64,000 nt of DNA from Nitrospira sp. (GTDB taxonomy: Bacteria; Nitrospirota; Nitrospiria; Nitrospirales; Nitrospiraceae). The DNA lies in NCBI GenBank assembly GCA_024998685.1, contig JACOEH010000010.1, forward strand, positions 47,789 to 111,788. The letters are read 5' to 3'. Of the stretch, positions 1 to 64,000 are shown in pieces. The translations under genes and the position numbers were made by a program. Each line of letters opens with the position of its first letter. Within the stretch, counting starts at the first letter, position 1. The notes beneath the pieces are model-generated. The model worked only from the letters and a program-made list of their open reading frames with translations. It did not search any database and was not told the origin of the DNA.

Positions 1-1
1 C

Positions 2-424
2 CGTCAGCAGATCGAACGGCTCCGACCGGTGCCGGCCTCCCAGATGCCTCGCTACGTCGGTCGGCGCATCATCATGGTCGGTGTGCTGATCACGGAAAAG
101 GCCGCTGAGACCAAGCATGGCCAAACCATGGAATTCATCACCCTGGAAGACATGACAGCCCTTTACGATGCCACGCTGTTCCCTGACGTATATCGCCGCT
201 GCTGCCATTTGCTCTCACCCAATCGACCGTACGTGGTCCGGGGGTTGGTAGAAGAAACATTTGGTGTCGTCACCCTGACTGTAGTGGATCTGCAGCTGCT
301 GGAATCGACGGGCGAGGGAAATCACCCGCTCCCTTCTTGGAAGGACCGGTGTAAGGACCGGTGTATGGTTAAACCATGCGACGACTCGTCCAATCCGCCG
401 CCCGATTCATTCCGGTTAAACTGA
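2..424 (+). CDS. dnaE2: C-terminal OB-fold end of a DNA polymerase III alpha subunit, DnaE2-like (5' truncated by window)
   Basis: Frame is open from base 2. GVLITEKAAETKHGQTMEFITLED..TLFPDVY..RPYVVRGLVEE matches the DnaE OB-fold. The protein ends right after it with no tau-binding tail, as in DnaE2. Confidence 0.7.
   Translation, partial: RQQIERLRPVPASQMPRYVGRRIIMVGVLITEKAAETKHGQTMEFITLEDMTALYDATLFPDVYRRCCHLLSPNRPYVVRGLVEETFGVVTLTVVDLQLLESTGEGNHPLPSWKDRCKDRCMVKPCDDSSNPPPDSFRLN
341..364 (+). repeat. Exact 12-bp tandem duplication (aaggaccggtgt x2) in the dnaE2 tail
   Basis: 341-352 and 353-364 are identical; in frame, giving KDRC-KDRC. Confidence 0.9.
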
Positions 425-1017
425 CCATTCCACGTCTGCAACAGGCCGCCTCAGCCTGTACCGGATGCGATCTGTACCAACGAGCCACGCAAACAGTGTT
501 TGGAGAAGGCTCAACCCATGCGACGATCATGTTCGTCGGCGAGCAGCCTGGCGACCAGGAGGACCGGGCCGGACATCCCTTTGTCGGACCAGCCGGTAAA
601 ATCTTGGACAAGGCTTTGGCTGAAGCGGGAATTGAGCGGGAGAGCGTGTATGTCACGAATGTCGTGAAACATTTCAAATGGGAGCCACAGGGCAAGCGCC
701 GTAAGCACAAGAAACCGTCGGCCTCCGAAATCACCGCCTGTCGTCCATGGCTTGAAGCGGAAGAGCAAGCGGTCAAACCACAAGTGATCGCATATCTCGG
801 TGTGACGGCAGCCCAGTCGGCCTTTAAAAAAACTATTCGTTTGAATGACCTGCGAGGACGGCCTTGGAGCACGCCTATCGCTTCGAACGTCTTTATGACC
901 GTCCACCCATCGGCAATTCTTCGACATCCGGAAGCAGCACAGCGTGCAGAGGAATATCACCGCTTCGTCGAGGATCTGAAACGAATCAAGCAATTTCTCC
1001 AGGCACAGGCGGCCTAG
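376..1017 (+). CDS. udgX: UdgX-type uracil-DNA binding protein (UDG family 4-like, 4Fe-4S)
   Basis: CxxC (CTGC), GEQPG motif A, VKHFK, R-loop KRRKH (cf. KRRIH), ACRPWL, HPS motif B. Confidence 0.85.
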   Translation: MRRLVQSAARFIPVKLTIPRLQQAASACTGCDLYQRATQTVFGEGSTHATIMFVGEQPGDQEDRAGHPFVGPAGKILDKALAEAGIERESVYVTNVVKHFKWEPQGKRRKHKKPSASEITACRPWLEAEEQAVKPQVIAYLGVTAAQSAFKKTIRLNDLRGRPWSTPIASNVFMTVHPSAILRHPEAAQRAEEYHRFVEDLKRIKQFLQAQAA

Positions 1018-1034
1018 CCCACATTATTCATGGA

Positions 1035-1220
1035 CACTTCTTCATCCTTACATCCAAACGTCAGGTTTTTGTGACACCGTTGGAGCTGTTACTTGACCAT
1101 CTAAAAGTACAGCGAGCCATCCTGACTGGTGTCGCAGGTGACAACTGCATCCTTTCACTTTCATGAAAAGCTGGAATACAATTCCCTGAAACGACTCCCG
1201 ATTGCCTGTACGGCTTTGAC
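1035..1220 (+). pseudogene. Remnant of an isochorismatase/cysteine hydrolase gene (internal fragment)
   Basis: FFILTSKRQVFVTPLELLLDHLKVQRAILTGVAGDNCIL resembles the family segment ending in the catalytic Cys. No start or N-terminus; TGA at 1164-1166. Confidence 0.6.
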
Positions 1221-1293
1221 AAGCACGATGATCCTTGGGTTTAATGAGGGTTGATCGAAGGGAACCGGGCGATTCGGCGATCGAAGCGGAAGC

Positions 1294-1995
1294 GTGTCAA
1301 TGTTCGTACGTACCGTAAGGATACTCGCGTGGGTTTGGCTCATTGCAGCCTGTTCTCTGATCCTGATCGGTCATGCGTCGACGTGGTATCGAGGAGGATC
1401 CGCCGCCCTTGGGGAACTGTTTGGTCCGCATATTATTACAAACAGTATCGCCATAGGCTTGGCTCTCGCTCCGGCCTTCTTTCTTTCCAGGTTAGCGAGA
1501 GGGCTTCAAGAGAAGAGCCGAGGCAAGATTCTTCTTTCAGTAGCGGCGCTTGTTGTCAGTGTGGCTGCCGTTGCACTTGTAGTCTTGCTGCCCCTAACGC
1601 TAGAAGGGAACAAGCCACAACATGCCGGGGAGGACGTCAAGGCGAGGGAATACCAAGCTCAGTCGATCCGCGTGAAAGATCGGAGCGCTGCTATGTATCA
1701 GTACAAGGATCATTCACTGACCGGCCCGGTGGGAAACGAGGAGATACCGGAATCGATTCAGATTGGCGACGTGATTACGGTCAATGGACAGACGATTCGA
1801 GCCCAACACATTCTCGTCAAAGAAATTCTGTCTGACATTCACTATGGCGGCCAAGTCCTCGGCAAGACGGGGGATACTCAGTGTGTCATTACAGAGTCGC
1901 CGGAGAACTTCCCATCCACTGATAAAAGCGCCGCGCGTGACCGTCTATGGATTATGGTGGAGAAGTGCGACCCAATCGCCGTTGCAACCCACTAG
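1294..1995 (+). CDS. Hypothetical membrane protein (about 3 N-terminal TM helices plus a soluble domain)
   Basis: 233-aa ORF with clear hydrophobic segments; no family recognised. Confidence 0.6.
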   Translation: MSMFVRTVRILAWVWLIAACSLILIGHASTWYRGGSAALGELFGPHIITNSIAIGLALAPAFFLSRLARGLQEKSRGKILLSVAALVVSVAAVALVVLLPLTLEGNKPQHAGEDVKAREYQAQSIRVKDRSAAMYQYKDHSLTGPVGNEEIPESIQIGDVITVNGQTIRAQHILVKEILSDIHYGGQVLGKTGDTQCVITESPENFPSTDKSAARDRLWIMVEKCDPIAVATH

Positions 1996-2106
1996 GATGT
2001 CCCACACCTCGGTGTTCAACCGCTTGAACGAACGGAAATCGGTCGAAAAAACAACGGAACCGCATGCCACGGTTTACCTCCGCTTCTTCTTGCATGAAAC
2101 TGCTCA

Positions 2107-2270
2107 CCTCGTCATTGGGAAATCTTCAGCCACCTCTGCCGAACCGGCGGTATCAAAGGCAATCTTGTCCCCGATGCGTTTCTGCGGCTTTAGCAATTGA
2201 AAGTGGGAGTGAATGGATCTCGACGGATCGTGATTACCATCGATTCCCAGGCCTGCGTGTGCGCCATCCT
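2107..2270 (+). pseudogene. vapC: Frameshifted 3' fragment of a VapC-type PIN ribonuclease toxin
   Basis: PRHWEIFSHLCRTGGIKGNLVPDAFL in one frame continues as AALAIESGSEWISTDRDYHRFPGLRVRHP after a 1-nt shift at about 2184. N-terminus and antitoxin are absent. Confidence 0.8.
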
Positions 2271-2808
2271 GGGGAACAACGCTTCCAGCCCATACTCAAG
2301 GCGACTAAAAACAATCATTACTCAGTGCATGTTTCAGGTGTGGGCAATGCGCCTATGGTCCCGCAACAGAAATACAAAGGGCAAGACTTGATCCTATTTC
2401 ACGATTTCATTGTGAACGGGGCAAAGCCTCAAGCGACGTCTTCCTCGCTATGGTCGTGTGACTGCAGCACATCCCGTTGTCCTCGTCAGTGATATCAGTT
2501 CTCGGCTGAGCCGCGACAGACCAAGTCAAGAGTCATGCCTGAACTATCTCCGGTTGTTCAGACCAGCCTAATCAAAGGTATCTGCCCCTAAAATCTGTTC
2601 TGAGACAATAACTCCTACTTAGCATCAAAAAGTGGACCCACCACGCGTAGGCCATCCTGGGCTCTGTACAATTCCAAAAACAGCCCCCTTTCGGTTGTGG
2701 ACTTAGGCTTCGATGCAGGAGCTGCTTGGCACTTACTGAGGCGAACGCTAAATAGTGCGTACCTTAATTTCTTGAAAAGCGCATAAACAGCCGCTTTTCG
2801 GGATGTTC

Positions 2809-3483
2809 TTACTGACAAATTGCGCACTCTTTCATGGTCGGATCAGTAATAGCTTGAGTGGACCGATAATTGTTGTTAACGACCGGGGCAATCCTCCCTG
2901 ATGGTGACAGCACATATAGATACCAATGCTCAAAAAGTAGACCACTTGTACGGCAGACTTCAGGATGAAAGTATATTGGTGGCAATATAAGATACAGCTT
3001 GCCAGAAACAAAACCCTCCTCGATACCTATTTTCTGGAGAGATTCACTGAACTCACCCAAATAGTGGCGCGCGAGCTCAATAAAAGCCACATCGTCTTCT
3101 TTTTTTTGTCGAGATGACCCAAAAACTAGCCTGGCCGCCTCATTAGCATAGACACCTTTGTAATCTTTTAGATCAGTATCTCCCTCTTGAGTTGCCGGCA
3201 AAACATAGATTTCAGATACCCTAGTGGCTGAGGCCCTCAAAAGAATTGGTTGCAGCGCCGCTGTGGAGAAAGCGGAGCCTGTGAGGGAAGAGGCAAAGTA
3301 CTCACTGGACATCGGACCTAACTGTTTCGGTGCGAGGGCCCCCGTTGGAGGCGGTTCAGTCGCAGTAGAGATTGTTAAACAACAAAACCAGATTGTAATG
3401 CTTATACCTGAGACGAGCTGAACGACACGTCTTGAAATGGTGCAGTCATTCCATATTTGTTTCATGGGACCTCCCATTGTCAA
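2809..3483 (-). CDS. Hypothetical exported protein, low GC
   Basis: 224-aa ORF with a signal-peptide-like N-terminus; sampled 60-nt lines are about 43-47% GC. It may continue by frameshift into ORF 2615-2827. Confidence 0.55.
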   Translation of the reverse strand: MTMGGPMKQIWNDCTISRRVVQLVSGISITIWFCCLTISTATEPPPTGALAPKQLGPMSSEYFASSLTGSAFSTAALQPILLRASATRVSEIYVLPATQEGDTDLKDYKGVYANEAARLVFGSSRQKKEDDVAFIELARHYLGEFSESLQKIGIEEGFVSGKLYLILPPIYFHPEVCRTSGLLFEHWYLYVLSPSGRIAPVVNNNYRSTQAITDPTMKECAICQ

Positions 3484-3917
3484 CCTGACTTATCTTAAGG
3501 TTGATTTTTCAAGAAGAGCAAGCTCGCGTGAGGCATACAGTACCAAAAGTTGAGGAACGCTGGGAACCTTTAAAGTCTAACTCCGGCTAATAAACTACTG
3601 CTGAGAATTTCACATACAAGTAGTGTCCTTCTAGGGCTAACCATAAGTCTTTTTAGTTGAAGAGGAGAAGGTAAACGGGTCGGATTGAGCAAGCCCAACC
3701 GATCCGGCGCTCGAACTCCAATGGACTCAGATAGCTAAACTACCAACGAGGGACAGCTGGGGTCGGATCTTGTATTGTGCATCGCGAGACCAGTTTGATT
3801 CTCGACGGAACCAAACAACCCCAAATGGAATGGTCCCCTGCGGGCAGCTGACGATCTATGGGTCCCGCATGCGTATCGACTTATTTTTTACTGCGCGCGG
3901 TTGATCCCAATGATTGC

Positions 3918-3946
3918 TTGATTTTCTGCCTACCGAGGCTTAGCCT
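3918..3946 (+). promoter_or_regulatory. Putative sigma70 promoter of hicBA with an operator-like palindrome
   Basis: TTGATT (3918-3923), 17 bp, TAGCCT (3941-3946); imperfect palindrome ccgAGGCTtAGCCTacgg overlaps the -10. Confidence 0.45.
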
Positions 3947-3976
3947 ACGGCCAGTCCAACTTATCAGAGGATGCCT

Positions 3977-4198
3977 ATGGCGAAAGTCACACAACTCAAG
4001 ATCGAGCTAGAACAGGAGGAAGATGGCCAGTGGATTGGCGAGATACCGGCGTTGCCAAGCGTGATGGCCTCTGGACAGACGAAGGCCACAGCCCTTGCAG
4101 CAGTCCAGGCCCTCGCGCTCCGTACAATAGCCGATCGCCTCGAACACCAGGAAACTGTGCCTGAGGAACTGCTGAACCTCTCCTTTATTGCCTCTTGA
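3977..4198 (+). CDS. hicB: HicB-family antitoxin
   Basis: IELEQEEDGQWIGEIPALPSVMASGQT..ALAAVQALALRTIADRLEH. SD agagg favours ATG 3977 over 3971. Confidence 0.85.
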   Translation: MAKVTQLKIELEQEEDGQWIGEIPALPSVMASGQTKATALAAVQALALRTIADRLEHQETVPEELLNLSFIAS

Positions 4199-4395
4199 TC
4201 CAGTGGCCTTCGACCCAGGCCTCACGCGTACCCTCCGCGCTTCTCCACATCGGCTGGCAAATCAAACGCACAACCGGCTCTCATCGGATGCTCCAGTGAA
4301 GCGGTTGGTCCGATGTCGTCTTCGCCTTTCACGACCTCGAGGAAATTGGTCCACGCACGCTGGCTCGCCTATCATGCAAGAGGGGTTGTCTTTAA
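4195..4395 (+). pseudogene. hicA: HicA-family mRNA interferase toxin with a premature stop
   Basis: TTG 4195 overlaps the hicB stop. Reads QWPSTQASRVPSALLHIGWQIKRTTGSHRMLQ*SGWSDVVFAFHDLEEIGPRTLARL; in-frame TGA at 4297-4299; degenerate C-terminus. Confidence 0.85.
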
Positions 4396-4448
4396 AGGGA
4401 AAGAATCCAAGGTTTTCACACGCCGATTTGGGTATTGCCAAGTCAGTC

Positions 4449-4457
4449 TGCTATACT
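4449..4457 (+). promoter_or_regulatory. Extended -10 promoter for the DUF433-DUF5615 operon
   Basis: TGcTATACT about 25 nt upstream of ATG 4482. Confidence 0.5.
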
Positions 4458-4481
4458 CGTCCCACCAGGCGCAGACAACCC

Positions 4482-4733
4482 ATGGCGACACATCGCATTG
4501 AGATGAATCCCAAAGTGATGATGGGAAAACCCGTCATCCGTGGCACGCGCATTCCCGTTGAGTTGATTCTCCGAAAGCTCGGAGAAGGTGCGACCGAGGC
4601 TGATCTACTTGATGCCTATCCCCGCCTGACCAAAGCCGATATTCAAGCCGCCATTGGCTATGCAGCAGACACTGTAGCCCATGAGGAGACGGTGTTGATT
4701 GGGACTTCCCCCCGCAAGCGTACCAAGCGATAA
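4482..4733 (+). CDS. DUF433-family antitoxin
   Basis: RIEMNPKVMMGKPVIRGTRIPVELIL..LLDAYPRLTKADIQAAIGYA; start at ATG 4482. Confidence 0.92.
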   Translation: MATHRIEMNPKVMMGKPVIRGTRIPVELILRKLGEGATEADLLDAYPRLTKADIQAAIGYAADTVAHEETVLIGTSPRKRTKR

Positions 4734-4736
4734 TCT

Positions 4737-5093
4737 GTGCGGTTCCTTGCCGACGAAAGTTGCGACTTCTCTGTGGTGCGAGCGCTTCGTGGCGCAGGCC
4801 ATGACGTGCTTGCGATCGCAGAGCTTGCATCTGGGTCGGATGATGCCATTGTGATGGACATGGCCTACCACGAGAAGCGGGTTCTTCTGACGGAGGATAA
4901 GGATTTTGGTCAGCTGGTGTATGCCCATTCCCAACAATCCAGCGGGGTGATTTTTATACGGTACCCTGCCAATGCTCGCAAGACGCTTCGCAACGCCGTG
5001 GCGGCTCTCGTATCGGAACTTGCGAGTGATCTGATCGGCAGCTTCGTTGTGATAAGCCCTGGTCGGGTTCGGATAGGCGGGCGACTCTCATAA
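4737..5093 (+). CDS. DUF5615-family PIN-like toxin
   Basis: MRFLADESCD..GHDV..LLTEDKDFGQL; directly follows DUF433, the usual pairing. Confidence 0.9.
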   Translation: MRFLADESCDFSVVRALRGAGHDVLAIAELASGSDDAIVMDMAYHEKRVLLTEDKDFGQLVYAHSQQSSGVIFIRYPANARKTLRNAVAALVSELASDLIGSFVVISPGRVRIGGRLS

Positions 5094-5230
5094 AGATATG
5101 GAGGCAGCGGCGCGACCGTCCACTGAAGGACTCACATGGAGGCAAGTTTTTTGTCACACCGATGGCAGATGAACCAGATCGGAGGGACGAGTGCACCGTC
5201 AACCTCTGCTAATTGAATACCTTATGCATT

Positions 5231-5974
5231 TTAGATCCCGACTGCCATGCGGACTGGATGGATGGTTTCCTGAATACCGTACGGCCCTTTCAAGTCCACC
5301 TGTTCAGAATCGACATACGTCCCGAACAACCGGTCCCACACAGTAAACAGCACCCCGAAATTCGCCCCCGCCTTCGCAATCCTTCTCAGATGATGTACAC
5401 GATGATAGCGAGGCGTGACGAAGAGTCACTCCAGTTTTCTCGATTGCCAGGTCACGTTCATGTGCATCCAGTTATTGGTTAGGACCAACATATAGGAATA
5501 GAGCGGAAAGAACAGTGAGGGCACCGGTTTGAGCAGCGGAAAGGCCAACAGATAAAGGGACATTAGAGAGGACGATTTGTGGAAAACTCGCCCGGACACC
5601 GGCCAGCCAGTACAGCTTCGTCGGCGCATGGTGCCATCGATGGATCGGCCAGCCCCACGACGTATGCCAAAGTCGATGCATCCAATAGGCGATTCCATCG
5701 AGGACCAACAGGAACACCACCAGTTTGAAACCGAAGGAAATGCCTGCCAACGCCAGTAGGAGTAGTGAGGAAAGGGGATCCGATCCGTCAGTTGTGCGGC
5801 AAAGACGAAGAAGACCTGGTACGTGGTAAGGGCTGCCACATCCGGCAGGAGCACCTGAAGATAAGAGACCGGACGTGCAGGCCACCAATACTCTGCTGCG
5901 AAAAAGATCAGGCCGATTCCCCAATAGATGGCGATCCCTTCCGACGCAAATGCATTAGCAAGCGATTCGAGCAT
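5231..5974 (-). pseudogene. Sterol desaturase/fatty acid hydroxylase family gene with two frameshifts and one nonsense codon
   Basis: His boxes HRLWH, HRWHH, NNWMH and YHRVHH plus NFGVLFTVWDRLFGT reconstruct across shifts at about 5735 and 5555 and a TGA at 5426-5428; natural stop at 5231-5233. Confidence 0.85.
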
Positions 5975-6122
5975 TGCTATAACCTAGGATAGGAACCTTA
6001 GAGCAAATTCAAAAATGCGAGACAAGAGAATCGCCTACCTTGAAGGCGCCGGTCAAGTCAGCACCGTACTGCGGCTCTTGTCCGTTGATGAGAAACTGAT
6101 GTGCGATGATCGTGAGCTTCCG

Positions 6123-6150
6123 TGACTAACTGTCAGAATGTTAGTCAGAA
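6123..6150. repeat. Nested inverted/direct repeat just downstream of the ychF stop
   Basis: tgactaac (6123-6130) and gttagtca (6140-6147) are an inverted pair; gtcagaa is directly repeated at 6132-6138 and 6144-6150. Confidence 0.6.
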
Positions 6151-6165
6151 GAATTATGCGGGAGG

Positions 6166-7257
6166 CTACACGTTGAATCTAAAGTACACAATATCCGCTT
6201 CTTTGATGATGTAGTCCTTACCTTCCAGGCGGAACAATCCCTTCTCCTTCACCTTGGCTTCCGAACCACAGGCTAGCAGATCATTGTAGTGGTAAACCTC
6301 AGCACGGATAAAACCTCGCTCCATGTCGGAGTGGATCTTGCCCGCTGCTTGCGGCGCCTTGGTACCCTTCGGAATCGGCCAGGCGCGAGATTCGATCTCG
6401 CCCGCGGTGAAGAAAGTAATCAGGTCCAGCAAGATATAGGCTTCTCGCGTCAATCGGACAAGTCCCGATTCAGTCAGCCCCATCTCGTTCAGAAAGTCCG
6501 CCCGTTCGCTCTCCGGCAATGACGACAGCTCGGCTTCCAGCTGTCCACAGATGGTTACGACCCGAGCCCCCCGCTTCGCAGCAAACTCGCGCACTGTCTG
6601 CACCATGGCCTCGTCCGCATTCTTCTCTTCGGACACGTTTGCGACAAATAGAACCGGTTTGGCGGAAAGCAATTGACATTCGTTGAGAATCACACCTTCT
6701 TCCGTTGTATATTCCCGATTGCCCAACCATTCGCCTTTATCGAGCAAGCCGATGAGTTTGGCGAGAAACTCCACTTCAAACACAGCTTTTTTATCGCCGG
6801 CCCGGACTTTCTTTTCCGTCTTCTGTTTCCTCCGATCGAGAGTCTCCAGATCGGACAGCATGAGTTCGGTTTCGATCACGCCGATGTCACGAAGCGGATC
6901 GATCCCGCCGTTGACATGAACCACATCGGTGCCCTGAAAACAGCGGACCACATGAAGAAGGGCATCCACTTCCCGGATGTGGCCAAGAAATTGATTGCCG
7001 AGGCCCTCGCCTTTGCTGGCCCCTTCGACGAGCCCGGCGATGTCTCGTACCTCCAACGTGCTATAGGTAGTTTTCTTCGAGACGAAGATTTCTGTCAGTT
7101 TGATGAGGCGGGGGTCCGGCACCAGGGCGATACCGGTGTTCGGATCGACGGTCGCAAACGGATAATTAGCCGCCAGGGCGCCGCCGCCGGTCAGCGCATT
7201 GAAGACCGTCGTTTTGCCGACGTTCGGGAGACCGATCATGCCGCAACAGAGCCCCAT
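6166..7257 (-). CDS. ychF: Redox-regulated ATPase YchF
   Basis: GLPNVGKTT, ANYPFAT, DIAGLVEGASKGEGLGNQFL, HSDMERGFIRAE; start MGLCC at 7257 gives 363 aa. Confidence 0.98.
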   Translation of the reverse strand: MGLCCGMIGLPNVGKTTVFNALTGGGALAANYPFATVDPNTGIALVPDPRLIKLTEIFVSKKTTYSTLEVRDIAGLVEGASKGEGLGNQFLGHIREVDALLHVVRCFQGTDVVHVNGGIDPLRDIGVIETELMLSDLETLDRRKQKTEKKVRAGDKKAVFEVEFLAKLIGLLDKGEWLGNREYTTEEGVILNECQLLSAKPVLFVANVSEEKNADEAMVQTVREFAAKRGARVVTICGQLEAELSSLPESERADFLNEMGLTESGLVRLTREAYILLDLITFFTAGEIESRAWPIPKGTKAPQAAGKIHSDMERGFIRAEVYHYNDLLACGSEAKVKEKGLFRLEGKDYIIKEADIVYFRFNV

Positions 7258-7283
7258 GAATCTCCTGCAGTGTTGAGAGTAAA

Positions 7284-7357
7284 GTGCTGGGTGCTGGGTG
7301 CTGGGTGCTGGGTTGAGGATCGGAGCGGTCTTACTCAGCACTCAGGACTCAGCACTA
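7284..7357 (-). repeat. Paired 7-bp repeat element between pth and ychF
   Basis: GTGCTGG x4 (7284-7311) and ACTCAGC-type x3 (7333-7353), mutually complementary with G-U pairs. Confidence 0.85.
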
Positions 7358-7936
7358 TTCTTCGGTTGTTTCTCGCTCTCTGACATTAAATTGATTCATT
7401 GCCGCTTCCGGTCCTTGATGAATCAAACATTCCACGGCATCCACTGCCCGCTCTAGGCAGGGCTCAAAGACCGACATCTCATTCTCCGTCACCGGTTCCA
7501 AGACATAGTCGGCGGAATCTTGGCCTGGAGCAGGACGGCCGATCCCGATCTTCAATCTCACGAATTGCGGAGTTCCGAGCGCTTCGATGACAGATTTGAT
7601 CCCGTTGTGTCCTCCATGGCCACCGGCAAGCCTGATCCGCAGCCGGCCAGGCTCTAAATCCAGATCATCGTGCACGATGATGAGTTCGTTGGCGGTGAGA
7701 TCGAATTCTCGCAGGAGGCCTTTCAGCGGAGGTCCGGAAATGTTCATCCAGTCAAGTAGGCCGGCTAGTTCGACCAATTCTCCCCCCAGCCGCCCGGAAC
7801 CTCGTTGAGCTGTGCCGCGTGGTGAGAGTCGAATCGACCATCGAGCGGCCGCCCGCTCAATGACCCACATGCCGACATTGTGACGGGTCTTGGCGTAGGC
7901 TTTTCCGGGGTTGCCCAGTCCAACGAGCAGATGCAA
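7355..7936 (-). CDS. pth: Peptidyl-tRNA hydrolase
   Basis: VGLGNPG, TRHNVG, HDDLDL, GGHGGHNGIKS; TTG start. Confidence 0.98.
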   Translation of the reverse strand: MHLLVGLGNPGKAYAKTRHNVGMWVIERAAARWSIRLSPRGTAQRGSGRLGGELVELAGLLDWMNISGPPLKGLLREFDLTANELIIVHDDLDLEPGRLRIRLAGGHGGHNGIKSVIEALGTPQFVRLKIGIGRPAPGQDSADYVLEPVTENEMSVFEPCLERAVDAVECLIHQGPEAAMNQFNVRERETTEE

Positions 7937-7938
7937 CG

Positions 7939-8721
7939 TTACTTCTTCTTTTCAGCTTCCTTCTTTTCAGTCTTGGGAGCGGCTGCGGCTTCTTTCTTTT
8001 CGCCGGCCTTCGCTTCACCCGCAGGCGCTGCAGCACCGGCTTTGGCAGGCTCGGCACCTGGTGCGCCTTCAGTCCCAGCCTCCTTGCCTTTTGCCACGAC
8101 TTCTGGTTCACCCGCTGCTCCTGCACCGCTGGTGAGCAAAGCTTCGAGTTTGGCATCCGACATCGGAGCCGCGACGCTGACCACCATTTGGTCGGCATCA
8201 TCTAAGAAACGGACGCCTTCACGCGCTCCGATTTCTTTCACATGAATGCCGCTGCCGATGGTCAAAGCCGACGCATCGACTTCTATATGATCAGGCAGAG
8301 CGGCTGGAAGACATTCGACGTGCACATCGCGCATGTTATGGTGCAGTACACCCCCCTCCTTGACACCGGCAGGGATCCCTCCTGTGACCTTGATGGGAAC
8401 TCTCACCCGAATCGGCTTGCTCATGGAAATCTCAAAGAGGTCCGCGTGCAGGACAGCACCGGTCACCGGATCGGTTTGATAGTCGCGTAAGAGGGCCGTG
8501 CGATCCTGCTTGGACTTTGCCCCGTTCACCGTGAGCGAAATCAGCGCGGTGCTGCCCGCATGAGACTTGAGGATCTTGACGAGTTCCTCCGGATTGACGG
8601 TCAGCAGAAGACATTCCCCTTGGCCGTAGAGCACGGCCGGAATTTTTCCAGCCCGCCGCATAGACCGCGCTGCTCCTTTCCCCGCTTGTTCTCTTACTGC
8701 CACTGTCAAATCGAATTTCAT
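7939..8721 (-). CDS. rplY: 50S ribosomal protein L25/Ctc with an Ala/Lys/Glu-rich tail
   Basis: GKGAARSMRRAGKIPAVLYG, HADLFEI, GVKEGGVL. Confidence 0.97.
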   Translation of the reverse strand: MKFDLTVAVREQAGKGAARSMRRAGKIPAVLYGQGECLLLTVNPEELVKILKSHAGSTALISLTVNGAKSKQDRTALLRDYQTDPVTGAVLHADLFEISMSKPIRVRVPIKVTGGIPAGVKEGGVLHHNMRDVHVECLPAALPDHIEVDASALTIGSGIHVKEIGAREGVRFLDDADQMVVSVAAPMSDAKLEALLTSGAGAAGEPEVVAKGKEAGTEGAPGAEPAKAGAAAPAGEAKAGEKKEAAAAPKTEKKEAEKKK

Positions 8722-8761
8722 GATCTTCCTCCGTCTCCTACGCAGCGTCCAGTCGATAAGC

Positions 8762-9703
8762 TTAGGCGAATAGTGAACTCACTGACTCGTCTTCATGGAT
8801 TCGTCTGATGGCCTCTCCCAATAGAGGCGCCACCGACAATTGATGCAACTTCGGACAGGCCAACTCTTTCCCCCGCAGCGGAATCGTGTTGGTCACCACT
8901 ACTTGTGAGAGGCGCGACGCCTGTAATCGTTCCAGGGCCGGCCCCGACAGCACAGCATGGGTGCAGGCCGTCATCACCTCTCGGGCACCATGATCGAGAC
9001 AGGCCTGGGCACCTTGAACGATGGTACCCGCCGTATCGATCATGTCGTCGAGGAGCAACACACTTTTTCCTTGTACGTCTCCGATGATGTTCATAATCTG
9101 CGCCTGATTCGGCCCCTCGCGCCGCTTGTCGATGATGGCCAGATTGGCCTGAAGACGTTTGGCGAATGCCCTGGCCCTTTCCACACCTCCCGCATCGGGC
9201 GAGACAACGACCAAGTCCGCAATCTGCTTCTTTACGATATAGTCCAGCAGAACAGGGAGCGCATATAAGTGATCCACCGGCACATTGAAAAACCCCTGAA
9301 TTTGTCCGGCGTGAAGATCCATCGACAACACACGATCGGCCCCGGCGGTGGTCATCAAATCCGCGACCAACTTTGCGGTGATGGGGACGCGCGGTTGATC
9401 CTTGCGATCCTGACGAGCATATCCGAAATAGGGAATGACGGCCGTAATACGGTTAGCCGACGAACGTTTCAACGCATCGATAATGATCAGCAACTCCATC
9501 AAGGAATCGTTGACCGGTTGACAACAGGACTGCACAACGAACACGTCGGCACCACGCACATTTTCATCGATCTTGACCCGAATTTCCCCATCGCTGAAAG
9601 ACGAGACCGTCGCCTCACCCAACTTCTGCCCAAGATAGGCGCAGATCTCACGGGCAAGCGCAAGGTTGGCGTTCCCAGAGAAAATTTTCAGTTCCCTGTT
9701 CAT
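8762..9703 (-). CDS. prs: Ribose-phosphate pyrophosphokinase
   Basis: [44 protein letters not shown]. Confidence 0.99.
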
Positions 9704-9841
9704 CGGATTTTTCTGATCCGTCGTTTTTCTATAACGTATTGGATTCTCTAGTGGTTCTTATACGGTAAGCAGTGTTGACCTCTGTTAGGCCAATACTCTC
9801 ATTCGCTGAACACACTACCGGCCAAGCTGTCAAGGGAGGAG

Positions 9842-9871
9842 ACTGTATCGGAAATTGCGAGCCTCTGTCAA
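9842..9871 (-). promoter_or_regulatory. Putative sigma70 promoter for prs-rplY-pth
   Basis: Minus strand: TTGACA, 18 bp, TACAGT. Confidence 0.55.
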
Positions 9872-9896
9872 GAAATGACCATGGAACGTATGTGCG

Positions 9897-10811
9897 TTAC
9901 TGCCGAAAGACAGAGGAAGTTGAAACGGTATGGACCTTGAGATGGGGTTCGGCCCGAAAACCGATCTCGGCCTGTCGAGCTGTCGTCTCGTCGCGAAACA
10001 CACCAAAAACCGTTGCGCCGCTCCCCGACAATAGAGCCGTCTCGGCCCCGTCGGCGAGAAGCCTCTGTTTGATTTTGTAAAGGACAGGATGAGCCTTGAA
10101 CACCGTGTCTTCAAAATCGTTTTCGGCCGCTTGGAACACCTCTTCCCATGAGAGCTCACCTGTTTTCCCGAGCCCCGCATGTACATCCGAAAGCGGCTGT
10201 ACCCCTGTGCGGCTTACAGAAAGCTGCTGGTACGCCCATTTCGTTTCGATCGGGAATCCCGGATTGACCAGGATGACCCATCGACTCCCTTTGATTTGCA
10301 CAGGTACCACCTTTTCACCACGTCCTTCCACGATCGCAGAAGGAGCGGAAAAGAAGAACGGGACATCGCTTCCGAGTGTTTGACCAAGGTAGGCCATCTT
10401 CTCCGTCGACCATCCCAAATTCAATAATCGGTTCAGCCCGATAATAGTGGCAGCGGCGTCACTGCTTCCCCCTCCCAACCCCGCTCCCATCGGAATTCGC
10501 TTTGCGAGCGCTATGTCCAATCCCACGGTTCGGCCAGCGTCTTCGAGTACCCCTGCTGCAGCGCGATACACCAGGTTGGAAGCGTCCGTCTTCAAGGAAG
10601 GCTCATCGCATCGCAACGTGATGGTTGAATGGTTGTCGCTAAGGGAAAGTTCGAGCGCGTCCTCCAACTGCACGGTCTGCATTAGAGACCAGAGGTTGTG
10701 ATAACCGTCAGGCCGACTGTCGAGAATACGAAGGACAAGGTTGATCTTGGCGGGTGCGAAGACGGTAATGGATGTCGATAAGGCGGCCGATCGGGAAGCA
10801 GAATTAGTCAC
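9897..10811 (-). CDS. ispE: 4-diphosphocytidyl-2-C-methyl-D-erythritol kinase
   Basis: APAKINL, KRIPMGAGLGGGSSDAA, LGSDVPFF, LSGSGATVFG; GGAGG SD before the GTG. Confidence 0.98.
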   Translation of the reverse strand: MTNSASRSAALSTSITVFAPAKINLVLRILDSRPDGYHNLWSLMQTVQLEDALELSLSDNHSTITLRCDEPSLKTDASNLVYRAAAGVLEDAGRTVGLDIALAKRIPMGAGLGGGSSDAAATIIGLNRLLNLGWSTEKMAYLGQTLGSDVPFFFSAPSAIVEGRGEKVVPVQIKGSRWVILVNPGFPIETKWAYQQLSVSRTGVQPLSDVHAGLGKTGELSWEEVFQAAENDFEDTVFKAHPVLYKIKQRLLADGAETALLSGSGATVFGVFRDETTARQAEIGFRAEPHLKVHTVSTSSVFRQ

Positions 10812-12189
10812 GACCTCCTTTTATAGCATACTTCTCCAAGCGATACCGAAACGATCTGGTATTCAAACGGAGCATTCGCGCGGCTTTCTTTTTGACCCAT
10901 TTCGATCGCTCAAGCGCCTTCAGCAAGAGATCTTTTTCGATGCCGTTGATGAGTCCTTCAAGGTCCAATCCCTCGTCGGTCAAGTCCAGCGGCAGCGCCG
11001 GTTGCTGCAATTGCGTCGCGGGACGATGAAGCCATCCGCGCACTTCGGCGTCGGTCACTGGCCCTTCCGTGGAGAATGCAACGACCCGTTCGATCAGATT
11101 CTCCAACTCACGGACGTTGCCGCGCCATTCATGTCCCAGCAGGACGGGCATCGCCTCCGGGCCGATCATGGGTTTTGGCTTACCGCTTTCCTTCGAAAAC
11201 CGCTCCAGAAAGTGATTGATCAGTAAAGGAATATCGCCGGTGCGCATGCGCAAGGGTGGAAGTCGTATGGGAATCACGTCCAAACGATAGTACAGGTCTT
11301 CTCGAAACGAGCCTTCTGCGACTGCTTTCTCAAGATCCCTATTGGTGGCGGCCACCACACGGACATCGACTTTGATGTCTTGATTGCCACCCACTCGGCG
11401 AAACTCTCGTTCTTGGATGACACGCAACAGCTTCACTTGAATCGTCGGGGTGGTATCGCCGATCTCGTCGAGAAAAATAGTCCCTCCGTTAGCAATCTCG
11501 AATAACCCCGCCTTATTCGAAATCGCTCCGGTGAACGATCCCTTCATGTGGCCGAACAACTCACTCTCCAATAACGTCTCCGGCACCGCACTGCAATTCA
11601 CGGCCACAAACGGGTGGACACTTCTGGCGCTGTTGTAATGAATCGCGCGCGCGACCAACTCTTTTCCTGTTCCACTTTCGCCGCAGATAAGGACATTGCT
11701 TTTCGAGTCAGCGACTTTCCGCACGACGTCGAACACTTTCTGCATCGCCTCGCTTTGGCCGACCAGCTGCGCGAATGACGACTGGCTGGCCATCTCCCGC
11801 TTGAGCAGCATGTTCTCGGTCGTGAGGCGCCGCTTTTCCAGCGCATTCCGGATGATCAACTGGACTTCATCGACCTGGAACGGCTTCGTCAGATAGTCGT
11901 ACGCGCCCTGTTTCATGGCCTCGACGGCGGAGTCCGCGGTGGCAAATGCCGTGATGATCAGCACGACCGTTTCCGGCGAGACTGACCTTACAGCCTTAAG
12001 GACCTCCATTCCATCGATCTTCGGCATCCGTAAATCGGTGATGACTAAATCAAAGATTTCCCTGTTCAGAAGCTCGATGGCTTCTTCACCGTCCATGACA
12101 CTCGTCACGGCATATCCGGCCCGTTTGAGCATGATACTCAATACGTCGCGCAAACTTTGTTCGTCATCAACGACTAGGACCTTTTCCAC
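10804..12189 (-). CDS. pilR: Sigma54-dependent response regulator, PilR-like
   Basis: Receiver domain, GESGTGKE, ESELFGHMKGSFTGA, C-terminal HTH; follows pilC-pilS. Confidence 0.88.
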   Translation of the reverse strand: MEKVLVVDDEQSLRDVLSIMLKRAGYAVTSVMDGEEAIELLNREIFDLVITDLRMPKIDGMEVLKAVRSVSPETVVLIITAFATADSAVEAMKQGAYDYLTKPFQVDEVQLIIRNALEKRRLTTENMLLKREMASQSSFAQLVGQSEAMQKVFDVVRKVADSKSNVLICGESGTGKELVARAIHYNSARSVHPFVAVNCSAVPETLLESELFGHMKGSFTGAISNKAGLFEIANGGTIFLDEIGDTTPTIQVKLLRVIQEREFRRVGGNQDIKVDVRVVAATNRDLEKAVAEGSFREDLYYRLDVIPIRLPPLRMRTGDIPLLINHFLERFSKESGKPKPMIGPEAMPVLLGHEWRGNVRELENLIERVVAFSTEGPVTDAEVRGWLHRPATQLQQPALPLDLTDEGLDLEGLINGIEKDLLLKALERSKWVKKKAARMLRLNTRSFRYRLEKYAIKGGRD

Positions 12190-13868
12190 GGTTCTCTACC
12201 TTCGTGCCAGAGTCGCACTCCTGAATCCGCCGTACGGGGCAAGCAGACACCAAATCGTGTCCCTCGCCCTTCCCGACTTTCCACTTTGATCCACCCTCCG
12301 TGAAGATCGACAATACGATGGACTGCGGCCAAACCCAATCCCGATCCTTGCTTTTTGGTGGTAAAGAATGGGAGAAAAATTTTGTCGAGATTTTTCTTCG
12401 GAATGCCTTCTCCCGTATCCTGGAATGAGACCTCTACCACCTCGGCCTTTCGCCCGGCGACATCCACCTTTCTACATCCGGTTGTAATCGTCAGTTGTCC
12501 CCCCTTGGGCATGGCATCAAAGGCATTCACCGCTAGATTCCAGAACACTTGCTTCATTTGATCTTGATCCACTTGCGCAGGCAAAGCCCCGGTGCACGGA
12601 GCAGTCGCGATGATGATGTTCGTTCTGCTTCGTGCTTCATGTTGTACCAGATCAAGGGTCTCAGCAAGGACTTTGTTTAAATCGTACTCCGCCAAATTCA
12701 GTGCAGGCGGCCTGGCATACTGGAGAAACTCGGTGATAATGGCATCCAGTCTGGTGGCTTCACGAACTGCGATCTCAATCAGGCGTTGACTGGTCTCATC
12801 GGCCTCAAGATCTTTTCGAAGCATTTGCATCGCTCCGGCCAATGCACCTAAAGGATTCCTGATTTCGTGCGCCATCCCCGCCGACATCTCCCCCAGACTA
12901 GCCAACCACTCTTTCCTGTGCATTTCTTCTTCCAGGTCACGGATCTGAGTAAGATCTTTGAACACTCCGACTAGTCCGCTTTTTTTACCTTGCTCCTGCA
13001 ACGGTGAGAGCGTCATGCCGAGAACCAACCGATTGCCGCCGGCCTGCTTGCACTCGACTTCGAACCGCATGTTGGCAGACACATCCTGCACGCGATCGGC
13101 ATCTTGCTGACTGGGATACCAGTTAAAGACTTCCCGCCAAGGACGCCCTTGTACTTGCTCAAAACTGTAGCCCGTGGCTTCCTGCGCCGCAGGATTGAAC
13201 GAAGTGATGTGGCCCTTTTCATCGGTGGTAAAGACTCCGCTGCTGATGCTGTGAACGATATTCTCATGAAAAGCCTGAAGGTGGCTCAACCCCTGTTCCT
13301 TTTCACGGATCGATTGATCTGCCAGCAAAAGCTGGTCCGCAAGGGCTCCGCTCAAAAAACCGACGACCAGGAACGCGAGACCATAGACACCGAACGCATG
13401 AAGCGTCTCAGCGGCGCTGAGGCCCGCACGAGGCAACCATCCCCATGCTTCGGCAAGACCGTAGAGCTGCACGTTGGTCACAATCCCAAACAGGATGATG
13501 CAGAGGCTGGCCGTCAATAGACCGACACGGCGGCGCGGGACCAAACTTGCAACCGTCACACTGATGACATAGAGCACGGCAAACGGGCTTCCAATTCCGC
13601 CCGTTCTTGCGATTAATATCGTCTCGAGCAAAAAATCGACGGCAATCTGCGCCCACGCAAATTGCACGAGAGCTTGAGGAGCGGCGAGCCTTCGGAACAG
13701 AAACGCGTAGAGAATCGTGACAGCATACGTGAAGATGATCAGGGCGTAGAACGTTTCAACGCGTTCTCCCTTTGTAACCTCGAACGCGAGGGACAACCCC
13801 AAGAGAAGCGTAACGAGGACGACTCGCCATCCCATCAACCAGTAAATTCTGGCTTTGATATTTCCCAC
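12174..13868 (-). CDS. pilS: PAS-containing sensor histidine kinase, PilS-like
   Basis: Multi-TM N-terminus, AHEIRNPL, FFTTK, GSGLGL. Confidence 0.88.
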   Translation of the reverse strand: MGNIKARIYWLMGWRVVLVTLLLGLSLAFEVTKGERVETFYALIIFTYAVTILYAFLFRRLAAPQALVQFAWAQIAVDFLLETILIARTGGIGSPFAVLYVISVTVASLVPRRRVGLLTASLCIILFGIVTNVQLYGLAEAWGWLPRAGLSAAETLHAFGVYGLAFLVVGFLSGALADQLLLADQSIREKEQGLSHLQAFHENIVHSISSGVFTTDEKGHITSFNPAAQEATGYSFEQVQGRPWREVFNWYPSQQDADRVQDVSANMRFEVECKQAGGNRLVLGMTLSPLQEQGKKSGLVGVFKDLTQIRDLEEEMHRKEWLASLGEMSAGMAHEIRNPLGALAGAMQMLRKDLEADETSQRLIEIAVREATRLDAIITEFLQYARPPALNLAEYDLNKVLAETLDLVQHEARSRTNIIIATAPCTGALPAQVDQDQMKQVFWNLAVNAFDAMPKGGQLTITTGCRKVDVAGRKAEVVEVSFQDTGEGIPKKNLDKIFLPFFTTKKQGSGLGLAAVHRIVDLHGGWIKVESREGRGTRFGVCLPRTADSGVRLWHEGREPWKRS

Positions 13869-14070
13869 GAAACGAAACCCCGCCTAAAAAATGGCCTTCA
13901 TCACCACGGCGTCCCACCCGACCCCGTGGAAGTGCAGACCGATTCCACTATGTATGGGAAATGCGCCGCTCGTTATCGTAGCGATGAAGGGGGACTCTTC
14001 GAGAAGTCGGCGGCTTCATATCCTTCATGTGAAGGGAGGAAGCCGTTTCCAAGGTCGAATCGTCGATTGC

Positions 14071-15285
14071 TTACCCGATCGCGGACGCCATCGTAAAGAT
14101 CGGCAGATACATCGCGACCACGATAAATCCGACGGTGACACCCAAGAACACCATCATCATCGGCTCCAAGAGGGCGGTGAGATTCGTCACGGCCTGGTCC
14201 ACCTCATCCTCATAGAAATCGGCGATTTTCCCAAGCATGCTATCCAGCGCGCCCGTTGATTCCCCGACCGATATCATGTGGGTCACCATCTTGGGGAATG
14301 TCCCGCTTTTGGCGAGCGGTTCGGCGATCGTCTTCCCTCCGCTGATACTGACTTTGGCATCAAGGAGCGCTCCCTCCACCACTTTGTTTCCGGAAGTCTT
14401 CGCGCAAATCGTCAAGGCTTCCAGCAGCGGAACACCGCTCGCCAGCAGAGTTCCCAGCGTCCGCGTAAATTTCGCGACTGACGCTTTTCGGATGAGGTCT
14501 CCAAACACCGGCAGTTTCAGCAAGAGCTTATCGATGGCCAACTTGCCTTGTGGAGTCGCATAATATTTTTTGACCGCCACCACGATCGCCACGATCACCC
14601 CCAGGATGATGTACCAATTTCCTTGGGCGAAATTACTCATGTCGATGACAAGCTGTGTCGGTCCTGGAAGCGCCATCTTCCCACCGGACATTTCTTTAAA
14701 CATTTTTTCGAATACAGGGATAACCCAAATCATCAGGACTGTAATCACGATACCGGCGATGCCGACGATGGCGGCAGGATAGACCAGTGCGCTTTTGATT
14801 TGGCCCTTCAACTTCATTGCCTTCTCGATATGCTTCGAGAGACGACCCAGAATGGTATCGAGCAATCCTCCGACTTCACCCGCATGGACCATATTCACGT
14901 ACAGGTCATCAAAGATTTTGGGATGTTTACGGAGGGCATCTGAAAACGTCGAACCTCCCTCGACCTGGACTTTGATCTCTCCCACGGATTTTCTCAGAGC
15001 CGCATTTTCCGATTGCGTCGATAAGATTTCCAAGCACTGAATCAAGGGCAAGCCAGCATTGATCATGGTCCCGAATTGTCTGGTAAAAACAACCAAGTCC
15101 TTTTCGCTCACTCCACTTCCGAGCTTAAAGCTGAATCCCTCTTTGCCCGACTTCTCCTCGAGACTCGTCACGACCACGCTTTGTTTGCGTAGTTGGTCCA
15201 CAGCTTCGTCGCGAGACTTCGCGACGAGTTCGCCTTTTTTCACCGCTCCAGATTTGGTCCGCCCCGCATATGCAAATGTGGCCAT
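14071..15285 (-). CDS. pilC: Type IV pilus platform protein PilC (T2SSF family)
   Basis: FTRQFGTMINAGLPL, AGEVGGLLD, GESTGALD, LLEP. Confidence 0.96.
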   Translation of the reverse strand: MATFAYAGRTKSGAVKKGELVAKSRDEAVDQLRKQSVVVTSLEEKSGKEGFSFKLGSGVSEKDLVVFTRQFGTMINAGLPLIQCLEILSTQSENAALRKSVGEIKVQVEGGSTFSDALRKHPKIFDDLYVNMVHAGEVGGLLDTILGRLSKHIEKAMKLKGQIKSALVYPAAIVGIAGIVITVLMIWVIPVFEKMFKEMSGGKMALPGPTQLVIDMSNFAQGNWYIILGVIVAIVVAVKKYYATPQGKLAIDKLLLKLPVFGDLIRKASVAKFTRTLGTLLASGVPLLEALTICAKTSGNKVVEGALLDAKVSISGGKTIAEPLAKSGTFPKMVTHMISVGESTGALDSMLGKIADFYEDEVDQAVTNLTALLEPMMMVFLGVTVGFIVVAMYLPIFTMASAIG

Positions 15286-15346
15286 AGAATCTCTTCCTGT
15301 TATGGATCACTAAGCCCTTGTACGGGAAGGCTACGATTACGAAACG

Positions 15347-15375
15347 AGTCTACTGGCGGGTGGCAAACCTGTCAA
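15347..15375 (-). promoter_or_regulatory. Sigma70 promoter for pilC-pilS-pilR-ispE
   Basis: Minus strand: TTGACA (15375-15370), 17 bp, TAGACT (15352-15347). Confidence 0.7.
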
Positions 15376-15431
15376 AAACAATTGAATTATTTACCTATCT
15401 GCAGAAGAGGTCGTATGCGCAACAGACGCGG

Positions 15432-15974
15432 CTAGGCGAGCGGAGGAATCGCATTCGTGTCTCGATACCCTCTATAAAGGTAATGTAATCCTGAGGCGAG
15501 GGTGAACCCAACCATCAAGACGACGAGTGGAGTAAGCATTGAGCGGTCGAGTCCTCGCCATGTCAAGAGAACAATCAAAAGGACGTAGCTCAGCTGAAGA
15601 AGGGTGGTTCCTTTTCCCAAGAAGGTCGGAGTTACATTAATTGGCGTCGTGGTGACATGAGCCACCACAGTCCCCAGTAGAAGAATAATGTCCCGGCTCA
15701 CGACCAAGATGACAAGCCAGGATGGCACCAGATGCAGCATCGCCAGCGAGATGAAGCTCGACGTCAGCAGCAGCTTGTCTGCGAGAGGATCAAGCAAGGT
15801 TCCCAAACGCGTCCGCTGATTCAGTTTACGTGCAAGATGCCCGTCTATGGCATCCGTGAGTCCTGCAACGAGTAGTGTCATGAGTGCGAACCCATAGGAG
15901 CCATAGGTCATGAACCCTATGTAGACGGGGACCAAGAGGATTCGAAGAATCGTGAGGCTATTGGGGATGTTCAT
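15432..15974 (-). CDS. pgsA: CDP-alcohol phosphatidyltransferase, PgsA-like
   Basis: NIPNSLTILR, TDAIDGHLARKLNQRTRLGTLLDPLADK. Confidence 0.85.
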   Translation of the reverse strand: MNIPNSLTILRILLVPVYIGFMTYGSYGFALMTLLVAGLTDAIDGHLARKLNQRTRLGTLLDPLADKLLLTSSFISLAMLHLVPSWLVILVVSRDIILLLGTVVAHVTTTPINVTPTFLGKGTTLLQLSYVLLIVLLTWRGLDRSMLTPLVVLMVGFTLASGLHYLYRGYRDTNAIPPLA

Positions 15975-16015
15975 GGGATGGAGCCGGACAGGTCACTGGC
16001 TCGACGAGGGGTGGA

Positions 16016-16079
16016 ATCATAAGTAATCGAAGCCACGCATGTCAACGAGTTGCAGGCTGCACGGAGGACCTTCTATAAT
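16016..16079. promoter_or_regulatory. Divergent sigma70 promoters between pgsA and the 16123 gene
   Basis: Minus: TTGACA, 18 bp, TATGAT (16045-16016). Plus: TTGCAG, 18 bp, TATAAT (16050-16079). Confidence 0.55.
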
Positions 16080-16122
16080 TAATTAGTTTAGGCTTGTCGT
16101 CAACTGTGATTTCGGAGGGAGC

Positions 16123-16440
16123 ATGAGCACGTTGCCACTGATGTTTAAGAAAGAAGGATTGGTCGAGAAACATCAGCTTGAAGGAGTCGACCCAAGCGAC
16201 AGATATTTCAACCGTACCATCTTGGTCAATCGGACCCCATCAGGATACGCGGCTAAGATTATGTATGAAGCCTTCGTTGTTGAGAGTCGGTCCTACTCTA
16301 CCATTGCAGCTGCGATTAGGGAATTAGTGGATAAGCTTCAAGAATTCGGGTTCACTCGCATGAGAACGCGGGCCAATTTCAAGGGGACACGCTATCTCGC
16401 CGAAAAAGAAACCTGGCTTGACTACCCAGACAGGTCTTAA
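16123..16440 (+). CDS. Conserved-looking hypothetical protein
   Basis: Strong SD ggaggga, own promoter, 105 aa. Confidence 0.8.
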   Translation: MSTLPLMFKKEGLVEKHQLEGVDPSDRYFNRTILVNRTPSGYAAKIMYEAFVVESRSYSTIAAAIRELVDKLQEFGFTRMRTRANFKGTRYLAEKETWLDYPDRS

Positions 16441-17573
16441 ATCGAGCCGATAAATTCCTGATACACCAAATCATGAATCGCAGGCCGGAATTCCTTGATC
16501 GCTTTATTTCTGCTCGAAGGATGCACGCGATTCGAGAGCAGCACCACTTCTAATTCTTGCACTGGATCAATCCAGACGGAAGTCCCCGTATAGCCGAGAT
16601 GCCCAAATGATCGGGCTGCGAAATAGCGTCCTGCAGAGGATGGAACCGAAGGTGTATCCCACCCGAGCGCCCAACTAGAAGATCCTTCGGAGTTCTGTCG
16701 TCGCGTAAATTCCTGGACCATTGCTTGATCGAGGATCGTCGCTCGACCATGATGTCCTCGTAACCACTCCCCCGAGATCGCCAACACTGCGTCGGCAGTG
16801 CCAAAGAGCCCGGCGTGTCCTGCTTCGCCGCCCAAAGCGGCAGCATTCTGATCGTGCACTTCTCCACGCAAAAGGTGCCCTCGCCATCGATCAACCTCCG
16901 TCGGCGCTACAGCACCGGTCTCGTCATCTACACAGTCAGAAGATGCATGGAGCCGTTCGGGAAGAATGAATCCAATTCGCGGTCCTCCCAGCGGACCCAC
17001 GATGTGATTAAGAAAGTAGTCGCTCATCGCTTGTTGGCTGCTTCGCTCAACGATAAGGCCGAGCAATATGAAACCGAGATCGCTGTAGAGGCTGCGCGTG
17101 CCCCGTTCATATACCGGAGCCTCAGATCGAATGAGACTGAGCATAGCTCGTTTGGCCTGTTCTCTCTCTTCAGCCGACGAAGGAATTGCTCCAATCGGAC
17201 TTAGCCGCTCATAGAATCCACGCCAGCCCGGCAATCCTGACGAGTGCGTCAAGAGATGACGAATCATCGCAGAGCCGATGGAGACACCGGCACATTCCGG
17301 GAGATGGTCGGCCACATGATCATCAAGTCGACAACTGCCTTTCTGCATCAACAGAACGAGAGCCGTGACGGTCGCCAACGGTTTGGTCAACGAAGCCAGA
17401 TCATAGATCGTAGAGGTACTGACGGGGGATCCTGGAGGAACAGTCGAAAGGTGACCGGCATAAAAGCGAGCAACCGGTCTGTCTCCGCACCGCACCGCCA
17501 ATACAGCTCCCGGGAACACCCCTTCGGTAACGGCTCGATCGAGTGCTGTTTGGATAATACCGAGATCAGGCAT
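16437..17573 (-). CDS. Serine hydrolase, beta-lactamase (class C-like) family
   Basis: SxxK (ASLTK), LLTHSSGL, YSD, GHAGLF, FGHLGYTG. Confidence 0.92.
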   Translation of the reverse strand: MPDLGIIQTALDRAVTEGVFPGAVLAVRCGDRPVARFYAGHLSTVPPGSPVSTSTIYDLASLTKPLATVTALVLLMQKGSCRLDDHVADHLPECAGVSIGSAMIRHLLTHSSGLPGWRGFYERLSPIGAIPSSAEEREQAKRAMLSLIRSEAPVYERGTRSLYSDLGFILLGLIVERSSQQAMSDYFLNHIVGPLGGPRIGFILPERLHASSDCVDDETGAVAPTEVDRWRGHLLRGEVHDQNAAALGGEAGHAGLFGTADAVLAISGEWLRGHHGRATILDQAMVQEFTRRQNSEGSSSWALGWDTPSVPSSAGRYFAARSFGHLGYTGTSVWIDPVQELEVVLLSNRVHPSSRNKAIKEFRPAIHDLVYQEFIGSI

Positions 17574-17651
17574 CAGGATGATGATCGACGGAGGACACTC
17601 AGGACAAACAATCAGGCACTATGCAACGGCGGCACCATTACCCGAAAACGG

Positions 17652-18164
17652 TCAACGGGTAGGGCTGGATTCTCCTTCCAGTTTTTCTTCATGCATGATG
17701 CCGGTATCTTGATAGACTTCACTGGCTTCCACGTCCAACATCCGCTCGAACGTATGAAGCGTCGCCCGCATCCGCTCAACTATGAGCAGCCGCTGCTTCT
17801 GCAGCACAGAGAGATCTCGCTGTGTATTTCCCAGTTCGATTCGAGCTTGTCGGAACAGTTCGCCGGCTTTCAACTCCGCTTCTTTGACGATCAACTCGGC
17901 ATCGCGTTGCGCGCTTCGCTTGACATCCTCGGCCAAAGATTGAGCCGAGACCAATGTGGCAGACAGGGTCGCCTCTGTCCGTTTCAATTCAGAAATTTGC
18001 TGCTCAAGCGATGCGATCCGGTCACGCAATATGGCATTGTCACGGTTCAGGAATTCGACGGTTTGTGCAATCTCCTCTAAAAAGCGGTTGACCTCTTCAC
18101 GGTCATAGCCACGAAGCTTGACTTGAAAGACCATCTGTTGAATGTCGAGCGGTGTGAGCTTCAT
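17652..18164 (-). CDS. divIVA: DivIVA domain protein
   Basis: MKLTPLDIQQMVFQVKLRGYDREEV plus coiled coil. Confidence 0.93.
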   Translation of the reverse strand: MKLTPLDIQQMVFQVKLRGYDREEVNRFLEEIAQTVEFLNRDNAILRDRIASLEQQISELKRTEATLSATLVSAQSLAEDVKRSAQRDAELIVKEAELKAGELFRQARIELGNTQRDLSVLQKQRLLIVERMRATLHTFERMLDVEASEVYQDTGIMHEEKLEGESSPTR

Positions 18165-18183
18165 GGCATCCCCCATTGGTTGA

Positions 18184-18483
18184 TCAATTCATCCGTACTG
18201 CAAAATCCTTAATAGATTGCACGACTGCAATTTGCAAAAACCAAATAGCTACGATGACGACCAACGGCGACAAATCCACGCCCATGCCCCAACCTAATCG
18301 CCGTCTAATCGGAGCCAAGACCGGCTCAGTGGCACGAGTGAGGAATTGAACAATCGGATTCCAGGGATCAGGATTCACCCAAGAAATCAGAGCCCGGGCG
18401 ATGATGATCCAGGTGTAGAACGTCAACGTATAGTCCAGTACCGTGGCGAACCCTAACAAGGTATTTCCTACCACAAACATCAA
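18184..18483 (-). CDS. yggT: YggT family membrane protein
   Basis: ISWVNPDPWNPIVQFLTRATEPVLAPIRR, DLSPL. Confidence 0.95.
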   Translation of the reverse strand: MMFVVGNTLLGFATVLDYTLTFYTWIIIARALISWVNPDPWNPIVQFLTRATEPVLAPIRRRLGWGMGVDLSPLVVIVAIWFLQIAVVQSIKDFAVRMN

Positions 18484-19298
18484 CCCCCCAGTTCTTGAGA
18501 GCGCCTGGTCGCAGCCTCAACGGCGTCGATCAGTACGCCCCGGAGACATCCCTGCTCCAGTCGATGCAAACCCGCAATCGTCGTTCCGCCGGGAGATGCC
18601 ACTTGATCTTTAAGACGAGCAGGATGGTCCCCGGTTTCCAAGACCATCCGTGCCGCGCCTAATACGGTCTGGGCTGCGAGGAGATTCGCCGTCTCCCGCG
18701 GCAAACCCATCTTGACGCCACCGTCGGCCATCGCTTCGATCATGAGAAAGACGTACGCCGGCCCGCTTCCGCTTAACCCGGTCACGGCATCCATGAATCG
18801 CTCGTCGATGCGCACAACCCTGCCGATCGATTCAAAGATCTGTCGCGCACATCTCATCTCACTTTCCTCTACCCCGGGCCCGATCGCCAAGGCAGTCATC
18901 CCTTCGCCGATCATCGCCGGTGTATTCGGCATCGCGCGAATGATGCGAGCCCGTGGCCCGCAAGCATCAATAATTCGACCGAGCCGCACTCCCGCAACCA
19001 CCGAGATCACGAGCCGTTTCGTCAGCACATCCCCGATCTCCTTGAGGACTTCGGCCGTGACCTGAGGTTTCACGGCCAGTACGACGACGTCACTTGAGAC
19101 CACTGCCTCATGATTCGTGATGCCAATCTGAACGCCATACTGAGTCTTGAGATGATCGAGCCGAGCCGTATCTGGATCAACGACGTGGATCTGTTCGGCC
19201 TTGTAGAGCTTTGAGGCTAGCCCCCCTTTGATCAAGGCCTCTGCCATCCGACCACCGCCTACAAATGCGAACTTTTGTGCGAGCGTTGGACTAGGCAT
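18480..19298 (-). CDS. proC: Pyrroline-5-carboxylate reductase
   Basis: [27 protein letters not shown]. Confidence 0.97.
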
Positions 19299-19994
19299 GA
19301 CGCGCTCCAAAGATGGCGGTGCCGATGCGCACCAGTGTCGCCCCTTCCTCAATGGCTATTTCATAGTCGTTCGACATTCCCATCGACAGTTCATCCATTC
19401 TCACAGTCGGTAAGTCTAAGACCGAAATCTGCCGAGCGAGATGACGGAGTTTACGGAAATACCGCCTGGCCGACTCCGAGTCGGCAGAGGGATCGCCATC
19501 AAACCTCTGATACAGGCATGAGAGAGCTGCGCCATCATTGGCACCGATTGCAAAACGTCATCGGGATGGAATCCCGCCTTTGTCGGTTCCTTCCCGATAT
19601 TCACTTCCAACAAGACATTCTGCTGACGACCGGCCTCTCCCGCACGGCGATCGATTTCTTGCGCCAGATCTAGACTATCCACAGAATGAATCAGGTCGAA
19701 TAGACCGATCACGGACCGTACCTTCCTTCGTTGCAGCTGTCCGATAAAATGCCAATGAACCGATGCCTGCGTGAAGACGGCTATTTTAGGAAGCGCTTCC
19801 TGTACACGATTTTCACCCAAGATGGACAAGCCGGCACGCACACCTTCCGCAATATGCTCGACGATGACGGTCTTCGTCGCGGCCACCAATCGTACTGTAC
19901 CGGCAGGACGTCCAGCCTTTTCTTCCGCCGACCGAATTTTCGTGAGAACCGACTGAACACGTTTCCCTATCGCTTCCTGGATGAGCGATTCCAT
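19291..19994 (-). pseudogene. yggS: YggS/PLPBP PLP-homeostasis protein with a frameshift near 19488
   Basis: LVAATK, GENRVQE, HFIGQLQ, GLMAIP in one frame. [47 protein letters not shown] lies in another frame ending at TAG 19291-19293. Confidence 0.9.
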
Positions 19995-20077
19995 CGTCCT
20001 CCCACGCGAGTCGCGGCCGCTCATTCAGCGAACGTCCTTATTCTAGCGGAAGAGCCGCAGAATTGGCAGAGTCTGAC

Positions 20078-20827
20078 TTATTCTCGCCTCATCAGCAACC
20101 CGATGGCGCTGACCATGGTGCCGTTGACGTTCCTTTCCCGCCGATAGGAGAAAAAGAGGTCTTCGTGGCAAATTGTACAGAGATTGACGGTCGTGATGGA
20201 CTTCGGAGCCGCCCCGAGAGCCTGCGCCTGTTCTTTGACGAGCGCTTTCAAATCAAGATGCGCTTTTCCGTTTCCTCTCGTCCGTACCACTTTGTTCCAA
20301 TCCGGAAATCGCTGACACAGCTGGTCGAGGACCGGCTCATCCACTTCATAGCAGCAAGGCCCAGCGGATGGACCGATACTGATCCGTACATGCTCCAGAC
20401 ACGAGCCGAAGCGAGACTCCAACAGTGCCAGCGTTTTGGAGACAATGCCGGCAACAGCTCCTCGCCAGCCGGCATGGACAGCGGCCACGACATGCCGTTT
20501 AGGGTCATGTATCAGTACGGGAACGCAATCCGCAGTCCGCACCGCCACCACAATTCCAGGTTGATCAGTGACCAAGGCATCCCAGCCGCCGACAAATCGA
20601 TCCGTCGAAACCAAGGCACGATCCAGGACCAACGCTTCCGTTCCATGAACTTGCTTCACTGAGAGCATCCAAGAGGATAATGCCTCGCCTGCGATTCCCC
20701 TCCGCGGGATTCCCACTTCAAGGCCGTGGCCTATGGCATGCCGACGGGTCCCGAAAAAATGGCGAACCCGACTCCCGGCATCCGCAAACGCCGGCACCGT
20801 AATGACCGATGCGCTTGTTATACTCAA
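20078..20827 (-). CDS. pgeF: PgeF/YfiH purine nucleoside phosphorylase (peptidoglycan editing factor)
   Basis: KQVHG, DALVTD, RTADCVP, HAGWRG, GPSAGPCCYEV, FFSYRRE; start uncertain (20827 or 20860). Confidence 0.93.
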   Translation of the reverse strand: MSITSASVITVPAFADAGSRVRHFFGTRRHAIGHGLEVGIPRRGIAGEALSSWMLSVKQVHGTEALVLDRALVSTDRFVGGWDALVTDQPGIVVAVRTADCVPVLIHDPKRHVVAAVHAGWRGAVAGIVSKTLALLESRFGSCLEHVRISIGPSAGPCCYEVDEPVLDQLCQRFPDWNKVVRTRGNGKAHLDLKALVKEQAQALGAAPKSITTVNLCTICHEDLFFSYRRERNVNGTMVSAIGLLMRRE

Positions 20828-20860
20828 GATCAATACCCCACCACGTGAAGATATGCACAA

Positions 20861-22057
20861 TCAATCTGTTTGTTTGCGAAGAAATGTCGGCACATCCCAT
20901 TCATCTTCGGCAGTGAGCACCGCCCGGTCCATCGACTCTCGCACATCGTTCATTCTTCTCAAAAAGGCGGGGCGATCGAGGTCTTTCATCGGTCGATCTA
21001 CCGCCAGTGACGCGCTCATGCCTGCCAACACGGACGAGACGGGCTTGACCGGTCGACTCGTTGCCCGATCAGCTCCGATCATGGTTGCCGCCGAGTCCTC
21101 TTCTCGTTCAAACCCGGTTGCGATCACCGTAATGATAAGTTCTTCGCCCATGTCAGGGTTGATGACCTGCCCGACAATGATATTGGCTTCGGGATCGGCC
21201 GTTTGTTGGATGATCGAGGCGGCTTCTTCGATCTCGTGCAACGACATGCTGGGACCTCCGGTAATATTCAGGAGAACGCCCCGAGCCCCTTCGACACTTC
21301 CTTCCTCAAGGAGAGGACTGCACATGGCCTTTTGAGCCGCTTCGATCGCTCGATTCGGTCCATAGGAAACGCCCATGCCCATCACCGCTCGTCCGGTATG
21401 TGACATCACGGTACGGACATCGGCAAAATCGACGTTCACATGCCCTGTGGTGGTAATGACGTCGGCAATGCCTTGGATAGCTTGCCGCAACACATCATCC
21501 GCGACTTTGAACGCTTCGAGAAGCGGCGTTGATTTGTCGACGATTCCCAACAACCGCTGGTTCGGAATGATGAGCAGTGTATCGACGTGTCGACGCAAAT
21601 CGCGGATTCCTTCCTCCGCGTGTTTGTTTCGACGTTTGCCTTCATACTGAAACGGTTTCGTGACGACGCCTACCGTGAGGATCCCCATTTCACGGGCGAT
21701 GCTGGCCACAATCGGGGCGGCTCCGGTGCCGGTCCCTCCTCCCATCCCTGCCGTGACGAAGACCATATCGGCCCCTTCGAGACATTCTCGGATGTGCTCT
21801 TTACTCTCAAGCGCGGCATCTCTACCGATCTCCGGTTTTGCCCCCGCCCCCAACCCGCGTGTTCGTTCCGGCCCGAGTTGGATCTTATACGGTGCCAACG
21901 AGCGATCAAGCGCCTGTAGGTCGGTGTTACTTGCGATAAAATCGACACGCGCGAGTCCGGAGGTGATCATCGTATTGATCGCATTGCACCCGCCTCCCCC
22001 GATTCCGATGACCTTGATGCGGACCGGCGACAGTAGATCTTCTTGAAATGAGAACAT
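20861..22057 (-). CDS. ftsZ: Cell division protein FtsZ
   Basis: GGGTGTG, NVDFADV, C-terminal DVPTFLRK. Confidence 0.99.
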
Positions 22058-22119
22058 CGGGGCACCTCCTCACATCGCCTCGCACGGCGACCATCTGCCG
22101 CCCGCAAGGGTTTTAAAGG

Positions 22120-23361
22120 TTAAAAGACCTCCAACACTCGCTTTGTCCACCTGCGCATTTTGTCCCAGGTTCCCCCATTGCGAAGCCCAGCTGTTTCCAG
22201 TTCATCGACGTGTCGTCGGCCGTGTAACAAAAGACCGACCCCGGTCGAATGACTGGGATGGCCGACAATATCGCGCAATCCTCCCACGCCGACAGGTATG
22301 CCTCGGCGTGCCGGCAAGTCTAAAATCTTCTCAGCGGCATCGGGCATGCCGTCCAATAAGGACGTGCCGCCTGTAATCACGGCACCGGCCCCCAGCATTC
22401 CTTCATAACCGGCGCGCACAATTTCTCTTCGGACAAGCTCAAACATCTCATCAACTCGCGGCTCCAAGATCTCGGCAATATCCCGCCTGGAAAATGTCCG
22501 AGCCGGACGATCTCCCACCGACGGCACTTCGACGATCTGATGTCCGGTCACCAATTCAGTCCGCGCAACGCCATGCTGAGTCTTGATTTTCTCAGCCTCG
22601 GTCTGTGAAGTGAGGAGGCCGATGGCCAGATCCTTCGTCAAATTTTGTCCGCCGATGGGAAGGACCGCTGAATGCCGAATGCTGCCGTCCAGGAAAATAG
22701 CCAGATCCGTCGTTCCTCCTCCCAGGTCCACCATCACCACACCGAGGTCACGCTCTTCTTGACTCAACACCGCCTCGCTGGACGCCAACGGCTGGAGAAT
22801 GATGTCCACAACGTCGAGTCCCGCTCGATTCACACTCTTCACGATGTTCTGTGCAGAAGTCACCGCGCCGGTGATGACGTGCACGTTGACTTCCAAACGA
22901 TTACCCGACAGACCCAATGGTTCTCGGACTCCCTCCTGCCCGTCCACCATAAACTCTCGCGGTAACACATGGAGAATCCTGCGTTCATGAGGGATCACGG
23001 CGAGAGTACGAGCGCTTTCGATGGCCCGCTGAATATCTTCACGAGTCACCTCCGCCCGTTTCAGCGCCACGACGCCCTTGCAGTTTTCAGCAGAAATATG
23101 ACTGCCCGCAATGCCGGTGTAGACCGAGTTGATCTGGACCGCCGCCATCAATTCCGCTTCTTCGACCGCTTTCTTGATGGACTCGACGGTGCTTTCGATA
23201 TCAACGACGACTCCTTTGCGTAAGCCGCGGGAAGGACACGATCCAACACCGATAATGCTGATTCCTCCGGCGTCGTTTATCTCCGCCACGATCGCACAAA
23301 TCTTCGTGGTTCCGATGTCGAGTCCGACCAAAATTTGATCCCGCTTCGGCACCGCAATCAC
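22120..23361 (-). CDS. ftsA: Cell division protein FtsA
   Basis: GLDIGTTK, DLGGGTTD. Confidence 0.98.
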   Translation of the reverse strand: MIAVPKRDQILVGLDIGTTKICAIVAEINDAGGISIIGVGSCPSRGLRKGVVVDIESTVESIKKAVEEAELMAAVQINSVYTGIAGSHISAENCKGVVALKRAEVTREDIQRAIESARTLAVIPHERRILHVLPREFMVDGQEGVREPLGLSGNRLEVNVHVITGAVTSAQNIVKSVNRAGLDVVDIILQPLASSEAVLSQEERDLGVVMVDLGGGTTDLAIFLDGSIRHSAVLPIGGQNLTKDLAIGLLTSQTEAEKIKTQHGVARTELVTGHQIVEVPSVGDRPARTFSRRDIAEILEPRVDEMFELVRREIVRAGYEGMLGAGAVITGGTSLLDGMPDAAEKILDLPARRGIPVGVGGLRDIVGHPSHSTGVGLLLHGRRHVDELETAGLRNGGTWDKMRRWTKRVLEVF

Positions 23362-24224
23362 CCCCCTTCCCGTACGACGATTCGATTTCCGTACCGGAGG
23401 TCCACTTCGTTCGCTCTGCGTCCATGACCGTCAAAGTTCAGCGTTCTTAGTGGCGGTTTGACGCGTCGAAACCGTTCCCACTGCTCTTTGACCGCTTCTT
23501 CACCGAACTGGAATCGCACTCCCTGTACGAGTGCGACAAGGTTTGACGGGTTTTCCGCGTTCACTTGCAGCCGGCCTTCGAACGTTTGTCCGATCAATTC
23601 TGCAAGCTCGATGCCCGATGTGATGACCTTCCTCACCGATTCAGTCCCTTCCAACAGACCTTTGGAATCGATTCCCGTCACGAGAGGCAAGGCGTCATCA
23701 TCAGTCTGACCAAGCCTGGTCAGCACATGCCCCTCCGCATCAGTCAGAAAGTTTTGGGAATCGGTACGGACGATGGCGGCAGGTATTCGTTCGACGAGAG
23801 ATATGCGCAACTCATGAAACGGCACACGGGTCACTTCGGCCTCTTTGATCCACGGATGGGATTCCAGCTGCTCCTTCATCACTCGCGTGACGATATGGTG
23901 GAGTGCGGTACCGGGTTTCACCTTTGCTAGATCGAGCACTTTCTGTTTATCGATGTGGTGAGCGCCTTCGACCGTGATGGTCTTGATCTCCAGCAACATT
24001 TGGAGCGCAGGGCCGGAATATTTCACACCCATCACGATGAGCCATGCCGCGAACACCATACCGGTCATCACGCCGATCCATTGAGCAAGAGCCTTTCGTC
24101 TGGCTGTTTTTGTCCGGATGGCGTTCTTCGCCGCTCTCTCTCCTTGTGGATCCTTCCACTGATTTTTTCGTGGCCCGGCTGGAGGTGGTCGCCGCTTTTT
24201 CCCCAGAAATCGCATCACACTCAC
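23358..24224 (-). CDS. ftsQ: Cell division protein FtsQ
   Basis: Single TM, POTRA-like domain, VDLRY; position between ddl and ftsA. Confidence 0.9.
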   Translation of the reverse strand: MSVMRFLGKKRRPPPAGPRKNQWKDPQGERAAKNAIRTKTARRKALAQWIGVMTGMVFAAWLIVMGVKYSGPALQMLLEIKTITVEGAHHIDKQKVLDLAKVKPGTALHHIVTRVMKEQLESHPWIKEAEVTRVPFHELRISLVERIPAAIVRTDSQNFLTDAEGHVLTRLGQTDDDALPLVTGIDSKGLLEGTESVRKVITSGIELAELIGQTFEGRLQVNAENPSNLVALVQGVRFQFGEEAVKEQWERFRRVKPPLRTLNFDGHGRRANEVDLRYGNRIVVREGG

Positions 24225-25204
24225 TCCGTTGGGACAACTCGCGCGAGGCGACTCGCACGATCGAGCGCCGACTGCAGAATTTGTTCAACGAGGTCGTCAT
24301 ACGCAATTCCCACGTGAGCTGCGGCCATAGGCAAAAGACTCGTTTCTGTCATGCCGGGCGCTGTATTGATTTCCAGAACATAGGGGCGACCTCTCGGAGT
24401 GATACGAAAATCCACGCGAGCGGCTCCCTCGCATCCCAACACCTCATAGGCTCGCCTCGCCAACTCACTGATGTGGTGAACCACTTTGGCAGGCAGCGGA
24501 GCGGGACAGAGATACCGTGTCCTGCCCTTCTGATATTTTGATGCGAAGTCGTAAAAACCATCGGACGCTACAATCTCGATGGCCGGCAGTACTTTGGAGC
24601 CTTCTGCCGCGGTACCCAGAATTGAAACGGTGGCTTCATGGCCGGGAATATAACTCTCCACCATCGCCTCCGGATCATAACGATGCGCAAGGGTGAGCGC
24701 CTCTTTCCATTGGCGGCTATGGCGTATGATCGTCACCCCGATCGTGGACCCCTGTGAAACGGGTTTGACAACAATCGGTAATCGTAGTTTTGTCTGCCTT
24801 AAAACCTTCGCCAACGACGGCCTGTCGCATTCCCACACAACAGTTCCAGCAGGGAGCGGAATACCATGTGCGGCCAGTAGCATTTTGGTGGCCGCCTTGT
24901 GCATTCCCACGGCGCTCGCGCGTATACCTGAACCGGTGTAGGGAATCCCCATTGTCTCGAGAAATCCTTGAACGGCTCCGTCTTCACCGCCAGGTCCATG
25001 CAAGGAGAGAAAGGCAATGGCGACTTTCTGATCCTCCAAATCTCGATGCAGACGATCGGTGATGTCGATAGCCACCGCGTCGTATCCTCGACGGATCAGC
25101 GCCTGATAGACGGCCTGCCCGGTCTTCAGCGAAATATCCCGCTCCGAAGATCGTCCTCCCATGAGCACGCCGATCCGGGCGTTTGTCAGTCGGCCCATCG
25201 TCAT
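24221..25204 (-). CDS. ddl: D-alanine--D-alanine ligase
   Basis: GGRSSERDIS, LHGPGGEDG, YDFASKY, LEINTAPGMT. Confidence 0.98.
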   Translation of the reverse strand: MTMGRLTNARIGVLMGGRSSERDISLKTGQAVYQALIRRGYDAVAIDITDRLHRDLEDQKVAIAFLSLHGPGGEDGAVQGFLETMGIPYTGSGIRASAVGMHKAATKMLLAAHGIPLPAGTVVWECDRPSLAKVLRQTKLRLPIVVKPVSQGSTIGVTIIRHSRQWKEALTLAHRYDPEAMVESYIPGHEATVSILGTAAEGSKVLPAIEIVASDGFYDFASKYQKGRTRYLCPAPLPAKVVHHISELARRAYEVLGCEGAARVDFRITPRGRPYVLEINTAPGMTETSLLPMAAAHVGIAYDDLVEQILQSALDRASRLARVVPTE

Positions 25205-25219
25205 GACTATTTCCTTTCG

Positions 25220-26164
25220 CTACGCTTCACCCACGATTTTCAATTCCAGCTCCAATTTGATCCCCATCTTTCTGGCGATTCGAGAGCGCACTTTCTTGAT
25301 CAGCGAGAGCACGTCGGCGGCACTGGCATGCCCTTGATTCACGATAAAATTGGCATGCCTGGTTGAAACCCGTGCATCACCGACCGATGTTCCTTTGAAC
25401 CCTGCCGCCTCGACGACTCGCCCGGCCGAATCATTCAGCGGATTCTTGAATACACAGCCGGCGCTCGGTAGCGTGAGCGGCTGCGTATCACGGCGGTAAC
25501 GGAGATAGTCTTTCACGATCTGTTCGATGTCCGACCGCACTCCCGCCCTCAGCTGCAACCATACTCCGACCACAACACCAGGCGGCAATGTCGCCCGGCG
25601 ATATCGAAAGTCGATTGATTCTGCCGGACAGTGGATCAGCTCGCCTTTCGGGGACACAATCCGAACGGCTTTCACCGAGTCCTTCATTTCACCGAGTCGT
25701 GTCCCTGCGTTCATCACGACACAACCTGCGACAGTGCCGGGAATACCGGCCGCCCATTCCAAGCCGGCCAAAGACCGGCGGATAGCATGGCCGATCAACG
25801 TGGGCATGCCGACGCCTCCTTCGGCATACAACACGGATCCTGGTTCTTCTTTGATTGCACGCAATTTCGCCAGACTGACCACCACACCTCGGATCCCTTT
25901 GTCCCGAACAAGGACGTTGGTACCGCCCAAAACAAAGAGCGGAAGTGCTTGTTCATACGTCTGCTTGGTAAGACGTGCGACATCCTCCACGTCGACCGGC
26001 TCCGCCAACACATCGGCCGGACCACCGATGTGGAACGACGTGTACTCTTTAAGCGGTTCGTTGAAACGAACCGCCCCGAGAACACCCGCCACGGCAGACT
26101 CCAATCTGCGTTGTGCCCGCACGAGTCGTACCTGCGTTCCATCCGTTTGCATCCGATGCTTCAT
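25220..26164 (-). CDS. murB: UDP-N-acetylenolpyruvoylglucosamine reductase
   Basis: IGGPAD, GIPGTVAG, MNAG, SAGCVFKNP, HANFIVN. Confidence 0.98.
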   Translation of the reverse strand: MKHRMQTDGTQVRLVRAQRRLESAVAGVLGAVRFNEPLKEYTSFHIGGPADVLAEPVDVEDVARLTKQTYEQALPLFVLGGTNVLVRDKGIRGVVVSLAKLRAIKEEPGSVLYAEGGVGMPTLIGHAIRRSLAGLEWAAGIPGTVAGCVVMNAGTRLGEMKDSVKAVRIVSPKGELIHCPAESIDFRYRRATLPPGVVVGVWLQLRAGVRSDIEQIVKDYLRYRRDTQPLTLPSAGCVFKNPLNDSAGRVVEAAGFKGTSVGDARVSTRHANFIVNQGHASAADVLSLIKKVRSRIARKMGIKLELELKIVGEA

Positions 26165-26170
26165 GAACCA

Positions 26171-27562
26171 TCAAGCAGACTCAAGCCGGGCTAGAATCCC
26201 GGTTCCAGCCTTCCAGATATCACCCGCGCCCAACGTGAGGACAAGATCGCCCGGCCTTAAATGAGGCAATACTTGATCCGGCAGCGCTTCCTTGCGCTCG
26301 ATGAAGGTCACCGATGGATGGCCTGCAGACTGGATCGTTTCAGCGAGGGCCGCTCCGGAAACTCCCGGTATCGGTGATTCACCCGCCGGATAAATTTCCG
26401 TCATGAACAGCTGGTCGGCATGATCAAAGGCATGCGCGAATTCCTCGATACAATCCCTCGTTCGGCTGTATCGATGCGGCTGAAAAATGACCACCAATCG
26501 ACGGTCCCAGCCCTGCCTGGCGGCAGTGAGGGTCGCTTTCACCTCGGTGGGATGGTGGCCATAGTCGTCGACCACCATGATACCGCCGGCTTCGCCTCGC
26601 AAATGAAACCGCCGTTCGACTCCCGTGAAGGCCGCCAACCCTTTGCGAATCAAATCGACAGGAATCTCCAGCTCGAGGCCGATGGCAATGGCAACCAACG
26701 CATTTGAAACGTTGTGAATACCGGGCACGGCCAATCGGAAGGGGCCAAGATTCTTTCCCCGGAAATGCGTCCGGAACTCGGCACCCCATTGTCTCAGGCT
26801 GATGTCGGTTGCCTTGAAATCCGGAGCCATCCCATCGCGATCGCGGAGCCCATAGGTGTGATACCGTTTGACCAAGCGGGGGAACAGCGCGGCCAGATGC
26901 TCGTCATCGGCGCACAAGACCGCCAACCCATAAAATGGGATTTTGTTGATGAACTCCAAGAAGCTTTCATTAATACGTTCCATCGATCCGTAGTGGTCAA
27001 GATGCTCGCGATCCAGATTGGTCACGGCCACGATGGTCGGGGATAGGCGAAGAAACGATCCATCACTTTCGTCTGCCTCTGCCACAAGCAAGTCACCTCG
27101 TCCAAGCCGCGCGTGACTGCCCAAGGCATTGACCTTTCCTCCAATGACCATCGTGGGGTCAAGACCACTCTGCGCCAACACGTTCGCGACCATCGATGTG
27201 GTGGTGGTTTTTCCATGAGCGCCGGCGATGGCCACCCCAAACTTCAGGCGCATCAGTTCCGCCAACATCTCCGCCCGCGGAATCACTGGAATCTGCTTCG
27301 CCTTTGCGGCCACAACTTCGGGGTTGCCCGCCGCCACTGCGGACGAGATGACCACAACCTGCGCCTCCCCCACATTGGACTCCTGATGACCGATGAACAC
27401 TTTTCCACCCAATTCTTCCAGTCGCTTCGTGGTCTCCGATGCGTGCAGATCCGAACCGGTCACTTTGTATCCCATCGTGAGGAGGACTTCTGCGATGCCG
27501 CTCATACCGGCCCCGCCGATGCCGACGAGATGAATCTGCTGGGTCTTGCGAAAGAGCGTCAT
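26171..27562 (-). CDS. murC: UDP-N-acetylmuramate--L-alanine ligase
   Basis: GIGGAGMSG, GAHGKTTT, EADESD, DDYGHHP; start uncertain. Confidence 0.97.
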   Translation of the reverse strand: MTLFRKTQQIHLVGIGGAGMSGIAEVLLTMGYKVTGSDLHASETTKRLEELGGKVFIGHQESNVGEAQVVVISSAVAAGNPEVVAAKAKQIPVIPRAEMLAELMRLKFGVAIAGAHGKTTTTSMVANVLAQSGLDPTMVIGGKVNALGSHARLGRGDLLVAEADESDGSFLRLSPTIVAVTNLDREHLDHYGSMERINESFLEFINKIPFYGLAVLCADDEHLAALFPRLVKRYHTYGLRDRDGMAPDFKATDISLRQWGAEFRTHFRGKNLGPFRLAVPGIHNVSNALVAIAIGLELEIPVDLIRKGLAAFTGVERRFHLRGEAGGIMVVDDYGHHPTEVKATLTAARQGWDRRLVVIFQPHRYSRTRDCIEEFAHAFDHADQLFMTEIYPAGESPIPGVSGAALAETIQSAGHPSVTFIERKEALPDQVLPHLRPGDLVLTLGAGDIWKAGTGILARLESA

Positions 27563-27626
27563 ACGGTTTAACCTTTGTTGTCGTCCCGCAAAAGTCGGTG
27601 ATCGAATCCCCCGTTCCCCTACAGCG

Positions 27627-28748
27627 TTAACCTCCGGTCGCTCTAGTAGATTGGTTGATGTCATGTGTCACTCCCATGAGCGCGTAACATTCATCGACGA
27701 TCACTTCCCCGGCATCGATGCGTCTCATTTCCAAACTCTTCCGTTGCATCTTCTCCAACTGCTTCGTGTCCGATAAGACAGTCTCGATCATGCCACCCAA
27801 TTTCACTCCGGTAAGATTTGTCTGCGGAAGAACGACGGCCCCTCCCGCCGCTTCCATTGCCCGCGCATTCTTCATCTGATGATCATAGATGGCCGTGGGC
27901 AGCGGAATCAGAATGGCGGCTTTCCCACAAGCCGTCAGTTCGGCAATCGTCATCGCACCGGCACGAGCCACCACCAGATCCGCCGTCTGAAGAACGGCCG
28001 GCATATCGTAGAGAAAGGGGACGACCGTGGCTCGGATACCCAGCGCTCGGTACACATCTCTGACTCGCTCAAAATCTCCCTCTCCGGTTTGATGCGTGAT
28101 GGTCAAACCGGGAAGACGTTGGCTCATGAGAGGCAACCCTTCCAACACCGCGCTGTTGATGGCCTTGGCCCCCTGGCTCCCGCCGAAAATCAGCACGTGC
28201 CGGCCCGCCGGCTTGGTTGACGCGCTGTCGGTTGGTTGCACCAAGAACTCTTGTCGGATCGGTGTGCCGACGACGCGAATCTTTCGCCGGTCAAAGGAAG
28301 CCCCGGCCGACTCGAATGCCAAAAAAACCCTTTGCGCAAAGGGAGCGACGACTTTGTTGGCCATTCCGGGATGGGCATTCGGCTCCAGAATCACCCGGGC
28401 AATTCCCTTCAAGGCAGCAGCAACCAGCACGCTCGGGCTCGTATAGCCTCCCACTCCGATCACTAAATCAGCCTGCCGCCGCTTCAGAATGTCCAGCGAT
28501 TGCCAGATTCCAATAGGTACAGATAGCATCCCCCTTGCGACATCCAGTAGTCCCTTTCCCATGACCGGCTTCGCGGTGATCAGCGCCAGCTCGAATCTCT
28601 CATGAGCGAGCACCCTGGACTCGATTCCGCGCACCGTCCCGACAAAGAGAATATTCGCGGAAGGATCGCGGCGCAGAAATTCTCGTGCCAGCGCGACAGC
28701 CGGATAGAGATGCCCGCCGGTACCACCCGCCGCAATCACAATCGTCAT
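27627..28748 (-). CDS. murG: MurG glycosyltransferase
   Basis: MTIVIAAGGTGGHLYP; ATG overlaps the ftsW TGA. Confidence 0.97.
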   Translation of the reverse strand: MTIVIAAGGTGGHLYPAVALAREFLRRDPSANILFVGTVRGIESRVLAHERFELALITAKPVMGKGLLDVARGMLSVPIGIWQSLDILKRRQADLVIGVGGYTSPSVLVAAALKGIARVILEPNAHPGMANKVVAPFAQRVFLAFESAGASFDRRKIRVVGTPIRQEFLVQPTDSASTKPAGRHVLIFGGSQGAKAINSAVLEGLPLMSQRLPGLTITHQTGEGDFERVRDVYRALGIRATVVPFLYDMPAVLQTADLVVARAGAMTIAELTACGKAAILIPLPTAIYDHQMKNARAMEAAGGAVVLPQTNLTGVKLGGMIETVLSDTKQLEKMQRKSLEMRRIDAGEVIVDECYALMGVTHDINQSTRATGG

Positions 28749-29950
28749 TGTCGGCTCGCCCATCCACGTCCGCTCTGCCGGCTCGTCTCTTCTCGTCCAG
28801 CCTGTCGATCCCGCGAGATGTTCAGCAAAATCCCTACTCCGGTCAGGCTGATCACCAAGGACGATCCGCCATAACTGACGAACGGCAATGTAAGACCTTT
28901 GGTCGGCAACAACCCGGTTACAACACAGGCATTGATCAGCGCCTGGATACCGATGAGCGTCGTGATGCCGATTCCCAAATAACGTCCGAACGGTATTCGC
29001 GCCCTGGTGGAGATCTGAAACCCCCGGATTACGAAGAGAGCGAAAGAAAGAACGATGATCCCCGCTCCAACGAACCCGAGCTCTTCGCCGACGAGGGCCA
29101 GCACAAAATCGGTATGGGCTTCCGGAAGAAAGAATAATTTTTGTTTGCCTTCTCCCAACCCGACCCCGAAGAGTCCCCCGCTGCCGAATGCAAGAAATGA
29201 TTGGTTGATCTGGAACCCCGCCCCGGTCGGGTCCCGCTCCGGATAGAAAAACGCGATGAGTCGTTGCCATCGATAGGGTGATAACCATATCAACGCCGCC
29301 ACTCCGACCAACGCAACCGGTACGAGACTGAGGAGATGGGTTATTCTTGCTCCACCGAGGAACAACATGCCAGCCGTCACCAATCCGATCACGACAATGG
29401 TCCCCAAATCCGGTTCCATGAGGACCAACCCACTGATGATCCCAATAATGAGCAGCGCCGGCAGCAGCCCCGTCGAGAAATGCCGAAGTCGATCTTCTTT
29501 TTTTGCGAGGTACGCAGCGAGATAGATCGTACCGATCAACTTCGCCATCTCGGCCGGCTGAATTGAAATAGACCCCAGCCGTAACCAACGCCGGGCCCCA
29601 TTGGCGGAGACACCGACCGATGGAATAAGGACAACCACCAGCAACACAATGATGAGACCGAGAAGAGGAAGCGCAAGGCGCCTCCACCAGATGTAATCGA
29701 CCCGGGACGCCACATGCAAAAGCACCAAACCAAGCGTGAGCCATGCCAGTTGCCGCTTCAAGTAGTACCATGAGTCGTGGTGCTTCTGGCCGGCCACCAC
29801 GGCACTTGCGCTGAAGATCATCACAAGGCCGACCAGCGCCAGCATAATGGCGACAAACAACAAGATATGATCCATCCCCACCCGCTTCGGAGCGCGCGTG
29901 CTGACCGTGGACCACGGCAACGCCAAGGTCCCTGCAGATCTCTGTGGCAT
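28745..29950 (-). CDS. ftsW: SEDS lipid II polymerase FtsW
   Basis: QPAEMAK, EPDLGT, LPEAHTDF, LPFVSYGGSS. Confidence 0.97.
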   Translation of the reverse strand: MPQRSAGTLALPWSTVSTRAPKRVGMDHILLFVAIMLALVGLVMIFSASAVVAGQKHHDSWYYLKRQLAWLTLGLVLLHVASRVDYIWWRRLALPLLGLIIVLLVVVLIPSVGVSANGARRWLRLGSISIQPAEMAKLIGTIYLAAYLAKKEDRLRHFSTGLLPALLIIGIISGLVLMEPDLGTIVVIGLVTAGMLFLGGARITHLLSLVPVALVGVAALIWLSPYRWQRLIAFFYPERDPTGAGFQINQSFLAFGSGGLFGVGLGEGKQKLFFLPEAHTDFVLALVGEELGFVGAGIIVLSFALFVIRGFQISTRARIPFGRYLGIGITTLIGIQALINACVVTGLLPTKGLTLPFVSYGGSSLVISLTGVGILLNISRDRQAGREETSRQSGRGWASRQ

Positions 29951-29978
29951 CTTCCAGCTTCAATGCTCCTCTGCCTAG

Positions 29979-30168
29979 CAGGCTGTTGAAAAAGTCCGCC
30001 AGCGGCGTTCTCGCAAGAACTGCCGCCTCACCATCTCGGCGGCGTTCACAAACGTACCGCGCTTCATTCAGCGCGGCGTGAACCTTAGAGGCTCAACGTA
30101 CAGACTAAAGTACGCTTTCGCCTCTTCGCTTGCTGCGGCCTTGCCGGACGGTCTTTTTGAACAGCCTG
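29979..30168. mobile_element. 190-bp MITE-like repeat between murD and ftsW
   Basis: 16-bp terminal inverted repeats caggctgttgaaaaag / ctttttgaacagcctg (one mismatch), several internal hairpins, no coding capacity. Confidence 0.8.
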
Positions 30169-30178
30169 TGGGCCCTCG

Positions 30179-31588
30179 TTACTCCGGCAAGGATTGCACG
30201 AGAACTTTAAATTGCCGCCCTCGGTCTTGGTAATCGGCAAACATGTCGAAACTCGCGCAGGCCGGCGACAGAAGCACCACGTCGCCGGCATCCGCTTCGG
30301 ATGCCGCAAGCTCAACGGCCTCACGCAATGTGCCCGCCCGTTCGATCCCCTGATACTCTTTCATGGCGTTCGCAATAAGAGGTGCTGCCTCGCCGATCAG
30401 AACAAGTCGCTTCACTCGTTGACGAATTGCAGGAGCCAGCCTGGAGAAATCTCCCCCTTTGTCGCGTCCACCGGCAATGAGCCAGATCGGCTGGTCGATA
30501 CTCTCCAACGCTTTGAGTGTCGCATCCACATTGGTCCCCTTGGAGTCGTTGATGAACCGTATGCCCCGCCGCTCACGAACGACCTCCAATGCATGTTCCA
30601 ATCCGGGAAACTCTCTGAGAACCCGACGGATGATGTCGAGGGGGCACCCGCTCAAGAGCGCATAGGTTACAGCCACCATGACGTTTTCGATGTTGTGATG
30701 GCCGATGATCTTGACCTCGCTCCGCGTACAGATTTCCTGCGTCTGACCGCCGATGGTCGTCATGATTCGATCTCGATCGAGATAGGTTCCCCCCGCCAGA
30801 TCGGATGGCAATGTCTGGGTCCTCGTGAAACCGAGCACTCGAGCCTTCGCGCTCCGCCATAAAGGAGCCACCCTCGCATCATCCAGATTGAAGAGGGCGT
30901 AGTCGGACCGAGTTTGGTTCTCGAATATTCTGTTTTTGGCCGCGATGTACTCGTCGATCGACTCATAGCGATCCTGATGGTCCACCGTCACGTTGAGAAT
31001 CGCGGCAATCCATGGATGAAACTGCTCGATGGTTTCGAGCTGGAAGCTGGATACTTCCACTACCAAAGCGTCGTACGGGCATGAACGGCCCACCTTCATG
31101 GCTCGCAGCGATTGTACGGCGGCTTCACTGATCGCCGTGCCCAGATTCCCGCCGACAAAGACCCGCTTTCCGCTCTCTTGCAACATCTTCCCGATCAGCG
31201 TAACCGTCGTGCTCTTCCCATTGGTGCCGGTCAACGCTAGAATTGGAGCAGAAAGAAACCGCGATGCGAGATCGAGTTCGCTGATGACCTTCACACCTCG
31301 ACGGCGAACACGTTCAAGGGCTTCCAGCCGATAGGGGACTCCCGGACTGATCACGACGAGTTCGGCCTGGCTGAGAGCCGATTCATAATCGTTGCCCAGC
31401 ACGAGGCGAGTTGCCGCCTGATCCAGCGACCCAAGTATACCGAGCAACTCTCCCCGATTCTTCCGGTCGGCCACCGTCACTAAGGCGCCGGCGTCCTGCA
31501 ATAAGCGGGCAGCAGCGACGCCGCTCCGTGCCATCCCGACGACTGTGACACGAACCCCTGCCAACTGCGTGGTGTCCACATCCACCAT
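30179..31588 (-). CDS. murD: UDP-MurNAc-L-Ala--D-glutamate ligase
   Basis: [37 protein letters not shown]. Confidence 0.98.
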
Positions 31589-31592
31589 CCCA

Positions 31593-32669
31593 TTACCTCA
31601 GCTTCAGCGTGCTCAAGCTCAATAGAGCCAGCAAAATGGCGATGATCCACAGACGTACGACGACTTTCGGTTCTTCCCACCCTTTCATTTCAAAATGGTG
31701 GTGAATCGGAGCCATGAGGAAGATCCGCTTTCCTCGGGATTTGTATGAAGCCACTTGAAAAATGACCGAGACCGCCTCGATCACGAAGACACCCCCGACC
31801 ATCAGCAATAACAACTCATGCTTGCTGATGACCGCTACTGTCCCAAGGGCCGCCCCAAGCGGAAGCGAACCGACATCTCCCATGAAGACCGAGGCCGGAT
31901 AGGTGTTGAACCAAAGAAATCCGAGGCTCGAACCCAGGATAGCCGCCGTAAAGACCGCCAACTCTCCGGCTCCGTCAATGTGCGGAATCAGGAGATATTC
32001 CGACATCAATCGGTGACCGGTGACGTAGGCGACCACGGTGTACGCCAATGCTGCAATCATTACCGGACCAATTGCCAGCCCATCGAGACCATCAGTGAGG
32101 TTAACGGCATTGGAACTGCCGACGATTACCAGCACGGCAAAGACAACATAAAACCATCCCAAGTCAGGCATGAAATTCTTAAAAAACGGCATACTCAGCT
32201 TCGTGTTGTAGCCGGGTAGCGAGTACAAAATCAGGGCCACGATGAGCGCAATGGTTATCTGTGCCGTGAACTTTTGCGATGCCGAGAGCCCTTTCGAGCG
32301 AGCCTTGATGAATTTGAGATAGTCGTCCACAAACCCAATGGCACAAAACCCCAGAGTCGCGGAAAGAACCAGCCAGATATGGGGACGTGAGATGTCGGCC
32401 CAGAGCAAGGTCGACAGCGTGACTGCGAAGATAATGAGGATGCCGCCCATCGTGGGTGTTCCACTCTTGGCCAAATGCCGTTTCGGTCCATCGTCGCGTA
32501 TCTGTTGCCCCAGTTTGATTTCTTGGAGCTTTCGGATCACCCACGGTGCCAGCACGAACGCGATTAGGAACGCCGTGACGGCGGCATAAATGATGCGAAA
32601 GCTCTGATAACGAAAAACATTCAGGAACGAGAATTCCTTATGGAGCGGGTAAAGCCAGATATACAGCAT
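31593..32669 (-). CDS. mraY: Phospho-MurNAc-pentapeptide transferase
   Basis: [32 protein letters not shown]. Confidence 0.99.
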
Positions 32670-32683
32670 AGCCCGGACGACCG

Positions 32684-34132
32684 TTAGGAAGCCTTCTTCG
32701 ATGTACGTTTTGTTTCCTGGAGCGCGTTACCGACAAGCTCTAGTTTCATGCCGCGCGACGCTTTGATCAGCACGGCATCACCCGGTTGCACAACCGTTTT
32801 CACCGCAGCTGCTGCCGTGCGGGCATCCGGCACTTCGAGAATAGACATCGGATCCAGTCCCGCCTGTTTCGCTCCTTTGGCGAGGCTTCTTGCTAAGGCA
32901 CCGCAGGCTACGAGCTGATCGATGCCTTGGCACGCCAAGAATGCTCCGACTTCCTCATGCAGCTGAGCGGCATTCGGGCCGAGTTCCAGCATGTCTCCAA
33001 GGACGGCAATTTTCTTTCGTTTTGCCCCTATTTGTGCGAGCAGCCGCACCGCCGCCTTCATGGACGCAGGATTGGCGTTGTAACAGTCGATGATCAACTT
33101 CACGCCCTGATTGACTGATATCTGTGACCGCATCGCAGCGGGCCGGAAACGGGACAGTCCCTCAGCGATCACCCCTCCGGGTAAGCCCAGCACCGAACCG
33201 ACCGCTCCGGCGGCCAAGGCATTCGTGATGTTATGCTCTCCGGCAATTCGAATATGAGCAGTGGTGTGACGTACTGCTCCGGGAAGCAGAAGACGAAAGA
33301 TCGTACCATTGCGCCCGTCTGACTTCACGTCCATCGCACGAACGTCGGCCTTTGATGAAAACCCAAACGACACCACACGACATCGAGCCCGCGCAGCAAG
33401 ATAGTCATAATACGAATCATCTGCGTTCAGGATTGCGGTCCCATCACAGGGAAGAAGATCGAGCAACTCCGCCTTGGCCTGAGCTGATGCCTCCATCGTC
33501 CCGAAAAACTCCAAGTGGTCGGGGCCGATGTTCGTAACGATCCCGATCGTGGGTCGGACCATTTCACACAGTCTGGCGGTCTGACCGATATTATCGACTC
33601 CCATCTCGATGACCGCTCCCTTGTGTCGATCGTTGAGATGGAGCAGCGTCTGCGGAACTCCTACACGGTTATTCAGGTTACCTTCAGTCTTGAGGATCTT
33701 CCAGCGACGAGCCAGGACACCGGCGACCATGTCCTTCGTCGTCGTCTTGCCGTTGCTTCCCGTGACGGCAATGACAGGTATTCGAAATCGGCCTCGGTGA
33801 TACGCGGCCAACTGCTGGTATGCAGCGAGTGTGTCGCTGACACCGAGGATAAACGGCCGGCGCCGCTTGGAGCCACGCTTCAAGGCAAGCTCCGTCACAT
33901 CGTACGAATCGAGCACAATCACTCCCACCGCTCCGCGCGACAGCGCCGTGGCAACAAAGTCGTGGCCGTCGAATCGGTCTCCTCGCAGCGCAAGAAAGAG
34001 ATCGCCAGGTCGAAGAGAGCGAGTATCGAGACTGATTCGCCGGATACGGTGCTTTGTCCAACCGATCCCCTCTCCGGCCAAGACTCTCGCGCTGACGACT
34101 TCCCGCAATTCTTCGACGGTAAACAGCGTCAT
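32684..34132 (-). CDS. murF: UDP-MurNAc-tripeptide--D-Ala-D-Ala ligase
   Basis: TGSNGKTTTK, GNLNN, DCYNANP, GDMLELG, KASRG. Confidence 0.97.
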   Translation of the reverse strand: MTLFTVEELREVVSARVLAGEGIGWTKHRIRRISLDTRSLRPGDLFLALRGDRFDGHDFVATALSRGAVGVIVLDSYDVTELALKRGSKRRRPFILGVSDTLAAYQQLAAYHRGRFRIPVIAVTGSNGKTTTKDMVAGVLARRWKILKTEGNLNNRVGVPQTLLHLNDRHKGAVIEMGVDNIGQTARLCEMVRPTIGIVTNIGPDHLEFFGTMEASAQAKAELLDLLPCDGTAILNADDSYYDYLAARARCRVVSFGFSSKADVRAMDVKSDGRNGTIFRLLLPGAVRHTTAHIRIAGEHNITNALAAGAVGSVLGLPGGVIAEGLSRFRPAAMRSQISVNQGVKLIIDCYNANPASMKAAVRLLAQIGAKRKKIAVLGDMLELGPNAAQLHEEVGAFLACQGIDQLVACGALARSLAKGAKQAGLDPMSILEVPDARTAAAAVKTVVQPGDAVLIKASRGMKLELVGNALQETKRTSKKAS

Positions 34133-34171
34133 CTGATGCTTCCGTGCACCGACCGGTCCTTGCACCCACGA

Positions 34172-35668
34172 CTAGGGGCGGGTTCCGAGTCGTTGGATGG
34201 CGTCGCGCGCCACCTCGCGATCGTCGAAATGGACTTTCTGGGTGCCAAGAATCTGATAATCTTCGTGTCCTTTACCGGCGATCAATACCATGTCGGCACT
34301 GTGGGCCTCCCTCACCGCTTCTTCGATGGCTTCTCGTCGATCAGGCACTTTTCGGTACTGGACGTGTGGCCGTTGCCGCAGCGCCTCGATCACTCCGACT
34401 TCGACTTGTTCCAGAATTGAGAGGGGATCTTCGGTTCGGGGGTTGTCCGAAGTCAATATCACGACGTCGCTGTAGCGCACGGCCGCTTCTCCCATCTTCG
34501 GCCTCTTTCCCCGGTCGCGGTCTCCACCGCACCCAAAGACTGTGATGATGCGTCCGGTTTTCAGAGTTTGTGCCGTCGCCAGCAATCGGACGAGCGCGTC
34601 TTCGGTGTGGGCATAATCCACGGCCACCGTGAACGGCTGGCCTGCGATCACACGTTCGAACCGTCCCGGTACGTTCATGATCTTTGCCACAGCCTCACAA
34701 ATTTGTGCAGGTGTGGCTCCTTCGTGAAGCGCGACCCCGATGGCAGCTAATAAATTATAGATGTTGTGCTCACCGACGAGGTGACTCTCGATGGGGAAGT
34801 TTCCGAACGGAGTCGCAGCGGTAAAGATTGTTCCTTGAAGAGACAACCGTACCGCTTCAGCACACAGATCCGCCTTGGCTTTTAATGCGTAGGTCCAAAC
34901 CGGGACGCGGCAGGCCTCGACAATACGATTTCCATAGCGATCATCAATATTGATGATCGCTCGCTTATTCGCCTTGAGACCTCCCTTCAATCCTGTAAAA
35001 AGCCTCAGTTTTGCTTGAAAGTACTCCTCCATGGTTTTGTGAAAATCGAGATGATCCTGAGTCAGATTCGAAAAAACTGCCACGTCATATTCGCATCCGC
35101 TCGTGCGATCCTGTGCCAAGGCATGAGAAGACACCTCCATAACCGCCGTGGTGCATCCGCCGGCGACCATCGCGGCCAACAGCTGTTGCAGTTCAAGAGA
35201 GCCAGGTGTCGTGTGTGTTGCCGGCATCGTGCGTTCACCGATCTGATAAACGACTGTTCCGATCAATCCTACTGGGTGACGCAGGGCTTCCAGAAGCGCT
35301 TTGCAGACATAGGTCGTGGTGGTTTTCCCGTTTGTCCCGGTCACGCCGATCATCCGAATATGCGACGATGGGTCTCCGTAAAAGCGGCTCCCCAGTAATC
35401 CGAGCGCCTTTCTGGAGTCGTCAACGCGGACCAATGGAAGCAACACCCCACTCACCGGCTGTTGCGACACCAATGCGACCATGCCTCTCTTCACTGCCGC
35501 CGGAATAAATTCGTGCCCATCGACCCGCTCGCCCTTTACCGCTACAAAGAGACTGTCGGCCGAAACGGCTCGGGAATCGTCGGTGATCGCGTTTATGGAC
35601 ACGTCCAAATTTCCATGACGATCAAGAATCCTCACCTGTCCTTCCAGTGCCTGAAGCAGGGCTGCCAT
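34172..35668 (-). CDS. murE: UDP-MurNAc-dipeptide--meso-DAP ligase
   Basis: TGTNGKTT, DYAHT, DNPR (DAP-type), AGKGHE. Confidence 0.97.
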   Translation of the reverse strand: MAALLQALEGQVRILDRHGNLDVSINAITDDSRAVSADSLFVAVKGERVDGHEFIPAAVKRGMVALVSQQPVSGVLLPLVRVDDSRKALGLLGSRFYGDPSSHIRMIGVTGTNGKTTTTYVCKALLEALRHPVGLIGTVVYQIGERTMPATHTTPGSLELQQLLAAMVAGGCTTAVMEVSSHALAQDRTSGCEYDVAVFSNLTQDHLDFHKTMEEYFQAKLRLFTGLKGGLKANKRAIINIDDRYGNRIVEACRVPVWTYALKAKADLCAEAVRLSLQGTIFTAATPFGNFPIESHLVGEHNIYNLLAAIGVALHEGATPAQICEAVAKIMNVPGRFERVIAGQPFTVAVDYAHTEDALVRLLATAQTLKTGRIITVFGCGGDRDRGKRPKMGEAAVRYSDVVILTSDNPRTEDPLSILEQVEVGVIEALRQRPHVQYRKVPDRREAIEEAVREAHSADMVLIAGKGHEDYQILGTQKVHFDDREVARDAIQRLGTRP

Positions 35669-35695
35669 GGTCCTCGACATTTCCAAGTATGATTA

Positions 35696-37408
35696 CTATT
35701 TCCGAGCCATCGCCAACGTGATGGGCTCACTCGATGGCACGCCTAAGTAGCTTAATACCTGCTCCCCGACACGGCTAAACACGGGAGCGGCAACAGCTCC
35801 GCCCCACGCCTCACCTTGAGGTTCATCGATAACCACAATCATTGCGAGCTGAGGGTTGTCTGCGGGCACGTACCCTGTGAACGATGCAATAAATCGAGAG
35901 GCCGAATAGGTACCGGTTCGTGGGTCGATCTTTTGGGCCGTACCGGTTTTCCCAGCCACCCGAAATCCTCGAATAGCCGCCTTGGTCCCGGTGCCGTCCG
36001 TGATGACGCCTTCAAGAATCCTCGTCACGCTGCGGGCCGTTGCCTGAGAAATGACCCGTCGCTTGGCTTGAGGAGGTATCTGTCTAAGGATGTGGCCGTC
36101 AGCATCTCGTATTTCTGAAACCACGTACGGTTTCATCAACACACCTCCGTTTGCGATGGCTGCAACTGCAGATACCATTTGAAGCGGCGTTACACCGATC
36201 TCTTGGCCCATGGAAATAGACGCGACCGAACGGCGCCCCCAGTCTCTTGGATTTCTCACCAATCCGACCCCCTCCCCGGGGAGATCGACCTCCGTTCGCT
36301 GTCCGAAACCGAATGCCAGGAGGTATCGATAGAGCCGATCTTCTCCTAGTGCCATACCGGTTTTCGCCGCCCCGATATTGCTGGACTTCTGAATCACCTG
36401 GGCAAAGGACACCCATCCCAGCCGCTCATGGTCATGGATCACGGTGTTCGCGACCGTCATATGGCCATGCTCGCCGAATACCATGGTATTCGGCCTTACC
36501 ACTCCTTCCTCAATGGCTGCCGCAGCCATCATCGCCTTCATAGTGGACCCTGGCTCATAGGCATCCGTAAGCGCCCTGTTTCGCCAGCGATCAGGGTTGA
36601 GAGCCGACACGGCATTGGGATCAAATCGCGGACTAACCGCCATAGCCAACACCGCTCCGGTCTTTGGATTGAGCACAATCATTGTCCCTGACTTTGCCTT
36701 CGCACGGCCAACTGCGTCATCCAGCTCTCTTTCGGCGATATACTGAATCACCTCATCGATCGTAAGCGTGAGGTTTTGGCCGGGTGTCGGACTCCGTTCC
36801 ATCATTCCCTTGGGAAACACCGTACGCCCTAAGGCATCTCGCTGCAGCACCATCATCCGCTTCTCACCACGCAGGTACGATTCATATCGATGCTCTACAC
36901 CTTCCAAACCTTCACCATCCATTCCTGAAAAACCCAGCACATGAGCCAGGAGCGCCCCTTTTGGATAGAACCGTCTCCCTTCCATCACAACCCCGATTCC
37001 ATCAAGCGACAAATGATCGAGCCGCCGCCCCTGCTCAGGATCCAATTTTCGAGCCAGCCATACGAAACTCCGCTCTTGTCGAAGTTTTCGTTCCAACTCA
37101 TCGGTCCTCACATGCAGAATCGGCGATAACTGCCGCGCGATCGTCAGAGGGCTATCCAATGCGTTTGGGATTCCGAATACGGACGGTACTTCTACATTTA
37201 TGGCCAAAATCTTGCCGTGTCGGTCGACAATCGTGCCGCGCGCCCCTTCCAGCGACACTGTCTTTTGGTGCTGTCGATCCGCTTTAGCCGAAAGTTTCGC
37301 CGCTTGCCACACTTGCAATGTGACCAATCGGAACAGAACCACTCCAAAACCACATAACAACAACAGCAACAGGACGTACCGACGACCGCGAGAAAAGGAA
37401 CCGGTCAC
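35696..37408 (-). CDS. ftsI: PBP3 transpeptidase FtsI
   Basis: PGSTMK (SxxK), SSN, KTGTAQK. Confidence 0.95.
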   Translation of the reverse strand: MTGSFSRGRRYVLLLLLLCGFGVVLFRLVTLQVWQAAKLSAKADRQHQKTVSLEGARGTIVDRHGKILAINVEVPSVFGIPNALDSPLTIARQLSPILHVRTDELERKLRQERSFVWLARKLDPEQGRRLDHLSLDGIGVVMEGRRFYPKGALLAHVLGFSGMDGEGLEGVEHRYESYLRGEKRMMVLQRDALGRTVFPKGMMERSPTPGQNLTLTIDEVIQYIAERELDDAVGRAKAKSGTMIVLNPKTGAVLAMAVSPRFDPNAVSALNPDRWRNRALTDAYEPGSTMKAMMAAAAIEEGVVRPNTMVFGEHGHMTVANTVIHDHERLGWVSFAQVIQKSSNIGAAKTGMALGEDRLYRYLLAFGFGQRTEVDLPGEGVGLVRNPRDWGRRSVASISMGQEIGVTPLQMVSAVAAIANGGVLMKPYVVSEIRDADGHILRQIPPQAKRRVISQATARSVTRILEGVITDGTGTKAAIRGFRVAGKTGTAQKIDPRTGTYSASRFIASFTGYVPADNPQLAMIVVIDEPQGEAWGGAVAAPVFSRVGEQVLSYLGVPSSEPITLAMARK

Positions 37409-37740
37409 TAGAACCTCCTGATGGGAAGATAATTCTTGGCGATTTTCAGCTCAACCTGCACAATCTCTGCGGGAGGGGTATAACTTGGCCTGGAGTGAAC
37501 CATAATGATCTGCCCCTGTTGAGGCAGACTCATACCGAGCTTTTCGGTCGCCAATTTTGCGATCCGATCAGCGGCACTCAGTGCGGAAACCTTGACGCGG
37601 AGCTCATCCCGTTGACGTTCAAGTACCGTCTTCTCACGCTTCAATCGCTCGATTTGGTAACCCATCCGAACCATGTCTACGCGCTCCCACACAAACACGA
37701 ACACGAGACAGAGCCCTAGAAAAACAGTGAAGGTCTTCAT
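37408..37740 (-). CDS. ftsL: Cell division protein FtsL
   Basis: TM plus coiled coil, between rsmH and ftsI. Confidence 0.85.
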   Translation of the reverse strand: MKTFTVFLGLCLVFVFVWERVDMVRMGYQIERLKREKTVLERQRDELRVKVSALSAADRIAKLATEKLGMSLPQQGQIIMVHSRPSYTPPAEIVQVELKIAKNYLPIRRF

Positions 37741-38669
37741 GAAAGACCCGTCTTTTGTTGGCGCTCGGCGACTCGTAATTTAGCGCTTCGCGATCGGGGA
37801 TTCGCTTCACATTCTGTTTTAGAAGGAAAGACCGGTTTTTTGGTAAGTATCGAAAGGGTCGCTTCCGGCCCTTGTGAGAGGGACCGAAATGTATGTTTGA
37901 CGATACGATCTTCGAGAGAATGAAAGGAGATCGTGCAGATCCTTCCCCCCGAAGCCAGCACTTCGGTTGCATCTCGAAGCGACGACTCTAAGAAGTCCAG
38001 TTCATGATTCACTGCAATGCGAAGCGCCTGAAATGTACGCGTTGCCCAGTGAATCCGTCCGTGGCGATATGATCCCGGCACGGACCGCGCGATGATGGAA
38101 ACGAGCGCTCCCGTGGTCTCGACCGGACGACATTGCCTTTCCTGCACAATCGCTCGAGCAATCCGCCTAGCATATCGCTCTTCTCCATACTGAAAGATAA
38201 TGTCCGCGAGCTCATGTTCTGAACTGCGGTTCACCAGATCAGTCGCAGTTTTCCCCATCGTTTGATCCATACGCATATCAAGTGGACCTTCTCGCCGAAA
38301 GCTGAACCCTCGCGACGGATCATCCAACTGTGGAGATGAAACCCCAAAATCGAAAAGAACACCGTCGACTTTCGCGATACCTGTTTCCGCGAGATGCGAC
38401 TTCAAGTCTCGATAGTTTCCTTGTCGCAAGACGATACGATCTCCAAATCGATTTAAACGCCGCCTACAGAAATCAATGGCTTGGAAGTCCTTGTCTAGCC
38501 CTATGACCATTGTTCCAGCTGAGGTTGATGTAAGAAGCATTTCTGCATGCCCACCATACCCCACTGTACAATCCAAAATAATGGTTGATCGCTCAGAAGT
38601 AAGCCAAAAGCTTACTTCTCGACCAAGCACTGGGACATGCGAATCTTTGTGAACAATATTATCGCCCAC
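37737..38669 (-). CDS. rsmH: 16S rRNA m4C1402 methyltransferase RsmH (MraW)
   Basis: HVPVL, DCTVGYGGH, DFGVSSPQLD, PLDMRM, ISFHSLED, NPRSRSAKLR; start approximate. Confidence 0.96.
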   Translation of the reverse strand: MGDNIVHKDSHVPVLGREVSFWLTSERSTIILDCTVGYGGHAEMLLTSTSAGTMVIGLDKDFQAIDFCRRRLNRFGDRIVLRQGNYRDLKSHLAETGIAKVDGVLFDFGVSSPQLDDPSRGFSFRREGPLDMRMDQTMGKTATDLVNRSSEHELADIIFQYGEERYARRIARAIVQERQCRPVETTGALVSIIARSVPGSYRHGRIHWATRTFQALRIAVNHELDFLESSLRDATEVLASGGRICTISFHSLEDRIVKHTFRSLSQGPEATLSILTKKPVFPSKTECEANPRSRSAKLRVAERQQKTGLS

Positions 38670-38689
38670 TCGCTTCCACTTCTTCCCAC
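38665..38689 (-). promoter_or_regulatory. MraZ-type operator: three GTGG(G/A) boxes at 10-bp period
   Basis: Minus strand GTGGG-aagaa-GTGGA-agcga-GTGGG, 10 bp downstream of the -10 element. Confidence 0.75.
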
Positions 38690-38698
38690 GCCAGACGA

Positions 38699-38726
38699 AG
38701 TATACTCTCGCATTTCTGGTTGTCAA
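38699..38726 (-). promoter_or_regulatory. Sigma70 promoter at the head of the dcw cluster
   Basis: TTGACA (38726-38721), 16 bp, TATACT (38704-38699). Confidence 0.7.
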
Positions 38727-38839
38727 CAAACTTTAGCGTCTCGCTGGTCAGAGCAGGAGATGGTCTACATTGCTACACGGAGCAAGTGGCGTTTCGAGTT
38801 ATTTTCTTTTCAATACAATAGGCTACACCACTTGAACCC

Positions 38840-40036
38840 ATGACCGATACCGATACATTCCTAGCCGATCAAACTTGTAGAGTTTCATTGACTTCAAAGG
38901 GGTTTCAATTAGAGAATGTTTGTATGGGTACATGCCATTTGGTCCACTCATACACAAGACCACTTCTGTTCCTTATCAGTCCACTCCTTTGTTTTGAACA
39001 GGCCAATGGGAAGGACTTCAACCCCGATAACCCTCTTAACCAACCGGCACCGGTCTACTGGTGCTCGAACAAGACGCCCGACCAACAGATTTCAACGAAA
39101 AGAAGTTCAGACTGTGAGCCTCTCTATGATCAACAAGCGGCAGAATCTTTCCAGGAAAGTGCACGCCAACAGGGGTTTGATCTCCCCGACCGAGATCCGA
39201 TAAAGATCGTGGAATTGCAGAATGCAGCATCGAAGTTTTCCGACCGCTACAGGACGTTCCTATCGTGTTGCATGACCGATAATGACGCACCGGCAGAAAT
39301 CGTCGATTTGATCGATGAGGCCAACCATATTCTCAAAGCGGTTCAACAAAAAGGCATCTACAACTCGACGGGATTCGGAATTGGCAGCAGAGCAGACGGC
39401 AGCGCAGGCACTGGTCCAGGCAATGGAAGTGGAAACGGCGGTTTATTCGGCGGACCCGGGGCGGCTCCGAAGCTTGGCACATTTGCTCGCCAGTATACAC
39501 TCAGCGAGATCGTCGGTACGATCGCACGCGCACGTGCAGACCTGTTTCGACTCAAGGGACGCCTGAATACATTGAACGAGGCACAGCAAGGTCTTAGCGA
39601 AGTCGACTATGAAACCAGCGGCCGGGCCAAAGCGCAGATCCAAGAGGATGAAGAGGCGATCAAAAAAGAGTTTAAAGCCAAAAGGCCACCGTCATCAGCC
39701 CCGACCGGGATGGAGATTCAAGACACGACCTTGCGCTCACGAATTGGAGGAGACATCGAGGATACTAAGTTAAATTCACACTTCGGTGCGGACATCGGAG
39801 CCTCGGTATCTCCCTATAGCAATGTGGGTGAATCACTTCGCCCGAGGAGAGGGGATGATATTCACGACAGTCTACTCCCACATCGTCCAGGAACGGATAT
39901 CCAAGACACCTCCATGTCCAGCAGCACCGGGTTCGAAGTCGACAGCGCGCAAAATCGTGAAGGGACTTCCACGCTTCCACGACGCGGAGTCGGTGCCTCC
40001 ATCGGAGATTCCGACCTGAACAGCCAGAGACGATAG
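38840..40036 (+). CDS. Hypothetical exported protein with a Gly-rich linker and C-terminal ~13-aa repeats
   Basis: Long ORF; likely start ATG 38924 with a signal-like segment; repeats G-x-D-I-x-D-x-x-L. Confidence 0.75.
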   Translation: MTDTDTFLADQTCRVSLTSKGFQLENVCMGTCHLVHSYTRPLLFLISPLLCFEQANGKDFNPDNPLNQPAPVYWCSNKTPDQQISTKRSSDCEPLYDQQAAESFQESARQQGFDLPDRDPIKIVELQNAASKFSDRYRTFLSCCMTDNDAPAEIVDLIDEANHILKAVQQKGIYNSTGFGIGSRADGSAGTGPGNGSGNGGLFGGPGAAPKLGTFARQYTLSEIVGTIARARADLFRLKGRLNTLNEAQQGLSEVDYETSGRAKAQIQEDEEAIKKEFKAKRPPSSAPTGMEIQDTTLRSRIGGDIEDTKLNSHFGADIGASVSPYSNVGESLRPRRGDDIHDSLLPHRPGTDIQDTSMSSSTGFEVDSAQNREGTSTLPRRGVGASIGDSDLNSQRR

Positions 40037-40044
40037 TCCAATCC

Positions 40045-41061
40045 TTACGGCTTACCCCTGACCACCGGCATCGGCTCCCAAGTCTCTCCCCCATCTGTAC
40101 TGCGGTACAAACCGCTCCCGTTCGTGCCGGCATAGAAAACCTTCGGATCCGTCGCGCTTTGTGCGATTGTTCTAATGTTGGTGGTCATAAACCCGCTGTT
40201 GACCAACTTCCATGTCGAGCCGGCATCTTCGCTTCGATGCACTCCATCACGCCCCGTGATGTAGATTACGCCTTGACGCGTTCGATCGAGCACCATGGCC
40301 ACAATCATTTGATCGGCAAGTGACTCTCCAATTCGCTTCCAAGCGTCGCCGCCATCCGTTGATTTATACAACCCCGCGAGCGTGGCGGCATAAACGGTAT
40401 CGGACTCGTATGGATCGACCAGGATCGAGGTGACGTTCAGCGCCCGCGATGTTTTCAACATGTCCGGCGGAACCAGCCCGTTGTTCACTTTTTTCCAATG
40501 ACCGGCTTGATCGATGGATTTGTAGACGCCGCCGCTGGTGCCGGCGTACAGAATGGACGGCCTGGTCGGATCCATGCCCAACGTCACGACCATCAATACT
40601 TCTTTCATCCCCTCCATCTTCTTCGTCCATTGTTCGCCGCCGTTTTTTGTTTCAAACACACCCATCGTCGTAGCAAGAAAGATATGCTGCGCGTCGACAG
40701 GATCGAAGAGAAACTGATTCACCACGGAGGTGATCGTCGCATCATCAAGTCCGGAACGCATCGCTGTCCAGCGTTGCCCGCCATCATGGCTCTTATAGAC
40801 GGCATCGCCTTTGGTTCCCGCATAGACCGTCGCGGGATACGCCGGATCGATCGCCATGGCGATCACGCGGGAATAACTCATTCCCTGGAACAAATTCGCC
40901 CATGTCTGCCCGCCATCGCGGGACTTATAGATGTAGTCGTTCGTGGCCACATAGATGATATCGGGATTCTTGGGATGGAGTTGGATGACGACGATCGGAT
41001 CACTGCGACTGCACCCGAAGAAAGCAGCCGCAAGAACGAGGGCCGCTACGAGGTTTCGCAT
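40045..41061 (-). CDS. BNR/Asp-box beta-propeller lipoprotein (VPS10/Ycf48-like)
   Basis: Lipobox FFGC; repeated S-x-D-G-G-x-T-W Asp boxes. Confidence 0.88.
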   Translation of the reverse strand: MRNLVAALVLAAAFFGCSRSDPIVVIQLHPKNPDIIYVATNDYIYKSRDGGQTWANLFQGMSYSRVIAMAIDPAYPATVYAGTKGDAVYKSHDGGQRWTAMRSGLDDATITSVVNQFLFDPVDAQHIFLATTMGVFETKNGGEQWTKKMEGMKEVLMVVTLGMDPTRPSILYAGTSGGVYKSIDQAGHWKKVNNGLVPPDMLKTSRALNVTSILVDPYESDTVYAATLAGLYKSTDGGDAWKRIGESLADQMIVAMVLDRTRQGVIYITGRDGVHRSEDAGSTWKLVNSGFMTTNIRTIAQSATDPKVFYAGTNGSGLYRSTDGGETWEPMPVVRGKP

Positions 41062-41078
41062 GAGGGTTTGCACATCGC

Positions 41079-41576
41079 CTAGCGATAGTTCGTGAACTGC
41101 AGATCGATTTCAAAATCCTTGCCCTTCAAAAAGGCAATCGCCGACTGCAGCTCGTCCTTGCTCTTGCTCAACACCCGCACTTGCTCGCCCTGGATCTGCG
41201 CTTGGACCTTCAACTTCGAATCTTTGACCGCCTTGGTGATTTCCTTCGCTTTGTCTGATGCCAGTCCGCTCTGAATCTTGGCCGTTTGCCGCACAGTCCC
41301 ACTCAACGCCGGCTCGACCGCGCCTTGAGTGAAGGCCTTGAGCGATACCCCGCGTTTCACGCACTTGGCCTTGATGATCTCCTGCACTGCCTTCAACTTA
41401 TACTCGTCGTCCGAGACCACGACCAACTCCTTTTCCTTCTCTTTCAGCGTGATCTCGGTCTTCGAGTCCTTGAAGTCGAACCGCTGTTTGATCTCCTTCG
41501 TCGCCTGATCCAGCGCGTTCTTCAGCTCCTGCATATTCACTTCCGATACGACGTCAAATGAAAACTGATCAGCCAC
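41079..41576 (-). CDS. yajQ: YajQ family nucleotide/c-di-GMP-binding protein
   Basis: SFDVVSEV, RFDFK, QAQIQGEQVRV, DLQFTNYR. Confidence 0.97.
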   Translation of the reverse strand: MADQFSFDVVSEVNMQELKNALDQATKEIKQRFDFKDSKTEITLKEKEKELVVVSDDEYKLKAVQEIIKAKCVKRGVSLKAFTQGAVEPALSGTVRQTAKIQSGLASDKAKEITKAVKDSKLKVQAQIQGEQVRVLSKSKDELQSAIAFLKGKDFEIDLQFTNYR

Positions 41577-41763
41577 GATAGCCTCCTTCTTTACTCTTTA
41601 CTTACTTCATAGGAGCAACCTGGTTGATCCTCCAATGCGCATTGAACGAGCACATCGTTCACATCCAGTGCCCTCATCTTATAAGCAGATGTGCGCGTTC
41701 GACGAGCAAGGGGACGACCAGGCTGCTCCTTTTCCCTTCACACGCGGTGCGCGAGCACAGGAG

Positions 41764-41798
41764 ATGGAACAGGGCGCTCTAACAGCACCCTGTTCCAT
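41764..41798 (-). terminator. 15-bp hairpin spanning the cstA stop codon (possible terminator/stability element)
   Basis: atggaacagggtgct-gttag-agcgccctgttccat; TAG in the loop; no U tract. Confidence 0.45.
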
Positions 41799-43785
41799 GC
41801 GGCAACTTAAACCCCTTCTCTTCATCACGATGAATCGCAGTTTGCATCCGTCCAGCGGTCCCGCCGCCCGCCATCACGACAACTTCACTTGACGTAAACG
41901 GCTTCTTCAAGACCACGTAGCCATACCACTGCCTGATACTGTCGCTCAAAACAATCAAACCGAGCACCGCCACCAGCGCCACCAACACCGCGTCCAGATA
42001 GAGGGTGAAGGCCTGTCCCGCCGTCAGTGTCGCCGCTCTCTTCAGAAACATCCAAAACATCTCATAAGACCCGGTCACCGTAATCAACCCTACGAAGAGC
42101 ATCGGGAGCGCGGTCACCCAGAGATAAGGCGACTTCCACATTTTGATCAGCACGGTCGTCCCGATGCAGAGCGCCAACATACCCAGCAATTGGTTTGCCG
42201 CACCGAACATCGGCCAAATCGTCGAAATGTTTCCGGTTCCGATCAAATAGGCCCACGCCCCCACGACGAGCCCACTACTTAAGAAGACCCCCGGCAACCA
42301 ATTCATCCGGCGACAAGGCGTATAGATTCTTCCCACCATTTCTTGAATGAGATACCGCGCGACACGTGTCCCCGTATCAATCGTTGTGAGGATGAACAAT
42401 GCCTCGAACACCAGCGCGAATTGATACCAATAGGCCATCAGCCCAGCCATGCCGGGCAATGCGGAAAAGATCGACGCCATGCCGACTGCGAGTGACACCG
42501 CCCCGCCTGGACGGCCCGCCACATCGACTTCGACCAATTGTGACAGTTCGGCAATCCGTGAAGGGGCAAAACCCATAGCCATCAGCGCATCCGTGCTCAA
42601 CGTTGTGTTGATCGCCAAGTAGTCGCCGGGAATCAGCACCGAGGCCGCGATCAATGCCATCACGCCGACGAAGCTTTCCAGCAGCATCGCGGCATACCCC
42701 ACCACCGCCTGTGACTCCTGCTCAATCATCTTGGGCGTCGTGCCGGATGAGACCAACGAGTGAAAGCCTGAAATGGCCCCGCAGGCAATCGTAATGAAGA
42801 GAAAGGGGAAGAGCGTGCCCGGAATAATGGGTCCACCACCATTGGCGAAGGTCGTCACGCGCGGCATCTCAATCGTCGGCGCCATAAGGATCACACCGAA
42901 CCCGAGCAGAAGGACGACACCGAGCTTCATGAAGGTCGAGAGATAGCCGCGCGGCACCAGCAACATCCATCCCGGCAACACCGAGGCGAGAAAACCATAA
43001 CCGGCCAAGAGCCAGACCAGCGCCAGCTTGTCGAACTCGAAAAGCCATGCGTAAGACGACTGCGCAACGACGCGACCGAACAGTACCGCCGCAATCAAAA
43101 GTACGACACCGAGGATCGACACTTCGGCCACGGCGCCGGCGCGAAACTTCTGGAGATAAAAGCCCATGAGGAAACCGATTGGAATCGTCATTGCGATCGT
43201 AAACGTGCCCCAGGCATTATGGTAAAGCGCATTCACCACGGCAAACCCCAAGCCCGCTAGCGCCACCACCACGATAAAGAGGACGGCGACCGCCGTCGCA
43301 GTTCCGGTGACTGAGCCGAGTTCGTCATGAGCAATCTCAGGAAGCGAGCGCCCATTACGTCTCATCGAAGCCACCAGAATGACGAAATCCTGCACCGCTC
43401 CGGCCAGCACCGCGCCGATCACCAGCCAGAGAAACCCCGGCACGAATCCGAATTGCGCGGCCAGCACCGGCCCAAGCAAGGGCCCCGCTCCGGCAATCGC
43501 CGCAAAGTGGTGGCCGAAGAGCACGACTCTGTTCGTGGGATGAAAATTGACGCCGTCATTCAACCGCACCGCCGGCGTGACGTGCTGGTTGTTCAGCCCG
43601 ACAACTTGTCTGGCAATCCATCGGCCATAGAACCGATAGGCCACTACATAGATGCAGGCCGCCGCCACGACCAGCCAGAGACCGTTTACTTTTTCGTGGG
43701 GATTAATGGCGCCCGTCACGTGAGCAAGCGCAAGTGCACCGAGAACCGAGAGCAGTACCCAGAGCAGATTCACAGCCGCTTTCAT
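41779..43785 (-). CDS. cstA: Carbon starvation protein A family peptide/pyruvate transporter
   Basis: HHFAAIAGAGPLLGP, CGAISGFHSL, IWPMFGAANQLL. Confidence 0.96.
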   Translation of the reverse strand: MKAAVNLLWVLLSVLGALALAHVTGAINPHEKVNGLWLVVAAACIYVVAYRFYGRWIARQVVGLNNQHVTPAVRLNDGVNFHPTNRVVLFGHHFAAIAGAGPLLGPVLAAQFGFVPGFLWLVIGAVLAGAVQDFVILVASMRRNGRSLPEIAHDELGSVTGTATAVAVLFIVVVALAGLGFAVVNALYHNAWGTFTIAMTIPIGFLMGFYLQKFRAGAVAEVSILGVVLLIAAVLFGRVVAQSSYAWLFEFDKLALVWLLAGYGFLASVLPGWMLLVPRGYLSTFMKLGVVLLLGFGVILMAPTIEMPRVTTFANGGGPIIPGTLFPFLFITIACGAISGFHSLVSSGTTPKMIEQESQAVVGYAAMLLESFVGVMALIAASVLIPGDYLAINTTLSTDALMAMGFAPSRIAELSQLVEVDVAGRPGGAVSLAVGMASIFSALPGMAGLMAYWYQFALVFEALFILTTIDTGTRVARYLIQEMVGRIYTPCRRMNWLPGVFLSSGLVVGAWAYLIGTGNISTIWPMFGAANQLLGMLALCIGTTVLIKMWKSPYLWVTALPMLFVGLITVTGSYEMFWMFLKRAATLTAGQAFTLYLDAVLVALVAVLGLIVLSDSIRQWYGYVVLKKPFTSSEVVVMAGGGTAGRMQTAIHRDEEKGFKLPHGTGCC

Positions 43786-44097
43786 GCGCGGCATCCTAAC
43801 ACAAAAAGAAAGCATGTAGCCTGCTTGCAGGAGTAACCAAAAGCAAGGAATTGTTTTGTGGATATGCGCGGCCTATTGAATTAGGATTGCCCGCATTACT
43901 TTTGATCCAACTGGCCTAAGCCATGTTTCGGTAGTAAGTTTAGATGGCAGAAGATCAGGAATCAGCAGCTGATTTGGATCACCGGCGGACTCAGATGATC
44001 CTACTGGCCTTGCTCGTACGTTTTTCCTGAGCACCAGCAGCCATTAGCACACCCATCGACGCTTGCGGTTTCGCTTCGCTTCGTTCATATAAACTCT

Positions 44098-44775
44098 ATG
44101 TTCACCCTCATCCAATTTCCTTGGTCCCCCTTCTGCATCACGATCAGGCGCATCCTGACACGCCATCGTATTCCGTTTCGGCTCCACAATATCGCCTACC
44201 ATGATCGAGCTCCGATCATCAAAGCGACAAAAGGTCAGGGGCACACGGTGCCCTGTCTTATCGACGGGAGGCAGGCCATCTGTGACCTCACAGATTTCGG
44301 GCAGGAGGTTGCGCATTATGTAGATCGGCGTTATCGGCTTAACCTGTTTCCCCAAAACCTCGATGGGCTACAGCTAATTCTTTCACGCTATATCGAGAAC
44401 GATTTGGAGTCGGTGGGATTCAAGGTGAATGACACGTATGTGATTCCAACCCGCCCCCTCATCGAACGAACGATGCTCATTCGCCACAAGGAGCGGAAAT
44501 TTGGGAGAGGATGCCTCCGAGAATGGACCACTCATCGACGGTATCTGTGCACTCAGTTTGCGGAACTCTTGAAGCCGATCGACGATATGTTAGCGGCTTC
44601 GCTGTTTCTGCTGACCGATCGCCCGTTATTCGTGGATTACAATCTGTACGGCGTACTCGGCAACTACCTGTTCAACGGAAAAACTAAGTTGCCCAACCTG
44701 AAACATCTACGACGATGGTATCAGGCGATGGATACGAGGAACGCGCGTACTTCTTTCAATTACGGCCCACTCTAA
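44098..44775 (+). CDS. Glutathione S-transferase family protein
   Basis: WSPFC thioredoxin-like N-terminus, VPCL..D, C-terminal PLFVDYNLYG..LRRWY. Confidence 0.8.
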   Translation: MFTLIQFPWSPFCITIRRILTRHRIPFRLHNIAYHDRAPIIKATKGQGHTVPCLIDGRQAICDLTDFGQEVAHYVDRRYRLNLFPQNLDGLQLILSRYIENDLESVGFKVNDTYVIPTRPLIERTMLIRHKERKFGRGCLREWTTHRRYLCTQFAELLKPIDDMLAASLFLLTDRPLFVDYNLYGVLGNYLFNGKTKLPNLKHLRRWYQAMDTRNARTSFNYGPL

Positions 44776-44808
44776 TTCATCCTGCTTTTTGCTATACTCT
44801 TCCCCGCC

Positions 44809-45207
44809 ATGCCATCAGATACCCCGCCTTCGCAGCCGTCTCCCGCAGATCGCCGCGAGTTTTATCGCATCACCGTCACCTTGCCCATTTGTCTTCAGCC
44901 TGAGAGCGACCAGGCGGAGGGAACGCTCATCCAGCGGCCCGTCAACATCAGCGGCGGCGGCATCGGTATCACACTCAATCAGGTCTTCGCGGTCAATGAG
45001 ATTCTCTTTTGCACCCTGCTCCTTCCTGGCCAGGTGCTCTTTAAGTCCTACCTCGAAGTGTTGCGTGTTGACCTTATCCCCTACCCACACAACACGTATC
45101 GCCTCCATGGCCGCTTCGTCAGGATGACCAGTCAGGATCGAGAACTGCTGATCAGGCACATTATGCAGTTCCAGCGAGAACACCTCAATAAACACTACTC
45201 CGCCTGA
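44809..45207 (+). CDS. PilZ domain protein
   Basis: RREFYR (RxxxR) and NISGGG. Confidence 0.9.
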   Translation: MPSDTPPSQPSPADRREFYRITVTLPICLQPESDQAEGTLIQRPVNISGGGIGITLNQVFAVNEILFCTLLLPGQVLFKSYLEVLRVDLIPYPHNTYRLHGRFVRMTSQDRELLIRHIMQFQREHLNKHYSA

Positions 45208-45225
45208 GACGCTCCTCACCGCGCA

Positions 45226-45684
45226 ATGATTCAAGACAACTCCGAGGATCCCGCTTCGTCCCCGCCAATGGGGGGTTCATTCCGCCACGCCAGACCCCCT
45301 ACACTGGCCACCGTGGAATCCACACCTCCCTATTTTCGGCATCACTATCGAGTCCCACTCACCGTGCAATACCCCGTAATGTTTTCCGATGCAGAGACGA
45401 TCGCAGAAGGGAAGGTGATGAACCTCACAGTGTTCGGCTGCGCGATCGAGTGTGTCGGTGCCGCACCCCAGCGGACCACCCTCCGCGTACGGCTGATCCT
45501 CCCGGATCAGGCACAGTCACTCCCGGTCGAAGAGGCGGAGGTCCGATGGGTCCAAGGAAATAGAATGGGCCTTCAGTTTCACAAGGTAGAGCGGGCGGCT
45601 GATTTTCGGCTTCACGGATTTGTGTGGGATCGCATGATCGAGCGGCTCCGGACGATCACTCAGGAAGGATTTTCCATCTCTTGA
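45226..45684 (+). CDS. PilZ domain protein
   Basis: RHHYR and degenerate NLTVFG. Confidence 0.85.
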   Translation: MIQDNSEDPASSPPMGGSFRHARPPTLATVESTPPYFRHHYRVPLTVQYPVMFSDAETIAEGKVMNLTVFGCAIECVGAAPQRTTLRVRLILPDQAQSLPVEEAEVRWVQGNRMGLQFHKVERAADFRLHGFVWDRMIERLRTITQEGFSIS

Positions 45685-46667
45685 TCCTGCGGGATCCTGC
45701 CTTTTCCGACCGTTGCCAAACACAACAGTCCGATACCGATCCACACCAGCTCTCGGAACCTTCGCAGCAGCGCGAAGGTGATCCCCGTCACGTCACTGTA
45801 GCCGAACGTTTGGAGCAACAGGAGATTGCCGGCATCTTGGGCACCCAGGCTGCCCGGGATGAAGAAGGATCCGCCCTTGATAAACACCGCGAGTGCCCCT
45901 ATAGAGAGGGCGGACAATAGACTCACCGAACCACCGAGCAAATAGATGATCCCGAAGACTTCCATCGATTCGGCCATCCAGCCCAAAAAGTACACCCCCA
46001 TCGACACATAAAAGGCTTTTTGATGGTTGCGATAGAAATTCCGAATCGTCTGGTCGATCGAGCGCAGGTGCTCTTCCTGGGTTTTCAGAAACCGGACTCG
46101 CAAACCCAATTTCTTGACCAATGACAGAATCGATGCAAAGAGCCCACGCTGCTGGATGAAGACAAATCCTGCAATTGAACACACCAGGAGTCCGACACTC
46201 AACAGCGCTGCCGTAATCGTTCTCCCCGCTGAACTGCCGACACCCAGAATCCAAAAGGCAATGGCGATTCCCGTGAGGATATAGAACACTTCGGCGATCG
46301 TCATGGTCGTCTTCGCAATGACAACTGACGCGGCCCCCTCCGCCATGGGAACATCGTACCGTTTGAGCAGATAGACCTTCAGTGGTTCGCCCCCCAGGTA
46401 GGCGGTCGGAGTGGTCATATTCACCACTTCGCCGGCGCTCCGAATCGTCAGCAGTCGCCAAAACGGAACTCCTTGTGCCGCCCGGCCCAACACCACTTTC
46501 CACCCATAGGCTTCAACGGAATACATGAGGACCGATGGAATCAGGATGGCCAGCAAGGCTATCGGACCAAGTCTGGTAGCAGCCTCATAGATATTGGCCG
46601 GACCGATATGCCAGACCAGAAGGCTCAGAACGATGAGGCCAAGGGCTAGAAGGATATAGCGCAACAC
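45660..46667 (-). CDS. Flippase-like / lysylphosphatidylglycerol synthase TM (UPF0104) protein
   Basis: NMTTPTAYLGGEPLK, FFIPGSLGAQDAG, LLRRFRELVW. Confidence 0.88.
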   Translation of the reverse strand: MLRYILLALGLIVLSLLVWHIGPANIYEAATRLGPIALLAILIPSVLMYSVEAYGWKVVLGRAAQGVPFWRLLTIRSAGEVVNMTTPTAYLGGEPLKVYLLKRYDVPMAEGAASVVIAKTTMTIAEVFYILTGIAIAFWILGVGSSAGRTITAALLSVGLLVCSIAGFVFIQQRGLFASILSLVKKLGLRVRFLKTQEEHLRSIDQTIRNFYRNHQKAFYVSMGVYFLGWMAESMEVFGIIYLLGGSVSLLSALSIGALAVFIKGGSFFIPGSLGAQDAGNLLLLQTFGYSDVTGITFALLRRFRELVWIGIGLLCLATVGKGRIPQDQEMENPS

Positions 46668-46692
46668 GTTAGTCGGATGGTAAGCGCGACAT

Positions 46693-48129
46693 TTATGGCA
46701 GAAGAGATGACACTGCGGATGGGCGGATGACCCAAATCATGGCGCCGGCAAACAGCAAGGAACCGGCTGCCGCAAAGAGTAAAAACCAATAGAGTTGATC
46801 GAACAACGCAAACCCCAGTAAGGCAGCTGAGAAATCACGGCTGGCGACATTTTTCAACATGACGTCCGCCCAGGCTGCATGGACGGGGGTTCTCCAGCCA
46901 CTCACCGCTTTAATCTTTTGCGCCTTTTCGACAAGTAAGAATGAAAGGCCGTTGCCGAATACAGCGGCGGCACCTAGCGCGAGAGGTACCCAAGCGTTCG
47001 CTTGTCCCATATGAGTCGTGTAGAGTCCCACGGCGATGCCGGCAAAAATCGCCATGTGCACAATGTTGTCCAAAACGATATCGAGCCAGGCACCAAAAGG
47101 CGACTCGGTAAAGGTCAATCGCGCGACTTCGCCGTCACAACAATCAATGACGGCCGCCAATTGAAACAAGAGGGCTGCCACGATACCGGCACTGTACGTG
47201 CCCATCCCAAACCCTGCCGCAGCAACCAGACCGATACATCCGGCAAGAACCGTGATGGAATTGGGCGACAGCCCCATGGCGAGAAAGAGGCGCGTGAACC
47301 AGCGAGAGACCTTGCGATTGAAATAGCGATCGACGAACCCTTCAAATTCTCCCTTGAGCGAATTGAACAATTTCGTTTCGGCTGTTTGGACGTCGGACAC
47401 GTTTCGGACGGATTGATACCAAGCATCCCGCCTCTCTTCAGCCGAGACGAGCCGCACTCGACCATCCGCCTCGGCCCGCTCAAGCCACTGCCGGATCGGA
47501 GGGTTTCCCTTTTCACTCGCCGCTTGATTGGCGGTGCTCATCAGGCTTGCCGGCACGACCACCAGCTCGGCGACACGCAAGGCCGGATCGTCGAAACGAG
47601 GAGGGGCGAAAAGCGTCGGGCGACCGGACGGGACTTTCGATCGCACATCCTGCACCATGAACCGATCGACCTGCCTCTGCGGGGCTTGAGAGACCACGAT
47701 GGCCTGACCGTCCTGTATATCACGCCGCAACCGTTCGATCAGCCCTCGAGAGAACACGCCATTGCAGCTCGCGACCAGCGCAAAGCCATGCACTTCCGCC
47801 GCCAAGGTTTCCCATGTCCGAGGATCATCGAGAGGAAACTCACGGATCGGCATCCATCGGACGGGAATCGTGACGCGCGGCCCTTTGCCCAGCGCCTGTT
47901 TCAGCTGCTCCTCCTCGGAACCGGAAAGGACGATTAATTGGCGCATCCCCGCTCGTTGCAAAGTGAGCACGGCCCGTTGGAAGAGCCCGATCCCCACGAC
48001 GTTCGTCAGAGGTCCCACGTCGTCACCCTGCGACCCAATCGGACCGCCGAATACCCCGACAGACGGCAGCAGAATCGCCGTCGCCAGTCCTTGGATTTCG
48101 GCTCTTCGTTGAAGGGTGCTCTTACTCAT
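46693..48129 (-). CDS. CDP-alcohol phosphotransferase with a degenerate N-terminal nucleotidyltransferase-like domain
   Basis: DCCDGEVARLTFTESPFGAWLDIVLD signature; GFVDRYFNRKVS as in DIPPS-like enzymes. Confidence 0.88.
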   Translation of the reverse strand: MSKSTLQRRAEIQGLATAILLPSVGVFGGPIGSQGDDVGPLTNVVGIGLFQRAVLTLQRAGMRQLIVLSGSEEEQLKQALGKGPRVTIPVRWMPIREFPLDDPRTWETLAAEVHGFALVASCNGVFSRGLIERLRRDIQDGQAIVVSQAPQRQVDRFMVQDVRSKVPSGRPTLFAPPRFDDPALRVAELVVVPASLMSTANQAASEKGNPPIRQWLERAEADGRVRLVSAEERRDAWYQSVRNVSDVQTAETKLFNSLKGEFEGFVDRYFNRKVSRWFTRLFLAMGLSPNSITVLAGCIGLVAAAGFGMGTYSAGIVAALLFQLAAVIDCCDGEVARLTFTESPFGAWLDIVLDNIVHMAIFAGIAVGLYTTHMGQANAWVPLALGAAAVFGNGLSFLLVEKAQKIKAVSGWRTPVHAAWADVMLKNVASRDFSAALLGFALFDQLYWFLLFAAAGSLLFAGAMIWVIRPSAVSSLLP

Positions 48130-48185
48130 GGCTTCCCTTAGGCAAGGTCCGCTCCATCGGACATCCTATCATGGGAAAGACTTTC

Positions 48186-48905
48186 TCATAATCTTGGCGA
48201 AACTTCCAACTCGGCTTTTCTTATGTCTTCGCTGAAATCGATCTCGGTCCAGGGCAGACCGCCGATCCGTTCATACCCGACCCGCACATCCTGAAAATAC
48301 GGCAGCAGCGCGTCCTCATACTCCATATCCCATGAACCTCTGTCGATGTAGCCGCGCAGCGACGACACGACACGAGGCGTGTCGGCATGCCGGACGCGAA
48401 GGAATCCAATCCCTTCACCGGCGAAGTCGTACTGTTCCGGCATGGTCTTTGTCAGTGCGACGACTCGGCCTCCCGCGACGACCACCATGCATTCTTCTCC
48501 GGTTTGCTTCACCGTCTCATCCATCAACAGCGCATTCTCAGAGGATGACGACACCAGACGCCGTAGGATTTCCGGATGGAACAGCACATCGGCATCCATC
48601 ACGATCGTATCGTCGTCGAACGCGGTTCGTGCGATCCACAGCGAGGAAATACTGCCTCTGTGAAACTGCTCGTTGACCAGAAACGTCACGTTGACGCCGC
48701 ACGCATCCTGGGCGACCGCCGTACGAATCATTTCCTGCTTATACCCGACGACGATCTCGGCCCGGCGAATCCCGACAGAAACCAGCGACTCCAAGTAACG
48801 ACGCAAAAGCGACCGTCCGCCGATCTCGATGAGGCATTTCGGACGATGCTGGGTCACTTCCCATAGACGTTTTCCCACTCCCGCTGCAAGAATAACCGCC
48901 TTCAT
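48186..48905 (-). CDS. Cytidylyltransferase (LicC/PntC-like)
   Basis: LAAGVGKRL..PKCL, MDADV, WTEIDFSED. Confidence 0.88.
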   Translation of the reverse strand: MKAVILAAGVGKRLWEVTQHRPKCLIEIGGRSLLRRYLESLVSVGIRRAEIVVGYKQEMIRTAVAQDACGVNVTFLVNEQFHRGSISSLWIARTAFDDDTIVMDADVLFHPEILRRLVSSSSENALLMDETVKQTGEECMVVVAGGRVVALTKTMPEQYDFAGEGIGFLRVRHADTPRVVSSLRGYIDRGSWDMEYEDALLPYFQDVRVGYERIGGLPWTEIDFSEDIRKAELEVSPRL

Positions 48906-49984
48906 GCCGACTTACACACGTGCTCAAAGGCGTCGAGAAACCCGCCGCATTCCGCCTCGGACAAGGCCCCCATATTGGCCACGCGGAAAATCTTGTTTTC
49001 CAAGTTGCCTTGACCGGCATAAATGACATAGCCCTGCTGTTTCAGACGGTCATGTAACGTGTGGTAGGACACACCATCCGGCAGATGATAGGCCGTGATG
49101 GTATTCGATTGCCGCTCCGCCGTGAGAAGCGCCTTCACGCCGAGTTTGGCCATTCGCCCACGGATGAAGGTCGCCATTTTCTTGTACCGTTGGATGCGAT
49201 TGGCCACGCCTTCTTCGAGTAGCTCGTTGAGTGCTTCGTCGAAGGCATAGTAGATCTGGACGGCGGGCGTGAAGGGAATCGTGCCTCGCCCCTCGTTGTC
49301 GATGTAATGGGTCAGATGGAGATACCACGAGCGCTTCGGGTACGAACGCATTTTTTCGACGAACCCCTTCCGCACCAGCACGAATGAGACGCCCGGGAAG
49401 CCCTGAATACACTTTCCCGCCGTCCCCGTCACCATATAGATGTGCGACCGCGCAATGTCGATCGTCTCGCCCGCCAGAGCGCTGACGGCATCCAGCACAA
49501 ACACCCGATTCTGATTATCGACGATCTCGGCGATCTCGTGGACCGGATTCAGGAGTCCGGTGGTGGTCTCATGATGTACCATGCCGACGGCATGCACCTC
49601 CTGATGCTGTCGCAAAGCAAGAAGCAATCTTTCCGGATCGGGCGGGACCGTCCATTCATATTTCAACTCGCTTACCCCCAGGCGATGGAGCCCCACGATG
49701 TGAGACATCCGTTCACCATAGACGCCGTTGTTGAGGATGAGCATACGGCGGCCGTGAGGGAGCGACGACATCAAGGCAGCTTCGACGGCAGCCGTCCCTG
49801 ACCCGGTCATCACAACAGCAACGTATTCCGATTCTGCCCCAGGGACAAAGGCCTTGAGCAGTTTGGCTTGGATACGGTGGAGCAGCTCGTAAAATTCATC
49901 TTCTCGATGGCAGATATCGGGTTTCAGCAGCGCCTGCCGCACACGCTCTGACACATTCACCGGCCCAGGATTGAGGAGAACCAC
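48902..49984 (-). CDS. aepZ: Class V PLP aminotransferase, 2-aminoethylphosphonate aminotransferase-like
   Basis: LLNPGP, GSGTAAVEA, HHETTTG, DAVS, TAGKCIQGFPG, GYVIYAG (PhnW/AepZ-like). Confidence 0.8.
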   Translation of the reverse strand: MVLLNPGPVNVSERVRQALLKPDICHREDEFYELLHRIQAKLLKAFVPGAESEYVAVVMTGSGTAAVEAALMSSLPHGRRMLILNNGVYGERMSHIVGLHRLGVSELKYEWTVPPDPERLLLALRQHQEVHAVGMVHHETTTGLLNPVHEIAEIVDNQNRVFVLDAVSALAGETIDIARSHIYMVTGTAGKCIQGFPGVSFVLVRKGFVEKMRSYPKRSWYLHLTHYIDNEGRGTIPFTPAVQIYYAFDEALNELLEEGVANRIQRYKKMATFIRGRMAKLGVKALLTAERQSNTITAYHLPDGVSYHTLHDRLKQQGYVIYAGQGNLENKIFRVANMGALSEAECGGFLDAFEHVCKSA

Positions 49985-49993
49985 TCTTCTCTC

Positions 49994-50089
49994 CGTTATT
50001 CGTTAACCGTGAAGCGTTAATCGCAAAATGCCGATTCTACTTCGTACATCAAATAGCGATTCACGAATAACGTTTCACGAGTGACGTCA
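49994..50089 (-). repeat. Paired 7-bp (CG-anchored) repeat element between ppd-beta and aepZ
   Basis: cgttatt cgttaac cgtgaag cgttaat (49994-50021) and cgattca cgaataa cgtttca cgagtga (50057-50084). Confidence 0.8.
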
Positions 50090-50665
50090 TTCAATCGCTT
50101 TCATGAATCGACGGGTGATATCCGGCGGATCGTGCAAGACGCGGCCTGCATCTTCCACAAATTCATTCACCTTGATGAGCAACATGCTGGGTCCATCCTT
50201 CTTCAGCATGTCTTTGAACTCGTAGACGAGATCGTCGCGATCAAGGACTCGTTCCACATTCACGTAGCCTGCCGACTTCGCCACTTTCTCCAGCGGCACC
50301 ACATTGGAGATCGTGGGCTGGTTCCCGGTCGTCCCGTACACTTCGTTGTCGAAAACGACGTGGATAAAGTTTTTCGGCTTTAACGCACCGATCGTCGCGA
50401 CAGTACCCATTCCCATTAGCACATTTCCATCGCCATCGAAGGTGATCACCTGTTTATTGGGTTTTGCGAGCGCGACACCGAGCGCGATCGCCGGGGCATT
50501 CCCCATGGAGCCGATCATGTAGAAATGGGTGGACCGATCCGCGATCTTGTGAGCCTCGCGCGAGGGGAACCCGTTGCAGATAATGACGGGTTGATCGGTC
50601 AGCAACTCCAACAAAGCCGCCATGGCCTGCGCTCGGCTGATCAATGTGCCTTGTTCGGGTCTCAC
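50087..50665 (-). CDS. ppd: Phosphonopyruvate decarboxylase beta subunit (TPP-binding, ComE-like)
   Basis: FYMIGSMG, DGDGNVLM, DNEVYGTTGNQPT; GTG start overlaps the alpha-subunit TGA. Confidence 0.82.
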   Translation of the reverse strand: MRPEQGTLISRAQAMAALLELLTDQPVIICNGFPSREAHKIADRSTHFYMIGSMGNAPAIALGVALAKPNKQVITFDGDGNVLMGMGTVATIGALKPKNFIHVVFDNEVYGTTGNQPTISNVVPLEKVAKSAGYVNVERVLDRDDLVYEFKDMLKKDGPSMLLIKVNEFVEDAGRVLHDPPDITRRFMKAIE

Positions 50666-51159
50666 GGATGCAACCCTTTCACCACGCCCTTGGTGATGAG
50701 CAACGCGACCGGAATCTGTTGCTGCATGAATGTTTGAGCCACCCACCTGAAATCTTCAATGGCCGTTTTTTCAGTCAAGGTACGATGCGGAATTTTGACG
50801 GTATCGAGCAATTGCGGCATCACTTCTCCCATCACCAAATGTTCGGGAGCATCTTTTCCTCTTTGACCCCGCCATGAAACAATCAATAGGCAAGGTTGCT
50901 TATAAATCATATTCAGAGAAATGAGCGTATTGAGTGAGGTGCCGAGTCCTGAATTCTGCATTAAGACGGCGGGGGTTTTTCCCGCCATATATGCGCCCGC
51001 AGCCATGCCCACCGCTTCATCCTCTCGAACCGCAGGGGTGTAGAGTCGACGGTTCATGAGTTCCGCAATGATCCCGCCCAGGATCGAATCCGGCACGCCG
51101 GTGAAGAAATTGACCCCCATATCCTGCATGGCTTGCACGAACACATCGCTTTCAATCAC
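50662..51159 (-). CDS. ppd: Phosphonopyruvate decarboxylase alpha subunit (ComD-like)
   Basis: FFTGVPDS, REDEAVGMAAGAY, MQNSGLG, SWRG, DAPEH. Confidence 0.82.
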   Translation of the reverse strand: MIESDVFVQAMQDMGVNFFTGVPDSILGGIIAELMNRRLYTPAVREDEAVGMAAGAYMAGKTPAVLMQNSGLGTSLNTLISLNMIYKQPCLLIVSWRGQRGKDAPEHLVMGEVMPQLLDTVKIPHRTLTEKTAIEDFRWVAQTFMQQQIPVALLITKGVVKGLHP

Positions 51160-51207
51160 TGAGCATTCCCCTCGGAATATTGATACACGTCCACGGAAAG
51201 CCGGCGC

Positions 51208-51237
51208 ATTATAAGATACGCCGTGCAGGGTTCTCAA
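51208..51237 (-). promoter_or_regulatory. Sigma70 promoter for the ppd-aepZ-cytidylyltransferase operon
   Basis: TTGAGA, 18 bp, TATAAT on the minus strand. Confidence 0.65.
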
Positions 51238-51317
51238 GAAAGATCCGCGGTTGAGTTGACCTCACTCGCATGTTAGCGTGAATTCCAATACGGCTGTCGC
51301 CCGATCTGCATACAGAG

Positions 51318-51845
51318 ATGAAAAATTGCATTCGATCCGCACCCCATCCTTGGTTGTTGGTCCTGATGTTCGCAATCATGATCAGTGCCGACTCAGTATG
51401 GGCTGTGCCCATGACGAATGATCCGAAGGGATTTCATGGTATTCCCTGGGGGACCTCCTTATCTTCGCGTCAGGACTTGGAACCGATACAGGCAGATCCG
51501 CATATCGCCGAATATCTCCGCAAGACAGAGCCGTCATCATTTGCAGGAACCCAGATGACCAGCGTTCTCTATGTCTCGGTGGACGACCAATTCGCGCGTG
51601 TCATCATTCGGTATCAAGGAGACCACGTGCATCGCCAGGTGCTGGGATTCTTGGAAAGCCGCTTTGGTCGGCTGGAACACATTCCCGGACAAATGGCACG
51701 AGGACTCAGCCAGCAATACAACTGGCGTGGATCCGACACCGAAATCAATTTGACATATCAGGCCAGCACAGAGCGTGGCTATATCTTCATCGATAGTCGC
51801 ACGCTGGCCCCCCGATTCAATGACGACATTACCGATTCCCCATAG
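51318..51845 (+). CDS. Hypothetical exported protein
   Basis: Signal peptide (..ADSVWA), KGFHGIPWG, YNWRG; no family recognised. Confidence 0.8.
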   Translation: MKNCIRSAPHPWLLVLMFAIMISADSVWAVPMTNDPKGFHGIPWGTSLSSRQDLEPIQADPHIAEYLRKTEPSSFAGTQMTSVLYVSVDDQFARVIIRYQGDHVHRQVLGFLESRFGRLEHIPGQMARGLSQQYNWRGSDTEINLTYQASTERGYIFIDSRTLAPRFNDDITDSP

Positions 51846-52077
51846 ATAGCTCGATGGACACGTTTCCCGGAGAACAGCCTTGTCTTAAAATTCTGGTCAA
51901 AATCCGGAATGCGGGATGCAGGTCGCTTACAGATTTATGAACGGAATAGATGACTACCTCCTGCGCAGACACAGTCTTGGCCAATTCGATACGGTTTGCG
52001 ATATTTGAGTAGGAAGCTTAGCCTCACGGCATTTCAACTTCTCTATCACCTGAATTCCGATCCGGCAAAAGTTTTCA

Positions 52078-52106
52078 TTGACAACCGCCGCACGCTTTCG
52101 CATCAT
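52078..52106 (+). promoter_or_regulatory. Putative sigma70 promoter giving a nearly leaderless pepM transcript
   Basis: TTGACA (52078-52083), 17 bp, CATCAT (52101-52106); ATG 9 bp later with no SD. Confidence 0.55.
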
Positions 52107-52115
52107 ATTGACCCT

Positions 52116-53795
52116 ATGACTAACGCCGCAAAACTCCGAGCTGCATTGAAAAGGCCTGGGGCCTTGAAGATAGTCGGCGCTCACGACGCGCTCAGCGCCC
52201 GTCTCATCGAACGCGCCGGTTTCGACGGTGTCTGGGCGAGCGGCTTCGCCATTTCAGCCTCTCTGAAATGTATCCCCGATGCCAGTTTTATCACCTCCAG
52301 CGAGCAACTCGACGTTGAACGGAATATCGTTGAGGCCGTGAACATTCCAGTGATCGCTGACTGCGATACCGGATATGGCAATGCGCTGAATGTCATGCGG
52401 ACCGTCACCGACCGCGAGCGGGCCGGCGTGGCGGCTATTTGCATTGAAGATAACGTTTATCCAAAACGCTGCAGTTTCTATGCGGGCGTTCGTCGAGAAT
52501 TGATTCCCATTGAAGAGCACTGCGGCAAGATTCGAGCGGCGAAAGCCGTTCAGGTTTCCCCAGAATTCATGATCATTGCTAGAACCGAGGCCCTCATCGC
52601 CGGGTGGGGTCAGGAAGAAGCGCTGAAACGGGCTGAAGCCTATGCAGACGCCGGCGCCGATGCAATTCTGATCCATTCGAAATCAAAAAAGTTTGACGAG
52701 TTGAAGGGTGTGTATAAATTGTGGTCCGGGCGCGTCCCGTTGGTCGTGGTTCCCACGATTTTCGATCAGACGACCGCGACGGAAATGGAAGAAGCCGGGG
52801 CAAAGATCATCATCTATGCCAACCAACCGGTACGGGCGGCCATTCGTGCCATGACGGACACGTTGGACCTCATCAAGAAAGACACGCGCCCCGGAGCGGC
52901 AAACGACCGAATCGTCACGCTACCCGAAGTCTATGACATTGTCGGTGTCCCGCAAATGGAGCAAGACGAGAAACAGTTCCTTCCGGTGGGTAGCGAACGA
53001 ATCACCGCGATTATCGCCGCCGCCGGATTCGAAAAACAGCTTTTGCCGTTGATTGAGGATAAGCCGAAGTGTCTGCTCGACATTAAAGGGAAAACGATCC
53101 TCGATCGCCAGATCAGCGCGCTCAACGAATGCGACATCAAAGAAATTGCGTTGGTTCGTGGGTATAAAAAAGAAGCAATCTCGCTTCCTAATATCCGCTA
53201 CTACGACAACGATCGTTACGAGGAAACCGGCGAGCTCGTTTCGCTCTTCTGTGCCGAAAATGAGTTAAGAGGGCGGACCATCGTTTTGTACGGCGATATC
53301 ATCTTTGAGACCGCGATTCTTGAAAAGTTGCTCAAAAGTCCCGCCGACATTGCTCTGGTTGTCGACCTAGCCTGGTTTGATCAGGAACAACTGCATGCCC
53401 AGCCGACCCATTTTAATCCGGATCTTGTCTCACTGGCCGCTCCTCCCGGCAAAAGCTATTTGTCCCGATTTGTGATGCCGGAGGGTGAGCACCAGGTGGT
53501 TAAGATCGGTCAGCAACTTCCCCGTGAACTGGCGCACGGTGAATTCATCGGCATAGCCATGTTCTCCGAAAAAGGCACTCAGACCCTTTGCGAGTACTAT
53601 CACAAGGCCTACAAACAGCATCAATCCTCCCCGTTCCACGACTCTGCAAGCCTGGCCAAGGCTTCTTTCACCGACATGCTGCAGGAACTGATCGACCAAG
53701 GCTACCGCATCCAAGCTGTACCGATTTTCAAGGGATGGATGGAAGTCGACTCTTTCGAAGAGTACCAAAAAGCCTGGGCAAAGATTCGACAGTAA
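52116..53795 (+). CDS. pepM: PEP mutase-like enzyme fused to a C-terminal nucleotidyltransferase
   Basis: GAHDALSA, WASGF, DCDTGYGN, EDNVYPKRCS, IIARTEA, ILIHSK; C-terminal AAAG..PKCLLDI..LYGDI NTase. Confidence 0.8.
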   Translation: MTNAAKLRAALKRPGALKIVGAHDALSARLIERAGFDGVWASGFAISASLKCIPDASFITSSEQLDVERNIVEAVNIPVIADCDTGYGNALNVMRTVTDRERAGVAAICIEDNVYPKRCSFYAGVRRELIPIEEHCGKIRAAKAVQVSPEFMIIARTEALIAGWGQEEALKRAEAYADAGADAILIHSKSKKFDELKGVYKLWSGRVPLVVVPTIFDQTTATEMEEAGAKIIIYANQPVRAAIRAMTDTLDLIKKDTRPGAANDRIVTLPEVYDIVGVPQMEQDEKQFLPVGSERITAIIAAAGFEKQLLPLIEDKPKCLLDIKGKTILDRQISALNECDIKEIALVRGYKKEAISLPNIRYYDNDRYEETGELVSLFCAENELRGRTIVLYGDIIFETAILEKLLKSPADIALVVDLAWFDQEQLHAQPTHFNPDLVSLAAPPGKSYLSRFVMPEGEHQVVKIGQQLPRELAHGEFIGIAMFSEKGTQTLCEYYHKAYKQHQSSPFHDSASLAKASFTDMLQELIDQGYRIQAVPIFKGWMEVDSFEEYQKAWAKIRQ

Positions 53796-53920
53796 TGTCC
53801 TTCATCGTAAGGTGGCTGATTTCCTCGCCACCAGCCTATTCCTATATAGGCGCGCAGCATATCGCTCTCATCGCTAAGAGGCATTGCCGAATTAATTAGG
53901 AAAATATTCCAAACGAAGCT

Positions 53921-54328
53921 ATGATGACGAAACCGACGATGAGTGGCCGAAAATCCTATGTTCCTTTAGATAGCCGTTATGCCGAACGTGTAGCCGTTAC
54001 GTGTCGAGTACGCTATGTCGGTGAAGTCCCGACACAGCCTCACCAAGGCGAAGGACTCACAAAAAACATGTCCGTTTCCGGTTGCCACATCATCAGCGAC
54101 CACCCGGTGACACGTGGAACATTATTGACCCTTACCATTATGCTTCCCGACGGACTACCTCAACTTGTCTTGAAATCGGCGCATGTTGTGTGGGTGTCGG
54201 GTTGTCAGTTTTCCGTTCGATTTATGGATCTGAACCGAGACCATCGAAAACGGCTGCAATCTTTCATTTGGAAAAGTATCTCTCACCACACCGTGAGCGA
54301 TCATCGAACTCGATTCCGGCTGATGTAA
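53921..54328 (+). CDS. PilZ domain protein
   Basis: RYAER and NMSVSG. Confidence 0.9.
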   Translation: MMTKPTMSGRKSYVPLDSRYAERVAVTCRVRYVGEVPTQPHQGEGLTKNMSVSGCHIISDHPVTRGTLLTLTIMLPDGLPQLVLKSAHVVWVSGCQFSVRFMDLNRDHRKRLQSFIWKSISHHTVSDHRTRFRLM

Positions 54329-54663
54329 GTCCAGCCCCAACCCTTCCTCTATCACCGCGATTTTTTCATGGAGGAGCTAAATGCTCCTCGCCTATTGCGT
54401 TCTGAGGCAGGTGTCCTCTTCCACAGCTGCATAATACATTGATTTCTTCGTCCCCCTTCTGGATTGAGCACTCCCCCCATCTAGTGGGAAGGCAAGGTAA
54501 CCACTCAGCGATAGCCTTCATTCATACAAAATCTCAAAGGAAATGCGTTTGCAGACTGGCGCGCAGCGAGACAGGAAAAGCTATTTGGTTTCGAGTGCGT
54601 AACCGGTCAGAGCTGCGAAGGTCAATCGATTAGAAAATAGACATACAACCAGGAGGTGTACCG

Positions 54664-55047
54664 ATGAAACAGGTGAAGCACTTGAGACGGCCAGAAATTC
54701 CTTATTCATCTCATTCGATTGAGCGCCGCAGGATGAAAAGAACTCGTGCGTCCTTCGGCATTATGTATTCCGGAGTCAATGGGGATGACGTTTTCATTGG
54801 AGACGGGAGCGCTGTCGATCTATCCGAAGGTGGATTGGGCATTCTCGGAAATTGTCCAGTGAAGATCGGCATGGAGTTGACCTTGTTTTTATATCTCCTG
54901 GATGAAGAGGAACCCCTGTTCGTTTCAGAAGCGATGGTCGCCTGGACGTCGGGATCTCTGTTCGGCATGGAAGTGAAGGAAGTAAGCCTCCATGATGGCG
55001 ATCGGATGTTGTCGTTTCTCCGCGACCAAGCGGTGAGCCAAGCCTAG
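54664..55047 (+). CDS. PilZ domain protein
   Basis: RRMKR and DLSEGG; SD ggagg. Confidence 0.88.
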   Translation: MKQVKHLRRPEIPYSSHSIERRRMKRTRASFGIMYSGVNGDDVFIGDGSAVDLSEGGLGILGNCPVKIGMELTLFLYLLDEEEPLFVSEAMVAWTSGSLFGMEVKEVSLHDGDRMLSFLRDQAVSQA

Positions 55048-55212
55048 TCGGTTTGATGGCGCCGTACAATCGCAGCAGACCAGAGATGTAATCTATTAGC
55101 TGTTGAGAATCATGTCGCCACAGACGCCACAAATCTCACAATGCTCCGCTTGCTTACCTCCATACCTTTCACTCCAATGATCAATTTCATCTTGTCTTTC
55201 ATATAAGTGTTA

Positions 55213-55258
55213 TGCTCTATTCATGGTGAGTAAGTGGTTACTCACCATGAATAGAGCA
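55213..55258. promoter_or_regulatory. 21-bp perfect inverted repeat over the TetR start (probable operator)
   Basis: tgctctattcatggtgagtaa-gtgg-ttactcaccatgaatagagca. Confidence 0.8.
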
Positions 55259-55891
55259 AGGACATCTTTTCGTAAACGACATCAATCCTCACGAACCTCA
55301 TGTCATGAACGACAGGCCAGCCTAATCAGCGCTGCGACATCGTTGTTTGCCGCTCACGGCTTTACTGGAACGACCACTAAACAAATCGCCAAGGCTGCCG
55401 GTGTCAGTGAAGCACTGCTCTTCAAACACTTTCCGACCAAGCACGCGCTGTACACCGCAATCCTGGCGGAAAAGGCGCAATACTCCGAGTTGCGAGAAGC
55501 CGTCGAAGAAGCAACCAAGAAACGAGATGATGAACGGCTCTTTACGTTGCTCGCCAGCTATCGGATCAGAAAGAGTGCAGATCCGACGATGCTTCGTCTA
55601 CTCCTTTTCAGCGCCTTGGAAAGACATGAGCTGTCCACCATGTTTTTTCAGCGGCAATATCGGGTCTTTCACGATCTTCTCGCCGGCTACATTCGACGAC
55701 GCATCAAGGACGGCGCGTTCCGTCCGGTCGATCCAGTGCTTGCGGCAAAAGCTTTCTTTGGTGTCATCCTCCACCATCGACTACTGCACGATATCTTCGG
55801 GTTACCCATGCACCTGTCCCATGAAGCATCGATGGTTGAATATGTTTCTCTTTTCCTCGGCGGCCTCGTCCGGCAATCGCCTGGCTCGTAA
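55247..55891 (+). CDS. TetR/AcrR family regulator
   Basis: LFAAHGFTGTTTKQIAKAAGVSEALLFKHFPTK HTH; start 55247 or 55223. Confidence 0.95.
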   Translation: MNRARTSFRKRHQSSRTSCHERQASLISAATSLFAAHGFTGTTTKQIAKAAGVSEALLFKHFPTKHALYTAILAEKAQYSELREAVEEATKKRDDERLFTLLASYRIRKSADPTMLRLLLFSALERHELSTMFFQRQYRVFHDLLAGYIRRRIKDGAFRPVDPVLAAKAFFGVILHHRLLHDIFGLPMHLSHEASMVEYVSLFLGGLVRQSPGS

Positions 55892-55906
55892 CTGAGGCGC
55901 ATCGCC

Positions 55907-57082
55907 ATGAGCCGACTCGTCCGACATCCATTTCTAGCCCTTGGGATCGTGATCTTTTTTGCCATCACGGTTCTTGTAATCTTTCGTCTGAGCACGGGCG
56001 CCAAAGCCGATACAAAGAGCGCACGACTCATTACGGTGGGCGTTGTGTCGCCGCTACAGCAGGATCTCGATATTCGCCTGACCTACACAGCGGACATCTC
56101 ACCCAATCAAGTCGTCAATATCTTCTCGCGTGTCGACGGATACATCGCAAAACTGCATGTCGATAAGGGTGATTTTGTCAGGGCGAACCAATTACTCCTA
56201 GAAATCGATCATACCGACTATCAACATGCCGTCAATCAGGCAAAAGCCAATCTTTCATCCGCCAAGGCAAAGGTCTCACAACAGGATGCGGCGGTTCGCA
56301 ATGCCAAGCTGACGTTCGACCGCATGCAGTCCCTCATCAAAGATCAATTTGTCTCACAGCAAGATCTGGATAATGCGCAGGTCAACTTGGAGGCTGCCTG
56401 GGCGGCACACGAATCCCTACAAGCACAGGTCAACCAAATGGAGGTTGCTCTGGCCCAGGCGGAGACCAACCTCGCCTATTCTTACATCCGAGCCCCATTT
56501 CCCGGTTATATCGCAGAACGAAATTTAGATACCGGGTCCTATGTGACCAGCGCAACCGCAAGCACCTCGACAATGTCACGGGGCATCATGAGCCTGCACG
56601 ACATCAATACGGTTCGTGTGTTGATAGAAGTCGTCGAGCGCGACATTCCGTTGGTGAAGATCGGCCAAAAGGCTGAGCTTCGTGCGGAAGCCTACCCAGA
56701 CCAGGTGTTCGAAGGAACCGTCACGCGTATCGTCCAGACCTTGAACCGCGCGACACGTACTATGACAGTGGAAATCGACTTACCCAATAAGGATCGACGA
56801 TTGAAAGGCGGGATGTTTGCCCGAGTCGAAGTCACGGTGGGAACCCACCATCAAGCGTTGCAGATTCCCATCGATACCGTCAGTCGACTAGAAGATACGC
56901 AATATATCTATGTCGTCCGAGAGGGGAAAGCTCAGCGAGTGGATGTCGAGATCGGTGCCCGTAACAATAACCTCGTCGAAATTCTCAAGGGCCTAAGCGG
57001 AGATGAACAGGTCGTCGTCTCCGGCAAAGATCTTGTGCAGAATGGGACGCCCGTACAAACCCAACCGCTTCCGGAATCATGA
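55907..57082 (+). CDS. RND efflux periplasmic adaptor (MFP)
   Basis: SRVDGYI, VDKGD, IRAPFPG, LKGGMFARV. Confidence 0.95.
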   Translation: MSRLVRHPFLALGIVIFFAITVLVIFRLSTGAKADTKSARLITVGVVSPLQQDLDIRLTYTADISPNQVVNIFSRVDGYIAKLHVDKGDFVRANQLLLEIDHTDYQHAVNQAKANLSSAKAKVSQQDAAVRNAKLTFDRMQSLIKDQFVSQQDLDNAQVNLEAAWAAHESLQAQVNQMEVALAQAETNLAYSYIRAPFPGYIAERNLDTGSYVTSATASTSTMSRGIMSLHDINTVRVLIEVVERDIPLVKIGQKAELRAEAYPDQVFEGTVTRIVQTLNRATRTMTVEIDLPNKDRRLKGGMFARVEVTVGTHHQALQIPIDTVSRLEDTQYIYVVREGKAQRVDVEIGARNNNLVEILKGLSGDEQVVVSGKDLVQNGTPVQTQPLPES

Positions 57083-57190
57083 GTGCTGAGGCCTGAGTTC
57101 TAAGTCGAACTATGGGGAAATCGTAACGTGATCGATGCAGCCGGTCTTTAGATGATCCTCCGCTCAGCACTCACCACTCACGGCTCGGCA
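57080..57190 (+). repeat. Paired 7-bp repeat element between the MFP and RND genes
   Basis: tgctgag gcctgag ttctaag (57084-57104) and ctcagca ctcacca ctcacgg ctcggca (57163-57190). Confidence 0.8.
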
Positions 57191-57198
57191 CTACTTTT

Positions 57199-60100
57199 AT
57201 GTGGCTGACTTTACTCGCATTGCGCAATCGCATCGGCATTCTGATGCTATCGCTCGCGATGGTGGTATTGGGGCTGACATCTCTCCAGCACTTGCCGGTT
57301 GATCTCTTCCCGCACATCCAGGTTCCTGTCGCCTTCGTCGGTGTCATTTACAAAGGAGCGCCTCCTCTCGACATCGAGCAGAGCGTCGTATATCCGATCG
57401 AAAAAGCCGTCAGTTCCGCTTCCAATGTCGAACATGTCGAATCATTCAGTAAACAAGGTCTCGGAGCCGTACAAATCTGGTTCAACTGGGGAGCCGACAT
57501 TAATGTCGGTCAAATGGAGGTGATGCAGCGCATCACGCAGATTTTGAATAGCCTCCCCCCAGGCATTCTACAGCCTTTTATCGTCAAGTTCGACGTCTCC
57601 AACATACCCGTTTCGATCGTTTCGGTATCGAGCGATAAGTTGGACGAGCGGGCGCTTTATGATATTGCCTACAACACGATCGCCCCTCAGATTGAGCAGA
57701 TCGCCAATGTTGCGGCGGCCACTGTCGAGGGGGGCAAGATCCGCCAGATCAATATCAACCTCGATCCTGCACTCCTCAGTGCCCGCGGGCTCTCCATTCT
57801 CGACGTCGTGAAATCCGTCAAAGCCTCTAATTTAATTCTCCCTTCGGGCAATATCAAAGCCGGTAACCTTGACTACAATGTATTTACAAACAACCAGTTT
57901 CGAGCGGTAGATCCGATCCAAGACGTGATCGTGAAGGTGAATCCGCAAGGCAACCCGGTCCGCGTTCGCGACATAGGGACCGTCACAGACTCTTCCGATA
58001 TTCAAACGAACATCGTTCACGCCGATGGGGCCAGGTCAGTGTTCCTTCGCGTGAATAAGCAACCGATCGCCAACACGGTCGAGGTCGTGGACACCCTGCG
58101 CGCAGCCCTTCCTAAGATGTTCGGTATCCCTGAAGGAGTAAAGCTCGGCATTTCGTTCGATCAGTCCCTCTATATCCGGCAATCCATCCATAATCTGATT
58201 GAGCAAGCCCTTCACGGTTCGCTATTGGCCGCGGCCGTGATTCTTATATTCTTGCGCAATCTCACGAGTACCATGATCATTTCCGTGGCCATTCCGCTTT
58301 CCATGCTCGTGACGTTTATCGTTCTCTATTTTACCGGTCAAACCCTTAACGTCTTCACGCTTGGCGGACTCGCCCTCGGGATTGGACGTCTGGTTGATGA
58401 CTCAATCGTGGAGCTGGAGAACATCCAACGCCATCTCAATGCCAATGCCAATCGATGGACCGGCATTCTGGACGCAGCCCGTGAAGTGGCGATGCCGATC
58501 TTAGCATCGACGGTCACGACGGTGGTGGTCTTCCTCCCGATGTTCTTCGTCGTCGGCGTCGCGCGTCTGTTGCTGATACCGTTGACCGTGACGATCGCGA
58601 TTGCGCTCTTCACTTCTTTCTTGGTTTCTCGCACGGTGACGCCTGCGCTCTGCTACAAATTCCTCAAGCCTGAGGAAGAAGTTCGGCGGACAATGCCGGA
58701 CTGGTTTATCAAATTCATGGAGTGGAGCCGTCGCCGCTATGAGTCTCTCGATAGAAGTTACGAAGACTCTTTACGGTGGGTCCTGGGACATCGCCGGATC
58801 TTTATCGCCTTGGTGCTGCTGCTCTTCGTCGGATCACTCACTTTGGTTCCGCTGATCGGGACGGAATTTCTGCCGGTTTCCGATGAGAGCCAGTTTCGCA
58901 TCGTCCTGCGGGCTCCGGTCGGTCAACGGGTCGAAAAGACCGAACAGCAGGTCTCGGAAGTCGAACGGGTACTCCGAGCCAATATTCCCTCGACTGAATT
59001 GGAGACGATCGTCTCCAGTACGGGTATCCTGTCGCAAGGTCGCTCGTCGCTCTTCAATCCCAACACAGGGCCCCATACGTCTTCAATTCAAGTGTACTTG
59101 GTCTCACCGGACAAGCGAAACAGAACTCAAGTGGAGATCATGAACGATGTGCGCCCTAAGGTCCTCAAACTGTTTCCGGGCGTCTCGATGTATTTCGATC
59201 CCGGAGGTCTCGTCAAACGCGTGACGAGCTTCGGCTCTCAAAAGGCCGTTGATGTGGAAATTTACGGCTATGACTTCGACAAAGCCAGAGATGTCATCGC
59301 CCGTGTCAAGGAAATTATGGAACAAACTCCCGGCCTGGCGGATATTGAACCGAGTCGGGAAGAAAACTATCCGGAGATCAATGTCACAGTCGATCGAGAG
59401 AAGGCGGCTCTGCTCGGCATCAGCGAGACCGACGTGGCCAACGCTGTCCTGTTTTCTCTGAACGGAAACGGCCAAACCGATCCCATTATCTATACAGATC
59501 CGGAAAGCGGCAATGAATACTTCATCAGCGCATGGCTCGCGGAGGAGCACCGAAAGAATCTCAGCGATGTGGAGAATCTTCTTCTCACCACCAAAGCCGG
59601 CGAACCTGTCTTACTGAAAAACGTGGCTTCCCTCAAGTTGAACGCGGGACCCGTCAAAGTTGATCGGAAGTATTTTCAGCGCGTGGTTCACATTACGGCC
59701 AATCCAACCACCCGGCCCCTCGGTGATATCGCCGAAGACCTTGAGTCTGCATTAGCCGCACTCCAGTTGCCGGCAGGCTTCAGCATCAAGTTGGCAGGGC
59801 AGATTCAGCAGCAGCGTGAAACCTTCCAAGGATTGCAGTTTGCGATCATCCTCGCGCTCGTATTGGTCTACATGGTCATGGCCGCACAATTTAAGTCGCT
59901 CATCGACCCTTTCATCATCATGTTTTCAGTGCCGATGGGCTTCCCTGGGGTCATTTTGATACTGTTTCTGACGAATACGACGTTGTCCACCACCTCGATG
60001 ATGGGCATCATCATGATGTTCGGGATTGTCGTCTCAAACGGAGTCCTGCTGGTCGATTACACCAATGTGCTGCGGCGCAGAGGCGAATCCCTTCACCGGG

Positions 60101-60339
60101 CAGTCGTGACCGCCGCGCGAACTAGACTGCGTCCTATTCTTATGACTTCACTGGCCACGGTCTTCGGCCTTCTTCCCATGGCGATCGGCCTTGGAACAGG
60201 CGGCGAAACCAATGCTCCCCTGGCACGAGCGGTCGTCGGAGGGTTGAGCGTCTCCACACTCCTCACGTTATTTCTCGTCCCAACGATGTACGTAATTTTA
60301 GAAGAACGGTTCCCGAGAAGACTTGACGTGGAAATATGA
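57199..60339 (+). CDS. RND efflux permease (AcrB/AcrD/AcrF superfamily)
   Basis: 1046 aa; LVDDSIVELENI, RLRPILMTS. Confidence 0.96.
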   Translation: MWLTLLALRNRIGILMLSLAMVVLGLTSLQHLPVDLFPHIQVPVAFVGVIYKGAPPLDIEQSVVYPIEKAVSSASNVEHVESFSKQGLGAVQIWFNWGADINVGQMEVMQRITQILNSLPPGILQPFIVKFDVSNIPVSIVSVSSDKLDERALYDIAYNTIAPQIEQIANVAAATVEGGKIRQININLDPALLSARGLSILDVVKSVKASNLILPSGNIKAGNLDYNVFTNNQFRAVDPIQDVIVKVNPQGNPVRVRDIGTVTDSSDIQTNIVHADGARSVFLRVNKQPIANTVEVVDTLRAALPKMFGIPEGVKLGISFDQSLYIRQSIHNLIEQALHGSLLAAAVILIFLRNLTSTMIISVAIPLSMLVTFIVLYFTGQTLNVFTLGGLALGIGRLVDDSIVELENIQRHLNANANRWTGILDAAREVAMPILASTVTTVVVFLPMFFVVGVARLLLIPLTVTIAIALFTSFLVSRTVTPALCYKFLKPEEEVRRTMPDWFIKFMEWSRRRYESLDRSYEDSLRWVLGHRRIFIALVLLLFVGSLTLVPLIGTEFLPVSDESQFRIVLRAPVGQRVEKTEQQVSEVERVLRANIPSTELETIVSSTGILSQGRSSLFNPNTGPHTSSIQVYLVSPDKRNRTQVEIMNDVRPKVLKLFPGVSMYFDPGGLVKRVTSFGSQKAVDVEIYGYDFDKARDVIARVKEIMEQTPGLADIEPSREENYPEINVTVDREKAALLGISETDVANAVLFSLNGNGQTDPIIYTDPESGNEYFISAWLAEEHRKNLSDVENLLLTTKAGEPVLLKNVASLKLNAGPVKVDRKYFQRVVHITANPTTRPLGDIAEDLESALAALQLPAGFSIKLAGQIQQQRETFQGLQFAIILALVLVYMVMAAQFKSLIDPFIIMFSVPMGFPGVILILFLTNTTLSTTSMMGIIMMFGIVVSNGVLLVDYTNVLRRRGESLHRAVVTAARTRLRPILMTSLATVFGLLPMAIGLGTGGETNAPLARAVVGGLSVSTLLTLFLVPTMYVILEERFPRRLDVEI

Positions 60340-60391
60340 GAGAACCAAGTTCGGTGGTGGCGTTCCGACCGGGCGTAGTGCCCGTTCAATG

Positions 60392-60730
60392 TTACCCTTC
60401 AACAATGTTTGGAAACAGGGATTTCAGCTGCATGGCCAACCCGATATCCCCGGTGACTTGCAGCCGCCCCGATATCGCCATCGTCATCCCGCTGACTTGA
60501 CCGTTAAGGATCCCGATACAGTCTTCTCCGCTCATCGATAGGATCACATGCGGATCGGCATGGGTTCCATCCTTCACAACACAGGTGCCGTTTTGCACCA
60601 GGAGATGGTACTGGCCGCCTTGGTTACCTCGAAGGTCGAACTGGTACACGGCATCAAGATCTTCAGCTGCATCTTTATCCAGTTTTGATGGGAGTGAGTC
60701 GAACACTTCTTTGACAGTCGTGGCTTTCAT
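60392..60730 (-). CDS. SCP2 sterol-binding domain protein
   Basis: AVYQFDL, GGQYHL, MAISGRLQVTGDIGLAMQL. Confidence 0.9.
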   Translation of the reverse strand: MKATTVKEVFDSLPSKLDKDAAEDLDAVYQFDLRGNQGGQYHLLVQNGTCVVKDGTHADPHVILSMSGEDCIGILNGQVSGMTMAISGRLQVTGDIGLAMQLKSLFPNIVEG

Positions 60731-60826
60731 GTCTAGACGATACCTACGGCATTGGATGGTTAAAGTATGCGGGGGCGCTCTACTCACCTAACGCCCCCGA
60801 AGCAAGATCACTGTGAGCAAAAAATT

Positions 60827-61267
60827 CTAGTACCGGAGTGTGGCGGTCGCAACACTACGACGGGCGCCGAAAAACTCCTTTGAAAACGACTCGACGACCG
60901 CGGGATCATACCCCTTGCAGCTGAAAATGTCGAGGTAAGCGTGATTGGTTTCATTGGCAAAATGGCCGCTGATCAATGAGGTTGAAATCAGCTGCACCAT
61001 CGAGTAACCGGCAACACGGCCTTCGCCGAAATCGACGACCTGGCATTCACCGTAGCGCTTCATGCCGATGAGCTTACAAAGCTCAACCACATAGCGTTTG
61101 ATATAATTCGCATCACGTATAAGAGCGGGATTGCAATCGTGGAGGTCAACAGCGGTGCAGAGTCCCCATGCCTTGCCGCTTCCCACCATGTCTTGCACAG
61201 GTGGGACAGCAGCCGCAGGGGCGTCGGATGGTAAGATCGCGGACTCGGAACTGGCCGAGATACTCAT
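60827..61267 (-). CDS. speD: Pyruvoyl-dependent S-adenosylmethionine decarboxylase proenzyme family
   Basis: DLHDC, GYS, ISTSLISGH, LDIFSC. Confidence 0.85.
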   Translation of the reverse strand: MSISASSESAILPSDAPAAAVPPVQDMVGSGKAWGLCTAVDLHDCNPALIRDANYIKRYVVELCKLIGMKRYGECQVVDFGEGRVAGYSMVQLISTSLISGHFANETNHAYLDIFSCKGYDPAVVESFSKEFFGARRSVATATLRY

Positions 61268-61405
61268 AGGGGGTTGATCCCTTTCTGTAAAAGGTTGTGT
61301 TGACGGGAACCATCACGCGTGAACTATACCATAAATTCTCCTGTTGCGAATGAGCGCCGTAAGGAATATTTTAGCTTTGAGAGTGGACACGCCGCCATCA
61401 ATCGA

Positions 61406-61434
61406 TTGACAAGGTCATGGAGCTCGGGAACAAT
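61406..61434 (+). promoter_or_regulatory. Putative promoter for a leaderless small ORF
   Basis: TTGACA, 17 bp, AACAAT; ATG at 61442. Confidence 0.5.
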
Positions 61435-61441
61435 ATGCCTC

Positions 61442-61621
61442 ATGTCATCCGTCTCTAACATGCTCCGGACCGAGTTACCCGATCGCCTTTGCACTTGGTG
61501 CAAGGTTCTCATGAGGAAGCGGCTGGTGGGCGGCAACCAGTTCATCCATTACACCTGTCCAAAATGCATCTTTCAGCACACTACCCGGCTGGGGCCGAAG
61601 CTTCAGCCACCAGCCCGATAA
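61442..61621 (+). CDS. Small zinc-ribbon protein (59 aa)
   Basis: CTWC-x18-CPKC. Confidence 0.65.
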   Translation: MSSVSNMLRTELPDRLCTWCKVLMRKRLVGGNQFIHYTCPKCIFQHTTRLGPKLQPPAR

Positions 61622-61651
61622 TCCCCAAGGGGTGGCCCGAAAATTACACTG

Positions 61652-62356
61652 CTAATAATATTTTTCTCTATAGATGGGGCATAGCCCCTTGGCCTGGATG
61701 GTTGCCGTTACTTCCTTGATCATGTCATTGTTGCCGCAGAGATAGGCTGCTAAATCGCGAGCTGATGTGACTTGTTCCTGGATGAGACCGTTCACTCGAC
61801 CTTTGGCTCCCGTCCAGGAAGGTCCGGGCCGAGACAGTGTGGTCACAAACGAAAACTGCCTGTGACGCTCCGTCAACGCTTGGAGCTCATCCTGGTAATA
61901 CAGATCATGCTCATACCTCAGCCCCCAAACCAGCGTTACCGACTGAGTGCTGCTCCGTTCGAGCTGCGTCAAGAGCATGGACCGAAACGGGGCAATTCCC
62001 GTCCCGGTCGCCACCAATAAGATCCGTTTGGTCGGATCCTCTCGTAAATAAAACGATCCGGCCGGCCCCTTAAAACTTACGGTATCGCCTTCGCGAAGGC
62101 TGAAGAGGTACGTCGACCCTGGCCCCCGCGGAACCAAATTAAAGAGCAGCAGCACCCGATCCGAGATGGAGGGAGGCGAGGCGATGGAATAGGGGCGTGT
62201 GATCGAATGTGGATGGCCTTCTTTAGGCACGTCAAACGAGATGAACTGACCGGCCTTGAACGCTATTTCCATAGATTCACGGAGCGTGAGCTCCAGCTCT
62301 CGTACGTCATGCGTCAAGTCCCTGATCCGACTCACCGTAGCCTGAAAGGTTTCCAT
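61652..62356 (-). CDS. FAD/NAD(P)-binding oxidoreductase (FNR-like)
   Basis: GQF, RPYSIAS, GPAGSF, ATGTGIAPF, YLCG. Confidence 0.92.
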   Translation of the reverse strand: METFQATVSRIRDLTHDVRELELTLRESMEIAFKAGQFISFDVPKEGHPHSITRPYSIASPPSISDRVLLLFNLVPRGPGSTYLFSLREGDTVSFKGPAGSFYLREDPTKRILLVATGTGIAPFRSMLLTQLERSSTQSVTLVWGLRYEHDLYYQDELQALTERHRQFSFVTTLSRPGPSWTGAKGRVNGLIQEQVTSARDLAAYLCGNNDMIKEVTATIQAKGLCPIYREKYY

Positions 62357-62584
62357 TACCGCCTCATCTCCTGCTCCGATTACCTATCGCCGTCACTCTA
62401 CCGTAAACAGTCTGCGTTGAAGAGCGGTCCTCCACAGCTTGGGCCCGGCTCTCCAACCTTTTTAGGAACTTGTGACGGCTACGTCGAGTCGGCGCTGGCA
62501 TCGACCACACAGGATCGGAAAGGGCTATGTTTAGATATAAGGACTGCGACCGAGGGCGGCCTGTAGTACGGTTGCCGGTAAGGC

Positions 62585-62914
62585 CTAGCCACGTGAGAAA
62601 CTGCTCTGAACATGATCGTCGAGAATATGGGTCAATCGTTCTCGATCATCAGAACTGATTGAAATTATTTTTGCGCCCAATTTAGGGGTACGCACGTAAA
62701 TGGCTTTCAACTCGCAGGTCAAGGACCTTCCACCCTTGAGTTCTATTCCGAGTTGGAGCACATCACCGCTCTTCACGAACAGACGGCTTTCTAGACGGAC
62801 CCCGGACTCGCTCACATCAAGCACTTTGCACGGCGCCGAGAGCGAGCCGCGCTGCAACCGACCGACACAGCCGACATCCACACGCGCGTGCTTACGCTTG
62901 AAACCCATGACCAA
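62585..62914 (-). CDS. PilZ domain protein
   Basis: RKHAR and DVSESG. Confidence 0.88.
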   Translation of the reverse strand: MVMGFKRKHARVDVGCVGRLQRGSLSAPCKVLDVSESGVRLESRLFVKSGDVLQLGIELKGGRSLTCELKAIYVRTPKLGAKIISISSDDRERLTHILDDHVQSSFSRG

Positions 62915-62973
62915 TCCTCCTATTCCGCATCATAACAAGAGGATGGATCATGCCGAAGCAATTACAGAAATGC

Positions 62974-63336
62974 CTAAAGCTTTCCGCCGACCAAGATTCT
63001 CACCTGTTCCATACGTTTGCGGTTGACGCCAAGATCGCTGTAGCCCATGCGGGAGGCAGAACGAAACTGAACTGTCTTGGCGGTTTCATCGAAGAGAAAC
63101 TCCACGTCATCGACGAAGCGGAGCAGCAGGCTGGTGAACTCATAGTGGAGATAGGACTCGTCCTCATCGACAAGCTTGGTCCGAGGCAATGTTGCAAGCG
63201 CCGACTTCAACGCCTCTTTCGCTTCCGCGCGAGACTTCTTGTACAGGAACGGCGCGATGGCATGGCTCTCATCGGTCGCCTGAGTCGAGACGCAGTTAGG
63301 ACTGGAAGAGCAAGGAGAAAGGGTCCGCTGACTCAT
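62974..63336 (-). CDS. DUF1499 domain protein
   Basis: PCSSSPNCVS, FVDDVEF, RSASRMGYSDLGVNRKR. Confidence 0.93.
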   Translation of the reverse strand: MSQRTLSPCSSSPNCVSTQATDESHAIAPFLYKKSRAEAKEALKSALATLPRTKLVDEDESYLHYEFTSLLLRFVDDVEFLFDETAKTVQFRSASRMGYSDLGVNRKRMEQVRILVGGKL

Positions 63337-63742
63337 TGGGCCCGCACTTTACTCGCTTCCATCACCGCCCGCAACCAGACCTCGGCAACCAGCACCGCAT
63401 GGGACGGAATAAGATCAGGAAGTCCTTTGTCTCGATAAGTCAAGTGAGGACTGATACGCACCTTCCGATAGCCGCCGGCTTTCATGCCGATCAACGCATG
63501 CTTCACACCAGCTATAGTTTGACGGCTGCCGAGTGCCGTCTTGTGATCAACGAATGTCTCTCCTTCCACAACTCGAATCATGTCCTTAGGAAGGTGTTCA
63601 GCCTGTTTTGAGTTCAACAGCACCTCATCATCCTTGTTCAAGAAGATTCTGCAGTTGTAGACGACACAGTCACCCTTCTGTGCCGGTTGCCTTCCCCTTC
63701 TCGCTCACCGAGAAGCTTGAGCCTGCTCAGACGTTTCATCAT
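63333..63742 (-). pseudogene. FKBP-type peptidyl-prolyl isomerase with a frameshift near 63687
   Basis: MMKRLSRLKLLGEREGEG then a 1-nt shift to PAQKGDCVVYNCRIFLN..GMKAGGYRKVRISPHLTY..IPSHAVL. Confidence 0.85.
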
Positions 63743-63748
63743 GCAGGG

Positions 63749-64000
63749 TTAATATGACACTGTCGTCAGCGTCGGTTGCGTTTCACTTTGGGCCTCAATC
63801 GTCACTGATACCCGTCCGATAATGCGCCCGTCTTGGGATTCGACATCGACCCGCCAATCGCCTGGATCAAGGCGCTGCTTGAAGCTATAGGCTCGATAGC
63901 CGCCCTCGCGCCCACCCGAAATCTTAAGGGGAATTCTATCCGCATGCATGAACGGTCTCTCGCTGTTCGGACGAAAGTACCAATGATGATAAATTGTCGT
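63749..64000 (-). CDS. DUF2914-domain protein C-terminus (5' truncated by window)
   Basis: IYHHW..RIPLKISGGREGGYRAYSFK..GDWRVDVES. Confidence 0.85.
   Translation of the reverse strand, partial: TTIYHHWYFRPNSERPFMHADRIPLKISGGREGGYRAYSFKQRLDPGDWRVDVESQDGRIIGRVSVTIEAQSETQPTLTTVSY

Follow-up and report, generated by a model that had tools for sequence, protein, structure and literature searches.

Can a gene cluster whose first enzyme lacks the motif that defines phosphoenolpyruvate (PEP) mutase (PepM) nevertheless encode a route to a membrane lipid bearing a 2-aminoethylphosphonate (AEP) head group? The question is raised by a locus within a 64,000-nucleotide stretch of DNA (the window), which the original prediction had read as a complete AEP-lipid pathway in a probable Nitrospira. 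The source organism is Nitrospira, as the 86% identity of the PepM-like protein to its N. moscoviensis orthologue bears out. In the literature searched we found neither a link of Nitrospira to phosphonopyruvate or a C-P lipid nor chemical evidence for a C-P compound in this nitrite-oxidizing genus, and the accompanying statement that no characterized C-P lipid is known from nitrifiers stands.

Results

Organization and conservation of the locus

The seven genes predicted earlier are present at the same positions and on the same strands, with family matches far beyond chance. They form two divergent units, a pepM-like/nucleotidyltransferase (NTase) fusion on the plus strand and six genes on the minus strand. 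The locus is arranged as follows:

44809-45207 and 45226-45684 (+), two small PilZ-domain genes (PF07238, 40.9 and 32 bits)
45660..46667 (-), flippase-like membrane protein, 335 aa (PF03706)
46693..48129 (-), 478-aa CDP-alcohol phosphotransferase protein (PF01066, CDP-OH_P_transf)
48186..48905 (-), stand-alone PntC/LicC-type NTase, 239 aa (PF00483, NTP_transferase, and PF12804)
48902..49984 (-), class V aminotransferase (AEP transaminase, aept), 360 aa (TIGR03301)
49985..50086 (-), ppdB-aept intergenic spacer (read from the sequence)
50087..50666, open reading frame open to 50746 (-), ppdB, beta (TPP_C) subunit, 193 aa (PF02775, TPP_enzyme_C)
50662..51237 (-), ppdA, alpha (TPP_N) subunit, at most 191 aa, start uncertain (PF02776, TPP_enzyme_N)
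51318..51845 (+), conserved 175-aa protein with a signal-peptide-like N-terminus, between the divergent units
52116..53795 (+), type A PEP-mutase-like/NTase fusion, 559 aa (PF13714 and PF12804, NTP_transf_3)
52446..52475 (+), codons of the type A active-site (gating) loop, EDNVYPKRCS (by alignment)
53921-54328 and 54664-55047 (+), two further PilZ-domain genes (PF07238, 45.9 and 32.7 bits)

The overlapping start and stop codons, described earlier as several, are real at two junctions: an ATGA at 48905-48902 is common to the aept stop and the NTase start, and a GTGA at 50666-50662 to the TGA stop of ppdA and the GTG start of ppdB. The latter codon is most likely the ppdB start, giving 193 aa. 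For the PepM-like gene the most likely start is ATG 52116 rather than TTG 51996, because it gives the 559 aa seen in nearly all homologues. The ppdB-aept spacer contains inverted runs of a CG-anchored heptamer, and its RNA fold (-27 kcal/mol) is unexceptional relative to shuffled sequences (z = -1.08).

The order ppdA-ppdB-aept-NTase-cdpoh-flip is found at 80 of 80 loci examined, as far as their flanks reach, with 68-95% identity across Nitrospira, and at least 216 genome stretches (species-level genomes) encode a relative of the phosphotransferase. Wherever the flank suffices, the flippase-like gene is the last of the operon, and the 175-aa gene lies beside ppdA and divergent from it, whether or not a PepM-like gene is present; the 175-aa protein has no Pfam or NCBIfam match. 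The whole cluster is expressed in cultured N. moscoviensis, where type A pepM, ppdB, phnW, the NTase and the phosphotransferase have been seen as peptides and transcripts; the AEP transaminase orthologue, NITMOv2_0603, is annotated phnW and is represented by 25 peptides.

The PilZ genes at 44809-45684 run towards the flippase-like gene and accompany the operon in most Nitrospira loci, and those at 53921-55047, downstream of the PepM-like gene, are likewise conserved. The flanking of the cluster by four c-di-GMP-binding PilZ genes suggests a surface or biofilm link.

A proposed route to an AEP-headed lipid

From the enzyme families we infer every substrate and product of a route that we consider probable, in which PEP would pass through phosphonopyruvate, phosphonoacetaldehyde, AEP and CMP-AEP to an AEP-headed membrane lipid that is flipped outward. 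The type A domain would convert PEP to phosphonopyruvate, an assignment made despite the missing canonical motif. PpdAB, a split TPP enzyme, would convert phosphonopyruvate to phosphonoacetaldehyde, drawing the unfavourable mutase equilibrium forward, and the class V transaminase would then yield AEP. The stand-alone PntC-like NTase is predicted to form CMP-AEP from CTP and AEP. The CDP-alcohol phosphotransferase domain would then act on CMP-AEP, passing its aminoethylphosphonyl moiety to a lipid alcohol with loss of CMP. Diacylglycerol is the simplest candidate for this alcohol if Kennedy-type ethanolamine phosphotransferases are taken as a guide, and the MprF-like flippase-family protein may carry the product to the outer leaflet.

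The AEP-lipid reading is supported in part: every downstream step falls in the expected enzyme family, the combination matches predicted phosphonolipid clusters and the genes are expressed in a cultured strain, but its pepM fails the defining motif.

Predicted activation and transfer of the head group

The transaminase matches the PhnW-AepZ model TIGR03301 over its full length (residues 2-355) at 349.6 bits, against a cut-off of 360.8. The best solved relative of the stand-alone NTase is the Treponema denticola PntC-AEPT Tde1415 (6pd1, 4.6e-15), followed by LicC (1jyk). Its glycine loop, AAGVGKRL...RPK, is intact, and Glu196 and Glu104 of Tde1415 align with Glu and Asp, respectively. By these sequence features it is likely an AEP cytidylyltransferase.

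The phosphotransferase domain matches PF01066 at residues 288-418 of the 478-aa protein (44.9 bits), and its signature, DCCDGEVAR-x8-G-x3-D-x3-D, is intact and invariant. The preceding extension of about 270 residues is conserved and cytoplasmic, has no Pfam match at E<=1, and is predicted by AlphaFold with pLDDT<50. It is possibly a degenerate nucleotidyltransferase fold. With the PepM-fused NTase domain, hhalign gives it only 18% probability (E 1.4e-3), compared with 99.5% for the stand-alone NTase against that domain. The glycine loop of the fused domain is itself degenerate (AAAGFEKQL), and both regions, with their degenerate nucleotide-binding loops, may serve regulation, scaffolding or a second activation.

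The best solved relatives of the phosphotransferase are AF2299 (4o6m, 1.9e-20) and the bifunctional IPCT/DIPPS (4mnd, 2.8e-13), which are not diacylglycerol-using enzymes. The solved relatives use soluble CDP-alcohols and acceptors, or have substrates that are not established, an observation that speaks against an AEP lipid.

The flippase-like protein belongs to the LPG_synthase_TM/MprF-flippase-domain family (PF03706, 112.6 bits; cut-off 33.4). It scores highest with the hopanoid-associated HpnL model TIGR03476 (165.4 bits), below the cut-off of 195.65, and reaches 61.7 bits with the flippase-like domain model TIGR00374.

These relationships bear on a second reading, in which the route is the same as far as CMP-AEP and a DIPPS/AF2299-like phosphotransferase uses another acceptor, so that no glycerophosphonolipid is formed. 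The acceptor could be a soluble polyol or sugar-phosphate, which would give a phosphonodiester resembling a compatible solute; a carrier linked to a polyprenol or hopanoid; or a glycan intermediate that is later exported. Beyond the solved relatives and the HpnL score, this reading draws on the NCBIfam IPCT/DIPPS model, which matches the stand-alone NTase and the 478-aa protein alike, on a related cluster (L158) that pairs aept-NTase genes with a TagF-like glycerophosphotransferase, and on the surface link suggested by the PilZ genes. We nevertheless think it unlikely, though a real contender, since a membrane-embedded transferase with an MprF-type lipid flippase-family protein after it most simply indicates lipid head-group chemistry, homologous modules in other phyla adjoin lipid enzymes (PAP2_3/Spt-like, CDP-OH_P_transf), and this gene combination has been classed with phosphonolipids (PMC8942020).

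A PEP-mutase-like enzyme that lacks the PepM motif

The proposed AEP-lipid route begins with the plus-strand fusion, in which residues 1 to about 295 form the PEP-mutase-like domain (PF13714, PEP_mutase, 195.6 bits) and the C-terminal domain is a LicC/PntC-like NTase (PF12804, 38.5 bits). Its best solved relative is the PepM 5unc (3e-85), followed by the phosphonopyruvate hydrolase 2dua and Mytilus PepM. Its score with the NCBIfam PepM model TIGR02320, 270.7 bits, lies below the cut-off of 319.55, and its loop does not conform to EDKx5NS, with Asn replacing Lys116 and Cys replacing Asn122 (Mytilus PepM numbering). The aligned loops read EDKRFPKVNS in 5unc, EDKLFPKTNS in 1m1b, EDKTFPKDTS in 2dua and EDQVWPKKCG in petal death protein. 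The type A loop is invariant in 121 of 121 Nitrospira homologues, and ED[NS]xxPKRCSF is present in all 117 homologues outside the phylum. PepM/PPH-type phosphoryl- and Mg-binding residues are kept save at positions 116 and 122. The split between mutases and hydrolases has been attributed to position 122 (PMC3266647, PMC7916636). A Cys at this position is the catalytic residue in the C-C lyases of the superfamily, and both points weigh against the AEP-lipid route.

In the tree, type A falls into a basal grade that separates the lyases from the canonical PepM clade. Because it lies outside that clade, no function can be transferred to it on grounds of orthology. The basal type A clade spans several phyla, and a split Ppd and an NTase often follow. 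In Myxococcota and Vicinamibacterales, split TPP_N/TPP_C genes and an NTase lie directly 3' of the type A-NTase gene, with lipid head-group transferases near these modules (CDP-OH_P_transf at L201; PAP2_3 and Spt-like/ACP genes at L115).

Type A and canonical PepM in Nitrospira genomes

Among 401 Nitrospirota genomes, a PepM-type match is present in 71/75 and 40/40 genomes of the two main families. About 25 of these carry type A and the remainder canonical type B; none carries both. In each Nitrospira genome sampled, either type A adjoins the operon or a canonical PepM lies at another site. Type A adjoins the operon at 22 of 66 decidable loci and is absent there from the other 44, several of which retain decayed type A fragments (L014, E 1.8e-57; also L020, L021, L013, L015, L017 and L022). 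At least four changes of type A state are required on the operon tree. On one complete chromosome of 4,140,562 bp, the operon lies at 0.65 Mb and lacks type A, and an orphan canonical PepM-NTase, with no adjoining Ppd, lies at 2.79 Mb. The genome of the window contains no second PepM candidate, its sole other superfamily member being prpB, between prpC and prpD. The mutually exclusive distribution and the decayed remnants argue that type A and canonical PepM can stand in for each other and that type A functions as a PEP mutase. Some type B genomes have their own Ppd beside type B, and there the type B locus could therefore be a separate pathway.

The claim of a complete route must be qualified, since the PepM fails both EDKx5NS and the NCBIfam cut-off; completeness thus depends on comparative genomics, which favours a Cys-type mutase.

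The split decarboxylase and alternatives to mutase activity

We regard it as improbable that type A is not a PEP mutase and that the cluster forms no C-P product. On that reading the split decarboxylase would be a ComDE-type sulfopyruvate decarboxylase, or would take another 2-oxo acid supplied by a Cys-dependent, lyase-type reaction, and the remaining enzymes (transaminase, NTase, phosphotransferase) would assemble a head group of sulfonate or other amino-alcohol type. The lyase-type K-R-C of the loop and the position of type A in the tree are compatible with such chemistry, and sulfopyruvate decarboxylase models fit the predicted PpdAB as well as Ppd models do. The top NCBIfam match of ppdB (PF02775, 74.7 bits) is sulfopyruvate decarboxylase beta (TIGR03846, 180.2 bits), ahead of Ppd (TIGR03297, 172 bits), both below cut-off, and N. 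moscoviensis annotators named the gene comE. For ppdA (PF02776, 35.4 bits) the order is reversed, with 134.3 bits for TIGR03297 and 120.4 for sulfopyruvate alpha (TIGR03845); ppdA also shares FFTGVPDS with the single-chain Ppd adjoining a canonical PepM at L109. Against the sulfonate reading, the best solved relative of ppdB is 9iz3, a 'putative phosphonopyruvate decarboxylase beta subunit' (1.4e-27), and the transaminase is a near-cut-off, full-length AEP transaminase match; known taurine transaminases are of a different class. Furthermore, type A has equivalents of the PepM/PPH-specific Trp44, His190 and Ser123 that are absent from the methylisocitrate lyase of the same genome, and it is canonical PepM, not a sulfopyruvate-forming enzyme, that replaces type A in two thirds of operon-bearing Nitrospira genomes.

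A catabolic or salvage role, with AEP imported, transaminated in the PhnW direction and its C-P bond cleaved by a PepM-like enzyme of the phosphonopyruvate hydrolase type, is very improbable: among solved structures and NCBIfam models alike, that hydrolase ranks second for the mutase domain, and it shares a non-Asn residue at position 122, but the TPP decarboxylase, the two to three NTase-fold domains, the CDP-alcohol phosphotransferase and the flippase-like protein have no catabolic role, phosphonopyruvate decarboxylation is irreversible and biosynthetic, and Pfam finds no transporter, phosphonatase or LysR regulator nearby.

Discussion

The AEP-headed lipid that we favour has precedents in the CMP-AEP:diacylglycerol route of Tetrahymena and the sphingophosphonolipid of Bacteriovorax stolpii, in which AEP passes through CMP-AEP to lipid. 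The likeness to the proposed Nitrospira route is one of chemical logic; additionally, type A modules of Vicinamibacterales adjoin sphingolipid-type genes.

Type A shares its fold and family with canonical PepM (Mytilus 1m1b, Streptomyces 5unc), and 290 residues align with 5unc at about 50% identity. It keeps the equivalents of Trp44, Ser46, Gly47, Asp58, Asp85, Asp87, Glu114, Lys120, Ser123, Arg159 and His190 and, like many PepMs, carries a fused NTase and is paired with Ppd; unlike them, it invariantly has Asn at 116 and Cys at 122 and scores below the NCBIfam cut-off. The stand-alone NTase keeps the nucleotide loop and amine-facing acidic residues of the Pnt/Lic enzymes (Tde1415 PntC, Streptococcus pneumoniae LicC), whose LicD-type transferase loads glycans; the Nitrospira cluster has a CDP-alcohol phosphotransferase instead. 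AF2299 and IPCT/DIPPS are archaeal and thermophile CDP-alcohol phosphotransferases that carry a cytoplasmic domain at the N-terminus. The Nitrospira enzyme shares with them a two-part architecture, the nearest transmembrane-domain sequence and an identical catalytic signature, but its N-terminus does not significantly resemble the IPCT domain, and its context is phosphonate biosynthesis rather than inositol phosphate.

The closest known gene set is the predicted phosphonolipid cluster type 'Burkholderiales_CDP-OH' of Li & Horsman 2022 (PMC8942020), who also mention the B. stolpii sphingophosphonolipid. Its families are equivalent to the phosphonolipid clusters that Yu et al. 2013 placed in Group 1, and its product has never been characterized (PMC8942020). 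Both clusters contain a Ppm-PntC fusion, Ppd, AEP transaminase, a second, stand-alone PntC and two phospholipid-type membrane genes, one a CDP-alcohol phosphotransferase, and in both the product is predicted only. The Nitrospira cluster differs in having no alpha-ketoglutarate/Fe(II) oxygenase within ~8 kb, so that plain AEP rather than 1-hydroxy-AEP is expected. Its Ppd is split into two genes, its phosphotransferase has a large N-terminal extension, its two units diverge from around an additional gene for a secreted protein, and its mutase lacks EDKx5NS. Without this recognition motif in its first enzyme, the cluster would have been filtered out of the Li & Horsman inventory and missed by published surveys. 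The architecture is not new in kind; what is new is its occurrence in this lineage and its variant parts.

Gene content of the cluster

Gene calls in the window were checked by open reading frame listing together with profile searches (Pfam, NCBIfam). Both of the divergent units described in the original prediction were present with the genes assigned to them, each with a family match, and the overlapping start and stop codons were seen at two junctions: the stop of ppdA is overlapped by the GTG of ppdB as GTGA, and the aminotransferase stop and the start of the 239-aa nucleotidyltransferase have ATGA in common.

Genes of the cluster (window coordinates, strand, product and match)
51237-50662, minus, ppdA, TPP_enzyme_N (PF02776)
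50666-50087, minus, ppdB, TPP_enzyme_C (PF02775), GTG start at 50666 in a reading frame open to 50746
49984-48902, minus, class V aminotransferase, probable AEP transaminase (TIGR03301, just below cut-off)
48905-48186, minus, stand-alone nucleotidyltransferase, 239 aa (LicC/PntC-type)
48129-46693, minus, 478-aa protein with a CDP-OH_P_transf match at residues 288-418
46667-45660, minus, LPG_synthase_TM/flippase-like protein, 335 aa (PF03706)
51318-51845, plus, 175-aa protein with a signal-peptide-like start, no known family
start ATG 52116, plus, PEP_mutase and NTP_transf_3 fusion, 559 aa (PF13714, 195.6 bits)

The fusion most likely starts at ATG 52116, which gives a protein of 559 aa that matches the length of nearly all homologues; its closest named relative is a Nitrospira moscoviensis protein (86% identity), which places the source of the window in Nitrospira. 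We refer to its mutase-like domain, which carries a Cys-containing active-site loop, as type A. The 175-aa gene adjoins ppdA in every Nitrospira locus, with or without type A, and its product is a possible periplasmic partner in the pathway. The spacer between ppdB and the aminotransferase gene (49985-50086, minus strand) contains two inverted sets of CG-anchored heptamers, and the predicted RNA fold of this spacer is no better than that of shuffled sequences (z -1.08).

Four PilZ-domain genes (44809-45207, 45226-45684, 53921-54328 and 54664-55047) bracket the cluster, two per side, and are conserved neighbours of the operon at most Nitrospira loci; being of the c-di-GMP receptor type, they hint at a link of the cluster to c-di-GMP, biofilm or surface regulation. 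Past them, at 55223-60339, lie genes for a TetR-family regulator and an HlyD-family membrane-fusion protein, both of which adjoin the cluster in many Nitrospira loci, and a 1046-aa reading frame (57199-60339) that probably encodes an RND pump.

The cluster had been proposed to encode a complete route to a lipid bearing 2-aminoethylphosphonate (AEP). This is the best available reading, and we consider it probable that the cluster is an AEP-lipid mechanism, but the word "complete" hangs on a mutase-like enzyme that does not pass the EDKx5NS test by which its family is defined. The interpretation is partly supported, the acceptor lipid of the phosphotransferase being a presumed one.

Head-group activation and transfer

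The best PDB match of the stand-alone nucleotidyltransferase is the AEP cytidylyltransferase domain of T. denticola Tde1415 (6pd1, 4.6e-15), followed by LicC, and its nucleotide loop (AAGVGKRL...PK) is intact. The acidic residues of Tde-PntC that face the AEP amine are Glu104 and Glu196 (Rice et al. 2019); in our alignment Glu196 corresponds to Glu and Glu104 to Asp. Having a LicC-type fold, an intact loop and these acidic residues, the protein shows the sequence features of PntC and is a putative AEP-preferring enzyme. Degenerate loops are found in the nucleotidyltransferase domain fused to the mutase and in the N-terminal region of the 478-aa protein.

The 478-aa protein contains DCCDGEVARLTFTESPFGAWLDIVLD at residues 329-354, invariant in 20 orthologues, and the CDP-alcohol phosphotransferase signature D-x2-D-G-x2-A-R-x8-G-x3-D-x3-D is complete. 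In the predicted structure its transmembrane domain is modelled at pLDDT 70-92, and the solved structures nearest to the protein are those of AF2299 and the bifunctional IPCT/DIPPS. The N-terminal ~270 residues are strongly conserved within Nitrospira, have no Pfam match at E<=1 and are modelled at pLDDT<50 with a shallow alignment (Neff about 1.9). Comparison of this region with nucleotidyltransferase domains by hhalign gave probabilities of 1-18%, the 18% match, in register, being to the mutase-fused domain; with probabilities this low, a third nucleotidyltransferase fold is weakly supported and not shown. The annotators of N. moscoviensis also read the 478-aa orthologue as a bifunctional nucleotidyltransferase/phosphatidyltransferase. 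The flippase-like protein (PF03706, 112.6 bits, residues 7-307; TIGR00374, 61.7 bits against a cut-off of 43.2) belongs to the MprF-type flippase domain family and is a putative flippase.

It is at this transfer step that the main rival to the AEP-lipid reading departs from it: the same AEP pathway would end on a non-glycerolipid acceptor. A membrane-embedded phosphotransferase beside a flippase-family gene suits a lipid product; we regard a non-glycerolipid acceptor as unlikely.

A probable split phosphonopyruvate decarboxylase and a probable AEP transaminase

The TPP_N and TPP_C domains (PF02776, PF02775) are encoded by two adjacent, overlapping genes, and the phosphonopyruvate decarboxylase (Ppd) model TIGR03297 spans both (model positions 1-156 and 166-358). 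The beta subunit scores 180.2 bits with the ComE model versus 172.0 with the Ppd model, and the alpha subunit 120.4 bits with the ComD model versus 134.3 with the Ppd model, all below the respective cut-offs. The notion that a split decarboxylase means ComDE was rejected, since split Ppd enzymes exist: the best solved relative of ppdB is a "putative phosphonopyruvate decarboxylase beta subunit" (9iz3), so that a split Ppd is not unusual. Genomic context favours Ppd rather than the sulfopyruvate decarboxylase ComDE. The aminotransferase falls just under the cut-off of TIGR03301 (349.6 versus 360.8 bits), with residues 2-355 of 360 aligned.

A cluster making a non-phosphonate product, a sulfonate or other compound, would be compatible with the ComE score of the beta subunit; set against the genomic context and the near-threshold match to AEP transaminase, such a product is improbable. 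That a cluster joining these enzymes to a nucleotidyltransferase and a phosphotransferase has a catabolic role is highly improbable.

The type A mutase-like enzyme has a variant active-site loop

The type A domain belongs to the PF13714 family, well above its cut-off of 31.5 bits, and its best solved relatives are the PEP mutases (PepM) 5unc (3e-85) and 1m1b. Residue-level alignment shows that it lacks the EDKx5NS motif: the loop reads EDNVYPKRCS, with Lys116 replaced by Asn and Asn122 by Cys (Mytilus PepM numbering). In an alignment to three solved structures of PepM or phosphonopyruvate hydrolase and one lyase, this loop differs from those of PepM, EDK(R/L)FPK(V/T)NS, of phosphonopyruvate hydrolase, EDKTFPKDTS, and of petal death protein, a C-C lyase, EDQVWPKKCG. 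The other Mg- and phosphoryl-binding residues (equivalents of Asp58, Asp85, Asp87, Glu114, Lys120, Ser123, Arg159, His190 and Trp44) align identically to 5unc and 1m1b and are invariant or nearly so across the type A alignment; the genome's own methylisocitrate lyase lacks the equivalents of Trp44, Ser123 and His190, whereas type A has all three. To our knowledge, all characterised PepMs need Asn122.

Type A scores below the curated equivalog cut-off of TIGR02320 (270.7 versus 319.55 bits) and is named by NCBI only as "isocitrate lyase/PEP mutase family protein", whereas the canonical PepM of other Nitrospira genomes, here type B, is named "phosphoenolpyruvate mutase". The variant loop is unchanged in 121/121 Nitrospira homologues, and a Cys loop, ED[NS]xxPKRCSF, occurs in 117/117 homologues of other taxa, named from Vicinamibacterales, Myxococcales, Planctomycetes, Binatia, Bdellovibrionota and Thermodesulfobacteriota. 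Position 122 has been credited with the divergence of mutase and hydrolase (PMC3266647, PMC7916636), and a perfect EDKx5NS match is the field's definition of PepM; only one study tolerated up to two deviations, given an adjacent Ppd gene. Eight representatives of the PepM-like proteins (P0132, P0197, P0198, P0221, P0224, P0235, P0240 and P0243) have Asn at 116 and keep Asn122 (EDNx5NS). These are likewise excluded by the strict EDKx5NS filter, and their branches lie close to the family's base.

We placed 125 representatives of these proteins in a quick tree with SH-aLRT support only, using the genome's prpB as root. The canonical K..NS sequences formed one supported clade, and the x..CS and N..NS variants fell outside it, as a basal grade that separates it from the lyases. 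That type A is a recent degenerate PepM was rejected, the Cys being invariant across phyla and the clade basal, not nested; the basal position therefore indicates an old lineage rather than a decayed PepM. As type A lies outside the canonical clade, its function is not simply inheritable by orthology. The Cys-loop proteins may be a distinct ancient clade of C-P-forming PEP mutases with a thiol in place of Asn122, a proposal that we weigh evenly for and against. The predicted conversion of PEP to phosphonopyruvate by type A has indirect support from a single source, a distribution that is mutually exclusive with that of canonical PepM.

Type A and type B are mutually exclusive in the genomes sampled

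Phosphotransferase relatives are encoded in 216 genome stretches. Among the best 80 of these, all labelled Nitrospira or Nitrospirota except one mislabelled record, every locus carries the operon as far as the flanks reach. No second PepM candidate exists in the window's genome, whose sole other member of the superfamily is prpB, located between prpC and prpD. In a sample of 401 Nitrospirota genomes, one PepM-type match was found in 71/75 and 40/40 genomes of the two main families. About 25 sampled genomes have type A and the rest type B (a canonical PepM-NTase, EDKLFPKTNSF, ~39% identical), and no genome among the 401 has both; because the genomes are related, these counts are not independent trials. 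One type A genome contains a PepM-like frame (536 aa, 35% identity) broken by a TAA stop (G367:C8:55178-56080), which may be a decaying second PepM-NTase.

At the 66 decidable operon loci, type A is present beside the 175-aa gene in 22 and absent in 44; in the window and in these 22 loci it is divergent from ppdAB. Several of the 44 hold decayed pieces of type A in the space that separates the 175-aa gene from the first PilZ gene.

Type A remnants at operon loci (locus, coordinates in the locus, piece)
L014, 3187-3653, residues 11-164 (E 1.8e-57)
L020, 2177-2601, N-terminal piece
L021, 3136-3600, N-terminal piece
L013, L015, L017 and L022, near 3570-3660, last ~30 residues (70-90% identity)

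The genomes with remnants are otherwise without type A; their records include names, such as RSF5, RSF12, CG24B and Ga0074138, that we take to be those of comammox-type MAGs. The operon tree requires at least four changes between presence and absence of type A.

Type B is usually a solitary gene flanked by a PsiF-repeat gene and truA, and no Ppd gene occurs within 10 kb of it; a single-chain Ppd sometimes follows it, as in Nitrospira sp. BLG_1 and not in a complete 4.14-Mb chromosome. At two loci (L203:6001-7635 and L204:6001-8887) type B occupies a fixed housekeeping site, with ispD-ispF-cysE-psiF on one side and truA-amiC on the other, and looks like an inserted cassette whose Ppd was later lost. 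The complete chromosome (4,140,562 bp; two records of identical length, taken as the same chromosome) carries an operon without type A at 0.65 Mb (L036) and an orphan type B at 2.79 Mb, and in BLG_1 the operon, again lacking type A, and a type B-plus-Ppd cassette are on separate contigs. Read most simply, genomes gained a type B(+Ppd) cassette, their type A gene then decayed, and the cassette often lost its Ppd. Such reciprocal natural complementation implies that type A does the job of type B, and PpdAB that of Ppd.

Related clusters in other taxa

A type A-NTase gene lies directly upstream of split TPP_N/TPP_C genes and an NTase gene in Myxococcota (L113, L201) and Vicinamibacterales (L115), and type A is an orphan in four other contexts. 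A CDP-OH_P_transf gene adjoins the module in L201. In L115 (3772-13927) the type A-NTase/PpdAB/NTase genes are preceded by genes for an ACP, an AMP-binding (acyl-ACP-synthetase-like) protein, an Aminotran_1_2 protein resembling serine palmitoyltransferase (Spt-like), an epimerase-family protein and a PAP2_3 protein of head-group-transferase type; this sphingolipid-type neighbourhood, in which no AEP transaminase is annotated, suggests a phosphonosphingolipid product. A variant locus (L158:782-10418) encodes a canonical PepM-NTase, a single-chain Ppd, a TagF-like glycerophosphotransferase, a methyltransferase and a YidC-like protein, then an aminotransferase and NTase 79% and 76% identical to those of the window, followed, where the window has its CDP-alcohol phosphotransferase, by a 580-aa protein that belongs to no known family. 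The canonical PepM clusters of other taxa (L176-L197) contain no detectable homologue of the window's phosphotransferase or flippase, and a tblastn search of PLSDB plasmids with the phosphotransferase returned distant actinomycete and Sphingomonas matches only.

Expression in N. moscoviensis

N. moscoviensis is a type A genome (L081), and peptides and transcripts of its cluster are recorded by Lawson et al. 2021 (PMC8407350, Table S1).

Expression of the N. moscoviensis cluster (PMC8407350; peptides, spectral counts, RPKM)
NITMOv2_0598, pepM: 31 peptides, 178 counts, RPKM 558 (rank 320)
NITMOv2_0602, comE: 16 peptides, 171 counts, RPKM 203
NITMOv2_0603, phnW: 25 peptides, 211 counts, RPKM 263
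NITMOv2_0604, NTase: 18 peptides, 86 counts, RPKM 178
NITMOv2_0605, phosphotransferase: 8 peptides, 25 counts, RPKM 457

Genes 0603 and 0605 were independently listed as transcribed in a chemostat (Mundinger et al. 2019). The word "phosphonate" is absent from the supplementary files of both studies, and the string "Nitrospir" from the text of the inventories of Rice et al. 2019 and Li & Horsman 2022. One lake metagenome study mentions pepM in Nitrospirota in passing. Our literature search found no paper containing both "Nitrospira" and "phosphonopyruvate".

Implications

Members of Nitrospira act as nitrite oxidisers and complete ammonia oxidisers in soils, freshwater, drinking-water and wastewater systems, and microbes that scavenge phosphorus use AEP as a major substrate. 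If Nitrospira makes AEP lipids, a very abundant guild would be a source of environmental phosphonates, a globally abundant and previously unrecognised one in soils, freshwater and wastewater systems; its membranes would bear a phosphatase-resistant head group, with consequences for surface and biofilm biology; and the "CDP-OH" class of clusters, predicted and never characterised, would gain a test organism in N. moscoviensis, which is cultured, non-pathogenic and has recorded expression. The invariant Cys at the position credited with separating mutase from hydrolase challenges the motif used for counting phosphonate producers and provides a natural experiment on PepM mechanism. Since inventories filter on EDKx5NS, phosphonate and phosphonolipid production would have been systematically overlooked if type A is a mutase; the producers missed would be type A Nitrospira such as N. 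moscoviensis and members of Acidobacteriota, Myxococcota, Planctomycetota, Binatia and others.

Comparison with known phosphonolipid clusters

The closest published counterpart is the "Burkholderiales_CDP-OH" group of 318 neighbourhoods (Li & Horsman 2022, PMC8942020), equivalent to what Yu et al. 2013 termed Group 1 phosphonolipids. The seven-gene core of the group comprises a Ppm-PntC fusion, Ppd, AEP transaminase, an alpha-KG/Fe(II) oxygenase, a second PntC and two phospholipid genes, and according to the same authors no phosphonolipid from this group has been characterised (PMC8942020). The Nitrospira cluster differs in having a split Ppd, a non-canonical mutase and a phosphotransferase with an N-terminal extension, and in the oxygenase, for which no candidate was found among the genes scanned at 41.8-60.3 kb (the 1046-aa frame at 57199-60339 left out); the other genes of this interval are CstA, a GST-like protein, the four PilZ genes, the TetR regulator, the HlyD-family protein and that frame. 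Compared by described gene content, the two share 6/7 core functions and the same logic. The Nitrospira cluster is not a full member of the Burkholderiales_CDP-OH family by its published core, but works like it.

What the first reader, a model, noticed from the sequence alone, without database searches (positions are those of the whole stretch)
52446..52475. PEP mutase with a hybrid active-site loop (EDNVYPKRCS) that standard PepM motif screens would miss
Seen: the loop reads E-D-N-V-Y-P-K-R-C-S-F. Established: phosphonate mining uses EDK-x5-NS, while 2-methylisocitrate lyase and CPEP mutase carry K-R-C-G-H with a catalytic Cys. By eye, this protein keeps PepM-type features (loop Lys, Ser after the Cys, IIARTEA Arg, ILIHS His) but has Asn for the first Lys and Cys for the Asn. 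Inference: it is either a divergent PepM clade invisible to motif filters, so phosphonate producers are undercounted, or an enzyme with altered chemistry.
Basis: partly seen in the sequence, partly recalled or inferred. Interest (0 to 1): 0.8.

Follow-up and report, generated by a model that had tools for sequence, protein, structure and literature searches.

The report
PEP mutase with a cysteine lid
This Nitrospira gene very probably encodes a working carbon-phosphorus bond-forming enzyme (PEP mutase), but its active-site lid reads EDN...CS instead of the "diagnostic" EDK...NS, so the motif filters and the NCBI model used to count phosphonate producers miss it.

Summary
Window 52446-52475 encodes E111-S120 = EDNVYPKRCS in a 559-aa PEP-mutase/nucleotidyltransferase fusion (52116-53795, +). 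In mussel PepM numbering, Lys116 is Asn and Asn122 is Cys. All metal-binding and phosphoryl-handling residues are kept.

The loop is not an accident. It is the fixed signature of a large group: 123 of 123 aligned members have the Cys. The group includes Nitrospirales, Bacillus thuringiensis, Aspergillus, Acidobacteriota, Binatia and Rokubacteria. It lies outside the clade that holds every crystallised PepM and phosphonopyruvate hydrolase.

Function is inferred from comparative genomics. This genome has no other PepM. The gene sits beside a split phosphonopyruvate decarboxylase, an AEP transaminase, a nucleotidyltransferase, a CDP-alcohol transferase and a flippase-like gene. Of 90 Nitrospirales genomes, 15 carry only the Cys type, 72 only the canonical type, and none both. 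Sister genomes keep the same downstream cluster with this gene's slot filled by another gene, and carry a canonical PepM elsewhere.

Published censuses demand EDKX5NS exactly. NCBI's TIGR02320 cut-off also fails: 271 bits against 319.55. KEGG-based annotation does call it pepM.

I found no paper on this loop. This scan has flagged the same clade at least six times on other genomes.

Verdict: a new variant of a known enzyme. No assay was possible.

The parts
52116..53795 (+). pepM-NTase fusion gene, 559 aa (PEP-mutase domain plus MobA-like nucleotidyltransferase domain)
   Evidence: Pfam PF13714 195.9 bits at aa 8-251 and PF12804 at aa 316-416. More than 100 homologues have the same 559-aa length.
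52116..53000 (+). PEP-mutase-type catalytic domain (aa 1-295)
   Evidence: Best PDB sequence match is 5unc PepM, E 3.4e-85. AF2 model pLDDT 93.8; Foldseek TM 0.95-0.97 to 5unc and 0.94-0.96 to mussel 1pym.
52446..52478 (+). Start of the gating (lid) loop, E111-F121 = EDNVYPKRCSF. N113 (52452-52454) replaces Lys116. R118 (52467-52469) replaces Thr/Val121. C119 (52470-52472) replaces Asn122. K117 and S120 are kept.
   Evidence: Group-specific conservation.
52494..52496 (+). R127, a co-varying lid residue (Gln130 in canonical PepM; Arg in 118 of 123 Cys-type sequences)
52245..52247 (+). F44, a co-varying residue (Leu48 of the mussel oxyanion-hole segment; Phe in 118 of 123 Cys-type sequences)
53001..53795 (+). 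Fused nucleotidyltransferase-fold domain. Its glycine loop reads AAGFEKQL, not the usual GxGxR.
   Evidence: The degeneracy was read from the translation and not tested further.
50662..51237 (-). Phosphonopyruvate decarboxylase alpha subunit (TPP_enzyme_N); the true start is possibly downstream of the TTG
   Evidence: TIGR03297 Ppd 134 bits, sulfopyruvate decarboxylase alpha 120 bits, both below cut-off
50087..50746 (-). Phosphonopyruvate decarboxylase beta subunit (TPP_enzyme_C)
   Evidence: TIGR03297 172 bits, TIGR03846 sulfopyruvate decarboxylase beta 180 bits, both below cut-off
48902..49984 (-). 2-aminoethylphosphonate (AEP) aminotransferase, AepZ/PhnW type
   Evidence: TIGR03301 349.6 bits against a cut-off of 360.8
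48186..48905 (-). Stand-alone nucleotidyltransferase (candidate AEP cytidylyltransferase)
   Evidence: PF00483 and PF12804
46693..48129 (-). CDP-alcohol phosphatidyltransferase with an N-terminal extension
   Evidence: PF01066 at aa 288-418
45660..46667 (-). HpnL / LPG_synthase_TM flippase-like membrane protein
   Evidence: PF03706 112.6 bits; TIGR03476 HpnL 165 bits, below cut-off
51318..51845 (+). Conserved 175-aa protein with a hydrophobic N-terminal stretch read by eye as a possible signal peptide (not run through a predictor) and no Pfam family. It lies between ppd and pepM. In sister genomes a paralogue of it fills the pepM slot.

Best explanation
The gene encodes a functional phosphoenolpyruvate mutase (PEP <-> phosphonopyruvate) fused to a nucleotidyltransferase-fold domain. 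It belongs to a large, early-branching 'Cys-lid' group of the PEP-mutase lineage.

The Mg2+ ligands, Arg159, His190, lid Lys120 and Ser123 (mussel numbering) are conserved. Four lid positions differ together: K116->N, 121->R, N122->C and Q130->R. L48->F and two C-terminal positions differ as well.

Inferred mechanism: the same dissociative phosphoryl migration on Mg2+-bound pyruvate enolate under a closed lid. The thiol sits where the Asn carboxamide contacts the migrating phosphoryl group. The two lid arginines supply the positive charge lost with Lys116.

The unfavourable equilibrium is pulled by the adjacent split phosphonopyruvate decarboxylase. An aminotransferase then gives 2-aminoethylphosphonate. 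This is nucleotide-activated and passed by a CDP-alcohol-type transferase to a membrane acceptor.

What is shown: sequence, fold, conservation, phylogeny, context and mutually exclusive distribution. What is inferred: catalytic activity, the role of the Cys and the final product.
For: 1. Catalytic inventory is kept. W44, S46, D58, D85, E114, D115, K120, S123, R159, E161 and H190 are all present and near-invariant in 123 Cys-type sequences.

2. Sequence and fold are closest to PepM. 5unc gives E 3.4e-85. Foldseek TM is 0.95-0.97 to PepM, 0.92-0.95 to PPH and 0.86-0.89 to the lyases.

3. This genome has no other PepM. The only other PF13714 hits are PrpB (EDQEAAKKCGH, next to prpC/prpD) and PanB.

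4. Phosphonopyruvate-consuming partners recur across distant relatives.
- Split TPP decarboxylase, aminotransferase and CDP-OH transferase occur in L088 and L089.
- Decarboxylase plus Fe-ADH occur in Bacillus thuringiensis L084 and in L087.
- A homocitrate-synthase-like enzyme plus aconitase (a known PnPy sink in FR-900098-type pathways, from my own knowledge) occurs in L090.

5. Distribution is mutually exclusive. Ninety Nitrospirales genomes were searched with both loop patterns: Cys-type only 15, canonical only 72, both 0, neither 3. One of the three is an EDS..CS variant.

6. The downstream cluster is shared. Sister Nitrospira genomes G194, G200 and G032 keep the syntenic HpnL-CDPOH-NTase-AEPTA-Ppd cluster at 65-92% identity. 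A paralogue of the neighbouring 175-aa gene fills the slot that pepM holds here. Their only PepM is a canonical PepM-NTase fusion elsewhere.

7. The switch happened repeatedly. On a tree of AEPTA+PpdB, the four clusters from canonical-PepM genomes nest separately among Cys-type clusters, and starred branches force at least 4 switches.

8. Five distant Nitrospirales whose Cys-type gene has no Ppd within 10 kb all carry Ppd elsewhere.
Against: - No enzyme with this loop has been assayed or crystallised.
- Asn122 is regarded as part of the phosphoryl-holding site. Its replacement by Thr accompanies hydrolase chemistry in PPH. A thiol in this position is the proton donor in the related lyases.
- The protein fails both operational definitions of PepM: the EDKX5NS motif and the TIGR02320 cut-off (270.9 against 319.55).
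- The Ppd beta subunit scores marginally better against sulfopyruvate decarboxylase beta (180 against 172 bits).
- Two Nitrospiraceae genomes (G070, G290) keep Ppd and the aminotransferase with no PepM of either type. They have also lost the tailoring genes.
- Related genomes are not independent samples.
- The 80 Cys-type loci were selected by similarity to the query.
Confidence: 0.85

Rival explanations
1. It has PEP-mutase activity, but the Cys is chemically active: a transient S-phosphocysteine acceptor for the migrating phosphoryl group, or a thiol/redox switch on the lid. The mechanism or regulation would then differ from the canonical dissociative, non-covalent route.
For: Cys is invariant in 123 of 123 sequences. 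It is flanked by conserved Arg118 and Arg126/127. It occupies the position of the phosphoryl-contacting Asn122. The homologous Cys is catalytic in the lyases (own knowledge).
Against: There is no direct evidence. Relatives in the same group carry Ser at this position (EDN..SS, 8 sequences). Neighbouring branches carry Asn or His. This argues that nucleophilicity is not required. Invariance within the group is partly circular, because the group was defined by the Cys.
Confidence: 0.08
2. It has altered chemistry on the same scaffold: phosphonopyruvate hydrolase, or a C-C lyase/decarboxylase such as methylisocitrate lyase, oxaloacetate hydrolase or CPEP mutase. The lyase-type Cys would protonate a carbanion or enolate.
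For: The K-R-C segment of the lid resembles K-[KR]-C-G-H of the lyases. The PPH model TIGR02321 scores nearly as high as the PepM model (254 against 271 bits), and higher in one relative, P0371.
Against: The Gly-His after the Cys is missing (CSF). prpB and CPEP-mutase models score far lower (199 and 143 bits, against cut-offs of 354 and 420). A genuine PrpB exists elsewhere in the genome. The context is biosynthetic, with an irreversible decarboxylase downstream. A hydrolase would destroy the substrate of the neighbouring Ppd. Mutual exclusivity with canonical PepM would be unexplained.
Confidence: 0.04
3. The cluster makes a sulfonate rather than a phosphonate (sulfopyruvate decarboxylase, then an aminotransferase giving a taurine-type head group), and the PepM-like domain serves another role.
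For: The Ppd beta subunit scores 180 bits to sulfopyruvate decarboxylase beta against 172 bits to Ppd. Some relatives (L084, L087) also carry an Ldh_2 (ComC-like) gene.
Against: The aminotransferase scores 349.6 bits to the AEP-specific TIGR03301, just under its cut-off. No sulfopyruvate-forming genes are in the cluster. The same cluster in sister genomes co-occurs strictly with a canonical PepM that passes TIGR02320 at 393 bits.
Confidence: 0.02
4. The mutase domain is catalytically dead and retained only as a scaffold for the nucleotidyltransferase domain.
For: Two 'diagnostic' residues are changed. The fused NTase domain itself looks degenerate (AAGFEKQL).
Against: Every metal and phosphoryl ligand is conserved across phyla. 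Stand-alone versions without any NTase are common. No alternative phosphonopyruvate source exists in the genome.
Confidence: 0.01

Closest known systems
Canonical PEP mutase (PepM/Ppm/AepX, EC 5.4.2.9; Mytilus edulis 1PYM/1M1B, Streptomyces platensis 5UNC; TIGR02320), including the common Ppm-PF12804 fusions inventoried by Rice et al. 2019
   Same: - Same fold (TM 0.94-0.97).
- 38-57% sequence identity over the domain.
- Same Mg2+ ligands, Arg159, His190, lid Lys120 and Ser123.
- Same C-terminal NTase fusion architecture.
- Same partner enzymes (Ppd, AEP transaminase, CDP-alcohol transferase).
- Interchangeable with it in Nitrospirales genomes.
   Different: - Lid reads EDN..RCS, not EDK..xNS.
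- Further co-varying changes: L48F, Q130R, F276Y and Q279V.
- Falls outside the clade of all characterised PepMs.
- Scores 271 bits against the TIGR02320 cut-off of 319.55.
- Never assayed.
Phosphonopyruvate hydrolase (PalA, Variovorax; 2DUA/2HJP; TIGR02321)
   Same: Same lineage, 42% identity and TM 0.92-0.95. It is also a PepM relative with the lid Asn replaced (by Thr).
   Different: PPH keeps EDK and nests inside the canonical clade. It is catabolic. Here the context is biosynthetic, and the score of 254 bits is far below the cut-off of 374.
2-Methylisocitrate lyase / isocitrate lyase / petal death protein (K-[KR]-C-G-H lid with catalytic Cys)
   Same: A Cys at the homologous lid position, preceded by Lys-Arg. 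Same superfamily fold (TM 0.86-0.89).
   Different: No Gly-His after the Cys. EDN, not EDQ. About 30% identity. prpB model scores 199 bits against a cut-off of 354. The genome has its own PrpB in a prpBCD context.
'Group 1 phosphonolipid' / 'Burkholderiales_CDP-OH' type ppm gene neighbourhoods
   Same: Ppm-NTase, Ppd, AEP transaminase, CDP-alcohol transferase and a flippase-like gene.
   Different: Those inventories were built from motif-positive Ppm only. Here the first enzyme is the Cys-lid type. I did not re-derive the cluster classification myself.

Membership tests
PEP mutase (PepM) as currently defined | ICL/PEP-mutase superfamily barrel, closest in structure to solved PepMs | tested here: met
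   AF2 pLDDT 93.8; Foldseek TM 0.95-0.97 and rmsd 1.0-1.4 A to 5unc; 0.94-0.96 to 1pym
PEP mutase (PepM) as currently defined | Mg2+ site Asp58, Asp85, Asp87 and Glu114, and phosphoryl-handling Arg159 and His190 | tested here: met
   D55, D82, D84, E111, R156 and H187 align to them
PEP mutase (PepM) as currently defined | Signature motif EDKX5NS (Lys116, Asn122, Ser123) | tested here: not met
   The loop reads EDNVYPKRCS. Only Glu, Asp and Ser match.
PEP mutase (PepM) as currently defined | Score above the TIGR02320 equivalog cut-off | tested here: not met
   270.9 bits against 319.55. Seven of seven other EDN-type proteins also fail (263-299 bits). The canonical Nitrospira PepM passes at 393 bits.
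PEP mutase (PepM) as currently defined | Placement inside the clade of experimentally characterised PepMs | tested here: not met
   It lies outside the canonical+PPH clade (SH-aLRT 99; 99/88). It lies inside the wider PepM-like clade (100/97) that excludes the lyases.
PEP mutase (PepM) as currently defined | Genomic coupling to a phosphonopyruvate-consuming enzyme (Ppd or phosphonomethylmalate-synthase type) | tested here: met
   Ppd alpha/beta lie 0.9-2 kb away in the window. The same holds in most Nitrospirales loci and in L084, L087, L088 and L089. L090 has an HMGL-like enzyme plus aconitase.
PEP mutase (PepM) as currently defined | Catalysis of PEP <-> phosphonopyruvate | not testable with these tools
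   Inferred only, from mutually exclusive replacement of the canonical PepM
Phosphonopyruvate hydrolase | EDK lid with Thr in place of Asn122, and the TIGR02321 cut-off | tested here: not met
   EDN..C; 254.3 bits against 374.4; PPH rows nest in the canonical clade
Methylisocitrate/isocitrate lyase group | K-[KR]-C-G-H lid, and the prpB/ICL model cut-offs | tested here: not met
   K-R-C-S-F; TIGR02317 199 bits against 354; ICL models 36 bits or less
Carboxy-PEP mutase | TIGR02319 cut-off | tested here: not met
   143 bits against 420

The most novel reading that the evidence does not exclude
The Cys-lid enzymes represent the ancestral form of the C-P bond-forming enzyme: a lyase-derived lid that still carries the lyase Cys, from which the textbook EDK..NS lid evolved. 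In these enzymes the thiol may take part in chemistry, as a transient S-phospho intermediate or a redox gate on phosphonate synthesis. Asn122 would then not be a requirement of PEP mutase catalysis at all.
Probability: 0.12. Interest if true: 0.85.

Novelty: new variant of a known kind. Interest (0 to 1): 0.65.

Why it matters
PEP mutase is the entry point to almost all natural phosphonates. The pepM gene, filtered by the exact EDKX5NS motif or by the TIGR02320 cut-off, is the standard marker for counting and mining phosphonate producers.

If the Cys-lid group is active, those censuses systematically omit a whole early-branching part of the family:
- Among 88 Nitrospirales species genomes with a PepM, 15 match the EDN..CS pattern, and a 16th carries the EDS..CS variant.
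- It also includes Bacillus, fungi, Acidobacteriota, Binatia, Rokubacteria and many metagenomic lineages.
- Some members sit in natural-product-type clusters (NRPS, or homocitrate-synthase/aconitase neighbours).

It would also show that Lys116 and Asn122 are not essential for the mutase reaction. And it gives a living intermediate between the C-C lyases and the C-P mutase for studying how this chemistry arose.

Nitrospira are key nitrite oxidisers in soils, waters and wastewater plants. A phosphonate head group on their envelope bears on phosphorus cycling and on phage or predator interactions.

Tried and rejected
Contexts in other phyla had to come from a second protein search plus look-up of encoding contigs.
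- The Aspergillus locus L096 and metagenomic L086 showed no recognisable PnPy-consuming neighbour. L085 showed an NRPS only. These are uninformative rather than contrary.
- Literature searches found nothing on this loop: EDKXXXXXNS, Nitrospira + PEP mutase, non-canonical motif, Asn122, N122A, PKRCS, fosfonochlorin, and Nitrospira + aminoethylphosphonate. Subscription journals are largely not covered.
- The held text supplements of Rice 2019 do not mention Nitrospira. None are held for Li & Horsman 2022.
- I considered that canonical and Cys-type PepM might sit in the same slot (orthologous replacement). Rejected: the canonical gene is a solo gene elsewhere.
- I considered that Cys-type sequences form one clade sister to canonical PepM. 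The AU test disfavours it (delta lnL 41.9, p 0.028). The group was named after seeing the tree, so paraphyly is only moderately supported.
- An unbiased estimate of the share of all PepM diversity that is Cys-type could not be made. The top-150 list is biased toward the query.
Full report
**What is there**

The + strand gene at 52116-53795 encodes 559 aa. Residues 8-251 match Pfam PEP_mutase (195.9 bits). Residues about 296-559 are a MobA-like nucleotidyltransferase fold. The finding's coordinates 52446-52475 encode E111-S120 = EDNVYPKRCS, followed by F121.

HMMER alignments to solved structures place this stretch opposite four loops:
- EDKRFPKVNS in Streptomyces PepM 5unc (E 3.4e-85);
- EDKLFPKTNS in mussel PepM;
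- EDKTFPKDTS in phosphonopyruvate hydrolase;
- EDQVWPKKCG in petal death protein.

So in mussel numbering Lys116 is Asn and Asn122 is Cys, while Lys120 and Ser123 are kept.

**Surroundings**

Divergently transcribed from this gene are six genes:
- a split TPP decarboxylase (50662-51237 and 50087-50746; best models phosphonopyruvate or sulfopyruvate decarboxylase, both below cut-off);
- an AEP aminotransferase (48902-49984; TIGR03301 349.6 bits against a cut-off of 360.8);
- a stand-alone nucleotidyltransferase (48186-48905);
- a CDP-alcohol phosphatidyltransferase (46693-48129);
- an HpnL/LPG-synthase-type flippase-like protein (45660-46667).

This is the familiar PEP -> PnPy -> PnAA -> AEP -> nucleotide-activated AEP -> membrane-acceptor layout.

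The organism is a Nitrospira; the protein is 91% identical to the N. moscoviensis protein. The 98.8%-complete genome has only two other PF13714 matches. One is a PrpB with EDQEAAKKCGH beside prpC and prpD. The other is PanB. There is no canonical PepM.

**The loop is a clade signature, not a lesion**

In 80 Nitrospirales species genomes (64-97% identity), the loop is EDN[VI][YF]PKRCSF in 78. One reads EDS, and one could not be read. Asn, Cys and Ser codons vary synonymously, including AGY/TCN serine switches.

A library-wide phmmer search over 50%-identity representatives found the loop type EDNxxPK[RVK]CS[FL] in about 25 of the best 150 clusters. It also found EDN..NS, EDN..HS and EDQ..KRCG[L] variants.

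A second search, seeded with a stand-alone member, returned 118 proteins. Of these, 100 read EDN..CS, 7 EDY..CS and 7 EDN..SS. They come from Bacillus thuringiensis, Aspergillus, Acidobacteriota, Binatia, Rokubacteria, Omnitrophota and many metagenomes.

I compared 123 Cys-type with 90 canonical sequences. All known catalytic residues are equally conserved in both groups: W44, S46, D58, D85, E114, D115, K120, S123, R159, E161 and H190. A coherent set of positions differs:
- L48 -> F;
- K116 -> N;
- 121 -> R (106 of 123);
- N122 -> C (123 of 123);
- Q130 -> R (118 of 123);
- F276 -> Y;
- Q279 -> V.

Four of the seven lie in the gating loop. This is an alternative lid under purifying selection.

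**Phylogeny**

The first tree had 140 domains, with the loop columns removed, rooted on this genome's PrpB and petal death protein. All EDK..NS proteins, both crystallised PepMs and PPH form one clade (SH-aLRT 99). The query and the other EDN-type rows lie outside it in a basal grade. Next out is an EDQxxPKRCG[L] group, then the lyases.

A more careful 69-row tree gave the same picture:
- canonical + PPH clade, support 99/88;
- all PepM-like rows, support 100/97;
- a canonical Nitrospira PepM sits next to the mussel enzyme;
- the Cys-type rows are paraphyletic, some of them inside a 97/84 clade that contains the canonical clade.

Forcing the Cys-type rows into one clade costs 41.9 lnL (p-AU 0.028). 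That test is post hoc, so this is moderate support only. Under this rooting the Cys lid looks ancestral and the Asn lid derived. This depends on the root and is not proven.

**Fold**

AlphaFold2 with a 42-sequence alignment gives pLDDT 93.8 and pTM 0.91. Foldseek ranks PepM structures first (TM 0.94-0.97), then PPH (0.92-0.95), then the lyases (0.86-0.89).

**Function: the comparative-genomic argument**

(a) Partners. Distant Cys-type genes sit beside phosphonopyruvate-consuming enzymes of two unrelated kinds.
- Split TPP decarboxylase occurs in L084 (B. thuringiensis), L087, L088 and L089. It appears with Fe-ADH, or with aminotransferase, CDP-OH transferase and a flippase-like gene.
- A homocitrate-synthase-like enzyme plus aconitase occurs in L090. 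This is the FR-900098-type sink (my own knowledge).

(b) Mutual exclusivity. I searched Nitrospirota and Nitrospirales genomes with DNA patterns for the two lids. Among the 90 genomes searched with both:

| Lid type found | Genomes |
|---|---|
| Cys-type only | 15 |
| Canonical only | 72 |
| Both | 0 |
| Neither | 3 |

In the window's own genus, 18 of 24 other species have the canonical lid. The remaining 6 are exactly the Cys-type carriers. One of the three 'neither' genomes carries the EDS..CS variant.

(c) Same pathway, different mutase. In three sister Nitrospira (G194, G200, G032), the HpnL-CDPOH-NTase-AEPTA-PpdB-PpdA cluster is syntenic with the window at 65-92% identity. A paralogue of the small 175-aa gene occupies the slot that pepM holds here. 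Their only PepM is a canonical PepM-NTase fusion, 38-40% identical to the query. It passes TIGR02320 at 393 bits and sits alone elsewhere in the genome.

(d) Repetition. On a tree of the downstream genes, the four clusters from canonical-PepM genomes nest separately among Cys-type clusters. This requires at least four switches.

(e) Co-occurrence at a distance. Five distant Nitrospirales with no Ppd within 10 kb of their Cys-type gene all carry Ppd elsewhere.

Together these make isofunctional replacement the simplest reading. I put it at about 0.85.

**Caveats**

- No member has been assayed.
- Asn122 is thought to help hold the migrating phosphoryl group. Asn -> Thr goes with hydrolysis in PPH. 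The homologous Cys is the proton donor in the lyases.
- Ppd beta scores slightly better to sulfopyruvate decarboxylase beta.
- Two Nitrospiraceae genomes (G070, G290) keep Ppd + AEPTA with no PepM at all. They have also lost the NTase, CDP-OH transferase and flippase-like genes, so they look like remnants.
- Genomes are phylogenetically related, so counts overstate independence.

**Mechanism proposed (inference)**

The chemistry is the same as in canonical PepM: Mg2+-bound substrate, lid closure, and dissociative phosphoryl migration with Arg159 and His190. The thiol fills the Asn122 position as a weak hydrogen-bond donor or steric seal. Arg118 and Arg127 replace the charge of Lys116.

EDN..SS relatives suggest that a nucleophilic thiol is not required. 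A covalent or redox role for the Cys is kept as the novel case, at about 0.1.

**Is it missed by current screens?**

Yes for motif screens. Rice 2019, Li & Horsman 2022, Acker 2022 and a December 2025 actinomycete survey all require an exact EDKX5NS. Rice et al. note 22 fused PF13714 proteins discarded for lacking it.

Yes for NCBI's equivalog model. The query scores 270.9 bits against 319.55, and 7 of 7 other EDN-type proteins also fail. GenBank therefore names it 'isocitrate lyase/PEP mutase family protein'.

No for KEGG or JGI annotation, which calls it PEP phosphomutase. A KEGG-based lake study already listed Nitrospirota as pepM carriers without noting the lid.

**Novelty**

I found no publication describing this lid, within the open-access library searched. 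Earlier follow-ups in this scan reached the same conclusion on other genomes at least six times. I consulted them after forming my reading and treat them as agreement, not as evidence.

- the 15/72/0/3 exclusivity table;
- the finding that sister genomes fill the pepM slot with a different gene;
- the evidence for repeated switching;
- the co-varying residue set.

Classification: a new variant of a known kind of enzyme.

Noticed in passing
L084 7777-8724, L085 9932-10873, L087 10049-11026, L090 9926-10870: Stand-alone Cys-type pepM genes are immediately flanked by a gene of about 315 aa with faint or weak squalene-hopene-cyclase/prenyltransferase repeats. This was seen in four of five stand-alone bacterial loci inspected. 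It is a conserved partner of unknown role. L089 also has four larger SQHop_cyclase-like genes nearby.
   Followed up: no
window 53001-53795: The NTase domain fused to PepM has AAGFEKQL where active cytidylyltransferases have a GxGxR-type loop. The stand-alone NTase at 48186-48905 has AAGVGKRL. The fused domain may not be catalytic.
   Followed up: no
L122 (G070:C2) and L123 (G290:C6): Two Nitrospiraceae genomes keep PpdA/B, the AEP aminotransferase and two copies of the 175-aa gene. They have no PepM of any type and have lost the NTase, CDP-OH transferase and flippase-like genes. In G070, CstA abuts the aminotransferase. This is either a decaying remnant or a Ppd/aminotransferase pair with another use.
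   Followed up: partly
window 51318-51845; L114 8388-9388: A 175-aa protein with a hydrophobic N-terminal stretch (read by eye as a possible signal peptide; no predictor run) and no Pfam family is conserved between ppd and pepM across Nitrospirales. Genomes lacking the Cys-type pepM carry a second paralogue (32-35% identity) in the pepM slot.
   Followed up: partly
P0180, P0192, P0204 (representative library): A small group of 296-301-aa proteins with lid EDQxxPKRCG[L]/CAL branches between the lyases and all PepM-like proteins (support 100/96). They are uncharacterised possible intermediates. Their gene context could not be looked up under the tool rules.
   Followed up: no
L084 (Bacillus thuringiensis NUFK01000014.1): This cluster combines a Cys-type PepM, a split decarboxylase, Fe-ADH, two aminotransferases, glycerate kinase, an Ldh_2-family dehydrogenase, an NTase and a CDP-OH transferase. 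It lies next to integrase and transposase genes. The same gene set occurs in metagenomic L087 beside lanthipeptide-dehydratase and radical-SAM genes. The product is unknown.
   Followed up: no
L097-L101 (sister Nitrospira genomes): The canonical PepM-NTase fusion of most Nitrospira is a solo gene far from its Ppd cluster; its neighbours are MetH, DUF4124, a Tll0287-like gene and an aquaporin. Neighbourhood-based phosphonate cluster calling would split this pathway in two.
   Followed up: partly
window 50087-50746: The decarboxylase beta subunit scores marginally higher to sulfopyruvate decarboxylase beta (TIGR03846, 180 bits) than to Ppd (TIGR03297, 172 bits). Both are below cut-off. Split Ppd enzymes of this type are not captured by either curated model.
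   Followed up: no
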